From an uncultured Verrucomicrobiota bacterium (GTDB lineage Bacteria > Verrucomicrobiota > Verrucomicrobiia > JABWAM01), in contig CAZZBZ010000001.1 of the NCBI GenBank assembly GCA_964653025.1, positions 39,826-103,825 on the forward strand: a DNA stretch of 64,000 bases, read 5' to 3'. How positions within the stretch are numbered: position 1 is the stretch's first letter; every line of letters begins with the position of its first letter. A model generated the notes under the pieces. It ran no database searches. It was not told where the DNA came from and saw nothing but the letters and a program-made list of their open reading frames with translations. A program made the position numbers and the translations under genes. Of the stretch, positions 1 to 64,000 are shown piece by piece.

Positions 1-148
1 ACTCCCTCGGGAGCCGCGGGGCGCACTTCTCACGGAGCAGTTTCTCGATGGCCGGCACGTAGCCGATCACCTCCTCGTAAAGCAGGCGCGGCACGCGGTC
101 CGTGCGCTCGTGCCGCAGGGCGGCCATGACGCGTTCACGCGGGGTCAC
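1..148 (-). CDS. URO-D (uroporphyrinogen decarboxylase / MtaA-like) family protein, N-terminal fragment; gene body runs off the window start
   Basis: Minus-strand translation from GTG at 148 gives VTPRERVMAALRHERTDRVPRLLYEEVIGYVPAIEKLLREKCAP. This resembles the conserved URO-D family N-terminus (TPRER..AAL.....DRVP). An in-frame TGA lies immediately upstream. Truncated by the window edge. Confidence 0.35.
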   Translation of the reverse strand, partial: MTPRERVMAALRHERTDRVPRLLYEEVIGYVPAIEKLLREKCAPRLPRE

Positions 149-227
149 GGTTCAGGAATTTGGAGTGGTCCCAGGCGGTCGCATGGGAAGGGGCGGGCCG
201 CAGCGGAGACGATGGGGCTGATCCGCC

Positions 228-986
228 TCACTGCCACACCCATGCGCTGCCTTGCTGCGGCGTGGTGTTGGCGTTCAGCTTCGCCTGGTCCATGTTCTCC
301 ACATGGCCGTCCAGGAAGCAGATGTTGGCGCTGCCACCGTGCCACTGAAACTGGACGCCTTCCACGTTGGCTCGAACGGGGGGACCCTGGCTTTGGTAGA
401 CGCCGAGCGGAGGACGCGTCGGGCCGTAGGGATACTGCAACGGGTATTCCCCCGAATCCATGAAGACCACCACGTTGGCATCCCCCTTGGCGAACGAACC
501 GGATACGGCCGAGTAGACAGAGGCAGCCCCTGACGCGGGGTCGTATTTGCCCAAACGAAAGTTGTAGGAGTAGTTCGCCTTGTCCATCCGCGAGCCGATG
601 CGGGTGGGGTTGGAGGGACACGCATACACGCTCACTGCGGGCTGGGAATCGAGCGTGAACTTTCCCTCGTTGGGGTTGCGCAAGATCCCGCTGCGGGGAC
701 CGAGCATGTCGTCCCAGAAGTACACGACGGTCGATTCCACCGCGTTGTAGTAGTAGTAGGGAGGAAGGACCCCATAGCTATCTTCGTACATCTTCACCGC
801 CAGGACGAGCTGACGCATGTTGTTGGCGCATGAGATGCGTTTCGCGGTTTCCCGGGCCTTCTTCAAGCTGGGCATCAGAAGGGCCGCAAGGATCGCGATG
901 ATCGCGACGACCACCAGAAGTTCGATGAGGGTAAAAGAAAATCTGGAAGCGGGAAGCAGGAAGCGGGAAGGGCAGCCAAAACGCAT
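228..986 (-). CDS. Prepilin-type N-terminal cleavage/methylation domain protein with DUF1559 (H-X9-DG) domain
   Basis: N-terminus [41 protein letters not shown] is a class III signal / pilin-like methylation motif. The C-terminus has [14 protein letters not shown], the H-X9-DG signature typical of the large DUF1559 families in Planctomycetes/Verrucomicrobia. Start chosen at the internal Met that precedes the pilin-like leader. Confidence 0.8.
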
Positions 987-1252
987 GGCAGGCTTCCTCT
1001 TTCGCCTCGTATCAAATCGGGGCATCGGAGCGCCGTCCTCGAACTCGATGAGCGTGAATCCGCCGTGGGCGTTCAAAATGCGCCGGGCTCCGAACCCGCA
1101 GGTTGAAATTGACGAGTCGTCACACACCACGGACCCATCTCAACCCTGCATCCCCACGATGACGACTCCATTCCGGTGGTCTGAACAACGAACCAACAAA
1201 CCCAGGCGGGGCCGCAAACGGAATGGCCGTCCGACCACACCGACTGCATCGC

Positions 1253-2164
1253 TCAGACTCGGGCCTGGCGCGCGCGGCGGGTACGGAGCACGACCAGCAA
1301 CGCCCCCGCGCCGACCAGGAGCGCCGCCGAAGGCTCGGGAATGGATGCCAGTTGCGATTGCCAGGTCTGGATCTCGCTGAGGGAAAGGACGCCCGATGCG
1401 TCCGTCGTGGAACCGAAAACACGAACCACGTCCATCTCGCCCACGAACGTGCGACTGGGGAGGTTGCAGTTCGCCCCAATGAAAAGCCCTACCGCGGCGG
1501 CGGGAACGTTGGTCGGCGCCGTCCAGACCTCGCTGAGGAACGAGGCATTGCTGTTTCCTCCACCTAGGGTGCCCCAGTAGAACTTCGTGCGGTAGTCCGA
1601 ACCCGAGCCGAAGCCATTGTAGGTCAACGCGAAGAACGTCCAGTTGGTGCCGTCCGCGAAGGACGAAGAGACGCCGGAAACCGACGCGTTGTTGATCCTG
1701 AACTTGAGTTGGTTGGTCCCGCTGCCACCCCCTCCAACGTTGGGAACCGCCAGCCCGAACCCACTGGACTTGTCCCCGTAACCGACGAGCCAACTGTCGT
1801 CGTCGTAGCTCTTGCCGGCCTCGGTCTTGAACCAGCCCATGATCGTGAGCGACTGGAGCGCCCCCAACGAGCCCGAGGTGTTCGCGGCCGTTGCGTTCGT
1901 CGTCGTTCGGTTGATGCTTCGCTGGTCCAAAGATCCGCCCGCCACACCGACGCCGTGGAGATTGGAGACCACCCAACCCGGATTCACGTACATGGTGGCG
2001 TTCAGGCCGGGGGCGAGCGAGCCGGAATTGGTGACCGTGGTCCCGGTTTCGTCAAAGTAGTACTCGACCAGGGGCGCAGCCGCCCGCCCTTGCGCCACGA
2101 AGAGCGCGCAGAGCAGCCCGACTCCGAGAAGGATCCTGCTGGCGTGGGAAGAGGTGTGGTTCAT
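1253..2164 (-). CDS. LamG/concanavalin A-like lectin domain protein with C-terminal PEP-CTERM sorting signal (predicted exosortase substrate)
   Basis: N-terminal signal peptide MNHTSSHASRILLGVGLLCALFVAQG. LamG-like core (LTIMGWFK ... FFALTYNG ... DVVRVFG). The C-terminus IPEPSAALLVGAGALLVVLRTRRARQARV is PEP motif + TM helix + Arg-rich tail. Confidence 0.8.
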   Translation of the reverse strand: MNHTSSHASRILLGVGLLCALFVAQGRAAAPLVEYYFDETGTTVTNSGSLAPGLNATMYVNPGWVVSNLHGVGVAGGSLDQRSINRTTTNATAANTSGSLGALQSLTIMGWFKTEAGKSYDDDSWLVGYGDKSSGFGLAVPNVGGGGSGTNQLKFRINNASVSGVSSSFADGTNWTFFALTYNGFGSGSDYRTKFYWGTLGGGNSNASFLSEVWTAPTNVPAAAVGLFIGANCNLPSRTFVGEMDVVRVFGSTTDASGVLSLSEIQTWQSQLASIPEPSAALLVGAGALLVVLRTRRARQARV

Positions 2165-2298
2165 AAGAGTTCTCCGTTTTCGGCTCCCCGTCTACCACCC
2201 CCCATGAGGCGGAACAAGGGGGAGGCGTTGGTTGTTTTTGCAGACCATTTCCAATCACCGTGGGGCGTCTCCCTCTTCCTCCCCCCCCGCTTACCGGT

Positions 2299-2361
2299 CG
2301 CCGTTGGCAGCGGCTCCTCCCTCACTCGAATCTCTGCCTGTAGGAGCCGTTGCCAACGGCG
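2299..2361. promoter_or_regulatory. Imperfect 19-bp inverted repeat (CGCCGTTGGCAGCGGCTCC ... GGAGCCGTTGCCAACGGCG) in the divergent promoter region between the PEP-CTERM LamG gene and the GntR-family regulator gene; candidate operator
   Basis: Read directly: arms at 2299-2317 and 2343-2361 are reverse complements with 1 mismatch, separated by a 25-bp spacer. Location between divergently transcribed genes. Confidence 0.4.
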
Positions 2362-2519
2362 ATCCTTTCAGCCGTTGATCGACCAAACCGTGAACCTGAA
2401 CCGCCAACCCCACTTTGGCCTGTTGGCCAGACCATCTGAACCTATTTGCTTCCCCGACGCCCTCCGGTCAGGCATGCTGCCGAACCGTGCGGGGGGAGCC
2501 TCCCCTCGCGAGGGCGACG

Positions 2520-3614
2520 ATGAAACTCCCGCAACGCACTTCCCTGATCGGCCAGGTCGTGGAGATCTTGCGCGGCGAGATCGCCTCGGGGCACTGGCAG
2601 ACCCGCCTCCCCGGGGAACGCGCCCTGGCGGACCATCTCCAGGTGAGCCGATCCACGCTGCGCGGCGCGCTGGAGCAGTTGCACCGCCGAGGCCTGATCG
2701 AGACGCGCCGCAAGCGGCACTGGCTCCGCGCCCCGTCTTCCAAGGGGCGACGCCCCGTGGCCAAGTCGCGCGTGATCGGATGGCTCTATGGCGAGGCGCA
2801 CGAGGACCTGTTGCCGTACAAGGTCCGCCACATTGACGAGGTTCGCCGCCACCTTCACGACGCGGGTTACGCGCTCGAGGTGCACTGCGCTCCCCACCTG
2901 CACCACCAGCACACGCACAAGAACCTCCACCCGATGGTCCGCCTCAGCGAGGCGAACGTCTGGATCCTCACCCAGACCCCCCTCTCCGTCCAGCAGTGGT
3001 TCCTCGAGGCGGGAAGCCCCACCCTGATTGCGGGAAGCCGGCATCCGGGGATCTCCCTGCCCGCGATTGACTTCGACTACCGCTCGATCAGCCGGCATGC
3101 CGCCGGCCTGTTCGCAAGCCACGGGCACCGTCGCGTCGGCTTCCTCACCCCCTCCCTCAAGCAACTGATCGGGGACCGCATCTCCCTGCAAGGATTCCAG
3201 GAAGGGATGGCCGCCGCCACCTCGCCGCATCCCGAAGTCGTTTTGGCGGAGCACGACAAGTCCCTTCCGCGAATCTGCTCGGCGGTCGAGTTCCTGGTCT
3301 GCGGGAAGAACCCCGTCACCGGGATCTTTGTCTCCCACCCGAACCATCTCCTCGCCGTGATCAGCCACTTGGGCAGGCTGCGGCTCCGCGTCCCGCAAGA
3401 GGTCTCGCTTGTCGCGCGCCAGCACGACACCCCCCTGGATTTCCTGGTTCCCTCGATCGCCTGCTATGAGTTCAACCACCATCACTACGCCATGCGCGTC
3501 TCCCAGATGGCGGTCCGCATGATCGAGGAGGGATCGATCCGAAACCGCCAGTTCACCCTCATGGGCCACTTCATCACGGGCGACTCCCTCGGGCGCGTGA
3601 AACGCTCCGCCTGA
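2520..3614 (+). CDS. GntR-family transcriptional regulator with C-terminal periplasmic-binding-protein-like (sugar-binding) effector domain
   Basis: N-terminal winged HTH (GERALADHLQVSRSTLRGALEQLHRRGLIE), then a LacI/PBP-like effector domain. Start placed at MKLPQRT; the longer 2415 ORF start is unsupported. Confidence 0.75.
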   Translation: MKLPQRTSLIGQVVEILRGEIASGHWQTRLPGERALADHLQVSRSTLRGALEQLHRRGLIETRRKRHWLRAPSSKGRRPVAKSRVIGWLYGEAHEDLLPYKVRHIDEVRRHLHDAGYALEVHCAPHLHHQHTHKNLHPMVRLSEANVWILTQTPLSVQQWFLEAGSPTLIAGSRHPGISLPAIDFDYRSISRHAAGLFASHGHRRVGFLTPSLKQLIGDRISLQGFQEGMAAATSPHPEVVLAEHDKSLPRICSAVEFLVCGKNPVTGIFVSHPNHLLAVISHLGRLRLRVPQEVSLVARQHDTPLDFLVPSIACYEFNHHHYAMRVSQMAVRMIEEGSIRNRQFTLMGHFITGDSLGRVKRSA

Positions 3615-3661
3615 CGCCGCGGCACCGGACGCAGGACCCGCTCGGGTTCAGTGTCCGGTTC

Positions 3662-4213
3662 TTGTGGCTTGTGACAGCGCCGGGCGGGTCGTATGATCGA
3701 CCCGTGAAGCGGGTTGCCGAGTTGCTGAACGAGATGCGTAAGGTTGGCGTCATCTCCAACTATGCCCTGTTTGGGGCGACCGCCCAGATGCGTTACACCG
3801 AGGCCGTGGCCACGCTGGACGCGGATGTCCTGGTCGCCGTGCCGCCCTCGGAACGTCTCGACATCCTGGCGCCCATCTACGCTTTCTGTACCGCGAAGGG
3901 GTATGGCACGGAAGGGGAAGCCGTGCGGGTGGGGGCATGGCCGGTTCAGTTTATCCCCGCGTTCAGTCCCTTGGCGGAAGCAGCCATCCAACGCGCCGAG
4001 ACGGCCGACTACGAAGGCACGCCCTTCCGTGTGGTTCGCGCCGACGATCTCGCCCTGCTGGCATTGAGCACCGGGCGGGCCAAAGATTTCGCACGTATTC
4101 TCGCCTTGCTGGAGAGTGCCAGCGTTTCCAGAGAAGGGATGGTTGTCCTTGCCCGCCCGCACGGGCTCGAAGAGGCATGGAGTCGCTTCGAAAGGCGATT
4201 TTTGAATGAATAG
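3662..4213 (+). CDS. Hypothetical protein, possible minimal nucleotidyltransferase-fold protein
   Basis: 183-aa ORF with good coding periodicity. G-x14-D-x-D spacing (LFGATAQMRYTEAVATLDADVLV) is reminiscent of MNT-fold NTases. No firm family assignment possible by eye. Confidence 0.4.
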   Translation: MWLVTAPGGSYDRPVKRVAELLNEMRKVGVISNYALFGATAQMRYTEAVATLDADVLVAVPPSERLDILAPIYAFCTAKGYGTEGEAVRVGAWPVQFIPAFSPLAEAAIQRAETADYEGTPFRVVRADDLALLALSTGRAKDFARILALLESASVSREGMVVLARPHGLEEAWSRFERRFLNE

Positions 4214-4385
4214 CACCCGTCAACTCCTGGAACGCCAGGCCGCATGGCAAAAGACGCGGATTCACCGTTCCTGGCCCGACAAGATTCGCGAGGCCGAAAG
4301 GCTTCGTGAGGCACTCGTGGAGTTGCGCCGGTCGCGCCCCGGTCGGGACAGAATCAATCAGCGCGAGCCGCGCCTCCCACAATAG
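4206..4385 (+). CDS. Small hypothetical protein (59 aa) translationally coupled to the upstream gene via an ATGA overlap
   Basis: ATG at 4206 overlaps the stop of the 3662-4213 ORF (gaATGAatag). Translation: MNSTRQLLERQAAWQKTRIHRSWPDKIREAERLREALVELRRSRPGRDRINQREPRLPQ. Below the 60-aa cutoff of the supplied track, found by reading the sequence. Confidence 0.3.
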   Translation: MNSTRQLLERQAAWQKTRIHRSWPDKIREAERLREALVELRRSRPGRDRINQREPRLPQ

Positions 4386-4523
4386 GAGAGGAGGCCAATC
4401 TGGGGTGTGGGAGGCGCGGCTCGTGCCAATCACAGGGCCATCGGAAAAAAACCGAAAGGCAAGGCTCCGCCGGACGCGTTTTCTCGCTCGAAATGCGCCT
4501 CTTCGCTCGTGGCGAATGCATGG

Positions 4524-6356
4524 CTACGGCTTGCGCGGCCCAAACTTCATCGGGGCGTCCCCGGCCTCGTAGGCCCCGAGATCGGGCGCCTTCCCGCGAA
4601 ACCCGTCGTTGAAGTTCGGCAAGCGTTCGCCAGCATCCACGGCCACGCTCTTCTCCCTCAGCCGCAGGTCGAGCGGGGGCAATGCCTGAGGCTTGTCCGA
4701 CATCGGTTCCCCTTTGAGAAATGCGTCGTAGTCCACCTCCACGGCATGCTCCTCGTAACCGGTGGCCTTGGTGAACTCCGCGAGGCTTGAGAAGACCGCC
4801 TCGACCTGCGGCGTGCCCGAGGAGGAAATCTGGGTTGGCTCGGCAAACCGCCACATGATCGCCCTTCCCGGGGGACAGCCCAGGACCCGATACCCGTTAT
4901 AATCCATGCTGGAAGTGGCCGGGGTCAGGGTCCCCGTCCAGATGTAGCCATCGGGCTGCCCGTCCATCCCGAGGAACAGGTTGTTGCGCAGGCGGGTGTT
5001 CTGCCAGATCGGGCCGTTGCGGAATCCATCCACGACCAGGAAGGTGTTGTGGTAGATGACGAGGCCGGCGGGATAGACATTCAACTTGAGCCCGGCACGG
5101 AGAATATTGAAGACCACGTTGCGGAAGATGTAGCCCGGGCCGGCGTAGACCGGTTGCGCGCTGATCCCCATGAAACAGTTCCATGCGAAGTTGCGGGAGA
5201 CGCGCAGGTTGTGGACCCCGTAATCCATCTCGAAGGCGTCGTCGATGCACTCGCTCACCTCGTTGTGGGAGAAGTCGATCGCGCAGCTCCGTTCCGCCCG
5301 GGGGCCTCGCGGATCGGTCCTGGCCACGTCGATCCCGTCCCAGAACCCCGACACCCTGTTCCATGACACGGCATGGCCCTGCCCCGCGATCCAGACGGCA
5401 TGGGATTGGCCGTATTTCTCGCCGCTTTCGTTGCGCGGAGTCCATTCCTTGGCGGGCCCGACGAAGACATTGTCCAGGATGCTGGCCTCGCGGCATTTTC
5501 CGGACATCAGCCAGATGGGGCCCTGGGACTGCTCGAGCTTGCACCGTTGGACCACCAGCCCGGCGCAGGAATCCCCCTCGTTCACGCGGACCAGGTTGTC
5601 CGCGTCGCGCAGGGTCAGGTCCTGGATCCAGGTGTGGTCGGCCCCTCTCAGCAACAGCACGCAGTTCCCATCCCCCTGGATCACCGCCTCGCCGTCCCCC
5701 GCCCCGCGGATCACGATCGGTTTGTCGGGGGTTCCCGCCTTGTCGAGAAGGAAGTCCACTTTCCCCGGCTCATGGGGGGCCGCCGCCGTGTGAACCCCCG
5801 CGTGGACGAGGATGCATTCGCCGGGCTTCACCTCGGCATAGGCCTCCTTGAGATCATTGAAAAACAGCTCCTGCTTTGCGCCTTCGAAACCGGCCGGGTA
5901 GAGGTGGAGCGTGCGCGTCGGCTTCGGCGCCCGGGGCTCCGCCCGGGTCCTGGCCTTCACGGTCTTCTCCGCACGCCCGCCGTCGGGATCGCTCATCGCA
6001 AGCTTCACCTCGTACCCGACCCCGGGCGCGAGGTCCACGACGCTCCCGGCAAAGAGGTTGCCGCAGGTGTACGCTTCCGCGGGCTTGTCCGAGCCGGTCT
6101 TCTCCCCCTTGATACGGAGAAGGGGATGCCCCTTTTTCCATTCCCCGCCGGCGGACGGGCGGTAGAGGACCTCGACGGTCGCGTTGCGGTTGTCGTCACC
6201 CGTCACATCCCACTCAAACCCGAGGCACTCGTGGGTGGGCGGCTCGACCACCAACTCTCCGGGCACCACCGCGTCCCCACCGCGCGCGACCGCGGCTGCG
6301 AGGAAAAGGAAAGCGGCCACCGCGACAGGGGAGCAAAACCTTGGAGAGATGCGCAT
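4524..6356 (-). CDS. Secreted right-handed parallel beta-helix repeat protein (pectin-lyase-fold; putative polysaccharide lyase/hydrolase or adhesin) with N-terminal FN3-like region
   Basis: Signal peptide MRISPRFCSPVAVAAFLFLAAAVARG. Repeated beta-helix coils (NVFVGPAKEW ... HNEVSECIDDAFEMDYGVHNLRVSRNFAWNCFMG ... IFRNVVFN ... VIYHNTFL). The long N-terminal extension of the raw ORF (to 6920) is rejected because it reads antisense through the adjacent gene and lacks a signal. Confidence 0.7.
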   Translation of the reverse strand: MRISPRFCSPVAVAAFLFLAAAVARGGDAVVPGELVVEPPTHECLGFEWDVTGDDNRNATVEVLYRPSAGGEWKKGHPLLRIKGEKTGSDKPAEAYTCGNLFAGSVVDLAPGVGYEVKLAMSDPDGGRAEKTVKARTRAEPRAPKPTRTLHLYPAGFEGAKQELFFNDLKEAYAEVKPGECILVHAGVHTAAAPHEPGKVDFLLDKAGTPDKPIVIRGAGDGEAVIQGDGNCVLLLRGADHTWIQDLTLRDADNLVRVNEGDSCAGLVVQRCKLEQSQGPIWLMSGKCREASILDNVFVGPAKEWTPRNESGEKYGQSHAVWIAGQGHAVSWNRVSGFWDGIDVARTDPRGPRAERSCAIDFSHNEVSECIDDAFEMDYGVHNLRVSRNFAWNCFMGISAQPVYAGPGYIFRNVVFNILRAGLKLNVYPAGLVIYHNTFLVVDGFRNGPIWQNTRLRNNLFLGMDGQPDGYIWTGTLTPATSSMDYNGYRVLGCPPGRAIMWRFAEPTQISSSGTPQVEAVFSSLAEFTKATGYEEHAVEVDYDAFLKGEPMSDKPQALPPLDLRLREKSVAVDAGERLPNFNDGFRGKAPDLGAYEAGDAPMKFGPRKP

Positions 6357-6471
6357 GGCGGGCATTGGACGGCGGGACACGGCCCCGCGACAACCGCAAT
6401 CCTCTGGTCTGGGAGACATACCATTGTTGTGGCCTCGCCTGCCCGCGAAGGGCGGGCTATCCAGATCGGCC

Positions 6472-7275
6472 ATGAAACGCTTGCTGATTTTGCTTTTCGG
6501 GGTCGCCCTCTCGATGACGCCGACCTTCCAGGGTTGGGCCGCCACCCCGATCGTGGAGTACCTCTTCAACGAGGCGGGCGATTCGCCCGCCAGCACGGGA
6601 TCGTCCGACATCCGCCTGGTCCTGGTCCAGAAAGGGGCGGCGGCCGCCGAACTCCCTTCGGCCGCCGGCAAGGGCGTGCGCGGGGGAACGGACCGCTGCC
6701 TCGACCAATGCCTTGTCGAGGAACCCGTGCGGGCTTGGGCCGCCCTCGCGGAACCCGACGAGACTCTCAACGGTCTTCTCTCCTTCACGTTGATGGGCTG
6801 GTTCAAGAAGGTGGGCGCCCCGCTTTCGTGCGACCACCACCTCTTCTGGATGGGGGAGAAGAACCGCTTCCTGCTGATGGGCTGGGACAACGCCGGGATG
6901 CGCCTGGGGTTCAACGGCAAGAACGCCTACTCGGGACCGAACGCCTACGCCGGGCTGGACGATTGGATCTTCTTCGCGGTGACGTACGACGGAACCCTCG
7001 AGAAGCAGAACGTAGGGTTCTACAAAGGGACCCTCTCCGAAGGAGCCCGGTTGATCGGCAAAGTCTCTTTCTTCGATGGCGCGCAGGGAGGGGCGATCCA
7101 TGAGGGCAGCGTGCGCCTCCAGATCGGTGGGGTCGATGCGGTCAGCCGGTGTTTCAAGGGGTTCCTGGACGAACTCCGCGTGTTCGGTTCGACGAAGGAC
7201 GCGAGCGGGGTCTTGGAAACGGACGAGATCCGCCAGTGGCAGGATAACGCCAAGCCTACCAAGCCCAGAAAATAA
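6472..7275 (+). CDS. LamG/concanavalin A-like lectin domain protein, paralog of the 1253-2164 gene but lacking the PEP-CTERM anchor
   Basis: Signal peptide MKRLLILLFGVALSMTPTFQGWA. Motifs shared with the 1253-2164 protein: PIVEYLFNEAG vs PLVEYYFDETG, FTLMGWFKK vs LTIMGWFKT, ELRVFGSTKDASGVLETDEIRQWQ vs DVVRVFGSTTDASGVLSLSEIQTWQ. Ends KPTKPRK with no PEP/TM tail. Confidence 0.75.
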   Translation: MKRLLILLFGVALSMTPTFQGWAATPIVEYLFNEAGDSPASTGSSDIRLVLVQKGAAAAELPSAAGKGVRGGTDRCLDQCLVEEPVRAWAALAEPDETLNGLLSFTLMGWFKKVGAPLSCDHHLFWMGEKNRFLLMGWDNAGMRLGFNGKNAYSGPNAYAGLDDWIFFAVTYDGTLEKQNVGFYKGTLSEGARLIGKVSFFDGAQGGAIHEGSVRLQIGGVDAVSRCFKGFLDELRVFGSTKDASGVLETDEIRQWQDNAKPTKPRK

Positions 7276-7333
7276 GTTTGACGCCTGCAGGACACCTTCC
7301 CGCCTCAAACGAGAACGCGTGGAAGGTCCCGGT

Positions 7334-7360
7334 AAAAAAACGCGAGGCGACTCCTCGCAG
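7334..7360 (-). terminator. Candidate intrinsic terminator for the minus-strand C45-peptidase gene
   Basis: Plus strand: A7 run (7334-7340) followed by the hairpin GCGAGG-cgact-CCTCGC. On the minus strand this reads stem-loop then T7. About 140 nt downstream of the 7503 stop. Confidence 0.45.
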
Positions 7361-7502
7361 AATTGATGAGGGGCCGTTGACCCCGTTCCGAAGGCTGCAT
7401 GTCCTCGCTGGACACCACCACGGTACGGCCGCAGCGAGGTCGTCTGCAGAAGAGGGGCACTGGAGGGCGGCCATGAATGGCGCGCCACTGAACTGGCACG
7501 GC

Positions 7503-8588
7503 TCAGGGATTCTTCAGGCCGTACCGTACAAATGGGGCAGCACAGGGATTCCCGATGGCGATCTCCATCTCGCCATCCGTAAGGTTGGCGACCACCGCCG
7601 CGGTGGTCCATCCCATGTCCTGATCACTCGGGTGGCGGCAGATCGAGAGCGGGAAGTCGGCGTGGTCCGCGAAAAACTCACGGAGGTCCCCTGCGCGCAG
7701 GTCCCCGACCTTCGAGGCCAGCAGCCGCTCCATGTTCTGTTGCCTTAGCGGTGAACTGGGGGACGGGAAGTCCTTCTCCTCCTCGCAGCGGAGCGATTCG
7801 CAAAGGATCGAGTTGGCGTGGGCGAACGCACGGCCCGAGACCTCGCGTACATCCACACGACCGTTGACGAACTCCAGACACACCGCCCGCCCCGTGGCGT
7901 CCCCCAGCAGCGCGCTCCCGTTGTCGAACGAAAGCCCCCGGATCGCCGACAGCACCTCCTCCAGGGAGCGCTTCTCCTTGATGAGGCAGCGGATCAGCAT
8001 CGTGGGCACGGTTTCCTCCACGGGAACTTTCCCAAAAAGAGAGTTGGCCACGTAACCCAGTCCCGCCGACGTCATACCGACATGGAAAAGCCAGCCGGGA
8101 TAGTTGAGCACCACGCAGGCGGGCCCCTCCGAGAAGCGCTGGGTCATGATCCGGTAGCGCTCCAGTGGCGCACTGGTGTCCTTGGTCTGGCCGAGGAACG
8201 CCTTACCCCCCTGCGTCGCCGCCCCGCTGCACGCCACCGAGGTGCATCCCTCGTGGAGGAAGGGATGGGTCTTGGTGCCGCCATGGACCGCGGCAAACAG
8301 CATCCACGCGTAGTCGAAGCCTCCCCCCACCGCCATGCCACGGATCTCCTCCACGCAACGCGGCACGTGTTTGTCGAAAAGAGGGTGCCATTCGGCCATT
8401 GCGTAATCGAGAACCCGCTTCTCACTCCACCCACGGCCTTTCGCGAACCCATCGAGGGCCACCTTCGCCTCCTTGACGATCGCATTCCGCAACGTCCGCC
8501 CATGCTGGCACCCAATCTCATGCGCAGAACCACTCCATGAATAGACCTGGTGTTTCCCTTCAACGCCCGCGGTGACTGCTGCCTCCAT
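7503..8588 (-). CDS. Peptidase C45 / acyl-CoA:6-aminopenicillanic acid acyltransferase family protein (Ntn-hydrolase superfamily)
   Basis: 361 aa. Candidate internal Ntn nucleophile context LHEGCTSVAC. Overall pattern (VLNYPGWLFHVGMTSAGL ... GNPCAAPF) matches the C45/choloylglycine-hydrolase-like fold. Assignment by recognition only. Confidence 0.6.
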   Translation of the reverse strand: MEAAVTAGVEGKHQVYSWSGSAHEIGCQHGRTLRNAIVKEAKVALDGFAKGRGWSEKRVLDYAMAEWHPLFDKHVPRCVEEIRGMAVGGGFDYAWMLFAAVHGGTKTHPFLHEGCTSVACSGAATQGGKAFLGQTKDTSAPLERYRIMTQRFSEGPACVVLNYPGWLFHVGMTSAGLGYVANSLFGKVPVEETVPTMLIRCLIKEKRSLEEVLSAIRGLSFDNGSALLGDATGRAVCLEFVNGRVDVREVSGRAFAHANSILCESLRCEEEKDFPSPSSPLRQQNMERLLASKVGDLRAGDLREFFADHADFPLSICRHPSDQDMGWTTAAVVANLTDGEMEIAIGNPCAAPFVRYGLKNP

Positions 8589-8760
8589 GCACGGAGGTTA
8601 TGGGGCGCAACTTTACCTCGCCAAGAGAAAGGCCTTGGTATGACGGTCGAACCAACTCCGAGGGGTTGTTTCGCAGGATGGTCCGCAAGAAGATGGAAGG
8701 CCCATGAAGATTTATGTGATGACCGACCTGGGGCGCCTCCCCCTCTAACCAACGCTTTGC

Positions 8761-10842
8761 ATGACCTGGATTGACTGGCTGATTGTCCTGGTGTCCGTGG
8801 GGATCGTGGGCGTGGTTGCGGTCGCCACGCAGCGCTACATGACGAGCGTGGCGGACTTCTGCTCCGCGAGCCGGGTGGCGGGGCGCTACGTGATCGCGAA
8901 CGCGCGCGGGGAGATGGGGATGGCCGTCGTGGGCCTGGTGGCGGGTTTCGAGGTCTTTTACCGGGCGGGATGGACGATGGGGTGGTGGGGGTTTATCAGC
9001 ATCCCCGTCGGGATGTTGATGATGCTGACGGGGTTCGTGGCCTACCGCTACCGCGAAACGCGGGTGATGACGATGGCGCAGTTTTTCGAGATCCGGTACA
9101 GCCGGGGATTCCGCCTCTTAGCGGGATTCATGGCGTTCGCGGGAGGGATCGTGAACTACGGGATCTTTCCCGCGGTGGCATCCCGATTCTTTGTCTACTT
9201 CTGCGGCCTGCCGCAGGACCTGCATTTCGGGGGAATGACGATCCCGACCTTCTCGGTGATCATGGCGCTCTATCTGGCGGTGGCGCTGATGGTGACGATT
9301 TCCGGGGGGCAGATCACGATCATGGTGACCGACTGTCTTGAGGGACTGATGTCCCTGGTGCTCTATTTCGTGGTGATCGTGGCGCTCTTATGGATGTTCT
9401 CGTGGAGCGAGGTGCACCAGGCGCTGGCGATGGCCCCACCGGGGCACTCGAAGATGGACCCGTTCGATACGAACCAGATCAAGGACTTCAACCTCTGGTT
9501 CGTACTGATCGGGGTGGTGGGGAGCGTGTACAACCACATGGCATGGCAGGGGGGGCACGCTTTTAACAGCGCGGCGAAGAACCCGCACGAATCGAAGATG
9601 GCGGGAATCGTTGGAAACTGGCGCGGGTTTGGGAAGGGGCTCTTCGTAACGCTACTCGGGATCGCGGCCTACACCTACCTGACACATCCCGACTTCGCGC
9701 AGGGGGCGGCGGCGGTGGACGGGGTGCTCTCGAAGATCGAGAATCCGCAGATTGCGAGCCAGATGCGGATGCCGGTCGCGTTGGGGCTACTTCTGCCGGT
9801 CGGGGTGAAGGGGGTGGTTTGCGCGCTGTTTGTGTTGGGGCTCATCGCCTGTGACAGCTCTTACATCCACTCGTGGGCGACGATTTTTGTCCAGGATGTG
9901 CTGGTGCCTCTCCGAAAGAAGCCCTTTTCCCAGAAGCAGCACCTGCTGCTCTTGCGCTTCGCGGTGATCGGCGTGGCGCTCTTTGGGTTTCTCTTCAGCC
10001 TTCTCTACCGTCAAACGGATTACATCATGATGTTCTTCGCGATCACGGGGGCCATCTATACCGGGGGGGCGGGAGCGGTGATCATCGGGGGGTTCTACTG
10101 GAAAAAGGGAACCAACGCGGCGGCCTGGACCGCCATGCTCACCGGGTCGTCGCTGGCGGTCTTCGGTATCCTTGTCCAGCAACCGGCAATCTGGAAGCAG
10201 GCTCCGGCGTTCATGCACTGGGTCATCGCCAACGTGCCTTTCATTGGCAACCTCGATTCCGTGAAGGCTTTCGTGGTAAATATGCCGTCAAAGTTTCCGA
10301 TCAACGGCCAGTGGATGTACCTGATCGCGATGTGCACGGCGGCGGGGCTCTACGTCATCGTCTCGCTACTCACCTTTCGAGAGGACTTCAACATGGACCG
10401 GATGCTGCATCGCGGAAAGTATGCCCTCGACCCGAAGGCGCAAGCGGATCTCCCGCCGGTCCTCAAGGGGTGGACCTTTAAGAAGTTTTTTGGGGTCGAC
10501 CACCAGTACACGACTGGGGACAAGGCAATTTCCTACACGCTCTTCGGTTGGAAGATGTTCTGGTTGGCCGTGGGCACGATCATCACGCTCTGGAACCTCG
10601 TGGATCGCTGGCCGCTCACCTGGTGGTCCACCTATTGGCGGGTCCACTCGATCTACATCCCGTTCGTTCTCGCGATCCCAACAACCATCTGGTTCCTCTG
10701 GGGCGGGATCCACGACTTGCGACTATTGTTCAAAGACCTCCGCTCAGCACAGCGCCAGGCGCACGACGATGGAACCGTGGTCGACCACCGAAACCTGGAC
10801 GAGGTGGAGGCGGAGAAGAAGGGAACGCCTCTGACGAAGTAG
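8761..10842 (+). CDS. Sodium:solute symporter (SSS) family transporter with extended C-terminal region
   Basis: Multi-TM protein. The N-terminal region (TSVADFCSASRVAGRYVIANA ... GMAVVGLVAGFEVFYRAGWTMGWWGF) matches the SSS family start. 693 aa with about 13 predicted helices. Confidence 0.7.
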   Translation: MTWIDWLIVLVSVGIVGVVAVATQRYMTSVADFCSASRVAGRYVIANARGEMGMAVVGLVAGFEVFYRAGWTMGWWGFISIPVGMLMMLTGFVAYRYRETRVMTMAQFFEIRYSRGFRLLAGFMAFAGGIVNYGIFPAVASRFFVYFCGLPQDLHFGGMTIPTFSVIMALYLAVALMVTISGGQITIMVTDCLEGLMSLVLYFVVIVALLWMFSWSEVHQALAMAPPGHSKMDPFDTNQIKDFNLWFVLIGVVGSVYNHMAWQGGHAFNSAAKNPHESKMAGIVGNWRGFGKGLFVTLLGIAAYTYLTHPDFAQGAAAVDGVLSKIENPQIASQMRMPVALGLLLPVGVKGVVCALFVLGLIACDSSYIHSWATIFVQDVLVPLRKKPFSQKQHLLLLRFAVIGVALFGFLFSLLYRQTDYIMMFFAITGAIYTGGAGAVIIGGFYWKKGTNAAAWTAMLTGSSLAVFGILVQQPAIWKQAPAFMHWVIANVPFIGNLDSVKAFVVNMPSKFPINGQWMYLIAMCTAAGLYVIVSLLTFREDFNMDRMLHRGKYALDPKAQADLPPVLKGWTFKKFFGVDHQYTTGDKAISYTLFGWKMFWLAVGTIITLWNLVDRWPLTWWSTYWRVHSIYIPFVLAIPTTIWFLWGGIHDLRLLFKDLRSAQRQAHDDGTVVDHRNLDEVEAEKKGTPLTK

Positions 10843-11177
10843 CCGATCCTCCCCCACTCTTCCGCACTGCCGCATGGGTGGGCATGCCTTTTCAGGGCTC
10901 GGGCGGAACCGGGGCTGTGGGCGGCGTGACGATCTCGAAGCGCGGGTCGCGCGGCGAGTCGAACCGCTCGGTCGTGGTGACACGGAGGATCCACGCAACC
11001 CCGACCGTATCGCGGCGGCGGACCGAGGCGCGGAGAGAACCCAACGGGCACGACGGAGCGTGCCCCTCCAAAGATCAGCCCCCACGACTTCTTGTGCCAG
11101 CTTCCCGCTTTGCGCGGCGCGATCTCCCAAAACGGCTCGCATCCCTGAACCGTCCCCGGTACCTATAGGCTTTTCCC

Positions 11178-12764
11178 ATGTCCTCCCCCTCCCTGAACTG
11201 GAAACGCTTCGCTGATCATTTCTGTGTGGTTCCCGCCCTCGGCGTGTCCCTCGACATCAGCCGCATGGGCTTCCGCGATGTTTTTTTTCAGGAAACCGCC
11301 CCGGCGATGCAGGCGGCCTTCGCCGCGATGGCCGAACTCGAGAAGGGCGCCCTCGCCAATCCCGACGAGAAGCGCAGGGTCGGCCACTACTGGCTCCGCG
11401 CCCCCGAGCTCGCGCCCGACCAGGAAATCGCTGCCGCCATCCGCGCCGCCCGTGAGGCGGTGACGCATTTCGCAAGGGAGGTCCGCTCCGGAAAGATCGC
11501 GTCGTCCTCGGGGAAGCCTTTCACGGACCTGCTGCTCGTCGGCATCGGCGGCTCCGCGCTCGGCCCCCAGCTCGTCAGCGCCGCGCTCGGTCATCCCGAC
11601 CGCGATCAACTCCGCCCCTGGTTCTTCGACAACACCGACCCCGACGGCATGGACGCCGTGCTCGCCGCGATCGGCTCACGCCTCACGACCACGCTGGTCC
11701 TCGTCATCTCGAAATCGGGCGGCACGAAGGAAACGCGCAATGGCATGGTCGAGGCCCGTCGCGCCATCGAGAAGCTCGGGATCCCCTTCCCGAAGCACGC
11801 GGTCGCCATCACTGGCAAGGGAAGCGATCTCTCAAAAATCGTGGCCGCCGAGGGGTGGCTCGCCGAGTTCCCCATGTGGGACTGGGTCGGCGGCCGCACC
11901 AGCCAGACCTCCACCGTCGGCCTCCTCCCCGCCGCGTTGCAAGGGCTCGACGTGGACGGGCTGATCGAGGGCGCACGGCTCATGGACGAGGCCACGCGCG
12001 TCGCCGAGGCCCGCCATAATCCCGCGGCTCTTCTCGCCCTCATGTGGCTGCACGCCACCGACGGGCGCGGCGCAAAGGACATGGTCATCCTTCCCTACAA
12101 GGATCGCCTCCTCCTGCTCAGCCGCTACCTCCAGCAACTCGTCATGGAGTCGATCGGCAAGGAACGCGACCTCCGCGGGCGGGTCGTCAACCAGGGAATC
12201 TCCGTTTACGGGAACAAGGGTTCCACCGACCAGCACGCCTACGTCCAGCAACTCCGGGACGGCGTTGACAACTTCTTCGTCACCTTCGTCCAGGTCCTCC
12301 GGGACCGCGACGGCGCGGAGTTCGAGGTGGAGCCGGGAATCACCTCGGGGGACTACCTCCACGGCTTCCTCCTCGGAACCCGCGCGGCGCTTGCGGAAAA
12401 GGAACGCCCCTCGATGACGCTCACCCTCCCGGACCTTTCGCCGCGAAGCCTCGGCGCGGTGATCGCGCTATTCGAGCGCGCCGTCGGCTTCTACGCCTCG
12501 CTCGTCGGGATCAACGCCTACCACCAGCCCGGCGTCGAGGCCGGCAAGAAGGCGGCCGGCGCGGTCCTCGAACTCCAGGGGCGCGTCGTCGGCGAACTCC
12601 GCAAGCGCGCGGGCCAACCTGCCACCTCCGAGGAACTGGCCTCCGCGCTCGGCGCCGATCCCGAGACGATCTTCCTCATCCTCCACCACCTCGCCGCCAA
12701 TCCCGGACGCGGCGTCTGCGCCGAGGGCACCGATCCCGCCACCGCCCACTTCTTCGCGGCCTAA
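11178..12764 (+). CDS. pgi: Glucose-6-phosphate isomerase
   Basis: 528 aa. PGI signatures [27 protein letters not shown], and a typical C-terminal region. Confidence 0.9.
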
Positions 12765-12796
12765 CCTGTATTTCTCACTATTCTCAAAAAAACCTC

Positions 12797-14014
12797 CTAG
12801 CGGCTCCTGTAGTCGTTGAGGTTGAGGGAGTTCAAGGTGGCGAGGGAAACGGGGCGGCCCTTGCGGGCCCACGGGGCGCCGAGATCCGAGAAGAGTCGGC
12901 CGCTGCGGCCGCTCTCCTCGACGAGAGCGTGGATGTCGGAGGCGTCATAGCCGGCGTTTTCCCCTTCCCCGTAGACGCGCGCATGCGCCTCCGGGATCGC
13001 GTGGATGCCCCCCGAGGAAACCAGCATCCCATTGGTCACGAGCACGTAGGGGCGAGTGTCGGCGAGGAAACTCGGGGGACGCGGGCTGCGGCTTTTCGCA
13101 TACTCGAGATAGTCGCGCCAGGCGGTGAGGATCCCGTCCTCCGTGATCGGCGGGGGCAGCGGCAGGTTGAGCGAGTTGCCGATGGCCTTACCATCGTCGG
13201 TCACCCACGCGCTCCCCTTCGAGCCGAAGACTTCGATGCGGACCCCGAGGTGCTTCTCACAGCAGTGAACAAGCGCCGCGGAAAACTCCACGTTTGAGTT
13301 GAAGCGACCGCGCAGGCATGCGGCGTCGTAACTCTCAACCGGGCGCGCCCGGTAGAGTTCGCCCTCCACCTCCGACGGCATCCCGAAGTCGTCCATGCCG
13401 TCCCCGCCAAGGAACATCAGGTTGTGGACCTGGTGCGCGAGAGCGTTGGTGGCCGGGCCATCAAAGACCGGTTCCTTGTCCAGCATGAGCCTCGCGGCCC
13501 AGGAGGAGCGCTGGTAGTACTTTGCGAGGCGGGGCCAGCAGGCCCGCACACGTACCGCGCGGACCTCCCCGAGCGCGCCCTCGACCTTCCACTTCTTGAG
13601 CTGGCGGATGTAGGGCGATGAAATCTGCTGGAAAGCCACGGCAACCTTGCGGCGCGCGTCCAGGGTCACGAGGTCGTTGAGTTGCTGGATGAGCGGGACC
13701 GGGGGCTTCTCGAGATAGACCATGCGCCCGCGGGCGAGGGCGGCGACCGTCATGCGATGGTGCAGATGGATCGGCGCAGGGATCACCACGGTATCGAGGT
13801 CGGATTCGGCCTTGAGCATCTCCTCAAGCGTGCCATGCCAGCGCACCCCGCGCGGGTCGAGGCGGGCCTTCACGTCCGCATGCTTGGACGGGGAGGTGGA
13901 GACCACGCACCGCAACTTTACACTTCCTTCGTTTTCCAGGGCATCAATGGCGCGAAGATGCGCGCTTCCGAAACCGCCAACCCCGACCATTCCGACATTC
14001 AGTGGATTATTCAT
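12797..14014 (-). CDS. Gfo/Idh/MocA-family NAD(P)-dependent oxidoreductase
   Basis: N-terminal Rossmann motif VGMVGVGGFGSAHL, EKP motif (MVYLEKPP), and the C-terminal alpha/beta domain typical of the family. Confidence 0.8.
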   Translation of the reverse strand: MNNPLNVGMVGVGGFGSAHLRAIDALENEGSVKLRCVVSTSPSKHADVKARLDPRGVRWHGTLEEMLKAESDLDTVVIPAPIHLHHRMTVAALARGRMVYLEKPPVPLIQQLNDLVTLDARRKVAVAFQQISSPYIRQLKKWKVEGALGEVRAVRVRACWPRLAKYYQRSSWAARLMLDKEPVFDGPATNALAHQVHNLMFLGGDGMDDFGMPSEVEGELYRARPVESYDAACLRGRFNSNVEFSAALVHCCEKHLGVRIEVFGSKGSAWVTDDGKAIGNSLNLPLPPPITEDGILTAWRDYLEYAKSRSPRPPSFLADTRPYVLVTNGMLVSSGGIHAIPEAHARVYGEGENAGYDASDIHALVEESGRSGRLFSDLGAPWARKGRPVSLATLNSLNLNDYRSR

Positions 14015-14136
14015 TGAAAGAGGAGGAGGTGCGAATTTCTAGCAGGCTGTTCCACAAGTCGCAAGGGGCACGCGTGGTTTTCCGCTAGCTTTGCGCTCCT
14101 GCCTCGGCGAGAAGGATCCCCCGACGACCCCGATCC

Positions 14137-15723
14137 ATGCTGATTCCCACACCAGAAGAGTTCCGCCGCCTTGCCTCCAAGGGGAACCTCGTTCCCGTGA
14201 GGGCGGAACTCCTCGCCGACACCGAGACCCCACTCAGCGCCTATCAGAAGCTCACTCGCACCCAACCTGGGAACACCTTCCTTTTCGAAAGCGTCGAAGG
14301 TGGCGAGCACATCGGTCGTTACTCATTCATCGGCCTCAACCCCCGCGCCATCCTCACCGTCTGTGGAGACCGCATGGTGATCGAGCGTGGAAAAGAATCT
14401 AAAAAGTCCCGCGCGCCCGCGGACCCCCTCCAGGCTGCCAAGGAACTCCTCGCCCCCTTCCGCCCCGTGCGCCTCCCGGGGCTCCCCCGATTTATCGGCG
14501 GACTCGTGGGCTACCTCGGCTTCGAGTACGTCTGCCGCATCGAGCCGGTCCCCCAGCCGCCGATCGACGACCTCGGCCTGCCCCTCCTCAAGTACCTCCT
14601 CATCGACACGCTGGTCATCTTCGACCGCGCGCGGCAGATCATTCAAATCGTTGCCAACGCGCACATCGAGGGAAACCCCGATGCGGCCTATGCCGATGCC
14701 GCAGCCCGCATCCGCGTCATTGAGCGGGCCCTCGCCATGCCGCTCGCGTCACCCCCCGCCGCGCTCCCGACGGAGATTCCCGACGCCGCCTTCTCCTCCA
14801 ACATGCCCAAGGACGAGTACCTCAGCATGGTCACCCGCGGAAAAAAATACATCAAGCAAGGGGACATCTTCCAGTTCGTGCCCTCTCAACGGTTCTCCGC
14901 ACCGACCCAGGCTACCCCGATTGAGATCTACCGCGCCCTGCGCACCATCAACCCATCGCCCTACATGTTCCTGATGCGGTTCCCCGACTTCTCGCTGGTC
15001 GGGGCCTCGCCCGAGATCCACGTCCGCTGCGAGGAGGGGCTCGTCGAAATCCGCCCGATCGCCGGCACCCGCCGCCGCGGCGCCACCGCGGAGGAGGACG
15101 AGCACCTCGAAAAGGACCTCCTCGCCGACCAGAAGGAGCGCGCCGAACACCTCATGCTCGTGGACCTCGCCCGCAACGACCTCGGTCGCGTCTGCGAGTT
15201 CAACAGCGTCACCGTCCCGCAGTTCATGACCGTCGAGCGCTACTCGCACGTGATGCACATTGTCTCCCAGGTCACGGGCCGCCTCCGTCCGGGCCAGGAT
15301 GCCTTCGACGTGATGCGCGCCTCCTTCCCCGCTGGCACGCTCAGCGGCGCTCCCAAGATCCGCGCGATGCAGATCATCTCCGAGCTCGAGCGCCGCGTCC
15401 GCGGCCCCTACGGCGGCGCCCTCGGCTACTTCGACTTCAACGGAAACCTCGACACCTGCATCACCATCCGCACCCTCGTCCTCAAGGACGGCGTGGCCCA
15501 TGTGCAGGCCGGCGGCGGCGTGGTGGACGACTCCACCCCGGAGGGCGAATACCAGGAGACCGTGAACAAGGCGCGGGCCCTCGTGAAGGCGCTCGCCCTC
15601 GCCGAGAGTTTTCGTGGAAAGCCGAAGGCCTCGCCCCCCGGGCGCAAGCCTCAGGGCCGCGCGAAGGCTGCCAGGCTGGCGAGGAAGTCCGCGGTCGTCC
15701 CGAAGTCGAAGCGTCGTTCCTGA
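14137..15723 (+). CDS. trpE: Anthranilate synthase component I
   Basis: Trp feedback motif FLFESVEGGEHIGRYSFIGLNP. Chorismate-binding domain with PKIRAMQIISELERRVRGPYGGALGYFDFNGNLDTCITIRT. Has an unusual Lys/Arg-rich ~40-aa C-terminal tail. No trpG/D adjacent. Confidence 0.85.
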   Translation: MLIPTPEEFRRLASKGNLVPVRAELLADTETPLSAYQKLTRTQPGNTFLFESVEGGEHIGRYSFIGLNPRAILTVCGDRMVIERGKESKKSRAPADPLQAAKELLAPFRPVRLPGLPRFIGGLVGYLGFEYVCRIEPVPQPPIDDLGLPLLKYLLIDTLVIFDRARQIIQIVANAHIEGNPDAAYADAAARIRVIERALAMPLASPPAALPTEIPDAAFSSNMPKDEYLSMVTRGKKYIKQGDIFQFVPSQRFSAPTQATPIEIYRALRTINPSPYMFLMRFPDFSLVGASPEIHVRCEEGLVEIRPIAGTRRRGATAEEDEHLEKDLLADQKERAEHLMLVDLARNDLGRVCEFNSVTVPQFMTVERYSHVMHIVSQVTGRLRPGQDAFDVMRASFPAGTLSGAPKIRAMQIISELERRVRGPYGGALGYFDFNGNLDTCITIRTLVLKDGVAHVQAGGGVVDDSTPEGEYQETVNKARALVKALALAESFRGKPKASPPGRKPQGRAKAARLARKSAVVPKSKRRS

Positions 15724-16535
15724 ATCGTCTCCCAGGCTCGGTAGCCCTCGCGCCGACACTGGATCTCCTGCGCGCGGGTGAGTTGGAACTCCCCTCCATC
15801 CCGTACCCCGTCGCGGATCATCTGCGCGAGCACATCGAAGATCGAAGGGGCCAGCGCATGCATCCCGAACCAGCCGAGAAACTCCCCATCCCCAAGCCCG
15901 TCCACACGCAGCCGCTCGCGGGCAACCTCGGGCGATGGCTTTTCTACAATGTCGGTCACTTCAATCACCCGCGGGTCCGCCGCCGTCCGTTGCCCCGCGA
16001 TCGTTCCGTAGCCGCACAACTGCTCCTCCGTGATCCGATTCACGGCCGATACCGAGCGACCACCCGCCCTGTCGAAGACCTCCGCGAGCGCCCGCGCGCA
16101 GGAGCCGCCGCCCGCCCCGCGAAAAAGGTGGTCTCCGAGCAGGAGCAGGAACGGCTCTCCCCGGGCAAAGTCGCGGGCCTGGTAGACCGCATGCCCGTAG
16201 CCTTCCTGTTCTCGCTGGAGGACGTAACGCAACCTCTCCCCTGCCCGTCCGAGGGCAAGAGCCTCCGCGTGAAGCGCCGGCTGCTTCTCGAGTCGGCGAA
16301 GGTAGTCCGTCGGCGGCGCGCGAAAATACCGTCGAAACGCCTCCTCCTCGCTCGGCTGGATGATGAGTGCGATCTCCTCGAAACCTGCCGCGAGAAGATC
16401 GGACACGTGATAGTGAACCAGCGCCCGCGCGATGCCGTCGGGCCCGACCACGGGAAAAAGCTCTTTCTTCACGGCCTGCGAGGCCGGGAAGAGGCGGGTC
16501 CCGAGGCCCGCCGCCGGGATCACCGCGCGTTTCAT
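15651..16535 (-). CDS. Sugar-1-phosphate nucleotidylyltransferase (UTP-glucose-1-phosphate uridylyltransferase / GalU-like)
   Basis: N-terminus MKRAVIPAAGLGTRLFPASQAVKKELFPV is the GalU/RmlA-type NTP-transferase signature. Convergently overlaps the trpE 3' end by about 70 bp. Alternative start at 16559. Confidence 0.75.
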   Translation of the reverse strand: MKRAVIPAAGLGTRLFPASQAVKKELFPVVGPDGIARALVHYHVSDLLAAGFEEIALIIQPSEEEAFRRYFRAPPTDYLRRLEKQPALHAEALALGRAGERLRYVLQREQEGYGHAVYQARDFARGEPFLLLLGDHLFRGAGGGSCARALAEVFDRAGGRSVSAVNRITEEQLCGYGTIAGQRTAADPRVIEVTDIVEKPSPEVARERLRVDGLGDGEFLGWFGMHALAPSIFDVLAQMIRDGVRDGGEFQLTRAQEIQCRREGYRAWETIQERRFDFGTTADFLASLAAFARP

Positions 16536-17986
16536 TCGCCGCGTTCCCCGGTTCTCCATCCCTTCGGCCCGAACCGATAGCGCAACGCCCCGAACTCGAG
16601 CGCCCCGGGCGAGGTTCCCTCGAAGAGGTCGGGGGCCACGCCCACGCGCCGCTTGTAGTCCTCCGCGATCCGAGGCAACTCGCGACGGAGGGCTTCCGTG
16701 TCCCCGAGGATCGCCACCGTGCCGCCAGAACCCCCGCCCGTGATCTTCGCCCCGTAAAGCCCCTTCCCGGGACCGCGGCGTCGCACCTCGCTCACGATCC
16801 AGTCCACTTCCTCGCAGGAGAGGCGGCAGTGGTCGCGGTAGCTCTCATGCGCGCCGTACATCTGCTCCCCAGCCTCCACAAGCCCCGCCCGCTCACCCTT
16901 GCCGGCCCGTTTCAGGCACTCCATGAAACGCAGGACGCGCTCGTTTTCGTGGACGGGGTGGGTTGTTGGCCCAACCACGCGGTAGACCGCATCCGGCTGG
17001 ATCGTCGTGGCGGGATCGTCATGCGAGCGGTGGCGCTCAAGAAACTCGGAGCCGAGGATCTTCTCGGGAAGAACCTTTCGCCACGCGGCCTCGAAGTCGG
17101 CCACGGAAATCTCAGCAAGGTGGGAAACCGGCGCCTGCCCTTTCGCGGCACGATGATCGTTGATGATCCGTCGCCCCATGAAGGCCCCGATGCGAACATC
17201 CCCGTACTGCGGTCCCGCCACGGAGTGTTTTACCATCGAGTTCATCCCCACCAGCGAGGTCCCCTCCGGAATTCCCACCTCCCCCTCCACCTGGCCCGGG
17301 CGGCAAAGGATGTGGGTGAGTTTTCCCTCCCTCCCGCTCGTCACCGCGATCTGGTCCATGATCCCGCAGGGGGCACCCACCACCTGGTTCTCCGCGAGCT
17401 GCCCGAGCTGCGCAAGGCGGGATGCGGAGAGTTTCATGCCAAGCCAGCTTTGCAGGCAGTGAATCGTGGCAATCTCGACCGCCGCCGAACTCCCAATCCC
17501 GACGTTCATCGGGACCCCGCTGAGGAGCAACAGGTTGAAGCCATAGTGAAGCGAGGCCGATTCCTCCTTGAGGAGCGTGAAGATGCTCCCCCCAACGTAG
17601 GCCGCCCAGGAGATGAGCGGGTTGCTGCGGCAGACCTCGCGGACCTGCTCGTAGGTCGCCATCCGATCTCCATTCGCGAAGTAATCGAGGGGGATACGCG
17701 TCTCGACCGGGAGGCTGCGGCGTGCCAGTTGCAGCGTGCGGATGCGGAGGGTGCGGTCGGTCCTCGGCTGGAGGGCGATCACGATTCCACGCCCAAGCGT
17801 CCCCTCACAGACGTTCGCGCCGGAGTAATCGGCGATGCCCCCGATGACGTCGAGGCGCGCCGGCACACGGACAAGGAGGATCTCCGCCGTGGAGAAGAAG
17901 CCCGCGAACCCGGTCTCGTCGCTGTGCGGCTTCTGGAGCAGCCGCTCGAACTCCGATACTTCCACCGGTAAGACGGTTGTTTTCAT
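16532..17986 (-). CDS. GHMP-family sugar kinase (unknown sugar-1-kinase; not GalK)
   Basis: 484 aa. GHMP motif PMNVGIGSSAAVEIATIHCL. N-terminal RVPARLDVIGGIADYSG differs from the galactokinase signature. Immediately upstream of the NTP-transferase (4-bp overlap), suggesting a kinase + pyrophosphorylase salvage pair. Confidence 0.7.
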   Translation of the reverse strand: MKTTVLPVEVSEFERLLQKPHSDETGFAGFFSTAEILLVRVPARLDVIGGIADYSGANVCEGTLGRGIVIALQPRTDRTLRIRTLQLARRSLPVETRIPLDYFANGDRMATYEQVREVCRSNPLISWAAYVGGSIFTLLKEESASLHYGFNLLLLSGVPMNVGIGSSAAVEIATIHCLQSWLGMKLSASRLAQLGQLAENQVVGAPCGIMDQIAVTSGREGKLTHILCRPGQVEGEVGIPEGTSLVGMNSMVKHSVAGPQYGDVRIGAFMGRRIINDHRAAKGQAPVSHLAEISVADFEAAWRKVLPEKILGSEFLERHRSHDDPATTIQPDAVYRVVGPTTHPVHENERVLRFMECLKRAGKGERAGLVEAGEQMYGAHESYRDHCRLSCEEVDWIVSEVRRRGPGKGLYGAKITGGGSGGTVAILGDTEALRRELPRIAEDYKRRVGVAPDLFEGTSPGALEFGALRYRFGPKGWRTGERGE

Positions 17987-18000
17987 GGAGAGCGGGAGAC

Positions 18001-18567
18001 CTACTTGCTCCCCGGCTTCACGGCCGGGATCGCCGCGAGATCGGGGGGAAGGTGATCGGCGGAAAAGGTTTCCACGTCCATCTTCACGAGCGAGAAGAAC
18101 GGCGCCCCGAAGTCCACCGGCCCGGAGGAACGATCCACCACCACCGCCACCGCGACAACCACGCCGCCCCGTGACCGGATGATGTCAAGGGTCTCCTGCA
18201 CGCGACCACCCTTCGTCACCACATCCTCCGCGACGAGAAAACGCTCCCCCTTGCCCACGGAAAATCCGCGCCGCAGGACAAGCTTCCCCTCCTCCTTCTC
18301 CGCAAAGATGTGGCGCTTGTCGAGGGACCGGGCCAGTTCCTGGCCGACAAACAACCCGCCGAGCGCGGGTGAAATCACCGCGTCCACCGCGATCCCCCGC
18401 AGCTTGTCCGCAAGCGCCTCACAAAGCCGCGAGGCGAGGCGCGCGTGCTGGAGGACCAGCGCGCACTGGAAGAACTGACGACTGTGCAGGCCGGAGCGCA
18501 GGACGAAGTGGCCATCCAGCAGCGCGCCCGACTGGCGAAAGGCATCGAGGGCCTCGTCCCGGGTCAC
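18001..18567 (-). CDS. pyrE: Orotate phosphoribosyltransferase
   Basis: 188 aa. PRPP-binding motif FLVAEDVVTKGGRVQE. Type I PRTase layout. Confidence 0.85.
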   Translation of the reverse strand: MTRDEALDAFRQSGALLDGHFVLRSGLHSRQFFQCALVLQHARLASRLCEALADKLRGIAVDAVISPALGGLFVGQELARSLDKRHIFAEKEEGKLVLRRGFSVGKGERFLVAEDVVTKGGRVQETLDIIRSRGGVVVAVAVVVDRSSGPVDFGAPFFSLVKMDVETFSADHLPPDLAAIPAVKPGSK

Positions 18568-18767
18568 TTGACCTCCTCGTACCAGGCCATCTGGATCGCT
18601 TCGAGAACCGCCTCGTTCGAGTCCTCGGGGTCGTCGTCGAAGCCCTCGAGCTCGGTCACCAGGATGTGCAGCTTTGGGAAGCTCAGCTTCAGGGGATCCT
18701 GTTCGGGGTACTTGTCCACGAGCGCCCAGGCAATCTCTTCCGTGTCCTTCCAGGTCAGCTTGTTCAT
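18564..18767 (-). CDS. iscX: IscX/YfhJ-like Fe-S cluster assembly protein
   Basis: 67 aa: MNKLTWKDTEEIAWALVDKYPEQDPLKLSFPKLHILVTELEGFDDDPEDSNEAVLEAIQMAWYEE. This aligns closely to E. coli IscX (W.D..EI..AL.D.YP..DP ... LE.FDDDP..SNE..LEAI..W). 4-bp overlap with pyrE. Confidence 0.75.
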   Translation of the reverse strand: MNKLTWKDTEEIAWALVDKYPEQDPLKLSFPKLHILVTELEGFDDDPEDSNEAVLEAIQMAWYEEVK

Positions 18768-18862
18768 GACGGCTGGTTTAGTCTACCTTTTCGCCAGAGG
18801 CAAGCCGTTGTCCGCGGCCCGCGCTTGCGCTCCGCGCAGGATGCGGCATTCTGCCCAATGCA

Positions 18863-18896
18863 TTGCCGATTTCTGATTGCCGATTTCTGATTTCCA
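18863..18896. repeat. Tandem heptamer array, ATTKSC family (GATTTCT GATTGCC GATTTCT GATTTCC)
   Basis: Read directly in the iscX-galK divergent intergenic region. Confidence 0.8.
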
Positions 18897-18935
18897 CCCT
18901 CCTCCCCAAACGCCCGTTTTCCCTTTTTTCCTCCG

Positions 18936-18985
18936 CTTCCCGCTTCCAGCTTGTAGCTTCTGGCTTGTCGCCTCCTCTCCTCCTT
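18936..18985. repeat. Tandem heptamer array (GCTTCCC GCTTCCA GCTTGTA GCTTCTG GCTTGTC GCCTCCT), forming the pyrimidine-rich galK leader
   Basis: Read directly. 7-bp periodicity over about 6 units, immediately upstream of galK. Confidence 0.75.
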
Positions 18986-19028
18986 CCCATTTTTCATTGG
19001 CCGTTTTACATTTCCCCTCCACCCTCCC

Positions 19029-27319: not shown

Positions 27320-28498
27320 TCAGGTTGGTTGTTTTTCGGATTTCGGGTTTCGGATTTCGTGTTTCCGCCCCGTTGGGGCGGCGGGGGCCTTGTAGCGGGC
27401 CAGAAAGTCGCGGCGGAAAACGCCAAACTTCCCGGCGCGGATCGCTTCGCGGATCCCACGCATCAGGGCGATATAGAACTGTAAATTATGCCAAGTGACC
27501 AGCCGTAAGGCGAGGATTTCCTCGGCATTAAAAAGATGGCGGATGTAGGCGCGGGAAAATCCGCGGCAGGCGGGGCATGGGCAGCCTTCCTGGATCGGAC
27601 CTTCGTCCTCGCGGTAGCGGCCCGCGCTGACGTGGAGGTAGCCGTCCGGCGTGAAGGCCACCCCGTTGCGTGCGACCCGCGTGGGGAGCACGCAATCGAA
27701 CATGTCCACCCCGCGCGCCACCATCTCGACCAGTTGCGGGGGAGAGCCAAGCCCCATCGCGTAGCGGGGGCGGTCCGAGGGAAGGTGGGGAACGCTCGCC
27801 TCGATGGCGTGCATCATCTCCGTCTCGGGTTCCCCGACGCTCACCCCACCGATCGCGTAACCGTCGAAACCGATCTCGACCAACCGGCGCGCACACTCTC
27901 CGCGGAGGGCGGCGTGGCTTCCTCCCTGCACGATCCCGAAGAGAAGGTTGGGAGAACCCGGGGCAAAGCGGACTTTCCAGTCGCGACATTCGGCGGCCCA
28001 GCGGAGGGAGCGTTCCACAGCCTCGCGAGCGACCGTCTCCTCGCAGGGCCAGGGAGGACATTCATCGAGGACCATCGCAATATCGGAGCCAAGCTTGTGC
28101 TGGATTTCCATCGCTTCCCGGGGCCCGAGGAAGCAGTCAGAGCCATCGAGGTGGGAGCGGAAGGCCACGCCGTGTTCCTGGACCGTTCGGAGGGGGGCGA
28201 GGCTGAAGACCTGGAAGCCGCCGCTGTCGGTGAGGATCGGCCTCCGCCAGCCCATGAAGCGGTGAAGACCACCCATGCGGGCCACCACGTCGGCCCCGGG
28301 GCGAAGGCTGAGATGGTAGGTGTTGGAGAGGAGAACCGAGACCCCGATCTCCTCAAGTTCGGAAGGTGCCATCGTCTTGACGGTACCCTGCGTGCCGACC
28401 GGCATGAAAACGGGAGTCTCGATCTCGCCGTGCGCGGTGCGCAGGCGGCCGAGGCGGAACCCCTCGGGGCCGGCGGTAACCTCAAAGGAGGCGGACAT
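27320..28498 (-). CDS. tgt: Queuine tRNA-ribosyltransferase (tRNA-guanine transglycosylase)
   Basis: MSASFEVTAGPEGFRLGRLRTAHGEIETPVFMPVGTQGTVK ... Zn-site CxCxxC (CPCPAC) ... H. The last ~20 codons (AAPTGRKHEIRNPKSEKQPT) are encoded by a heptamer array (27337-27368). Confidence 0.9.
   Translation of the reverse strand: MSASFEVTAGPEGFRLGRLRTAHGEIETPVFMPVGTQGTVKTMAPSELEEIGVSVLLSNTYHLSLRPGADVVARMGGLHRFMGWRRPILTDSGGFQVFSLAPLRTVQEHGVAFRSHLDGSDCFLGPREAMEIQHKLGSDIAMVLDECPPWPCEETVAREAVERSLRWAAECRDWKVRFAPGSPNLLFGIVQGGSHAALRGECARRLVEIGFDGYAIGGVSVGEPETEMMHAIEASVPHLPSDRPRYAMGLGSPPQLVEMVARGVDMFDCVLPTRVARNGVAFTPDGYLHVSAGRYREDEGPIQEGCPCPACRGFSRAYIRHLFNAEEILALRLVTWHNLQFYIALMRGIREAIRAGKFGVFRRDFLARYKAPAAPTGRKHEIRNPKSEKQPT
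27337..27368. repeat. Tandem heptamer array (GGATTTC GGGTTTC GGATTTC GTGTTTC), overlapping the 3' tail codons of tgt
   Basis: Read directly. Confidence 0.75.
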
Positions 28499-28508
28499 AC
28501 CCGGGACC

Positions 28509-30482
28509 TCAGCCTTCCGCGCGCGGGGCATGCGTGGCGGAGGAGCGCAGCAGGCGCAGGCTGTTGAAGACGACGAGGACCGTGCTTCCCTCGTGGCCGA
28601 TGACGCCGAGGGCGAGCTTCAGCTTGGCGAAGAAGGTTGCTGCGATAAGGGCGAAGATCACCCCGATGGCGAAGATGAGATTCTGGCGGATGATCGCCTG
28701 GGTGCGTCTCCCGAGGCGGATGATCTCCGGCACACGCTCGATGTCATCGCCCATGAGGACGACATCGGCGTTCTCCATCGCGGTGTCGCTCCCGCTTGCG
28801 CCCATCGCCACGCCGACGGAGGCGGTGACAAGTGCGGGCGCGTCATTCACGCCGTCGCCGACCATGGCGACGGTGCCGTGTTTTTCCATGAGCTCGCGGA
28901 CGGCCTCGACTTTCTGGTGAGGGAGGAGGCTGGCGCGGAAGTCCGATAGGCCGAGCTTCTTTGCAAACTCGGAGGCGGAGGCGTGGTGGTCGCCCGTGAG
29001 CATCACGGTCTGGATCCCCATCTGGGTGAGCTCCGAGATCGCGCGGATGGCGCCGGGACGGAGGCTGTCGGCAACGCCAAAAACGGCGAGAGGTCCCTGG
29101 CGAGCGGCGACGAGGCAGGTGAGACCGCGCGAGCGAAACTCCACGAGGGTGTCGCGGACCCAGGGTTGCATCCCGCCGTGGAGGCAGACGAAGGCTTCGC
29201 TTCCGACGCGGACCATCCCTCCCTTGACGACCCCCTCGACGCCCAGTCCGGGCCACATGCGACTTTCGGCGGCGCGCTCGAAGACGAGGCCCTGCCTTTT
29301 CGCCTCGTCCACGATCACCTGGGCGAGGGGGTGCTGGGAGTTGAGTTCGACGGCGGCGGCATCCCCGAGAATCGTCGAGGCATCGAGGCCGTCGGCGTAA
29401 CGCACCTCGGCGAGGCGTGGCTTGCCCTGGGTGAGGGTGCCGGTTTTGTCGAAGGCGACGGCCCGGCACTGGCCGAGGATCTCGATGGAGTGCCCTCCCT
29501 TGAAGAGCATGCCGCGGCGCGCGCCGCAGGCGATGGCGGCGAGCACGGCGGAGGGGATCGAGAGGACGAGGGCGCAGGGCGAGGCCACCACCATGAGGGT
29601 CATGGCGCGGTAGAGGCTGAGGTCCCAGCTCATGCCCACGAGAAAACGGGCGCCGAGGAAGGTGAGAAGCGTGCCCGCGAGGATGACCCAGGTGTAGGGT
29701 CCCCCATATTTCTCGATGAGGCGCTCGGTCGGGGCCTTCTGGTGCTGGGCTTCGTCAATGATACGGAAGATCTTGGCGAGCGCGGTGTCACTGGCCTCCC
29801 GGTCGGTCTTCACGCGGATCAGGCCATGCCCGTTGATGCTTCCCGCGAGGACACGTCGCCCGGGACCCTTGTCCACCGGCATGGCTTCGCCGGTGAGGCT
29901 GCTTTCGTCCACGGAGGTGATCCCGTCGAGGATCACGCCATCTCCCGCGATGCGCTCGCCGGGATGCACGAGGATCACGTCGCCGATGTGGAGGGAGGAG
30001 ACGGGGACGACCTCCTCCTTTCCGTCGCGCAGGACCGTGGCCTCCGAAGGGCTGAGCTTCATCAGGGAGCGGATCGCGCGGCGGGTGCGCCCACTCGCGT
30101 AGCCCTCGAGGGCACCGCTGAAGGAGAAGAGAAACATCAACACCGCGCCCTCCGCTTCGGCGCCAACGCAGGCCGCGCCAAGGGCGGCGAAGACCATCAG
30201 GAAGTTGACGTTGAATCGAAACCCGCGGAGATCCTTGAGTACGCCGAGCATCGGGAAAAACCCCCCCGTGAGATAGGAGAGGATGTAGAGGGCATGCGTG
30301 ACATGGAGGGGGAAGTCGGGCAGCGCGCGCTGGCCCATCCACCCGGCCACGAGCGCGGCGAGGCAGATGATCGAAAGGACGAACTGCACACGCAGTTGTC
30401 GGCGTTCGCCCACCTCATCGGCATCCACGGGCGCGGGGATGGATTTTTTCTCAGGACAACAGGAACCGAGGGATGAACTCAT
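28509..30482 (-). CDS. P1B-4-type heavy-metal (Co2+/Zn2+-type) translocating P-type ATPase
   Basis: DKTGTLT phosphorylation motif. GDGVNDAPAL. SPC motif in TM4 (VVASPCALVLS). HEGST in the last TM (GVIGHEGSTVLVVFN). No long N-terminal metal-binding domain, only CCPEKK near the N-terminus. Start at MSSSLGSCCPEK. Confidence 0.85.
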   Translation of the reverse strand: MSSSLGSCCPEKKSIPAPVDADEVGERRQLRVQFVLSIICLAALVAGWMGQRALPDFPLHVTHALYILSYLTGGFFPMLGVLKDLRGFRFNVNFLMVFAALGAACVGAEAEGAVLMFLFSFSGALEGYASGRTRRAIRSLMKLSPSEATVLRDGKEEVVPVSSLHIGDVILVHPGERIAGDGVILDGITSVDESSLTGEAMPVDKGPGRRVLAGSINGHGLIRVKTDREASDTALAKIFRIIDEAQHQKAPTERLIEKYGGPYTWVILAGTLLTFLGARFLVGMSWDLSLYRAMTLMVVASPCALVLSIPSAVLAAIACGARRGMLFKGGHSIEILGQCRAVAFDKTGTLTQGKPRLAEVRYADGLDASTILGDAAAVELNSQHPLAQVIVDEAKRQGLVFERAAESRMWPGLGVEGVVKGGMVRVGSEAFVCLHGGMQPWVRDTLVEFRSRGLTCLVAARQGPLAVFGVADSLRPGAIRAISELTQMGIQTVMLTGDHHASASEFAKKLGLSDFRASLLPHQKVEAVRELMEKHGTVAMVGDGVNDAPALVTASVGVAMGASGSDTAMENADVVLMGDDIERVPEIIRLGRRTQAIIRQNLIFAIGVIFALIAATFFAKLKLALGVIGHEGSTVLVVFNSLRLLRSSATHAPRAEG

Positions 30483-30571
30483 GGGCGGGGAGGATGACGG
30501 CCCGAATGGCGGGGGAAAAGCGAAAAACGATTCGCTTTGCCTTGGGCCCTGTTTTTCGCTTCCGTTCCAGC

Positions 30572-31561
30572 ATGGCGCCACGTCTTTCGAACCACGCCCT
30601 GGGGCGAGCGCGCAAGGTCCTCGACATCGAGGTCGAGGCCCTGAGGCAGGTGCGTCGCAACCTGGGCCCCTCCTTCCTGCGCGCGATCAGCCTGATGCGC
30701 GCCTGCGTGGAGGCGCGCGGAAAGATCGTGGTGAGCGGCATTGGGAAATCAGGGCTCATCGGCCACAAAATCTCCGCCACGCTGACAAGCACCGGGGCGC
30801 CCAGCGTCGTCCTCGACGCGACCGACGCCCTCCACGGCGATCTCGGCGTCCTCAACGAGGGCGACGTGGCGCTCCTTCTCAGCAACAGCGGGGAGACGGA
30901 TGAACTCCTGCGCATCCTGCCGGCCCTCAAGCGGCTCGATGCGCGAATCGTTTCCATTATCGGACGCGCCGGTTCCACCCTGGGACGGCACAGCGACGCG
31001 GTGCTCAATGCCCGTGTGACGCGCGAGGCCTGCCCGCATAATCTCGCCCCCACGGCGAGCACCACGGCGATGCTCGCGCTCGGGGACGCCCTCGCGATGG
31101 CGCTGCTCGAGGAGCGCGGCTTCCGCAAAGAGGATTTCGCCCGCTACCACCCCGCGGGCGCGCTGGGGCAGGCCCTGCTCCTCAAGGCGCGCGACCTCGT
31201 CCGCCCGCCGGGGCGCTGCGCGGTGGTGGGCCCGAAGTCCACGGTGTCCGAGGGGCTGTCGCTCATGGCAAAGGCCCGCTCGGGCTGCGTGATGGTTCGC
31301 GGCCAGGGCAACCGCCTCGCGGGAATTTTCACCCACGGAGATTTTGCGCGGCACTATGCGAAGAACCGGGACGTCGGAGGCGTCGCCCTTGGGAAGGTGA
31401 TGACCCGCCGACCGATCACGATCCGTGGCGACGCCCTCGCGGCGGAGGCGGTGCGCCTCCTTCGGCGCCACCAGATTGACGACCTCGTGGTCGTGGACGC
31501 GGGGCGTCGAATCGTGGGCCTGATCGATTCGCAGGACCTGCCGCGATTGCGCCTGGTGTGA
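30572..31561 (+). CDS. KpsF/GutQ/KdsD-family arabinose-5-phosphate isomerase (SIS domain + tandem CBS domains)
   Basis: SIS domain (GKIVVSGIGKSGLIGHKISATLTSTGAPS ... LLSNSGET). C-terminal CBS pair (ITIRGDALAAEAVRLLRRHQIDDLVVVD). Confidence 0.85.
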   Translation: MAPRLSNHALGRARKVLDIEVEALRQVRRNLGPSFLRAISLMRACVEARGKIVVSGIGKSGLIGHKISATLTSTGAPSVVLDATDALHGDLGVLNEGDVALLLSNSGETDELLRILPALKRLDARIVSIIGRAGSTLGRHSDAVLNARVTREACPHNLAPTASTTAMLALGDALAMALLEERGFRKEDFARYHPAGALGQALLLKARDLVRPPGRCAVVGPKSTVSEGLSLMAKARSGCVMVRGQGNRLAGIFTHGDFARHYAKNRDVGGVALGKVMTRRPITIRGDALAAEAVRLLRRHQIDDLVVVDAGRRIVGLIDSQDLPRLRLV

Positions 31562-31588
31562 AGGTTGTGGTAGGTAAACGCCCCCCCC

Positions 31589-32056
31589 ATGAACGAATCC
31601 TTCCTCGAAAAACTGCGTTTCAACGCCGATGGGCTCATTCCTGCCATCCTCCAGGAGCGGAAGACCGGCCGCATCCTCATGATGGCCTGGATGAACCGCG
31701 ACTCGCTCCTCAAGACGATCGAGACAAAGCGCACCTGGTTCTGGAGCCGCTCGCGGCAGAAGTACTGGATGAAGGGAGAATCGAGCGGGCACGTCCAGCG
31801 CGTCGAGAAGGTCTCCTTCGACTGCGACGGCGACACGCTCCTCATCGAGGTCGAGCAGGTGGGTGCCGCGTGCCACGAGGGCTACAAGAGCTGCTTCTTC
31901 CGAGATATTTCGGGCGAGGGAGAGATCTCCACCAACGACGAGCCCCTCGTAAAACCCGAGGTGGTTTACAAGGACAAGGTCCGCGAGGCCCGACGACAGG
32001 AAAAACAAAAGGACGGATCGGAAAGCTCGGTGGACCCGGGCCGCAGCACGGCCTGA
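31589..32056 (+). CDS. hisI: Phosphoribosyl-AMP cyclohydrolase
   Basis: [26 protein letters not shown] ... [19 protein letters not shown] ... [26 protein letters not shown]. About 40-aa Lys/Glu-rich C-terminal extension. Confidence 0.85.
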
Positions 32057-32066
32057 CGAGATTTGC

Positions 32067-33203
32067 ATGCGGACGTCGCCTCCACCGGTCGGGACGCACC
32101 TTTTCATCGGGATTCCCGGTCCCGACCTCGACCCTCCCACAGCGGCACTCCTGCGCGCGGTGCGTCCCGGTGGGATCATCCTTTTCGGGCGCAACGTCCG
32201 CACCGCGCCCCGCCTCGCCCGTCTCACCGTACGCCTGAGAAAGCTCCTGGGGGAAGATCTGCTCATCTGCCTCGATCATGAGGGAGGGCGGGTGAACCGC
32301 CTCAAGGACCTGACGGGCGCTGTTCCTTCCGCCCCACAACTCGCGCACCTCGGGTCGGAAGCCCTGGCCCGCGAGCACGGCAAGCTGACCGGCCGACTCC
32401 TGCGGGAACTCGGAGTGAACACCAACCTCGCCCCCGTTCTGGACCTGTGGCTGCGTCCCGGCACGGATAACTCGGTGCCCGACCGCTGTTGGTCGCGCGC
32501 CCCGCGCACCGTCTCGCGGTTCGCCGGCGCGTTTCTCCGCGGCATGCAGGCCGAGGGCGTGCTGGGCTGCGGCAAGCACTTCCTCGGCTACGGGGCCGCG
32601 GACAAGGACCCGCACAAGGTCCTTCCGCGCGTGAATCGCTCCCGGGCGGAACTCGAGCGGGAGGACCTGCTCCCTTACGCGAAGCTGTGGAACGGAGGCG
32701 ACGGCCCACTTCGGATGATCATGCTTTCCCACGCCCACTTGCGCGCCTATCACCGCGGCCGCCTGACGCCAGCCTGCGTCTCCCCACGACTCGTGGGGAA
32801 CCTCCTTCGCCACAAGATGGGGTTCTCGGGGGTCACGATCACCGACGACCTCGAGATGGGGGCGATCACGCGGACGATGCCCATGGGCGAAGCGGTGGTC
32901 GGCTGCCTACGGAACGGAGTGGACCTCGTCCTGATCTGCCATACGGCAAAGGCGATCCGCGAGGGGCACCGTGCGGCGATGGCCGCAGCGCGAAAGGGAA
33001 TCTTGTGCGACGCGGACCTGACGCCTTCGCGGAAGCGCCTCGCGTGGCTGAAGGGGCAACTCGCGCCCTCTCCATTTTTTTCGGAGCGCCGCTTCGAGAC
33101 TGTGCTCCGCGACATTCGCCGCTTCACGACCCGGGTCTTCGCTCGTCTTCCCACAGATTTGAAAGTCATGGATGCCCGCTGGGGTCCGATCGGTGAGAAA
33201 TAA
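32067..33203 (+). CDS. Glycoside hydrolase family 3 N-terminal domain protein (beta-N-acetylhexosaminidase, NagZ-like)
   Basis: GH3 motif KHFLGYGAADKDPH (cf. KHFPGHG). Upstream RPGGIILFGRN, D-x-EGG ... Single-domain, about 378 aa, like NagZ. Confidence 0.75.
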   Translation: MRTSPPPVGTHLFIGIPGPDLDPPTAALLRAVRPGGIILFGRNVRTAPRLARLTVRLRKLLGEDLLICLDHEGGRVNRLKDLTGAVPSAPQLAHLGSEALAREHGKLTGRLLRELGVNTNLAPVLDLWLRPGTDNSVPDRCWSRAPRTVSRFAGAFLRGMQAEGVLGCGKHFLGYGAADKDPHKVLPRVNRSRAELEREDLLPYAKLWNGGDGPLRMIMLSHAHLRAYHRGRLTPACVSPRLVGNLLRHKMGFSGVTITDDLEMGAITRTMPMGEAVVGCLRNGVDLVLICHTAKAIREGHRAAMAAARKGILCDADLTPSRKRLAWLKGQLAPSPFFSERRFETVLRDIRRFTTRVFARLPTDLKVMDARWGPIGEK

Positions 33204-33284
33204 GAGAGGATTCACGCATCCGTTTTTGGGGGTCTGTCGAATCGGGTTGACTCCCTTGTGCAACGAGTGGAATTTCTCGCCCCC

Positions 33285-34292
33285 ATGAAGAATCCTGCTT
33301 GCGTCGCGATTTTGGGCGCCACCGGTGCGGTGGGCGTCGAGGTTTTGAAGACCCTCGAGAAGAGGAACTTTCCCGTCAAGGAACTCATCCTGCTCGCCTC
33401 GGGCCGCTCCGAGGGGAAGACCATGGAGTTCCGCGGCAAGAAGATCGCCGTGAAGGCGGTGACCCCGTCCTCTTTCGCGGGTGTGGATATTGCGATTTTC
33501 AGCGCAGGGGCGACCCGCTCCCGCGAGTTCGCTCCACATGCGGTGAAGGCGGGCGCGGTGGTCGTGGACAATTCCTCGGCTTTTCGCATGGATCCGGGGG
33601 TCCCGCTCGTGGTGCCGGAGGTGAACGGAGGCGACCTGACCCTTCACAAGGGGATCATCGCGAACCCGAACTGCTCGGCAGCGATCATGTGCGTGCCGCT
33701 CTGGCCGCTGCATCGCGCGGCGCGGATCCGTCGCATCGTGGTCTCCACCTACCAGGCCGCCAGCGGGGCCGGCGCGAAGGCGATGGCCGAGCTTGAGGCG
33801 CAGGCACGAGATGTGCTCGCCGGCAAGCCGGCGAAGAAGGAGGTGTTTCCCCACCAGATCGCGTTCAACGTATTCTCCCACAATACGAGCGTGGCCGACA
33901 ACGGCCTCAACGAGGAGGAGAACAAGATGATCGAGGAGACCCGGAAGATGTTCCACGAGCCGAACCTCTCCATCTGCCCCACCTGCATCCGTGTGCCGGT
34001 CTTCCGCGCACACGCGGAGAGCCTCGTGATCGAGACCGAGCGCAAGCTGGGGGTCGACGAGGCGCGTGCGATTCTTTCCCGTGCCCCCGGCGTGAAGCTG
34101 GTGGACGACCGTGCGAAAAACCACTTTCCGATGCCGATCGAGGCGACCGGACATGACGAGATTCTCGTCGGCCGCATCCGCGAAGACCCATCGATCCCGA
34201 ATGGCCTGGCGCTGTTCGTCGCCGGCGACCAGCTCCTCAAGGGCGCAGCGCTCAACGCCGTGCAGATCGCCGAGCTTCTTTTGAAGCGCTGA
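33285..34292 (+). CDS. asd: Aspartate-semialdehyde dehydrogenase
   Basis: VAILGATGAVGVEVLK ... NCSAAIMCVPLWPLH (active-site Cys) ... VSTYQAASGAG ... C-terminal ASADH dimerisation domain. Confidence 0.9.
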   Translation: MKNPACVAILGATGAVGVEVLKTLEKRNFPVKELILLASGRSEGKTMEFRGKKIAVKAVTPSSFAGVDIAIFSAGATRSREFAPHAVKAGAVVVDNSSAFRMDPGVPLVVPEVNGGDLTLHKGIIANPNCSAAIMCVPLWPLHRAARIRRIVVSTYQAASGAGAKAMAELEAQARDVLAGKPAKKEVFPHQIAFNVFSHNTSVADNGLNEEENKMIEETRKMFHEPNLSICPTCIRVPVFRAHAESLVIETERKLGVDEARAILSRAPGVKLVDDRAKNHFPMPIEATGHDEILVGRIREDPSIPNGLALFVAGDQLLKGAALNAVQIAELLLKR

Positions 34293-35339
34293 TCAGGGGA
34301 CCACCACCGGACGGTCGATCCAGAAAGGGAGCTGCATGCCGCGGCGGAAGGCGGCGAGGGATTTCGGCGAGGAGTTGATGCGGAGGTTACTCCAGGTCTC
34401 ATCGGCATTCTGCCAGCGTTCGTGCCAGTAGACCGCGGCCTTGAGGCGAGGATAGTCCCTCGGCATGCGGTCAAATGCCTCCTCGAAGAAGGCATCCTTA
34501 CTTCCCTGGTTTGGAAACTCCCCGACGCCCCACTCGGCAAACATGATTGGCTTGGTCGGGTGCAGTCTCACGATCTCGTCGTAGGGCATCCGCGCGACAT
34601 CCGTGAAGGTAAGCCAGCCTCCCTTGGAGTTTTGTTTTCCGTAAACACTGAGGCCAAGCCAGTCCACCACATCGTCCCCGGGGTAGTAGGTTTGTATGGT
34701 GTTCCACGAGGCGACCGGCCAGGAGTAGTTCTGGGCGTGGTAGACCCACTCCACGTTGCGGGCGCCCTCGGCGCGCACGATGCCGACGACTCGACGGTAG
34801 GCGGCGATAAAGCGTTCGGGGCCGTCGGCTTTCTTCGGGTCACCGAAGCGGCGGGTTTCCCCGCCGCCCTGCACGGGACCGCCCCACGGGAACCAGTCGC
34901 CGTTCATTTCGATCCCAAAGGCCACGAGGAGCGGGATGCGGGTCGCACGAGCCTTCCGCGCCCAGTCGCGGAGGTAAGCGTCGAACTTCCCCTCGATGAT
35001 CCGGTCGAGGGAATACTCGGGTTGGGGCTCGTTCTGGCGGTAGGGCGGCCCCCACGGCGACCAGAAGATGAGAGGGATGGCGTTTGCGCCCCGCACGACC
35101 TCGACCTGGGCGGAGGGAAATCCCTTCCGTCCCCAATAACTGGAAAAGGCGACGATCGCCTGGCGCCGCCCCGAAAGCTTCTCGAAGGCGGAGATGGTGG
35201 ACGGGGTCAGGTCGTCCTCGGCCTCGCCGAGATCCATGTAGGCGCCGACGTAGGCACCGCGCGGGGGGATGGCGAGGTGCTGGGCGAGAACCGCAAGCGT
35301 CGATGCAAGGAAGAGGATAAGGAAGGGAAGGCGTATCAT
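34293..35339 (-). CDS. Secreted glycoside hydrolase, GH26-like (clan GH-A), last gene of the EPS/exosortase cluster
   Basis: Signal peptide MIRLPFLILFLASTLAVLA. GAYVGAY ... ipLIfwspW ... GKFDAYLRDWA ... LLVAFGIEMNGDWFPWGG matches the GH26 core pattern (..R.gHE.NG.W.pWg). 4-bp overlap with the upstream synthase gene. Confidence 0.6.
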   Translation of the reverse strand: MIRLPFLILFLASTLAVLAQHLAIPPRGAYVGAYMDLGEAEDDLTPSTISAFEKLSGRRQAIVAFSSYWGRKGFPSAQVEVVRGANAIPLIFWSPWGPPYRQNEPQPEYSLDRIIEGKFDAYLRDWARKARATRIPLLVAFGIEMNGDWFPWGGPVQGGGETRRFGDPKKADGPERFIAAYRRVVGIVRAEGARNVEWVYHAQNYSWPVASWNTIQTYYPGDDVVDWLGLSVYGKQNSKGGWLTFTDVARMPYDEIVRLHPTKPIMFAEWGVGEFPNQGSKDAFFEEAFDRMPRDYPRLKAAVYWHERWQNADETWSNLRINSSPKSLAAFRRGMQLPFWIDRPVVVP

Positions 35340-38300
35340 GCGGGAGGGGAGTCTACGTGGACGGTGGCGGTGCGGGGGACTTTTCCCCAGGAAACCAGCG
35401 CCCCGCGAAGGGCGCGGCGGAAAGCGCCCCAGACGACGATGCAGAGGAGGGGGCGGTAGACGAATCGCTGGGGCAGGACCCAGAGGGCCCGGCGTATAGG
35501 TTCGCGGTCGAGTCGAAGGGCGAGCATGGCGAGGAGGGTATCCGAGAGGAGGAAGGCGAGGAGGAAGAGGAGGACAAGGCTGCCCCCGCCGCCGAGGACG
35601 GAGAGGATGACGAGCAGGTCCACGATAGGGGACATGGCGGTGAGAAGAACTTGAAAAAACCAGAGGCTGGGCATCGCGATCCAGCCAAGAGTGCCGGCGC
35701 GCGGGTTGAACAGGGCCTCACGGTGTTTCCAGAGGCATTGGAGGGTGCCGAAGGCCCAACGGAAGCGCTGGCGAAGGAGACCCTTCACCGTTTCCGGGCA
35801 CTCGGTCCAGCCGATGGCGCGATCCGCGTAGGCCACTCGCCAGCCATCCCTTCGGATTTGCATGGTGAGATCGGTATCCTCGGCGAGGGTGTCGGCGGTG
35901 AATCCGCCGGCTTTCGCGACGGCTTCGCGACGATAGGCACCAATGGCCCCCGGCACCACGGTGATGCAGTTGAGGAGGTCGAAGGCGCGGCGGTCGAGGT
36001 TGAAGCCCGAGGTGTATTCCAGGGACTGGAACTTCGCGAGCCAACGGCGGCGGTTGCCCACCCTGGCGTTTCCCGAGACCGCACCGACATTCGGATTGGC
36101 GAGGAGGGGTGGCACGAGGCGAGCCAGCGCACCGCGGCCGATACGGGTATCCGCATCGATGGAGACGAGAAGGTCGTAGCGGGCCGCGGCGATTGCGGCG
36201 CCCAGGGCACCCGCCTTACCGGTGTTTTGCTGGGAGATTCGGCGGACGCGCGGGTCAGTGGCGAAGGCGACGGAGATGACCACGGCGGTGGCGTCGGAGG
36301 AGCCATCGTCCACGACAACGACCTCGAGGGTACCCGGGTAACCACAGTCGAGGACTGCTCGGATCGCAGCCTCGATCACGCGTTCCTCGTTATAGGCGGC
36401 GATGACCACGCTCACAGGCGGGAAGGAGGACGGTGGCGGAAGCGGGGGTCGCCGTGCCTGCCAGAGCGCGAGGGCCGCGATGGCGAGGGAGCGCAGGATC
36501 ACGAGGATCGTGGCGACAATGAGAAAGGCCCAGATGAACTCGATGAAGCCATGGACAACCGAGAGGCCAAAGCTGGTGGCAAGGATGGTATGGCGCTCGG
36601 CATTCGGGGCCGGGGGCATCATCTGGTCGTGGGGTATGCCGGCGAGCTCGCTGGCGGTGACGAATCGCACGGGGCGATGGTGAGAGTCGCGCAGCCAGCG
36701 GATCATGGGACGCAGGGCCTCGACCGTCTGGCGGCGATCCCCTCCCCCATCGTGGAGGAGGACGACCGATCCCTCCGAACGGAGCTGCTGCACGCGTCGA
36801 AGGATTTCGGCGGTGCCGGGGCGCTCCCAGTCCCGGGGGTCGATGTTCTCGCAGAGGGTGAGATAACCGAGTTCCTGCGCGCGGAGGATGGGACGGATCT
36901 CGGCCATCGTCTGGGGACGCGAATCGGCGGAGTAAGGCGGGCGGAAGAGGATGGTCGAGCGGCCGGTGATCGACTCGATGAGCCGCTGCGTGGCATTGAG
37001 TTCGAGGTCAAGTTGGACGCGGGGGGTCTCCGAAAGGTCGGGGTGGGTGTAGGTGTGGACCCCGACCTCGTGCCCTTCACGGACCATGCGGACGAGAAGG
37101 TCGGGGTTTTTCTCGGCGGCGCTGCCGACGATGAAAAAGGTGGCCGTCACCCCCTCGGCCTTCAGGATATCGAGAATCTGTGGCGTCCAGTGGCGGTCGG
37201 GTCCGTCATCGAAGGTGAGGGCGATCCAGTTGGGGGAGACGATACCGCCGTGCTCGACGCGGAGGGGTTTCGGGGGATCGAGATAGCGGACGCGAACGCG
37301 ACCGGAGGGGAGGCGTTCAAAGGTGCGCAGGCCCGACTCACGCTCCGGGTGGATGCGGAGGATCTCTCCCTCGCCGACGTGGACGACTTCGTCGGGAAGC
37401 CTGATCCGGTTAAGAGGTTCCCAGTCGCTTTCCGAGGTCGCACGGCGGCGGGCGAGGACGAGGGCGTCCCACAGGGAGGGATCTTCATCACCGAGTTTCC
37501 AAACAGCGATGCCGGCAACGCCTGCGGAGCGGGCGGCGCGGACCTGGTTGAGGGCGGTGGCCGCGTCAAGGAACCAGACGGTGTGCTGTTCGTCGTCCTT
37601 CGCGTAGGAGAAAGTGGGGTTGCCCTCCTCCCCCGCCCAATCAATTCCCACGGGTTCAGCGCTGTCGGCGAGGCTCATGACCTCGGCAAAGGAGAGGTCC
37701 CTGCCCACAGGGCCGCCGAGAGGCCAATCGCACCCGAAGTTGCCGATGGCGGCAATCCACTGGCCGGGGCGACCAAACTCGAGCATTCGGTGGAGCCAGC
37801 GCTCGAACCATGGCTGCGAGGCGAGCGCACCGGGCGGGTCGTGGCGCGAGTTTTCGTTACAAAGCATCGCAATGAGGTAGTCGGCGTGCTCCACGAGACG
37901 GTCGAGGTCGAAGACGAGGGCGTCCCAGCCGACGGGGACGCAGATCATGAAGAGGAGGCCCTCCTCATGGCAGCGGGTGGCAAAACGGATGAGGAAGTCG
38001 TTGAAGGCATCGCTGTAGGAGGGATCGACCTCCTCGAAGTCCACGGCCAACCCCTCGCAGCGAGCGGATTTCACAAGACGAAGGGCCTTCTCAATAAATG
38101 CGGTGCGGTCAGCCTCGGGGCCGGTGACCAGTGCGGCCATGAGGTCCCCTCGCCACCCTTCAAACTCGTTCGTGAGCAGGGCAATGATCTTGAGGTCGTG
38201 CTGGTGGGCGAGGTGACGAGTCTCTGGTTCCGCGGCAAAGGCGAGGTCGAGGTTTTCGTTGGCGATCGTGATCCAGCGTGGGCAGAGGTGGGTAAGGTGG

Positions 38301-38699
38301 GGCGCCGCACGATCGAGCGCGGCGAGGGTGGAGGGGTTTTCCTCGGGAAGGAAACCGAGGGTGATGGGCTCCGGGGGACGGGGAAAGGCCGCACTCGCGG
38401 AACGCCGGCGATCTCGCTCCGCTGTGCCGAGCGAGTGGCGGAGGGCGGGGGTTTCACTGCGCCGCATCGCGCGGCGCGTATCCCGGAGGGGATGTTGGAG
38501 GCCGCGCAACTGGGAACGGAGGGTAGCGACCGAGGAGGGAAGGCGAAGGAAGGGTTGCTCGAGCAGCGAGCGCGCAAATAACAACGCAGCGGCAAAGAGG
38601 ACAAAGCACCCCAGGAGCGCCGCTACGCGGATGATCTTCCAGCGAAGGCCGCGGGCATCGTGGAAGATAAACTGGCGCGTGGGCGCGGGGACGGTCATC
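35336..38699 (-). CDS. Multidomain membrane polysaccharide synthase/modifier: N-terminal TM + GH18-like (chitinase-fold) domain + CE4 polysaccharide deacetylase (NodB) + processive GT2 synthase (QxxRW) + C-terminal TM bundle
   Basis: About 1121 aa from MTVPAPTRQF, followed by a TM helix. GH18-like block (GLAVDFEEVDP ... GIAVWKLGDEDPSLWD). CE4 block (IALTFDDGPDRHWTPQILDILKAEGVTATFFIVG ... HEVGVHTYTHP ... LLHDGGG). GT2 block (VSVVIAAYNEE ... VVVVDDGSSD ... SIDADT ... QRFRWAFG). Then multiple C-terminal TM helices. The ORF upstream of the chosen start would overlap the preceding gene by about 370 bp and is rejected. Confidence 0.75.
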
Positions 38700-38715
38700 T
38701 CGGGGGACGGAAAGC

Positions 38716-41289
38716 TCAGAACCACGTTCGACGGGAACGGGAGGAGGCGAGCCCGACGTCGTGGGCCGCGAGCTCCACGATCTGGGCCACGCGGTGGCGG
38801 AGTCGCGTGCTCGCCCAGAGGAGGGCGGTAAGCCAGACGGGGACAGCGCAGAACCAGGCGCCGATGAGGCGGTAGCCCTCGGGGGAGGTCGTGGCCTCGA
38901 ATCGGAGCCATGCGAGAAGGCTCAGGACGGCGACGGGGATCCCGACCATCCGCGAGAAGAGAGTGGGGATCGGGTGGAGGCGAATGCGGGTGAGGCGCTT
39001 GCCATCGCCATGTTCCTCGGTGAGGGAGAGGAGACGGACCTGCCACCATCGGTTGCCGTAGACCTGGTAGTCCCAGTTGGTCCAACCCGTGTCGGCGGAG
39101 TACTTCCAGCCCTCCTGGTCGAGGCGCTTCTTGAAGGAAGAGAGGAAATGCTCACGGCCCGAGCCAGAATCGCTCCAGAAGGTGAGCAGGGCGGGACGGT
39201 CCCATTTCACGACCTGGGCACTACTGGGAGCGGGGGCACCGACGATCTTGCGCGGGGTGCGTTTCTTGCGGACCCAGGTGGAGTAACGGGCCCAGCCTCG
39301 GGCGACCGGCTGCCAGAAGGCGAGGGCGGCAATGAGGAGGCGGCTCCACGGGCGGCGGTAGCGCGTCTCGATCCTCGCGCGGAGCGCATAGGAGACCGCG
39401 ATGCCAAGGGATCCGGCAAACATCGCGGCAGGGAGGTACCAGATCGCATGCACCTGCAGCGAGACGAGAAGGGCCGCGAGGGCCATGGCATTCCACTCAA
39501 GGCTGCCCATGAAGAGCACGACATCCGAGGTACGCCCGGGATAGACGCACTGGAAAAGGCCCATTCCAAAGACGCCATGGTAGATGATGGGACGGTGGAC
39601 GACAGAGGAGAAGTTGGCGCCGCCGTAGACGCGGCCGCGCCAGCGGGCGGAGCCGGTCGGCCCGAAGTAGACGAGGTGCTTAAAGCGGAGCAGGGCCTCG
39701 GCCTCGCCATAGCCCTCCTGCTGCTTGAGGTAGGCGCGGACATTGAAGCGGCGGTGATGCCAGACGATGGCGGAGGGGCTGAACCCGATGCGGTACCCCT
39801 GCTGCATGAGCCGCCAGCAGAGATCGACATCGTCGCCCGCCTTGCGGTATTCGGGATCGAAGCCGCCGACGAGATCGAGCGCCCACTTGTGGAAGGCCAT
39901 GTTGCAGCCGGGGATATGCTCGGCCTCCACGTCGTCGATGAGCACGTGGCTGGGCTGGCCCGGGGAGGCGGCAACGCAGGCCTGCACCCAGTTCCGCGCG
40001 GGGGGCGAGATATTCGGACCGCCAACGGAGGCAAAGCCTCCCTGATCGAGCGTGCCGACAAGATAGTAGAGCCAGTCCTTGTCTGCCATGCAGTCACTGT
40101 CGATGTAGGCGATGATCTCGCCGTGCGCGGCCTGCATTCCCACGTTGCGAGCCACGCTCAGGCCGAGGTTCTCTTGGTGGAGGTAGCGGACCTTGGAAAA
40201 CTCGCGGGCAATGGACTCCGTATTGTCGGTGGAGCCATCGTCCACGAGGAGGACCTCGAAGTCGGGATAGTCCATCTGGAGGAGAGAGGTGAGGCATGCC
40301 TCGAGCGTGCGAGCGCCGTTATAGGAGCAGACCACCACGGAGACCGGGGGGGTGCGCGGGAGGGGGACACGGGTGTTGCCCTCAAAAAGGGAGTGGACCC
40401 GGGCGAGGGCTTTTTTGGGCCTTCGATCCGCGCCCACGAGGCCGAACTTCCAGTCTTCGATGAGGTGCCCACCGGTGAACCACTCGTCGGTCCACGAGAA
40501 GAGGATTGTGCCAGCGAGGCCAAGGCGGGCGACCGCGCTGATGTGCCAGCCCAGCAGTTCAGCCTGTTCCTCCTCGGAGTGGCGCACGGTGTCCATGCCA
40601 AACTCGCTGATGATGAGGGGCTTCTCCCCGGCAAGGTTCTGCAGGCGGGCGAGGTAACCCTCGAAGTCCCGCTGGCGATGCAGGTAGACATTGTACGAGA
40701 AGAAATCCACGGCATTCGGCAGGAGGTACTCAGTGGGAGGATAGTTCGCGTAGGTGAGGAGCGGACGGGGGTCGGCTTGGCGGGCGGCGTCTACGAGATC
40801 CTCGAGGAAGGCCTCGACCTTTCGGGACCCGTACCAGCGGACGATGCTGGTCGGGATCTCGTTGCCCACCGCCCAGGCGAATAGCGCGGGATGGCCCCGT
40901 CGCTCGCGGGCGGCGCTCTCCACGCGACGGAGGATGGATCGGCGGCTCCGCCGCCCATCGAGGAAACAGACGTGCTGCTCCCATGGAATCGTGGCGTACG
41001 CCTTGAGCCCCGCACGCTCGCACTCGTCAAGGAACCAGACCGGAGGAGGGTGGTAAAGGCGGACCGTGTTGATGCCTGCCGCAGTCATCTGCGTGAAGTC
41101 GGCGCGCACCTTCGCGGGTTCCGGAAGGAATATGGGGGCGCCCCCCTCATCACGGGGCGGGAACGGCCCGTAAGTCACCCCCTTGACGAAGAACTTACGC
41201 CCGCCGTGGAAGAAAAACTTCGAGTTGGCGACGATGCGAGGGGCGCTCGTGCGAACGACTTCAACTTCGTCCATGGAATCCTGAGACAT
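38716..41289 (-). CDS. Fused glycoside hydrolase (clan GH-A TIM barrel) + family 2 glycosyltransferase with C-terminal membrane domain
   Basis: 857 aa. N-terminal GH-A block with acid/base FAWAVGNEIP and nucleophile LIISEFGMD. GT2 block PPVSVVVCSYNGARTLEACLTSLLQMDYPDFEVLLVDDGSTDNT ... YIDSDC. About 6 TM helices in the C-terminal 300 aa. Confidence 0.7.
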   Translation of the reverse strand: MSQDSMDEVEVVRTSAPRIVANSKFFFHGGRKFFVKGVTYGPFPPRDEGGAPIFLPEPAKVRADFTQMTAAGINTVRLYHPPPVWFLDECERAGLKAYATIPWEQHVCFLDGRRSRRSILRRVESAARERRGHPALFAWAVGNEIPTSIVRWYGSRKVEAFLEDLVDAARQADPRPLLTYANYPPTEYLLPNAVDFFSYNVYLHRQRDFEGYLARLQNLAGEKPLIISEFGMDTVRHSEEEQAELLGWHISAVARLGLAGTILFSWTDEWFTGGHLIEDWKFGLVGADRRPKKALARVHSLFEGNTRVPLPRTPPVSVVVCSYNGARTLEACLTSLLQMDYPDFEVLLVDDGSTDNTESIAREFSKVRYLHQENLGLSVARNVGMQAAHGEIIAYIDSDCMADKDWLYYLVGTLDQGGFASVGGPNISPPARNWVQACVAASPGQPSHVLIDDVEAEHIPGCNMAFHKWALDLVGGFDPEYRKAGDDVDLCWRLMQQGYRIGFSPSAIVWHHRRFNVRAYLKQQEGYGEAEALLRFKHLVYFGPTGSARWRGRVYGGANFSSVVHRPIIYHGVFGMGLFQCVYPGRTSDVVLFMGSLEWNAMALAALLVSLQVHAIWYLPAAMFAGSLGIAVSYALRARIETRYRRPWSRLLIAALAFWQPVARGWARYSTWVRKKRTPRKIVGAPAPSSAQVVKWDRPALLTFWSDSGSGREHFLSSFKKRLDQEGWKYSADTGWTNWDYQVYGNRWWQVRLLSLTEEHGDGKRLTRIRLHPIPTLFSRMVGIPVAVLSLLAWLRFEATTSPEGYRLIGAWFCAVPVWLTALLWASTRLRHRVAQIVELAAHDVGLASSRSRRTWF

Positions 41290-41306
41290 AAACAGCGGCC
41301 GATTTT

Positions 41307-42611
41307 TCAGAGACGGACCCGATCCTTGAATGCGTTGATGCCCTTGATCAGGTCCACGGCGCGATCGAGTTGGACGTCACGCACGGGAGTTTTCTTGCTG
41401 CCATCAGGAAGGAACTCTTCGGGCTTGGGCTCGTCCTTCTTCGTGGGGTCGGCAGCCTGGCTGCGTTGGAGGAGGATCTGGTTCCACTCCTCGTCGCTCA
41501 TGGGGACGGCGATGTCGGGGGTGATCCCGTGCTCGTGGATGACCTTGCGGCTGGGGGTGTAGTACTTCGCGGTGGTGAGACGGATGGCACAGTTGCCCTT
41601 CACGGGGATCACGCTCTGGACGGAGCCCTTCCCGAAGCTGGTCTCGCCAACAATCACGGCGCGCCGGGTGTCCTGAAGGGCACCGGCCACGATCTCGGAG
41701 CCGCTGGCGCTGCCCTCGTTGATCAAGACGACGAGCGGATAGTCGGGGTGAGGCTTGGCAGAGCGGACGCGGTATTCCTGTTTCACGGCGGGATTGCGTC
41801 CCTCGGTAAAGACGACGAGGTCGCCCTTGGGAAGGAACTTGCCCGCGACGTCCACAGCGGAATCGAGAAGGCCGCCGGGATTATTACGCAAATCCAGGAC
41901 CAGGCCGTTGAGTCCGTCTTTTTCGAGCTTCTGCAGGGCCTTTTCGAATTCGTCGGCGGTGGGCTCGTTAAACTGGACGATGCGGACATAGCCAATCTTA
42001 CTCTCCATGACGCGGGCGTCCTTGACGCTCTCCACCTTGATCATGGCGCGGATAATCGGGATATCCTTCACCTCGCGGCTACTGGGGCGGAGAATGGTAA
42101 TCGTGACCTTGGTGCCCGGGACGCCGCGGAGCTGCTTGACGGCATCGCCGAGGGGCAGGCGGTCGGTGGACTTGCCCTCGATGCGGATGATCTTGTCGTT
42201 GGGGAGGAGCCCGGCCTTGAAACCGGGGGTGTCCTCCATGGGAGAGATGACCGTGAGGATGCCATCCTTCATCCCCACGACAACCCCGATGCCGCCGAAC
42301 TGGCCGCCCGTCTCCTGCTTCATCTCCTCGTAGCCGGTGGGCTCCATGAACTGGCTGTGGGGGTCAAGCCCGCCGAGCATTCCCTTGAGGGCGCTGTAAG
42401 TAAGGTCCTGGTAACTGAGTTTGGAGCCATCCACATAGTCCTTGCGGATGATTTCCATGACGCTCGTGAAGAGCTCGACGTTGCGGTAGGCGGACTCCTT
42501 CTCCTTGTCCTTGTCGTCCGCGGCCGCGGAGAGGGTCTGGACACGCCACCCGAGAACGAGATTTCCAAGGAGGAGGAGTAGGACCAGGAAGGCGGGCAAT
42601 CGTCGACGCAT
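41307..42611 (-). CDS. ctpA: Carboxyl-terminal processing protease (S41 family, CtpA-like) with PDZ domain
   Basis: Signal/TM N-terminus. PDZ (GIGVVVGMKDGILTVISPMEDTPGFKAGLLPNDKIIRIEG). S41 catalytic region (VLINEGSASGSEIVAGALQD ... GETSFGKGSVQ). Confidence 0.85.
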   Translation of the reverse strand: MRRRLPAFLVLLLLLGNLVLGWRVQTLSAAADDKDKEKESAYRNVELFTSVMEIIRKDYVDGSKLSYQDLTYSALKGMLGGLDPHSQFMEPTGYEEMKQETGGQFGGIGVVVGMKDGILTVISPMEDTPGFKAGLLPNDKIIRIEGKSTDRLPLGDAVKQLRGVPGTKVTITILRPSSREVKDIPIIRAMIKVESVKDARVMESKIGYVRIVQFNEPTADEFEKALQKLEKDGLNGLVLDLRNNPGGLLDSAVDVAGKFLPKGDLVVFTEGRNPAVKQEYRVRSAKPHPDYPLVVLINEGSASGSEIVAGALQDTRRAVIVGETSFGKGSVQSVIPVKGNCAIRLTTAKYYTPSRKVIHEHGITPDIAVPMSDEEWNQILLQRSQAADPTKKDEPKPEEFLPDGSKKTPVRDVQLDRAVDLIKGINAFKDRVRL

Positions 42612-42625
42612 GGGGATGGCGGGGA

Positions 42626-43585
42626 TCAAACCTTGTCTTTGAAGAAGTCGATGGTTTTCTGAAGGCCCTCGGCGAGTTGGACGCGGGGCTCCCAACCGAG
42701 AAGCTTCCTGGCGAGAGAGATATCGGGGCGGCGCTGCTTCGGGTCATCCACGGGGAGCGGTTTCTCGACAAGGGTGCTTCGGCTTCCGGTCACGCGGATG
42801 ATCTGCTCGGCAAACTGGCGGACGGTGAGCTCGGCGGGGTTGCCGATGTTGACGGGGCCGTGATGGGGCGAGGTCGCGAGGCGGAAGATGCCATCAATGA
42901 GATCGCTCGCGAAGCAAAAGCTGCGGGTCTGGGAACCGTTCCCGAAGATGGTGAGAGGTTCGCCGCGAAGGGCCTGGCCGATGAAGGCGGGAACGACACG
43001 CCCGTCGCGCAGGCGCATGCGGGGGCCATAGGTGTTGAAGATACGGACCACCTTGACGTCCACGCCATGGGCGCGGTGGTAGGCGAAAGTCATGGCCTCG
43101 GCGAAGCGCTTGGCCTCGTCGTAGACACCGCGCGGGCCGATCGGGTTCACGTTGCCCCAATAGTCCTCGGTCTGGGGGTGGACGAGCGGGTCGCCGTAGA
43201 CCTCGGAGGTGGAGGCGAGGATGAAGCGGGCGTTCTTGGAATGCGCGAGGCCAAGGGCCTTGTGGGTGCCGAGAGACCCGACCTTGAGGGTCTGGATGGG
43301 AAGCTCGAGGTAGTCGATCGGGCTGGCGGGGGAGGCGAAGTGGAAGATGAAGTCCACGGAGCCCGGGTAGAAAAGGTATTCGGTGACATCCTGATGGATG
43401 AAGCGGAAGTGGGAGTTGCCGGCGAGGTGGGCGATATTCTCGATGTTGCCGGTGATGAGGTTGTCGAGGGCGACGACAAAGTGGCCCTCGGCGAGAAGGC
43501 GATCGCAGAGGTGGGAGCCGAGGAAGCCGGCGCCTCCGGTGACGATGGAGACGGGATGCGCTTTGGAGGGAGTGGGATTGGTCAT
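42626..43585 (-). CDS. uxs: UDP-glucuronate decarboxylase (UDP-xylose synthase)
   Basis: [33 protein letters not shown] ... [40 protein letters not shown] ... [11 protein letters not shown] ... DGRVV ... GNGSQTRSF. Near-colinear with eukaryotic and bacterial UXS. Confidence 0.85.
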
Positions 43586-43598
43586 GGGGAAAGGGGGT

Positions 43599-44993
43599 TC
43601 AGCGGGCGCCAGCGCCCGTGAGAACCACAGGGATTGTTTTCATGAGGATTTTCAAGTCGAGCCAGAAACTCCAGTTGTCCACGTACTCGAGATCGAGGCG
43701 GGCCCACTCGTCGAAACTGTGGATGCGATTGCGGCCGCTGACCTGCCAGAGGCAGGCGAGGCCGGGTTTCACGCTGAGGCGGCGGCGGTGGTGGAGCTTG
43801 GAAATCTGATGGGTTTCATAGACCGGGAGGGGGCGTGGGCCGACGAGGCTCATCTCACCCTTCAAGACATTCCAAAATTGGGGGAACTCATCAATGCTGG
43901 TGCGGCGCAGGAATGCGCCGACGCGGGTAATACGGGGGTCCTTGCCGATCTTGAAGACGGGTCCGTCCATCTCGTTGAAGGCGACGAGCTCGGAGCGGAG
44001 CATATCGGCATTGGAGACCATGCTGCGAAACTTGAACATGCGGAACACGCGGCCGCGAAGGCCGCTCCGTTCCTGGACAAAGAAGATCGGGCCGCGGGAC
44101 TCAATGCGGATGGCGATCGCGGCGAGCGTCATGAGGGGAAGGGTCAGGATCAGGCTGAGGACGGAGACGGTAATGTCGAGCAGGCGCTTGGCAAGGAACT
44201 GCCAGAGGGAGGGATGCCTGGCAACGAAGAGGATGGTGGGGTGACCAAGAATCGTCTCGAAGCTGGCGGTCGCGAGGTGGGGTTTGAGGGCCTCGCTGAG
44301 GAGCCATGCCTCGACACCCTGAAGCTCGCAGATGGTTACGGCCTTTTGGATCCCCTCGAAGCCGGCGTGAGGAACGCGAAAGATGACGGCGCTGATCGGC
44401 TCGCGGTTGAGCCAGTCGGAGACGGAAGTCTCCAGGCTGTCGAGGATCGAGACCTCGCCCACGACGGTGAGGTTCATCTCGGTTTGCAAACAAATCTGCT
44501 CCCTCAGGGCAATCAGGTGCTCGGGGGAGCCGACGAGGAGAACGCCGGAGGGCGGGCTTTTGCCCTGAAAGAAGAAGTCGAGGACATCCCTGAGGAAGAA
44601 GTGGCGGAGAGAGATCAGGGCGAAACCGATTGCGGCAAAGAGGATCACCACGCCGCGGGCGAGGTTGCCCATCTTGAACATGAAGATGAGGAGGCCGCAC
44701 ATCAGCAGCAGCAGGAACATTGCCTGGCCAAGGCAGAAGAAGAAGGTGCCCGGCTTGTCGAGAAGACCCCTTCGGTAAACCAAGCAGGAATCGAGGATCA
44801 ACGGGCCGAGGATCACCACGAAGACCAGCAGAGGGGCAAATCCCTCGAAGGAGCTGATGCGCGGAAGATCCCATCCCGGCAGGTCGGAGGCACGGAAACG
44901 TAGACCGTGGCCGCCCCAGAGGGCGAACCCCAGCAGAACGCCGTCAGCGAGCTGGGAGAGGAGGCTGCGCAGTTCTTTTTGTTGCGAGAGCAT
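43599..44993 (-). CDS. Polyprenyl-phosphate sugar phosphotransferase (WbaP/EpsB-type 'bacterial sugar transferase'; exosortase-associated priming glycosyltransferase)
   Basis: N-terminal multi-TM region. C-terminal catalytic domain ... [26 protein letters not shown] ... [21 protein letters not shown]. Start at MLSQQ; the upstream extension is unsupported. Confidence 0.8.
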
Positions 44994-45001
44994 GGAGTTT
45001 T

Positions 45002-45694
45002 CTATCCCGTCGTCTTCTGAAAGAGGGGAACGGCCTGTTGGAGAAAACTCCGCAGAGCCTCCTCGGTTTCTTTCTCGCGTCCGGGAGGCGGGTTCACAAT
45101 CAGGGCCACGTACGCCCAACGGTGATGCACGTTGAAGAAGATGCGGTCGAAGGCCGTCCAGAGCACGCGGTTCAGGTGGCGCGGGGTGAGGCGGTTCTTG
45201 CCCACGAACCAGTAGCAGTACCAGTTGCGGGAGGAAACCGATCTCCCATCGGGCGCCTTCCCCTCCCGCGAGATCACGAGGCGCATCAGGTCGAGGTTGT
45301 ACACGCGGGGAGAGGACATCGGCACGCGGAGGAGGCCTCCCTGGCTAAGGCGCCAGCCCTGGCCGACAAGGCAGGCCTCGGCGGCATGGATGCTGGAGCG
45401 GTCGCGCCCGCTCAGGACGAGCCCGAGGAAGATCTCCCGCCCTTTCGGGTCGCGGTAGACCTTGCGGGCGAACTCGGTATCCGCACCGAGATAGTCGCGT
45501 TCGATCTGGGAGACGGGGGCGTCCTGGCCAACCCAGTCGCCAATTCGTGTGGGGAGTTGCATCGAGACCCCCGCGATGGCCTCGGCCGCCACGTCGGTGG
45601 TCTTGAGCGTGACGGCGAGGGTGGCGAGCACCAGCGCGATGAGGATCGCGGTCAGTGCGAGGGGATGGGATGGGCCCCGTGGGGAGAGTTTCAT
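45002..45694 (-). CDS. epsI: EpsI-family exosortase-associated protein
   Basis: 230 aa. Single N-terminal TM (LALTAILIALVLATLAVTL), then a periplasmic domain. Positioned immediately downstream of the exosortase, as in XrtA/EpsH-EpsI systems. Confidence 0.65.
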   Translation of the reverse strand: MKLSPRGPSHPLALTAILIALVLATLAVTLKTTDVAAEAIAGVSMQLPTRIGDWVGQDAPVSQIERDYLGADTEFARKVYRDPKGREIFLGLVLSGRDRSSIHAAEACLVGQGWRLSQGGLLRVPMSSPRVYNLDLMRLVISREGKAPDGRSVSSRNWYCYWFVGKNRLTPRHLNRVLWTAFDRIFFNVHHRWAYVALIVNPPPGREKETEEALRSFLQQAVPLFQKTTG

Positions 45695-45703
45695 GAGGGC
45701 GGG

Positions 45704-46858
45704 TCAGGGCTTGGTGACAGGGGTGGACTGGGGCAGCCGCTGGGGAAGGGCGGCGAGGAAACGCACCTTCGCGACGGCATAGTCGGCGTTAATCAAACGG
45801 CTGACTCCGACGAGAAGCAGGACGACCACGAGGAAGATGAGGAAGCCGAACCACTCGTGGACCACGTTTCCGGCCTTCTGACCAAAGCACTGGGCGGCGA
45901 TGATGATCGAGGTGATGCGGACGATGTTGCCGGCCACGGCGAGAGGGAGGCCCGAGAGGCAGAGCACAATCTTCTTCCACGCTTCCCGCTGGGTCACGTA
46001 GCCGTAAATAAGCGAGAGCATGATAATCGCTGTGAGCGAGCGGATCCCGCTGCAGGCCGGGGCGACGTCGTACTGGTAGGCCCCGGTGGGGTCGAAGATG
46101 CGGGTGCCGTCGCGCATCACGCCGATCCCGAGGGCCTGGCCGATGTCGGTGGAGACGATCGTCACCAGCATGCGCATCGGGAAGGCGACGAGCGTTTCGA
46201 GGAAGTTCATGGGGATCATGAACACGAGAAAGGCAAACGGAAAAGCCATGGCCCGGGCCCTGCGAAACCCCTGCAGGCACACGACAAGGGACCAGAGCAG
46301 GAGGAGGAGGGCGAGGACGCTGGCGCGCGGGATCTGCCCGCGCATCCCCATCCAGTGGAGGAGGAGGGCAAAGAGGGCGGGGATGAGGCCCCGCGAGTCG
46401 GGGGCGGCGGGGCATTCGAGGATGGCCTTGCGGTTCCACCAGAGCAGGCCGAGCGAGATGAACGGGACGAGGGGGCCGTGGGAGCTGTCGTAGATGGGGT
46501 CGTTCCAGGCGATCCAGAGCCAGTTGAAGAGGGAGGTGCCGAATTTACTGACCCAGATGCTATTTCCCGCCTTAAAAAACAGCAGGGAGACGCATCCCAG
46601 CAGGACCATCGCCAGCCAGAAGCTCGCGCGACGAAGGCGTCGAGGCAGATCGGCGAGCGCAGCGACTTCCCGCAGGAAAGAGGAGAGTTCGGCGCGAAAG
46701 TGCCAAGCAGCGGCCGCGAGCCCGGCGAGCACAACCAGGATGACCGACGGGTTGGATGCGCCCCCTTCCACTTGCGCGGCATCCCCTGCCGCGAAGAGCG
46801 GGGAGACGGTCCCGAGGAGGGACAGGATGACCGACGGGAGGTATCTGCGACGGCTCAT
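45704..46858 (-). CDS. Exosortase (Xrt/EpsH family transmembrane transpeptidase)
   Basis: 8-TM protein with conserved exosortase motifs ... APACSGIRSL (active-site Cys) ... NIVRITSIIIAA (Arg) ... 384 aa. Confidence 0.8.
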   Translation of the reverse strand: MSRRRYLPSVILSLLGTVSPLFAAGDAAQVEGGASNPSVILVVLAGLAAAAWHFRAELSSFLREVAALADLPRRLRRASFWLAMVLLGCVSLLFFKAGNSIWVSKFGTSLFNWLWIAWNDPIYDSSHGPLVPFISLGLLWWNRKAILECPAAPDSRGLIPALFALLLHWMGMRGQIPRASVLALLLLLWSLVVCLQGFRRARAMAFPFAFLVFMIPMNFLETLVAFPMRMLVTIVSTDIGQALGIGVMRDGTRIFDPTGAYQYDVAPACSGIRSLTAIIMLSLIYGYVTQREAWKKIVLCLSGLPLAVAGNIVRITSIIIAAQCFGQKAGNVVHEWFGFLIFLVVVLLLVGVSRLINADYAVAKVRFLAALPQRLPQSTPVTKP

Positions 46859-46888
46859 GCAAATGTCTGGCGTGGATTCATGTTTGGG

Positions 46889-49402
46889 TCAGTTCGCTCC
46901 CGCGTGCTCTGCCTGCAAGCGGCGGAGACGCTCCTCGGCCTCGGTGCGGCAGGGGAGCTTGGCATCGATCATTCGACGCAAAACCCGTGCCGCCCCGCGC
47001 CAATCCTTCTGGCTCTCCAGGATCCGCTCGGCTTCGAGCCCACCGCGGCAGATCCAGTAGAACTCACGACCCTCGGGGGTCCCACTCGGGGCAGGCTTCT
47101 CATACAGCGGAGCGAGGTGACTTTCCAGCGCCTTTGTAAGGTCGCCCATCGTTTCCCAGGTCTTCCCCATCTCGACGAGGGCCTGGTTGCGAAGGGCGGC
47201 ATCGGCTTTGGGAGAATCGAGGACCGTCTTGAAGGCGGCAAGCGCTTCCTCGTTGCGCTTGAGTTGGCGCAGGCACTGGCCGCGACGGCCCTGCGCCTCG
47301 ATTACCCGCTCGGGGAGTGGCTGAGGCTTGCCGGTCTCGACAGGCTTGACGAGATCCTCAAAGACTTTGAGGGATTCCTGGAACTTGCCGCGCTCCGCGA
47401 GGATGTCGCCGTAAAGAAACCACGCTTCGGGGACCCAGGGCGAATCGGGGTAATCCTTCACGAGCGCCTCGATGAGGCGCCGCGCATCGTCCCTGGCCTG
47501 CCCGAGGCGATGGGCGGCGCGCGCGGCAAAGTAGGTGGCCTCCGGGGCCAGCGGGTGAGCGGGGGCGTTTTTTCGAAGGAGCTCGAACTGCTCCTGGGCC
47601 TTCGCGTGATTGCGAGCGCGATCGTACCAGGCCCCGAGCCAGAACTGCGCCTCGATGGCGGCGGGGGAACGCGGGAAGGCCCGTACGACGCCCTCGAACT
47701 CGGCGACCGCCTTTTCGGGGGACTCGGTATGTTCCATGCAATGCGCACGGACGAGCATGGCGCGGGGAGCGAGATCGTGCTTGGGAAACCTTTCGAGAAA
47801 GGTCGAGGCGGCCTCGGAACCTTCCTTCACCCTTCCGATCGCGTGAAGCGTCTCGGCGTAATCGAGCCATGTGCGGGGAGCGATGGGGGAGTTGGGAAAC
47901 TGGTCGAGGAGGGCGCGGAGCGCCTCCGCGGCCTTCGTGGGTTGTCCTTGGCGGCGGGAGGCGTCCGCTGAGAGAAGAAGAAACTCGGCGCCAAGGCGTC
48001 CGGAGGGGAAGGCGGCAGTGTGTGCGGCTTGAAGGCGGGCCACCTCGGCGGGCTTTCCCGCACGAAGCCACGCACTCGCCCCCTGGTAAAGCGCCTGCTC
48101 GGGCACAGCAGGGTCGATGCCCTTGACCTGCGCGGCCTTCGCAAAGGCGTCGGCCGCGGCCTCGAACTGCTGGCGCTCCATATTGAGGTCGCCGATCTTC
48201 AGCAATGCCTCCGCCTGCACCTGCGGGGTGCGCGCGCGGTCGGCGGCCTTCTGAAACTCAGAGGCGGCAGACTCGAACTTCTTGTCCTCGAGGAAGACCC
48301 ATCCAAGCTGGAGGTGGGCCTGGTCGTTCCATGCGCCGTTGGGATACTTCTCGAAGAAGTCCTGAAAGGCCTGGATCGCTTGATCGCGACGATCGGCGCG
48401 CTTCCAGAGGACACCGACCTGAAGGAAGAGCGCCTCACCAAAAGAGGTCCCCTTCGCCTCGCCTGCCCACTCGGCAAGGCGGTCGGCGAGCACGCGCGGT
48501 TTGTCGAGCTTGAGATAGGCCCCGGTCAGGGCGTCGACGCAGCGGAGGCGGAATGAGGAATCGGTGCTGGTGCGGAAGGCTTGCTCATATTGGGCGGCGG
48601 CCGCGGCCTGATTGCCGGCGGCGGCCTCAATCTCGCCGAGACGCAAGCGCGCAAGGGGAGCAATGCTGCGAGCCTCGGGATTCTCCGATTTTGCGATGGA
48701 CTCAAAGCGGGCGCGCGCCGACTCGGTCAGTTTACGTTCCAACTCGACCTCCCCGAGGGAGAGGGCGGCCTGGAAGCCGATGCCGCTTTTTGCCTCCTCC
48801 TTCGCGAGGCGGCCGAGGACCTGCGCGGCCTCGTCGTACTTCTTTTGCTGGGCAAGGCAGGTGCCGAGGGAGAGGGTGGCCTGCGCGGCAATGTCCTTGC
48901 GGGATTCCTTTTGCAGGGCACGGAACATCTCCTGGGCGGCATCGAACTTGCGGTCGAGCGCCAGGGCGCGCGCCATCCCGTAGCGCGCCTCCGGCAGATA
49001 ACGGCTCTTCGGGAAGTTTTTGGAGAAGGCCTCAAACGTCTTTGATGCGGCCTCGCCGAGCCCCCCCCGCAACTGGGCCTCGCCCAAGAGCAGGGAGAGG
49101 CCGTCCTGCCATTCGGGGCTGGAGGAGGGAAGAACCGATTCGATCGCAAGCTGTGCCCCCTGCCAGTCGCCGGCATTGAGGCGGGCCCGGGCGAGGAGCC
49201 AGGAACCCTCATCCCGCGCCTCCGATTGAGGAAACTGGGTGAGGAGCTTCTCGAACTGCGCGGCGGCCACCTCGTTCAGATGGTCCTCAAGCGCCTTGCG
49301 CCCGAACGCGATCAGGCGCTTTTCCTCTTTCGAAAGGTCGGCGTGCGCCACCGTGGCCAGCGAGGCCACCGCGAGGAGCAGAGCAAAGAATGCGCAGTTC
49401 AT
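46889..49402 (-). CDS. Large secreted TPR-repeat protein (PrsT-like PEP-CTERM-system TPR protein)
   Basis: 837 aa. Signal peptide [21 protein letters not shown], then about 20 TPR-like repeats throughout. Located directly upstream of the exosortase, as PrsT is in PEP-CTERM/EPS loci. 4-bp overlap with uvrA. Confidence 0.55.
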   Translation of the reverse strand: MNCAFFALLLAVASLATVAHADLSKEEKRLIAFGRKALEDHLNEVAAAQFEKLLTQFPQSEARDEGSWLLARARLNAGDWQGAQLAIESVLPSSSPEWQDGLSLLLGEAQLRGGLGEAASKTFEAFSKNFPKSRYLPEARYGMARALALDRKFDAAQEMFRALQKESRKDIAAQATLSLGTCLAQQKKYDEAAQVLGRLAKEEAKSGIGFQAALSLGEVELERKLTESARARFESIAKSENPEARSIAPLARLRLGEIEAAAGNQAAAAAQYEQAFRTSTDSSFRLRCVDALTGAYLKLDKPRVLADRLAEWAGEAKGTSFGEALFLQVGVLWKRADRRDQAIQAFQDFFEKYPNGAWNDQAHLQLGWVFLEDKKFESAASEFQKAADRARTPQVQAEALLKIGDLNMERQQFEAAADAFAKAAQVKGIDPAVPEQALYQGASAWLRAGKPAEVARLQAAHTAAFPSGRLGAEFLLLSADASRRQGQPTKAAEALRALLDQFPNSPIAPRTWLDYAETLHAIGRVKEGSEAASTFLERFPKHDLAPRAMLVRAHCMEHTESPEKAVAEFEGVVRAFPRSPAAIEAQFWLGAWYDRARNHAKAQEQFELLRKNAPAHPLAPEATYFAARAAHRLGQARDDARRLIEALVKDYPDSPWVPEAWFLYGDILAERGKFQESLKVFEDLVKPVETGKPQPLPERVIEAQGRRGQCLRQLKRNEEALAAFKTVLDSPKADAALRNQALVEMGKTWETMGDLTKALESHLAPLYEKPAPSGTPEGREFYWICRGGLEAERILESQKDWRGAARVLRRMIDAKLPCRTEAEERLRRLQAEHAGAN

Positions 49403-52335
49403 GGTTTCAGGGGTGCGGCGGCCGCGGCGCCGGCCGCCGGCAACCCGGTGCGACGCTTCAGCTTCGGTGCGAGGTGTCGTCCCGTGTGGGAATCGGGACA
49501 GGCTGCCACGGCCTCGGGGGTCCCGGCGACTACGATCTGGCCTCCCGCGTCGCCCCCCTCGGGTCCAAGGTCGATCACCCAGTCGGCCGACTGGATGACA
49601 TCGAGATTGTGCTCGATGACGAGCAGGGTGTTGCCGGTCGAGCGAAGGCGCATCAACACCTCGAGGAGCTTCTCGATGTCGGCGAAGTGGAGCCCCGTCG
49701 TTGGCTCGTCAAGGATGTAGAGGGTGCGTCCGGTCGAGCGGCGGGCCAACTCGGCGGCGAGTTTCACGCGCTGGGCCTCGCCGCCGGAAAGGGTGGTCGC
49801 CTGCTGCCCGAGGTGGAGGTAGCCGAGCCCGACCTCCCCGAGGACCGAGAGAGATTCGCGGAGGGAGGGGATGCCACGGAAAAACTCGATCGCCTCGTCC
49901 ACCGTCATATTCAGCACTTCAGCGACGTTGCGCCCCTTGTAAGTGACCTCGAGGGTTTCACGGTTGTAGCGTTGGCCGCGGCAGGCCTCGCACTCCACGT
50001 AGACGTCGGGCAGAAAATGCATCTCAATCTTGAGGATGCCGTCGCCGCTGCAGCGTTCGCAGCGGCCGCCGCGCACATTGAAGCTGTAGCGCCCCGGGCC
50101 GTAGCCGCGCACCTTCGAGGCAGGAAGGGCGGCGAAGAGGTCACGAATCAACCCGAAGGCGCCGGTGTAGGTGAGGGGGTTGGAGCGCGGGGTGCGACCA
50201 ATCGGGGACTGGTCAATAACGATCACCTTGTCGAGAAACTCCGATCCCTCGATGCGCTCGTGCTTGCCGGGACGCTCCTTCGAACCGTGAAACTGGCGTT
50301 GGAGGGCGCGCCGCAGGATATCGTCCACGAGGGTGCTCTTCCCCGATCCGCTCACCCCGGTCACGCAGGTGAGGAGCCCGAGTGGAATCTCGGCGGTGAT
50401 GCCCTTGAGGTTATTCTCGCGGGCACCGACGACGCGAAGCCATTTGTCCTGCGGGTGAATGCGGCGGCGTGGCGCGACGAGGCCGATCTCGCCCGAGAGG
50501 TAGCGTCCGGTGAGCGAGCGGGGATTGGCAAGCACCTCGGCCACCGTGCCCTCGGCCACGAGTTCCCCGCCGTGAACGCCAGCACCGGGGCCGAGGTCCA
50601 CCACGTGGTCGGCGGCGCGGATCGTCTCCTCATCATGCTCGACGACAATCACGGTGTTGCCCAGGTCCCGCAGACGGGTGAGGGTGCCGAGCAGGCGCTG
50701 ATTGTCGCGTTGGTGGAGGCCGATGGAGGGCTCGTCGAGAACGTAGATGACGCCGGAGAGGCGGGATCCGATTTGGGTGGCAAGCTTGATGCGCTGCGCC
50801 TCCCCACCGGAGAGGGTGGCGCTCTCGCGGTCGAGGGTGAGGTAGCCGAGGCCAACCTCATCGAGAAACTCGATGCGGGAGGTCACCTCGCGGAGGGCCT
50901 GCCGGGCGATGGCCTGCTGTTGGGGGTCGAGGGCCAGCCCCGCAAAAAAGCGGAGCGCGTCGCGCACGGAGAGGCGGGAGAGGTCGATGATGGACCTGTC
51001 GCCAAGGGTGACGGCGAGGCTCTCGCGCTTGAGGCGGGCGCCGTTGCAGGTGCCGCAGTGTTGGAAAGTCTGGTACCCTCGGAGGCGTTTCCGGGTGAAC
51101 TCGCTCGCGGTTTCGGTGAGGAGCCGTTGGAGCTGGGGGATGACCCCCTCGAAGGGCTTCGCGATCGCGTGAGGTTTCCCGTTGCGGGTCATCTTGAAGG
51201 TGACCTCCTGTCCGCTCGTGCCATGGAGAATCGCGGTATGCGCTGCCTCGGGGAGAGACTTCCAAGGGGTATCCATGTCGGCGCCAAGGTGCGCGCAGAC
51301 GCTGCGGAGGAGCATCTTGTAGTAGGCGATGAGGCGTCTCCCCCCGCGTCGCCAGGGCTGAACCGCGCCATCGTTCACGCTCTTCTCAGGATCGGGAACG
51401 ACAAGGTCTGTGTCGAAGATCATCTCCTGACCGATCCCGTGGCAGGCAGGACAGGCCCCGTAGGGGCTGTTGAAGGAGAAGTGGCGCGGAGTGAACGCGC
51501 CGAGGCTGATGCCGCAGGCGACGCAGGCGTTCATCGTGCTGTGGAGCGCTTCGTCCCAGGGCGCGCCGTTGCTGGCGGCCCCGTTCTTCGGGGTCGGGCG
51601 GGTGAGGGCAAGGAGAATGCCCTGGCCCCACTGGAGCGAGGTTTCCACGGACTCGGCGATGCGGGAGCGGAAGCGCGGGTCGCACGGGAGGCGGTCCACG
51701 ACCACCTCGATGTCGTGGTTGCGGGATTTGTCGAGGAGGAGGGTCACCCCGTGGCGGTCGAAGATCCGATCCATCTCGTGCATCTCGCCGTCCACGCGCA
51801 CGCGGACAAAACCCTGGTTGCGGACCCTTTCGAGGACATCGCGAAACTCCCCTTTTTTCCGCTGTACGAGCGGGGCGAGAAGCATGAGTTGCTGGCCCGC
51901 GACGTTGGTAAGGATGCGGTCCACGATATCCTGCGGGGTCTGGGTGTGGATCGACTTGCCGCACTTCGGGCAGTGGGGCTGGCCGATGGCGGCGTAGAGG
52001 AGGCGCAGGAAGTCGAAGATCTCGGTGGTCGTGGCGATCGTGGAGCGGGGATTTGACCCGGAGGAGCGTTGCTCGATCGCGATCGCGGGGGAAAGGCCCT
52101 CGATGAAATCCACGTCCGGCTTTTGCATCTGGTCGAGAAACTGGCGGGCGTAGGCCGAGAGGCTTTCGACGTACTTGCGTTGCCCCTCGGCAAAGATCGT
52201 GTCGAAGGCCAACGAGGACTTCCCGCTCCCGCTGAGACCGGTGACGACAACGAGGCGGTTCCTCGGGATCCTCAGGGAGAGGTTCTTAAGGTTGTGCTGC
52301 CGCGCGCCCCCGATGCTGATGCACTCCTGCTCCAT
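49399..52335 (-). CDS. uvrA: Excinuclease ABC subunit A
   Basis: 978 aa. Two ABC ATPase modules ([14 protein letters not shown] ... / [11 protein letters not shown] ...). Zn-finger CxxC pairs. LSGGEAQR signature motifs. Confidence 0.95.
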
Positions 52336-52470
52336 GGAAAGAACCCAGAATCATGCCACAAAACAGGTAAAACCGAAACGTCGAACTGGCGCCCGGCGCC
52401 TTTCGTTGGGTGCCTTCCGGTTTCTCTTGCGAGAAAGGGTCGTAAATCGCACGATGCGCCCTGTTTTCCC

Positions 52471-53382
52471 ATGGCAACCCCTCTCAGTTTCTGGATCGCA
52501 TTCCACGTCGGCGTCTTCGCCGTGCTGGCGGTAGATCTTTGCCGAAAGCCGGGTGCGGTCTCCTACCGCGAAGCGGGGATCTGGAGCGCGATCTGGGTGG
52601 CCCTCTCCCTCGGATTCAACGCGGTCGTCTGGCGACTGAAAGGCCCCGACAAGGCACTGGAGTTCCTGACGGGCTACCTCGTCGAATACTCGCTGAGCGT
52701 GGACAACGTCCTCGTGTTCGTCCTGGTGATGGAGTACTTCCGCGTCCCCGCCGCCTACCAGCACCGTGTGCTTTTCTGGGGCGTGTTCGGGGCCATCGTC
52801 CTTCGCGGGGCGATGATCGCCGTGGGGGTGGTGCTCGTCCACCAGTTCCAATGGGTCCTCTATGTCTTCGGGGCATTCCTCGTCTTCACGGGGATCAAGA
52901 TGTTTTTCTCCGGCGATGAGGGGGTCGATTTGGAAAACAATGGAATCCTGCGCTGGTGCAAACGCATCATGCCGGTGACCCACGACTACGTCGGGGCAAA
53001 GTTCATTGTGCGGAATGGGGCGTTCTGGGCCTTTACCCCGCTCGCGCTCGTCCTGGTCTTCGTGGACTTCATCGACATCGTGTTCGCGGTGGACTCGATC
53101 CCCGCGATCTTCGCCATCACGCAGGATTCATTCATCGTCTACACCTCCAACATCTGCGCCATCCTTGGCCTGCGCTCACTCTACTTCCTGATCTCGGGAG
53201 CGGTGCGACGGTTGGTCTTCCTGAAAATGGGGCTCTCCATCGTCCTCTCGTTCATCGGGATGAAGATGCTCGTGGCCCACTGGTGGGCGCTCCCGACCTG
53301 GCTCGCGCTTCTCGTCGTGGCCCTGATCCTTGGCGTGTCGGCCATCGCCTCGCTGGTCTCCGAACGTCACGGTAAACGCTAG
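52471..53382 (+). CDS. TerC-family integral membrane protein
   Basis: Start [23 protein letters not shown]. TerC motifs [15 protein letters not shown] and [12 protein letters not shown]. About 9 TM helices. The raw ORF's upstream extension is rejected. Confidence 0.85.
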
Positions 53383-53401
53383 CCTGGATTTTTCACGATA
53401 T

Positions 53402-53490
53402 CCCGATCCCGCCGTGGGACACGGCGGGCTACCGGGGAAAACACGATCTCCTTGGTAGCCCGTGCTGTCCCTAGCACGGGATCCGTCGGA
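53402..53490. repeat. REP/REPIN-like element: two inverted GTAG-hairpin units (CCCGCCGTG-gga-CACGGCGGG-CTACC and GGTAG-CCCGTGCT-gtccct-AGCACGGG) between convergent terC and DUF4340 genes
   Basis: Read directly. Shares the 17-mer CCCGATCCCGCCGTGGG and the GGTAGCCCG ... hairpin with a second copy at 62763-62900. Stems differ by compensatory substitutions. Confidence 0.7.
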
Positions 53491-53523
53491 ATGGACTCGG
53501 TGGGCAGGACGGGCTGTCCTCCA

Positions 53524-55404
53524 TCACTTCGCGGCGGGAGCGTTCGTCGAAACCGCGGAAGCCGCAAGAGACGGTTTCGTGAGAAAGTCGGCAGTCAGGA
53601 TCAGAAAATCATCGCGGGTGATCTGGGTGAGGAGCAGCTGATTCTTCCAGATGAGGCTGTTCGTGCCACCGACCTCGCGGGCGACCACCAACTCCTGGGT
53701 CACCGTCTTGCCCTCAACCTCGCAGGTCAGCATCAGGACCGCGGCGGGCGGGTCGAAGCCCTGCTGCTTCGCGGTTTCATTGAGCGCGACGCCTTCGATC
53801 CTCGCCACCTCGAAGCGCTGAAAGCGGTTAAGAAGCCGCTGCCACGGGGTCTCATTCAGAACGCCCGAGGCACCCTCACCCACCCTCCATTTGCCCTCCT
53901 TCGTCTTTTCCATGACAAGGGTGGACTTCCCCTTCTTCACGGTCACCGACTTGATTGTGTCCTTCTTGATCTCGAAAAGCACGCGGGAGCGCAGTTCCAG
54001 CGCACTTTTCGGAAGCGCGGCGGCATCGGCAGCGTCCACGGCGTAAATCGAGGATTCGTCGGCGCGCTTCACGTAAGCAAGCTTCTTCACGGGATCGGCC
54101 TTGCCCACCGCAAGGTCAAGAAGCACGGTCGCAGCGGCGCTGGCCACGGCGGGAGGGGCGTTGGTCTCCGCGGGTGCGGGGACCTTGGGCTCGCCGGCGC
54201 GGTCGCGCAAGACTACCTGCCCAAGCGGAGCCTTGAGTCCGTACTTGTCGAGGTCGGTGAGGACGTCGGCCGCAAACTCCTTCACCTGCATTCCTGAGAG
54301 GCGTGCGAGGAACTTGTCCACGAGCTCGTTGTCGGCGGCCACCTTCTCGGGCTGGATAATCCGCCACTGGTCATTCGTCTTCTGGAGGAGAAGGGTCGCG
54401 GCGCGGTTGCGCACCTCGATCTCGCGAATGTCGGCGGCCGCGAAAGGGGCGACGTCACGGTCGCGGATCTCGTTGAGTGGGCGCGCCGCATCGGCGGCGA
54501 AGGCAACCGGGACGGAGACGATGGAGTTCTGGCCCTTCACGCGGGCAGCAAGCTTCTTGTCGTCGGACTTGAGCTTCGCGCCGAGAGTGAGGGTATTGAC
54601 CGCGTCCTGTTTCTCAATGCGAACGCTGATCTCCTGCGAGGGCTCCTCAATGCCGTATTCCCGCGAGGCAGCGGGGTCCTCGCTCAGGAAATCGTCGGCA
54701 CGCAGCGAGGCCAGTTGACGAAGAAACTCCTCCACCCTGTTGCGATCGGCGCGGGCGTTGAGGGGCTGGACGATCCGCCAGTTCTGATTGGTACGCGCGA
54801 GCTCGACAAGTTTGCCCGCGGCCCGCAACTCGATGCGCTGAACCTGGTCTCCCGTAAACTCGAAGAGCGAGCGCTCGCGGTAATCCTCGATCTTCTTCTC
54901 GATGCGAGTCGCAAGGTACTTGTCCACGAGGTGGACCTCCTTGCTCCCCTTCACCTGGACGTAGAGGGCGTCCCCCTGGCGCGCCTCGTTTCCGAGGAAG
55001 AGGGTGCTCTCGGATTTTGGGGTGCGAAGGGTGACGGATGCGCGAGGCTTCTCGAGTCCGTAGTCGGCAAGGGTAAGCTTTGCCTCGGAGATGGCGCGCT
55101 CGGAAAGGCGGCGGCGGCTCTCAAGAAACTCAAGGCCACTGAGGATCCCGTCCATCTCGCCCGAGGCAGCGCGCACCTGGAGGGGACGGGAGAAGGACCA
55201 CTTGCCCTGCTTGCGATCGAAGACAAAGTCGCGGTCGGCACCCTTGATCTCAAGGCGAGTGACGTCGACGGCCTTGAAGTCGAGGACGCGCCTCTGTTGC
55301 TCGGAAGCCTGGTCGGTGGTGGGGAGCTTCTTTTTCGCAAGGAAATACCCTCCCGCGACCAGTGCCGTGAGCAGGAGAAGGGTGAGCGTGCTCTTGATTT
55401 TCAT
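53524..55404 (-). CDS. GldG-associated periplasmic protein (DUF4340-like), terminal gene of the Gld-like ABC operon
   Basis: 626 aa. N-terminal TM anchor (LTLLLLTALVAGGYFLA), then a long soluble region with repeated modules. Position after gldG-like as in the conserved gldA-gldF-gldG-DUF4340 arrangement. Family call is by synteny and recognition only. Confidence 0.5.
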   Translation of the reverse strand: MKIKSTLTLLLLTALVAGGYFLAKKKLPTTDQASEQQRRVLDFKAVDVTRLEIKGADRDFVFDRKQGKWSFSRPLQVRAASGEMDGILSGLEFLESRRRLSERAISEAKLTLADYGLEKPRASVTLRTPKSESTLFLGNEARQGDALYVQVKGSKEVHLVDKYLATRIEKKIEDYRERSLFEFTGDQVQRIELRAAGKLVELARTNQNWRIVQPLNARADRNRVEEFLRQLASLRADDFLSEDPAASREYGIEEPSQEISVRIEKQDAVNTLTLGAKLKSDDKKLAARVKGQNSIVSVPVAFAADAARPLNEIRDRDVAPFAAADIREIEVRNRAATLLLQKTNDQWRIIQPEKVAADNELVDKFLARLSGMQVKEFAADVLTDLDKYGLKAPLGQVVLRDRAGEPKVPAPAETNAPPAVASAAATVLLDLAVGKADPVKKLAYVKRADESSIYAVDAADAAALPKSALELRSRVLFEIKKDTIKSVTVKKGKSTLVMEKTKEGKWRVGEGASGVLNETPWQRLLNRFQRFEVARIEGVALNETAKQQGFDPPAAVLMLTCEVEGKTVTQELVVAREVGGTNSLIWKNQLLLTQITRDDFLILTADFLTKPSLAASAVSTNAPAAK

Positions 55405-55429
55405 CGGCGGCAGTGGGCGCGAAAGGCGA

Positions 55430-56914
55430 TCACTTGCGACGTCGGACCCAGACCACGAAACCGATCGCCGCTACGGCGGCGGGAATCCCCACCACCATCG
55501 TGAGAAAAATGCCGCGACGCTGGAAGGCGTCGAGATTGAGGTTGAACTCCTGCGGGGCTTTCGCCGCGATGCCGAGGAGCTGCTGGCGCTTGAGGAGCCA
55601 GTTCACGGCGTTCATAAAGAGGTCGGCGTTGCCCCCGGTCAGGGAGTCGTTCCGGGCGAAACGACTCGATCCAAAGACCACGAGGCGCATCCCCTCGCGC
55701 TCCATCTCGCCGGCCGCGCTCGGCTCGACAGCAACCGCCACGGGCACCGGCCCCTTGCGATCCTTGTCGTCGAGTTGCGCCTTCTGGTCGCGCTGGAGTT
55801 TGCCGACATCGCTCTCCGCCCACGAACCGGCCGGGGTGCGCACCAGCACGGTCACGCGGCGGGCGGGATCGTTCGCGGAGGCGGCGTCCACGGAACGAGC
55901 CAAGGGGAGAAAGGTGGCGATCTCCTCCTTGCGAAGACTGTCGGTTACAGGATGCGTGCCGTAATCGGCGCAGGGAACGCTGGTGAGAAGGGCCTCGCCC
56001 CCGAGGCGGTCGCGGATACGGATGAGGAGGACATCGTTGCCGGCCCTTACCCCATGGTCGACAAGAAGCTTCTCGATGCCGGTGTCGTAGCGGAAGCCGT
56101 CGAGCAGGAGCAGGACACGACCATTCGCCGCGAGGAAGTCGGCAATCGCCCTGATCTCGAAGTCGGCGAAAGGCTTCTGGGGGCCGCAGACGATGAGCAC
56201 ATCGCAGTCCTTCGGTACGCTCTGGGCGGTGGCAAGATTGAGCTTCTCGACTCGCAGGTTGTCGCGGCGGAGAAGGGTGGAGACCTTCGAAAAACCGGTC
56301 TTGGGTTCAAAGTCGTCGAAACTCCCCTCCCCGTGCCCCTCGAGGAAGCAGACCTTCGCCTGTTTCTCCTCGAGGACGTTCTGGATCGCGGAGGTGAACT
56401 GCTGCTCCCCCTTGAAGGCACGAATCCTCCCGCCTCCGCCGCCCATGGGCGACGAGCGATCGAACTCCACGAGGTCGGTTACCTGCACGAACTTGTTGCG
56501 GCTCTTGTGAACGAAGACCACCACGTTCGGGACGCGTACACCGTACTCCTTGGCCAGCTTCTCGGCATTGAGGGGATCGCGATCCGGATCCACGTAGCGA
56601 ACCTTCACCTGCTTCGAGAGGTTGCCGTACTCGGCGAGCAGGTTCTGGACGTCGTCGAAAACCTTCTGGGTGATCGGGTCGCGGCTGTCGGGCTGGAAGA
56701 AGACGATGATCTCAACCGGGGCGCGGAGGCTCTTCACGAGCTCGACCGTCTTGCCGGAGAGCTTGTAGTAGTCGCTCTTGGAGAGGTCGAGTTTCGACGG
56801 GTGCCAGCGCTGGATGCCAAGGTTGGCGAAAACCACCAGGGCCCCCGCGAGGAGGACCTGGAGGACGACATTGAAGCCGATCGCAAAGCGGCGGGGAGCA
56901 GAGCCTTTGTCCAT
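55430..56914 (-). CDS. GldG-like ABC-transporter auxiliary (substrate-binding-like) component
   Basis: 494 aa. N-terminal TM (FNVVLQVLLAGALVVFANL), large periplasmic domain, C-terminal TM (GIFLTMVVGIPAAVAAIGFVVWV). Architecture typical of GldG. Confidence 0.7.
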   Translation of the reverse strand: MDKGSAPRRFAIGFNVVLQVLLAGALVVFANLGIQRWHPSKLDLSKSDYYKLSGKTVELVKSLRAPVEIIVFFQPDSRDPITQKVFDDVQNLLAEYGNLSKQVKVRYVDPDRDPLNAEKLAKEYGVRVPNVVVFVHKSRNKFVQVTDLVEFDRSSPMGGGGGRIRAFKGEQQFTSAIQNVLEEKQAKVCFLEGHGEGSFDDFEPKTGFSKVSTLLRRDNLRVEKLNLATAQSVPKDCDVLIVCGPQKPFADFEIRAIADFLAANGRVLLLLDGFRYDTGIEKLLVDHGVRAGNDVLLIRIRDRLGGEALLTSVPCADYGTHPVTDSLRKEEIATFLPLARSVDAASANDPARRVTVLVRTPAGSWAESDVGKLQRDQKAQLDDKDRKGPVPVAVAVEPSAAGEMEREGMRLVVFGSSRFARNDSLTGGNADLFMNAVNWLLKRQQLLGIAAKAPQEFNLNLDAFQRRGIFLTMVVGIPAAVAAIGFVVWVRRRK

Positions 56915-56939
56915 GTTCGAATGAAGTTGAGAAATTTGG

Positions 56940-57689
56940 TCAGGTCTTCCACTGGCGCGACTGCACGATGCGGTGCGTCACAAAAAGGAAGAAGCCGGTG
57001 CCGGTAAAGTAGAAGACGACCCGCTTCCACTCCACCACCCCGCGGGAAAGCTCCTGCATGTGGGCAAGGATCGAGAAGGACTCAAAAAACTCACGACTCT
57101 GACCGGCGGCGTTCAGATAGAAGTAGATGCCGGCAAAGAACAGTCCGCAGCTCATCGCGAATGAAATCACGGCCGCGATGATCTGGTTGCGCGTGCTCGC
57201 CGAAGCCATGCATCCGATCGCCACGAGAAGCATCCCCATCATGAACAGCCCGAAATAGCCCCCCGCCACGGGGCCGATGTCCAGCGGGGTCTTATCGTGC
57301 GAGAAGTGGCGCAACACCCAGACGTAAGCCAGGGTCGGCAGCCAGATCAGGCAGAAGAAAAAGAGGCCGCTCAGGAACTTTGCCGCCACGTACTCCGCAT
57401 CGCGCAACGGGGCGGTCATCAGCGCCTCAATCGTACCCGTGCGCTTCTCGTCCGCGAAAAGCCGCATGGTGATCACCGGCGGCACGACCAGCAGGATGAT
57501 CCAGGTGAACATCCCGTTGAAGAACCACATCAGCGGCGTGTAATCGCTCGGGCCCTCCGTCAGGATCGTCACGATCATATTGAAACTGATGCCCGTCAGA
57601 CCCAGCACGCACACCCCCACGATATAGGCGATCGGGGAACAGAAATACGCGAGCAACTCGCGCCTGAACAGGATGGCAACGTTTCTCAT
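56940..57689 (-). CDS. ABC-2-type transporter permease (GldF-like)
   Basis: 249 aa, 6 TM helices. ABC-2 permease pattern with the conserved EKR.GT.E.L.. motif (ADEKRTGTIEALMTAPL). Confidence 0.75.
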   Translation of the reverse strand: MRNVAILFRRELLAYFCSPIAYIVGVCVLGLTGISFNMIVTILTEGPSDYTPLMWFFNGMFTWIILLVVPPVITMRLFADEKRTGTIEALMTAPLRDAEYVAAKFLSGLFFFCLIWLPTLAYVWVLRHFSHDKTPLDIGPVAGGYFGLFMMGMLLVAIGCMASASTRNQIIAAVISFAMSCGLFFAGIYFYLNAAGQSREFFESFSILAHMQELSRGVVEWKRVVFYFTGTGFFLFVTHRIVQSRQWKT

Positions 57690-57693
57690 AATC

Positions 57694-58629
57694 CTAGTCG
57701 TCTTCCGTGGTGATTTGGACGAAGACGTCCTCGAGAGTCTGGTGGCGGCGTGTCAACTCGCGGATTCCCCAACCGCGCCCGCGGGCTGCCGCGGCCGCCG
57801 CCTCACGCAGGTCTTCCTCGCGCTGGGGATGCACCGTCACGCGACAGTACCCACCCTCGAGCGTCTCGGCGTCCGCGCCGCGCGCGCCGGGGAGAATCCC
57901 GAGTGCCGCTTTCGCCGCCTGCGCTTCAGCGCGCAGTTCGATCACCGTCTCGCCCCCTCCCATGCGAAGTCGCTTGAGGTTCTCCGGCGTGTCGCTGGCC
58001 ACAATCTTTCCACGGTTGATGATCAACACCCGCGAGCACGTCATTTCCACCTCGGTCAGGATATGTGTCGAGAGGAGCACCGTGTGCGTGCGCGCGAGGT
58101 CCTTGATCATTGCGCGCACCTGGCGGATCTGGTTCGGGTCGAGCCCGATCGTCGGCTCGTCGAGAATGATCAACTCGGGGTCGTGGACGAGCGCGTCCGC
58201 GAGCCCGACGCGCTGGCGGTAGCCCTTGGAAAGTTGGCCGATAATTTTACGGGTAACGTCGGCGATGCCACAGCGCTCGCTCACCTCCTGCACGCGCGCC
58301 TTGCGCCGCGAACGCGGCACCCCCTTGAGCGCCGCGCGGAAGTGCAGGTACTCGCAAACCCGCATCTCGGGATAGAGCGGGACATTCTCGGGCATGTAAC
58401 CAATGCGGCGACGCACCTCCAGCGGCTGCTGGTGGATGTCGAAGCCGGCCACGATCGCCGTGCCCGAGGTCGCCGGCATGAAGCAGGAAAGCATGCGCAT
58501 CGTCGTGCTCTTCCCTGCCCCGTTCGGGCCGAGGAAGCCGACGATTTCGCCCTTCTGGACGGAAAAGGTGAGGCCATGGACCGCCGTAAAACCCGCGTAA
58601 CGCTTGACGAGATTGTCGACCTGGATCAT
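57694..58629 (-). CDS. ABC transporter ATP-binding protein (GldA-like)
   Basis: Walker A GPNGAGKST. Signature LSKGYRQRVGLA. Walker B LIILDEPTIGLD. H-loop. 311 aa. Confidence 0.9.
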   Translation of the reverse strand: MIQVDNLVKRYAGFTAVHGLTFSVQKGEIVGFLGPNGAGKSTTMRMLSCFMPATSGTAIVAGFDIHQQPLEVRRRIGYMPENVPLYPEMRVCEYLHFRAALKGVPRSRRKARVQEVSERCGIADVTRKIIGQLSKGYRQRVGLADALVHDPELIILDEPTIGLDPNQIRQVRAMIKDLARTHTVLLSTHILTEVEMTCSRVLIINRGKIVASDTPENLKRLRMGGGETVIELRAEAQAAKAALGILPGARGADAETLEGGYCRVTVHPQREEDLREAAAAAARGRGWGIRELTRRHQTLEDVFVQITTEDD

Positions 58630-58739
58630 GGGATGAAGGGCGGAATGAAAACTCGAAGTATGGAGAAAATTGTGCGCCAGTCAAGATCCTTGCCGTTCGC
58701 GCTTGAACGCCCCAGCGCAGGGCTGGTACAAGCCCCGTC

Positions 58740-59783
58740 ATGTCACGCAACGGAATTCTCGCCGCCGGCAACTGGATCGTGGACCGCATCAAGACCGTGG
58801 ATCGCTGGCCGGAGCAGGATGCCCTCGCCCTGATCGAGAGCGAGGGGCGGGGCAGTGGGGGCTCGCCCTTCAATCTTCTCCTCGGGCTGTCGCGCCTCAA
58901 GGCGGGCCTCCCCCTCGATGGCATCGGGCTCGTGGGCGACGATGCGGACGGAGTCTTTATCCTCGATGAGTGCCGCAAGGCCGGTGTGGGCATCCGCTTC
59001 CTCCGCAAGCTGCCCGGGCAGCCCACTTCCTACACTGACGTGATGACGGTGAAGTCCACCGGCCGCCGCACCTTCTTCCACAACCACGGTGCCAACGCGT
59101 TCCTGGCCGAGCCGCACTTTGACCCGGACGCCTCGAACGCCCGCATCTTTCACCTGGGATATCTTCTCCTCCTGAACTCGCTCGACATGCCTGATCCGGA
59201 GTTCGGCACGCGGGCGGCCCGGGTCCTCGCGCGGTACCGCGGGGCCGGCTTCAAGACGAGCGTGGACGTGGTCAGCGAGCTTTCCGACCGGTTCGGTCGC
59301 GTGGTGGCGCCCGCCCTGCCGCAGGTGGATTACCTCATCCTGAACGAACTCGAGGCGGGGCACACCACGGGCATCCCCCTACGCCAAGGTGAAAAGATCG
59401 ACGATGCCGCCCTACCGCGCGCGGCCCAAGCGTTGTTCGAGATGGGAGTCCGCGAATGGGTGATCATCCATTTTCCCGACGGGGCCTTCGCGCGCTCGCG
59501 ATCGGGCGAGGAGTTCGCCTCGCGGTCCTTCGAGTACCCGGAGGGATGGATTCGCAGCACCGTGGGCGCGGGAGATGCCTTTTGCGGCGGCGTACTTTAC
59601 GGACTCCACGAGGGCTGGGGAATGCAGGCGTGCCTCCGTCTCGGTGCGTGTAGCGCAGCTGCCAGCCTTTCGCACTCCACGTGCACCGAGGGAATTCTCC
59701 CCCTGAAGGAGACGCTCGCCCTGGCGGATCGCTTCCCCCCTCGTCATCTTTTCCCACTTTCCTCAGCGCGCCTCCTCATGTAG
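58740..59783 (+). CDS. PfkB-family carbohydrate kinase (ribokinase-like)
   Basis: N-terminal ribokinase-fold region. C-terminal anion-hole motif STVGAGDAFCGGVLYGL. Confidence 0.8.
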   Translation: MSRNGILAAGNWIVDRIKTVDRWPEQDALALIESEGRGSGGSPFNLLLGLSRLKAGLPLDGIGLVGDDADGVFILDECRKAGVGIRFLRKLPGQPTSYTDVMTVKSTGRRTFFHNHGANAFLAEPHFDPDASNARIFHLGYLLLLNSLDMPDPEFGTRAARVLARYRGAGFKTSVDVVSELSDRFGRVVAPALPQVDYLILNELEAGHTTGIPLRQGEKIDDAALPRAAQALFEMGVREWVIIHFPDGAFARSRSGEEFASRSFEYPEGWIRSTVGAGDAFCGGVLYGLHEGWGMQACLRLGACSAAASLSHSTCTEGILPLKETLALADRFPPRHLFPLSSARLLM

Positions 59784-59793
59784 GTTGTCATCC

Positions 59794-61623
59794 ATGGCGT
59801 TCCGTTTTCCGTTCTCCAAGTCAAAGGAACCGTTGCCGACGGCGTCTTCGGCCCCGCCCTCGCTCCCGCCCGCGGCGATCCCGAAATCATCCCTCCAGCC
59901 GCCTCAGTTGGTCGCCGCTCCCTCCTCCACCATGGTTCGCCCCTTGAACCAGGTGAAAGCGATCGTTCCCGGTCAGGGCACCCTCGCCACCGCACTGAAA
60001 GCCGCCACCGCCCAGCCCCCGCCCATCGTCTCGGGAGGATCCCAATCCGCGGTATTCAAGCCCAGGGTCAACGTCACCCTCGGGAGAGCAGTTCCTCCCG
60101 CCACGACGATTCCCCGCTTGCCCTCGACCAACGCGGAAACCCCGCCATCTTCCGGATCGGATGCCCCCTCCTCCATTGATTTTTCGTTCGCGGATCTCGC
60201 ACCCCTCCTCCCCGACAACCTCGTGCTCGCCAGTGCTCCGCACGGCACGCTCCCCACCACCGTTTCCATCCCCATGTCGGAGATCCTTCCCCAGCTTGCC
60301 ACGGGCAAGGTGCAGGTCCACCTCTCCTCGATCACCCATGGGATCCCGCCCGAGGCCATCGACCCCGCGATCGCATCCAGCGGGGATATCCGCATCAAGA
60401 TTCCCCTGCACCTGATCATCCCCAGGCTTCCTGCCTCGGCGATCTCGCTTCCTTCCTCCCAGTCCAAGCAGGAACTCGATCCCAAAATCGCCGCTCCCTT
60501 TACCGAGCGGGACGCCTCACACGCCGCCACCACGCCACCGGCCGACTCCCCCGAAGCTGCGCCGCCCACGGCTCCCGTCCAGATCCAACCCCTCCCGCCG
60601 CGCGCACCGGTGCCTCCTCCATCGAAACCCGTGCGGGCGACCCCCCCCCCGGCCCTTCCTTCCGCAACGCCAAAGCCGTTCGTGGCCCCAACGACACCGT
60701 CCGCAGGCGTCGGCCCGACCCTCCTCGCACCTTCCGGCCTCAAACTTCCCTCGATTCCGAAGCCTCCCAGTCCGTCTCCGTCACCCGCCGTACGCCCCCC
60801 GGTTCCTGCCGTTCCACCGATCTCCACCACGCCCAGATCCGTCTCCATCCCCCCGTGCCCCCCGGCCGCCATGCCCGCTCCCGCGGCTCCCAGGACCGCA
60901 ATCGCCCCAATCCTCTCGCCCGCCGCCGCCCCACGCGCAATGCCGACGCTCCGATCCTCTCAGCCTCCCGCGGTGCCGAGACCCCTTTTAATCCCGCCCG
61001 CTCCGCCGGCCGCGATGCCGGTCTCCGTACCTCCCCTGAACATCAAGCTCCCGCCAATACGGACCGCTCCGACCCCACCGATCTCGGCCCCCTCGATTTC
61101 GACCCCATCGCTCCCGAAGAGTGCACCGCTCACGCCCGAGGCATTTCTTGCTCCGAAACCCTTGCCCCGCCCCTCGAAGGTCATCGCCGTGGCCCCCCCA
61201 GGCAAGGAGGAACCCTCGATCCTCCAGTTGTTGGGCCTGCCGGCAACGCAAACGTTCCGCCTGCAGGACCTCGTGGAGTTGGCGCGCCAAAAGCTCGACG
61301 TCCCCGGCCTCCTCGTTGCCGCACAGGACGGCCTCCCACTCGCCGGCAAGATGCCGGAGGGACTCGACGCGAACGCGTGGAGCGGGATCGGGCCGCAACT
61401 CTTCCGTAAGTTCAGCCATGAGGGCAAGGCCCTCGAACTCGAAAAGCCGCGCCGCTGCCTCCTCGGCCTCGGACCAAACTGGTTCACCCTCTGGAGCGAG
61501 CAGGGCATCTACCTGATTTGCTGCCACGGCGCCGAGAAGGTAAACCCCGAGTTTGACCAGGCCAGCTCGATGCTGGCCGCCGGGCTCGCCCGCTTCTGCA
61601 AGCAGCACGCCACCGCGGCGTAG
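59794..61623 (+). CDS. Proline/alanine/serine-rich low-complexity protein (~450 aa) with a C-terminal Roadblock/LC7-like (MglB/MglC-like) domain
   Basis: Long PxxP-rich region (PPAAMPAPAAP ..., SPSPSPAVRPPVPAVPP ...). C-terminal about 130 aa (LVELARQKLDVPGLLVAAQDGLPLAGKMPEG ... WFTLWSEQGIYLICCHGAEKV) has a roadblock-like alternation. Sits immediately upstream of mglA. Start taken at ATG 59794 (the raw ORF begins at TTG 59785). Confidence 0.5.
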   Translation: MAFRFPFSKSKEPLPTASSAPPSLPPAAIPKSSLQPPQLVAAPSSTMVRPLNQVKAIVPGQGTLATALKAATAQPPPIVSGGSQSAVFKPRVNVTLGRAVPPATTIPRLPSTNAETPPSSGSDAPSSIDFSFADLAPLLPDNLVLASAPHGTLPTTVSIPMSEILPQLATGKVQVHLSSITHGIPPEAIDPAIASSGDIRIKIPLHLIIPRLPASAISLPSSQSKQELDPKIAAPFTERDASHAATTPPADSPEAAPPTAPVQIQPLPPRAPVPPPSKPVRATPPPALPSATPKPFVAPTTPSAGVGPTLLAPSGLKLPSIPKPPSPSPSPAVRPPVPAVPPISTTPRSVSIPPCPPAAMPAPAAPRTAIAPILSPAAAPRAMPTLRSSQPPAVPRPLLIPPAPPAAMPVSVPPLNIKLPPIRTAPTPPISAPSISTPSLPKSAPLTPEAFLAPKPLPRPSKVIAVAPPGKEEPSILQLLGLPATQTFRLQDLVELARQKLDVPGLLVAAQDGLPLAGKMPEGLDANAWSGIGPQLFRKFSHEGKALELEKPRRCLLGLGPNWFTLWSEQGIYLICCHGAEKVNPEFDQASSMLAAGLARFCKQHATAA

Positions 61624-61633
61624 CCAATCCGCC

Positions 61634-62278
61634 ATGTCGATCATCAACTACGGCAGCAAGGAGATTCAGTTCAAGATCGTCTACTACGGTCCCTCGCTGT
61701 GCGGAAAGACGACCAACCTGCAGTACATCCACTCCCAGGCCGCCCCGGAGAATAAGGGCGACATGGTCTCTCTCGCCACCGCCGCCGACCGCACCCTCTT
61801 CTTCGACTTTCTCCCGCTGAACGCCATCGCGATCAAGGGCTTTCGCACCAAGTTTCAGCTCTACACCGTCCCCGGGCAGGTCATTTACAACACCACCCGC
61901 CAACTCGTCCTCCGCAGCGTGGACGGCATTGTCTTCGTGGCTGACTCCCAGTGGGAAAAAATGGAGGAGAACATCGAAAGTTTCCGAAACTTCGAGGAGA
62001 ACCTTCTCAAGCAGAACACCTCCCTCGACGACGTCCCTTACATCCTCCAGTACAACAAACGCGACCTCCCGAACGTGGCGCCCGTCAACTACATGGAGTA
62101 CGTGCTCAACAACCGGACCATGCGCGTGCAGTCGTTCGAATCCTCGGCTGCGACCGGCCAGAACGTCTTCGCCTCCCTCAACGCGATTTCTCGCCTGCTG
62201 CTTTTTAAGTTCACCCGGGAAAGCGACCTCGCCGACAAACGTTCCAAAACCACCGTGCTCATGTCCACGGTCCGCTGA
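61634..62278 (+). CDS. mglA: Ras-like small GTPase MglA (gliding-motility/polarity GTPase)
   Basis: [35 protein letters not shown] ... [11 protein letters not shown] ... LYTVPGQV ... [10 protein letters not shown] ... QYNKRDLPN is near-colinear with Myxococcus xanthus MglA ([35 protein letters not shown] ...). About 20-aa C-terminal extension. Confidence 0.9.
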   Translation: [214 protein letters not shown]

Positions 62279-62282
62279 CCCC

Positions 62283-62759
62283 ATGGAGACCATCCCGTTT
62301 CTCACCAAGGAAGATGTCGCCGAGATCGACAGCCTTCTCGGCGACTACCTCCAGAAGTCCGACGCCAACTTCACGATCGTGATCGATCGCGGGGGCACCG
62401 TGATCGCCCAGTGCGGTGAGGGAGAGAGCGCGGACATCACGATCATCGCCGCCCTCGCCGCCGGCTCCTTCGCCGCCACCAAGGAACTTGCCCGCCGCAT
62501 CGGGGAGTCTGAATTCAGCGCCCTCTACCACCAGGGAAGCAACTACCACATCTTCATGAGTTCGCTCGACGAGCACACGATCATCATCACTCTCTTCGAC
62601 GAGAAGACCACCGTCGGCCTCGTCCGCTTCTACACCGTCAACGTCACCCCCGCGCTCAGCACCCTCCTCGACCGACTTCGCAACCGCGGCGCATCGAACG
62701 CTCCCGAGCTTTCCGCCACCGGTGCATTGGCCCCCTTCGGCCCCGGCACCCGGAACTAA
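62283..62759 (+). CDS. mglB: MglB (Roadblock/LC7-domain GTPase-activating protein for MglA)
   Basis: 158 aa. FTIVIDRGGTVIAQCGE ... AALAAGSFAATKELARRIGESEFSALYHQGSNYHIFMSSLDEHTIIITLFDEKTTVGLVRFYT parallels M. xanthus MglB (VVFLVDKNGQLISSAG ... ASLTAGNVAAMGGLAKLIGENEFPNQFHEGAKDSLYMTIVG ... VIFDNRTSLGLVRLRI). 4-nt gap after mglA. Confidence 0.8.
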   Translation: METIPFLTKEDVAEIDSLLGDYLQKSDANFTIVIDRGGTVIAQCGEGESADITIIAALAAGSFAATKELARRIGESEFSALYHQGSNYHIFMSSLDEHTIIITLFDEKTTVGLVRFYTVNVTPALSTLLDRLRNRGASNAPELSATGALAPFGPGTRN

Positions 62760-62762
62760 CCC

Positions 62763-62900
62763 CCGATCCCGCCGTGGGCTTGCCACGCGTGGGACACAGC
62801 GGGCGACCCCATCACCACGGCCACGCCTTACCGGTAGCCCGTCGTGTCCCTACGACGGGTCTTCTCCGACAGATCCCGTGCTGGGACAGCACGGGCTACC
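62763..62900. repeat. REP/REPIN-like element, second copy: degenerate 5' part + GGTAG-CCCGTCGT-gtccct-ACGACGGG hairpin + inverted unit CCCGTGCTG-gga-CAGCACGGG-CTACC, between convergent mglB and the O-antigen-ligase-like gene
   Basis: Read directly. Stem GTCGT/ACGAC here versus GTGCT/AGCAC in the 53454-53480 copy, a compensatory double change that preserves the hairpin. Shared loop GTCCCT and 5' GGTAG. Confidence 0.7.
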
Positions 62901-63989
62901 ATGGGTAGGCGGCGGTGTCCCTTGGCAGAAAGAATTGGAGGGGCATGCTCCGTCGTGCCCGTGCGAAGCTGAGTGTTCACAAAACCCGACAGAACTGCAA
63001 CGCGCCCCGAGCGCCCCGAGCAGCACGAAGGCCGGCCACGCGTTCCCCACCAGGTAGAGATCGAAATCCACGAGCGAATGGATCGCAAAGGCCACGAGCC
63101 CGGCCCACACGAGTGTCCAGGGCCAGCGCTCTCGAACGGGGACGGTCCGCACGCGTCGCCACACGGCGAACAGGGTCCCCGGCAGCAGCACCGCGAAGGC
63201 CGCGAAACCCACGATCCCGCTATCGCACCACATCTGGAGATAGCTGTTGTGAACGAGTCGCGTATTCTCCGCATCCCACGCCTTGTAGCGGGGATAAAGT
63301 TTTGAAAAAGTGCCCGGCCCACTTCCCAGCACCGGGTAGTCCAGTCCGATCCGCCACGCGGCGCGCCAGTAATCCACCCGTGCCGAGAGGGTCCGCTTCC
63401 CCTTCTCGACCCCGCGCTGCCCGTAACCCGCCGCGAAACCGATCGTACCCAGAAGGAGAACCCCCACCGCAATCCCGATCGCCAGCCTTCGCCGAACCCC
63501 CCCCGCCAGCGAGAGGACAAGGGCGGTCGCGACCAGCGCCGCATAGCCCCCCTTCGACTGTGATTTCCAGAGGCAGAAAAGCAACGCAAGCCCCAGGGTC
63601 GTCCCAAGGGCAAGACGGAGGCGGAAGTTGCCTTCCCCTCTCCCCATCAAAACCCACGCCGCCACCAGAAAAATCGTGGTCGCCACGTACCCTCCGAGGG
63701 CATTGGGATAGACGAATGTCGCGAACACCCGCCCCCGGCTCACCCGCTCCCAGAGTTCGGGCATCCCCGCCCCCATCTCAGGGTGAGACTCGAGGAATTT
63801 CCGTGTCTCTTCCAGACCGCCAGTCGCCTGCCCGATCCCCGACCATGCCACGAGACATGCACCCACAAGCCAGCCCCCCAGCAGCCAGCGCAGCCCACGG
63901 TCGTCCCTCCCCAGCGCGCACCCGAGGACGTAGCCGACCACAAGCGATGCAAAGAGCGCCATCACCGCCCCACTCAGCGGGCGATCCAT
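62850..63989 (-). CDS. O-antigen ligase / Wzy_C-domain polymerase family membrane protein
   Basis: About 10 TM helices. Wzy_C signature ... RLVHNSYLQMWCDSGIVGFAAFAVLL ... The C-terminal ~45 aa of the ORF (Cys/Pro-rich) reads through the REP-like element and may not be genuine coding sequence. Confidence 0.65.
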   Translation of the reverse strand: MDRPLSGAVMALFASLVVGYVLGCALGRDDRGLRWLLGGWLVGACLVAWSGIGQATGGLEETRKFLESHPEMGAGMPELWERVSRGRVFATFVYPNALGGYVATTIFLVAAWVLMGRGEGNFRLRLALGTTLGLALLFCLWKSQSKGGYAALVATALVLSLAGGVRRRLAIGIAVGVLLLGTIGFAAGYGQRGVEKGKRTLSARVDYWRAAWRIGLDYPVLGSGPGTFSKLYPRYKAWDAENTRLVHNSYLQMWCDSGIVGFAAFAVLLPGTLFAVWRRVRTVPVRERWPWTLVWAGLVAFAIHSLVDFDLYLVGNAWPAFVLLGALGARCSSVGFCEHSASHGHDGACPSNSFCQGTPPPTHGSPCCPSTGSVGEDPS

Positions 63990-64000
63990 GGTAAAGGCCG

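Follow-up and report, generated by a model that had tools for sequence, protein, structure and literature searches.

A multi-domain Pro-rich protein with a C-terminal Roadblock domain encoded with MglA and MglB in an uncultured Verrucomicrobiota bacterium

In Myxococcus xanthus, the Roadblock protein MglC bridges the Pro-rich polar scaffold RomR to MglB (PMC4719450, PMC10329633); RomR recruits MglC, which in turn recruits MglB, via Roadblock-Roadblock contacts (PMC10329633). MglA is described as controlling type IV pili through effectors (PMC7519303, PMC7668184). The coupling of one MglA to two MglB-like proteins was noted earlier in a survey whose available text lists only Group 5 MglA for Verrucomicrobia (PMC4316618). 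Here, we describe a locus within a 64,000-nt stretch of DNA (the window) in which mglA and mglB are preceded by a gene for a long additional protein, referred to as X. The observation of an MglA/MglB module with an extra Pro-rich Roadblock protein, made in a first-pass annotation, was confirmed, and the interpretation given with it was partly supported.

Gene layout and domain architecture of protein X

Four tightly packed genes, pfkB, X, mglA, and mglB, occupy the (+) strand (58740–62759) exactly where the first-pass annotation had placed them (Table 1). Their junctions measure 10 (from the pfkB stop codon to the ATG of X), 10, and 4 nt, and no terminator-like site was found on the (+) strand at any of them. 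Translation of X from the ATG at 59794 yields 609 aa, while an alternative TTG at 59785 would yield 612 aa.

Table 1. Positions of the genes and of the regions of protein X in the window
Feature	Position	Strand	Basis or remark
pfkB-family sugar kinase	58740..59783	+	Pfam PfkB 7e-35; first gene of the four-gene run
Protein X, 609 aa	59794..61623	+	Unnamed family; zero matches among the Pfam and NCBIfam models searched
X aa 1–124, predicted disordered N-terminal region with short conserved motifs	59794..60165	+	
X aa 125–240, conserved folded beta-alpha domain	60166..60513	+	
X aa 241–470, basic low-complexity Pro-rich (33% P) linker of variable length	60514..61203	+	
X aa 471–609 plus stop, divergent Roadblock/LC7 domain	61204..61623	+	AF2, Foldseek, profile
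mglA, 214 aa, Group-1-type small GTPase	61634..62278	+	Pfam Ras/Arf; M. xanthus MglA match
mglB, 158 aa, Roadblock/LC7	62283..62759	+	Pfam Robl_LC7; M. xanthus MglB match

The identities assigned to mglA and mglB at first pass proved genuine. Specifically, MglA shares 56% identity with M. xanthus MglA, matched the solved structure of that protein in a PDB search (1e-68, colinear over residues 1–193), and carries all Group-1 motifs (P-loop GPSLCGKT, DRT arginine finger, TVPGQ, and NKRD) as well as a conserved, clade-specific C-terminal tail of 19 residues. MglB scored 43.5 bits against Pfam Robl_LC7 (cut-off, 23) and matched M. xanthus MglB in the PDB search (9e-18, colinear over residues 8–134), and its best NCBIfam match was the Thermus MglB equivalog (62.7 bits; cut-off, 200), which identifies it at the sequence level as a homolog of MglB, the MglA GAP. 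In an ungapped alignment, the “KRK” patch that binds MglC in M. xanthus corresponds to E14, R115, and N120; since only R115 is kept, an MglC-like docking mode cannot be read from the sequence.

Protein X is basic (pI 9.9), contains 20% Pro, has neither a transmembrane segment (maximum KD19, 1.23) nor a signal peptide, and is cytoplasmic. Most of aa 11–120 showed a pLDDT below 50, and the N-terminal region carries an aromatic-basic motif, MAFRFPF(F/S)KSK, along with QG(S/T)LA(A/T)ALKAAT and QSAVFKP(K/R)VNVTL, all of them conserved in alignments A1, A4, and A5; N-termini resembling M[AK][FL][RP]FPFFKSSK recur throughout the X family. The central domain, predicted with confidence (pLDDT ~90), contains repeated “h-x-h-P-h-x-x-h-h-P-x-L-P” units (e.g., EILPQLATGKVQV and IKIPLHLIIPRLP), after which comes a PF(S/T)E(R/K) motif, and a comparison with the PDB yielded no match, structural neighbor, or homolog of known structure. 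It defines a family of ~90 clusters, in which it occurs in one or two copies and always together with a C-terminal Roadblock domain. Neither this domain nor the N-terminal motif figured in the first-pass annotation, which had assigned ~450 aa to low complexity. That description holds for the Pro-rich linker but not for the conserved folded domain, and X is not merely low complexity.

The linker is weakly conserved and indel-rich (alignment A1), and across the family its length ranges from ~40 to >300 aa while the central and Roadblock domains co-occur. In L020/L021, for instance, the two domains give tblastn matches that lie ~130–180 nt (~40–60 aa) apart, and the X of L007 has an internal duplication in the linker region.

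The last ~135 aa of X are predicted to adopt a Roadblock fold (AF2; pLDDT 79, pTM 0.77) with the topology alpha-beta-beta-alpha-beta-beta-beta-alpha and a conserved core, DGLPLAG...P.GLD...PQLFRK. All of the top Foldseek PDB matches inspected were Roadblock proteins, including MglB 1j3w (TM 0.70). Family members P0028, P0039, and P0061 exceed the Pfam Robl_LC7 cut-off, and the X-family profile A3 matched the Robl_LC7 structure 7f8f at 7.7e-11, with no MglB among its PDB matches at E ≤ 1. The Roadblock fold proposed for the C-terminus of the Pro-rich protein was thus borne out. Similarity to the co-encoded MglB is marginal (hhalign E, 0.054), with the two domains in register over alpha1–beta3.

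Synteny of the three-gene unit and candidate roles for X

Judged in related loci with enough contig, the order X, mglA, mglB was found in all 12 lineages examined, with junctions of 4–30 nt, and the three genes thus co-occur in every relative examined. The first-pass annotation had named a Roadblock fold in X and the joint conservation of these genes as the two points on which its reading could fail, and both were found. Directly upstream of X, 7 of the 12 lineages encode an MshEN protein and a PilB-like ATPase, with a gap to X of down to 3 nt. The best NCBIfam match of these ATPases is TIGR02538 PilB, at 640–650 bits (cut-off, 675.65) and near their GspE score; because the scores fall just under the equivalog cut-offs for PilB and GspE alike, they may alternatively be type II secretion ATPases. 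In the window clade, pilB is no longer adjacent to X, and since none was found within the window's 64 kb, the pilus link is extrapolated for this clade. PATAN response regulators are encoded near the unit in L011/L020 and L017, and such regulators are described as binding PilB1, the pilus motor of Synechocystis (bioRxiv 10.1101/2021.06.11.447907).

Because in relatives X always precedes mglA-mglB and usually follows pilB, it is probably an adaptor between the switch and pili. The best reading in full, to which we give about an even chance, is that X is a RomR- and MglC-like cytoplasmic multi-domain scaffold or adaptor, a dedicated third component of the MglA/MglB system that couples it to type IV pili; the MglC/RomR-like role suggested at first pass is therefore kept as the function that we infer. 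The Roadblock domain of X would dock onto the switch, either on the MglB Roadblock dimer (as MglC does in M. xanthus) or on MglA (as MglB does), while the N-terminal aromatic-basic motif and the central domain would anchor the complex at a site in the cell, with the variable Pro-rich segment as a flexible spacer. As the unit forms the tail of an mshEN-pilB-X-mglA-mglB cassette in most lineages, the most likely tether target would be either the pilus base or PilB, the ATPase of type IV pilus assembly, with the site and timing of pilus extension as the output of the module. X would merge in one polypeptide the roles of RomR (Pro-rich polar scaffold) and MglC (Roadblock adaptor). The marginal resemblance of the X Roadblock to MglB, the incompletely kept KRK patch, and the lack of structural neighbors of the central domain weigh against this scaffold model, which also has no place for the HhH (ComEA-like) domain that one X-family subgroup carries.

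An unlikely alternative is that X acts directly on the nucleotide state of MglA, its Roadblock dimer binding MglA-GDP as an exchange factor, which would make X-mglA-mglB a full GEF-GTPase-GAP operon. The GTPase gene is indeed bracketed by two Roadblock genes, eukaryotic Roadblock/longin platforms regulate small GTPases (Ragulator-Rag is among the top structural matches), and the most conserved stretch of the X Roadblock, including “PQLF,” falls in modeled helix alpha-2, from which the MglB dimer builds its two-helix side (PMC10329633). Which protein serves as the GEF of MglA is also debated, and a 2026 paper reports RomRX not to be a GEF and MglB to show dual GAP/GEF behavior (PMC13408092). 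However, no Roadblock protein is known to act as a GEF of MglA; MglC, the sole characterized extra Roadblock protein, neither binds MglA nor alters its GTPase activity (PMC4719450, PMC10329633); and the X sequence holds nothing diagnostic of exchange activity and includes a large non-Roadblock part that a GEF would not need.

We regard as rather improbable a role for X as a co-GAP or a second subunit of the MglB type, in which its Roadblock would heterodimerize with MglB or bind beside it to form a bipartite, site-restricted GAP, as in MglB/RomY or the 1:2 MglA:MglB systems. Precedents are a subset of Group 1 MglAs described with two MglB-like genes, only one of them in the co-evolving MglB clade (PMC4316618), and the bipartite Roadblock GAP complex described in M. 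xanthus (PMC9481161), and the in-register alignment noted above would fit. Nevertheless, that alignment is marginal, helix alpha-2 of X (D-A-N-A-W-S-G-I-G-P-Q-L-F-R-K) does not have the conserved Ala-rich AALAAGSFAAT helix of the MglB orthologs at these loci, and profile A3 lies nearer to generic Roadblock/LC7 than to MglB.

Neighboring genes and coding status of X

Only the window clade (L001, L004/L019, and L009) has pfkB upstream of X; L007 and lineages at greater distance do not. Given this lineage-specific adjacency, the gene probably is not functionally part of the module. An ABC operon (53524–58629) lies divergently on the (−) strand, 110 bp upstream of pfkB and not ~200 bp away as first estimated. 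Its proteins do have GldA, GldF, and GldG as best NCBIfam matches, but all fall under the curated cut-offs (323.6 vs 402.6, 153.8 vs 288.5, and 67.1 vs 389.85), so the operon is Gld-like only. On the other side, a Wzy_C gene lies 90 bp downstream of mglB, likewise in L001/L002. These neighbors had suggested that, rather than pili, the module serves a Gld-like ABC transporter, a gliding apparatus, or Wzy_C/surface-polysaccharide machinery, which we consider very unlikely: no relative has the ABC operon beside X, and Wzy_C is absent downstream in L003/L004 (where PALP is found), L007 (other genes), and all distant lineages, whereas pilB, the recurrent neighbor, and MshEN reappear in more distant relatives.

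The X ORF is conserved in L001, L004, L006, and L007 and is open at 609–681 aa in lineages down to 55% identity. The protein alignment of the window and L001 has just 5 gap columns, GC3 is 0.78, and the Roadblock part differs from that of L001 by 16 synonymous-only versus 5 non-synonymous codons, a pattern indicative of purifying selection. The open frame across diverged lineages, the few gaps, the GC3, and the synonymous excess establish X as a genuine coding sequence and not a chance high-GC ORF. Public gene calls here comprise only 116–144-aa products and antisense ORFs, and long spurious ORFs are frequent on both strands of this stretch, yet the reading of X as a non-coding or mis-assembled artifact of C-rich, high-GC DNA, with only the C-terminal ~140 aa real as a stand-alone MglC-like gene, is effectively refuted by a full ORF that is alignable in at least four lineages, N-terminal motifs and a confidently predicted central domain conserved among lineages, full-length homologs of 400–970 aa called in many other metagenomes, and codon-position GC and substitution patterns that fit coding.

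Comparison with known systems

Like X, MglC (M. xanthus MXAN_5770; MglB_orphan1 clade) is an extra Roadblock-fold protein that accompanies MglA/MglB and is strongly diverged from MglB in sequence. However, MglC is a stand-alone, essentially single Roadblock encoded away from mglBA, whereas X is a 609-aa multi-domain protein whose gene always lies directly before mglA; no affiliation of X to MglC was detected at the sequence level, and the surface of M. xanthus MglB that binds MglC is not conserved in the MglB described here. RomR shares with X a long Pro-rich disordered region and a proposed landmark or scaffold role for MglA/MglB, but it lacks a Roadblock and carries a receiver domain at its N-terminus and a Glu-rich C-terminus, while in X a receiver domain is absent (no Pfam match) and the unmatched central domain is combined with a Roadblock C-terminus. 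A proposed role in physically linking type IV pili to the MglA switch is shared with SgmX/FrzS, the MglA-GTP effectors that activate the pili of M. xanthus; SgmX, however, is a TPR protein without a Roadblock domain, is encoded apart from both mglA and pilB, and has no homology to X.

The Roadblock domains of Ragulator/LAMTOR, the eukaryotic scaffold for Rag GTPases, are top structural neighbors of that of X. Ragulator is tethered to the membrane via its disordered LAMTOR1 subunit. This complex is eukaryotic and multi-subunit, with tether and Roadblock on separate chains, and its relationship to X is by analogy only.

The 1:2 MglA:MglB-like systems (Wuichet & Sogaard-Andersen 2014, PMC4316618) resemble the X locus in that two Roadblock genes, only one of them a canonical co-evolving MglB, lie within four genes of a single mglA and flank it; the available text of that survey describes these systems as MglB-family homologs. 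At the X locus, in contrast, the second Roadblock ends a large multi-domain protein, the unit has a link to pilB, and its MglA is Group-1-like.

Conservation and gene context of the X-mglA-mglB unit

The gene for X, a 609-aa Pro-rich protein with a predicted C-terminal Roadblock domain, lies in a run of four genes on the (+) strand (see the table), in which the gaps between pfkB, X, mglA, and mglB are 10, 10, and 4 nt, respectively. Because these gaps are tiny and a terminator scan revealed no terminator-like site on the (+) strand of the run, the four genes are likely co-transcribed. We compared this arrangement across 12 distinguishable lineages by contig look-ups, two collection scans, and tblastn run uniformly over every locus, and found that an mglA homologue (63–100% identical to the window MglA) was located immediately downstream of X in all 12, with mglB next after mglA in every lineage whose contig continues. 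The X-mglA-mglB unit is conserved over wide sequence divergence, with the identity of the X Roadblock region falling to 26% across lineages while that of MglA stays at or above 63%.

Features of the window and public gene calls at the X locus of L001, a related contig
Feature	Position	Strand	Remarks
ABC ATPase / ABC-2 permease / GldG-like ABC_transp_aux (DUF7088) / DUF4340 operon	53524-58629	−	Upstream of pfkB
pfkB	58740-59783	+	Pfam PfkB
X	59794 (ATG) to 61623 (stop)	+	In-frame upstream TTG at 59785; no Pfam assignment
mglA	61634-62278	+	Pfam Ras/Arf
mglB	62283-62759	+	Pfam Robl_LC7 (PF03259, Roadblock/LC7), 43.5 bits (gathering cut-off 23)
Wzy_C gene	62850-63989	−	Downstream of mglB
Public call, L001	809-1615	−	Over X locus; likewise at L003/L004 and L006
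Public call, L001	1865-2074	−	Over X locus
Public call, L001	2079-2513	+	Over X locus

In 7 of the 12 lineages (loci L010, L011-13/20/22, L015, L016, L018, and L021, and the contig of cluster representative P0023), a 570–580-aa ATPase is encoded directly upstream of X, with a gap as short as 3 nt, and is itself preceded by a protein of ~280–315 aa with an MshEN domain. The best NCBIfam match of the ATPase was the type IVa pilus (T4aP) PilB, at 640–650 bits versus a cut-off of 675.65 and slightly above its GspE score. Most often, X-mglA-mglB forms the distal end of an mshEN-pilB-X-mglA-mglB cassette, where pilB denotes this PilB-like ATPase. PATAN-domain response regulators are encoded nearby in two lineages; binding of such regulators to the Synechocystis pilus motor has been reported (bioRxiv 10.1101/2021.06.11.447907), and Wuichet et al. 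noted earlier that some mglA genes of Groups 1 and 5 have PATAN genes nearby (PMC4316618). At L011 (3011-5344), L012, and L020 (1336-2535), a 777-aa fusion of Response_reg, PATAN (PatA_N), and FGE-sulfatase domains, with a weak protein-kinase match, is encoded two genes before the mshEN-pilB-X-mglAB cassette. The pilus link is not demonstrable inside the window, because tblastn of the PilB, MshEN, and PATAN proteins found nothing there, nor is a PilB/PilT-type ATPase present in it. The only pilus-related gene noticed in the window (228-1130, − strand) encodes a pilin/pseudopilin-like protein with prepilin-type N_methyl and DUF1559 domains.

The first-pass annotation had linked the module to Gld-like transport and surface polysaccharide on the strength of its neighbors, a proposal that conservation does not support, since pfkB, Wzy_C, and the ABC genes are not conserved across relatives. 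Specifically, pfkB lies upstream of X in the window clade only (the window, L001, L004/L019, and L009), an agmatine-deiminase-like gene occupies its position in L007, the downstream placement of Wzy_C is shared with L001/L002 only, and the ABC operon was seen beside X in no relative among the 12 lineages compared. The operon itself is not a bona fide Gld gliding transporter: its best NCBIfam matches were GldA, GldF, and GldG, but the scores of 323.6, 153.8, and 67.1 all fall under the curated cut-offs (402.6, 288.5, and 389.85, respectively), making the proteins Gld-like only. Elsewhere in the window, a 1249-aa polysaccharide deacetylase/family-2 glycosyltransferase fusion (PgaB/PgaC-like; 34293-39085, − strand) is encoded beside a GH26-like gene; this apparent locus for exopolysaccharide synthesis lies some 20 kb away from the MglAB module. 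The stretch between these genes and the ABC operon holds, at 49399-53382, uvrA (978 aa, − strand) and, at about 52462-53382 on the + strand, the gene for a membrane protein of the TerC family, the predicted 437-aa ORF of which begins too far upstream and overlaps uvrA.

MglA and MglB of the window

Sequence comparison indicates that both mglA and mglB are genuine. The MglA product (214 aa) aligned colinearly with the solved M. xanthus MglA over residues 1–193 (1e-68, 56% identity). Its P-loop GPSLCGKT (GxxxxGK(T/S)), its G4 motif NKRD (NKxD), and an intrinsic arginine finger (DRT) beside the G2 threonine all aligned with M. xanthus MglA segments, its G3 motif reads YTVPGQ (i.e., TVPGQ in place of DxxGQ), and mglB starts 4 nt past the mglA stop, inside the four-gene distance that defines Group 1 coupling. 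The hallmarks of Group 1 MglA proteins, as set out in the 2014 survey by Wuichet and Sogaard-Andersen, are the P-loop, the intrinsic arginine finger, TVPGQ, NKxD, and mglB within four genes (PMC4316618); the window MglA agreed with all the sequence criteria checked and classifies as Group-1-type. Because the accessible portion of that survey assigns the Verrucomicrobia Group 5 only (PMC4316618), a Group-1-type MglA here represents a modest extension of it. An identical MglA sequence is present in a Verrucomicrobiia MAG (MFZ4693972.1). The C-terminal tail of ~20 aa (aa 195–214; window 62215-62275) does not vary within the window clade and hardly differs in L011; M. xanthus MglA lacks it.

Beyond its above-threshold Pfam match, the window MglB aligned without gaps and colinearly with M. 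xanthus MglB over residues 8–134 (9e-18), with A64 on helix alpha-2 kept. Its best and only NCBIfam match was the MglB equivalog NF052242, a Thermus-centered model, but at 62.7 bits versus a cut-off of 200. We regard this protein as a homologue of the characterized MglB and as a predicted GTPase-activating protein (GAP) for MglA. Among K14, R115, and K120, the M. xanthus MglB residues that bind MglC, R115 alone is conserved in the window MglB; in M. xanthus, MglC binds MglB via this KRK patch and also binds RomR, with no MglA binding (PMC10329633). The MglB homologue of a distant lineage (L014, 4475-5086) is 203 aa long, being extended at its C terminus by a segment that weakly matches a SHOCT domain.

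Coding status, domain architecture, and database visibility of X

Because the high-GC DNA of this region yields long chance ORFs on both strands, we looked for signs that X is coding. An open frame of 609–681 aa was retained in four other lineages (L001, L004, L006 [partial], and L007; 55–91% identical), and the alignment of the window and L001 proteins contained only five gap columns. The GC3 of X (0.78) was similar to that of the adjacent genes, and codon differences from L001 in the Roadblock part were synonymous-only in 16 cases versus non-synonymous in 5. By these sequence measures, X is a real, conserved protein.

Scans of X and its two halves against Pfam and NCBIfam gave no match, with none to PF03259 even at E ≤ 10. 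The fold of the C terminus was more informative: an AlphaFold2 (AF2) model of the C-terminal 136 aa, built from a four-sequence alignment (mean pLDDT 79, pTM 0.77), has the topology alpha-beta-beta-alpha-beta-beta-beta-alpha (H17-28, E32-37, E42-45, H53-69, E80-86, E89-96, E99-105, and H112-133). Foldseek with this model returned 91 PDB matches at E ≤ 1e-3, and all of the top ones inspected were Roadblock/LC7 proteins, including LAMTOR2/3 (LAMTOR2/MP1), Asgard Roadblocks, dynein LC7, the S. avermitilis CvnB type, and MglB (1j3w, TM 0.70). Three relatives of X passed the Pfam Robl_LC7 cut-off (P0028, 25.5 bits; P0039, 28.1; P0061, 24.8), and a 39-sequence profile of the family (A3) matched solved Roadblock proteins in the PDB at 7.7e-11. 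The model identifies the X C terminus as a Roadblock domain, with sequence-level membership that is transitive, via the relatives and the profile. A single-sequence PDB search gave only a weak match to the longin domain of Sec22b (1e-3), which we take to reflect the known resemblance of the Roadblock and longin folds; a longin identity was superseded by the fold and profile searches. A recent duplication of mglB as the source of the domain is ruled out by the marginal hhalign E-value of the family against the co-encoded MglBs (0.054, with the alignment in register) and by an alpha-2 helix without the Ala-rich MglB signature.

Five parts of X emerge from alignments of relatives and a second AF2 model: (a) the aromatic-basic motif MAFRFPF(S/F)KSK at the N terminus (family-wide, M[AK][FL][RP]FPFFKSSK or MFxFLKxLF-like); (b) a basic, predicted disordered region (aa 12–124) with two conserved short motifs; (c) a confidently predicted beta-alpha domain (aa 125–220, pLDDT about 90) and, after it, a PF(S/T)E(R/K) motif; (d) a linker of 230 aa with 33% Pro and a pI of 12; and (e) the Roadblock domain. 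Neither a transmembrane segment nor a signal peptide was found in X. The first-pass annotation had described the protein as Pro/Ala/Ser-rich low complexity plus a Roadblock-like domain; the latter was borne out, but the additional conserved folded domain and the N-terminal motif had been overlooked. An HMM of the central domain revealed it in 55 of the retrieved X-family proteins, always N-terminal to the Roadblock, with one copy in the window's subgroup and two in most other subgroups. The linker is unconserved, with roughly 40–60 aa between domain matches in L020/L021 and an acidic composition in another subgroup. In L007 (3900-4300; Verrucomicrobiia MAG SJ867), the linker contains a near-perfect internal duplication of ~70 aa (PSPPPLPPLAP...PKPASVPTAPPAP, twice), which points to a spacer that expands and contracts rapidly. 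A tandem-repeat origin of the window linker was rejected, the sole array found being 15 nt in 2.7 copies. The large subgroup P0024-P0049 (e.g., L010, 3099-5225) has two central domains, linkers that are acidic instead of basic, and, inserted directly before the Roadblock, a ComEA-like helix-hairpin-helix domain (HHH_3), i.e., a DNA-binding-type module within a predicted cytoplasmic GTPase scaffold.

Word-indexed homologue searches returned 3, 1, and 11 matches and were nearly blind to the family, because the database copies are mostly truncated, with spurious antisense ORFs placed by public gene calls over the Pro-rich region (see the table). Close relatives in protein databases are mostly C-terminal fragments of 116–144 aa. 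The family came to light through exhaustive profile searching with an alignment of the C termini (91 cluster representatives); a profile search of genome contigs found two Verrucomicrobiia MAGs only, and a metagenome search with A7, a profile of the central-domain region, only 4 loci. Members are named "hypothetical protein" or "ComEA-like helix-hairpin-helix protein." Truncation of X in the Pro-rich region by gene callers keeps the family and its apparently new domain largely hidden in databases.

Possible role of X and comparison with known systems

Among the polarity switches that bacteria build on small GTPases, MglA/MglB is the one understood best. To our knowledge, the positioning of the pair in the cell and its connection to the pilus motor are known in Myxococcus only, where the genes for the connectors RomR, RomX, MglC, RomY, SgmX, and FrzS are scattered in the genome. 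In Verrucomicrobiia and related metagenomic lineages, a single multi-domain Roadblock protein is encoded between pilB and mglA-mglB. This cassette offers a compact, minimal, and genetically linked system for studying small-GTPase anchoring and pilus-motor wiring, in which the MglB/MglA anchor, the link between the switch and PilB, and the ability of a Roadblock protein to act as an exchange factor for guanine nucleotides (GEF) become testable. Full-text literature searches on MglA/MglB with Verrucomicrobiota or with MshEN, and on proline-rich Roadblock proteins with pilB, returned nothing relevant. Earlier work has already described MglA/MglB modules, additional Roadblock paralogues, and the coupling of MglA to MglB at 1:2 (PMC4316618, PMC4719450). 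Apparently undescribed are the X family with its central domain, its N-terminal motif, and its architecture, the constant placement of X upstream of mglA-mglB, and the pilB-X-mglA-mglB cassette.

We infer that X, as a scaffold or adaptor whose Roadblock would bind either MglB or MglA, may connect the MglA/MglB switch with the assembly motor of the type IV pilus (T4P) or with the pilus base, and it would unite the functions of a RomR-like Pro-rich scaffold and an MglC-like Roadblock adaptor on one chain. That X also alters the nucleotide state of MglA, e.g., as a GEF, is an appealing idea now that the role of RomRX as the MglA GEF of Myxococcus is disputed (PMC13408092), but the sequence provides no support for it. 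A more far-reaching proposal, which we consider improbable, is that mshEN-pilB-X-mglA-mglB is a self-contained T4P polarity device, with X as the missing localization/regulatory factor of non-myxobacterial MglA/MglB, its central domain binding the N-terminal MshEN domain of PilB or the small MshEN paralogue, and its Roadblock acting directly on MglA, e.g., as an exchange factor. If this were true, the cassette would run from the motor through the GEF/scaffold and the GTPase to the GAP.

For X as a scaffold/adaptor, the nearest functional precedent would be the RomR-MglC-MglB chain of M. xanthus, in which the Pro-rich polar scaffold RomR recruits the Roadblock adaptor MglC, which recruits MglB, and in which MglA-GTP disrupts the Roadblock-Roadblock contact (PMC10329633). 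X is not RomR, because it has neither a receiver domain nor a Glu-rich tail: RomR combines an N-terminal receiver domain with a Pro-rich linker and a Glu-rich C-terminal region, whereas X has no Response_reg match, a predicted disordered N terminus, and a Pro-rich linker that leads into the Roadblock. Nor is X MglC, because it is neither stand-alone nor orphan. Specifically, MglC (MglB_orphan1) is a stand-alone single-domain Roadblock protein encoded away from mglA, whereas X comprises 609 aa with an extra folded domain and long predicted disordered regions, and its gene stops 10 nt short of mglA in the window and neighbors mglA in every relative.
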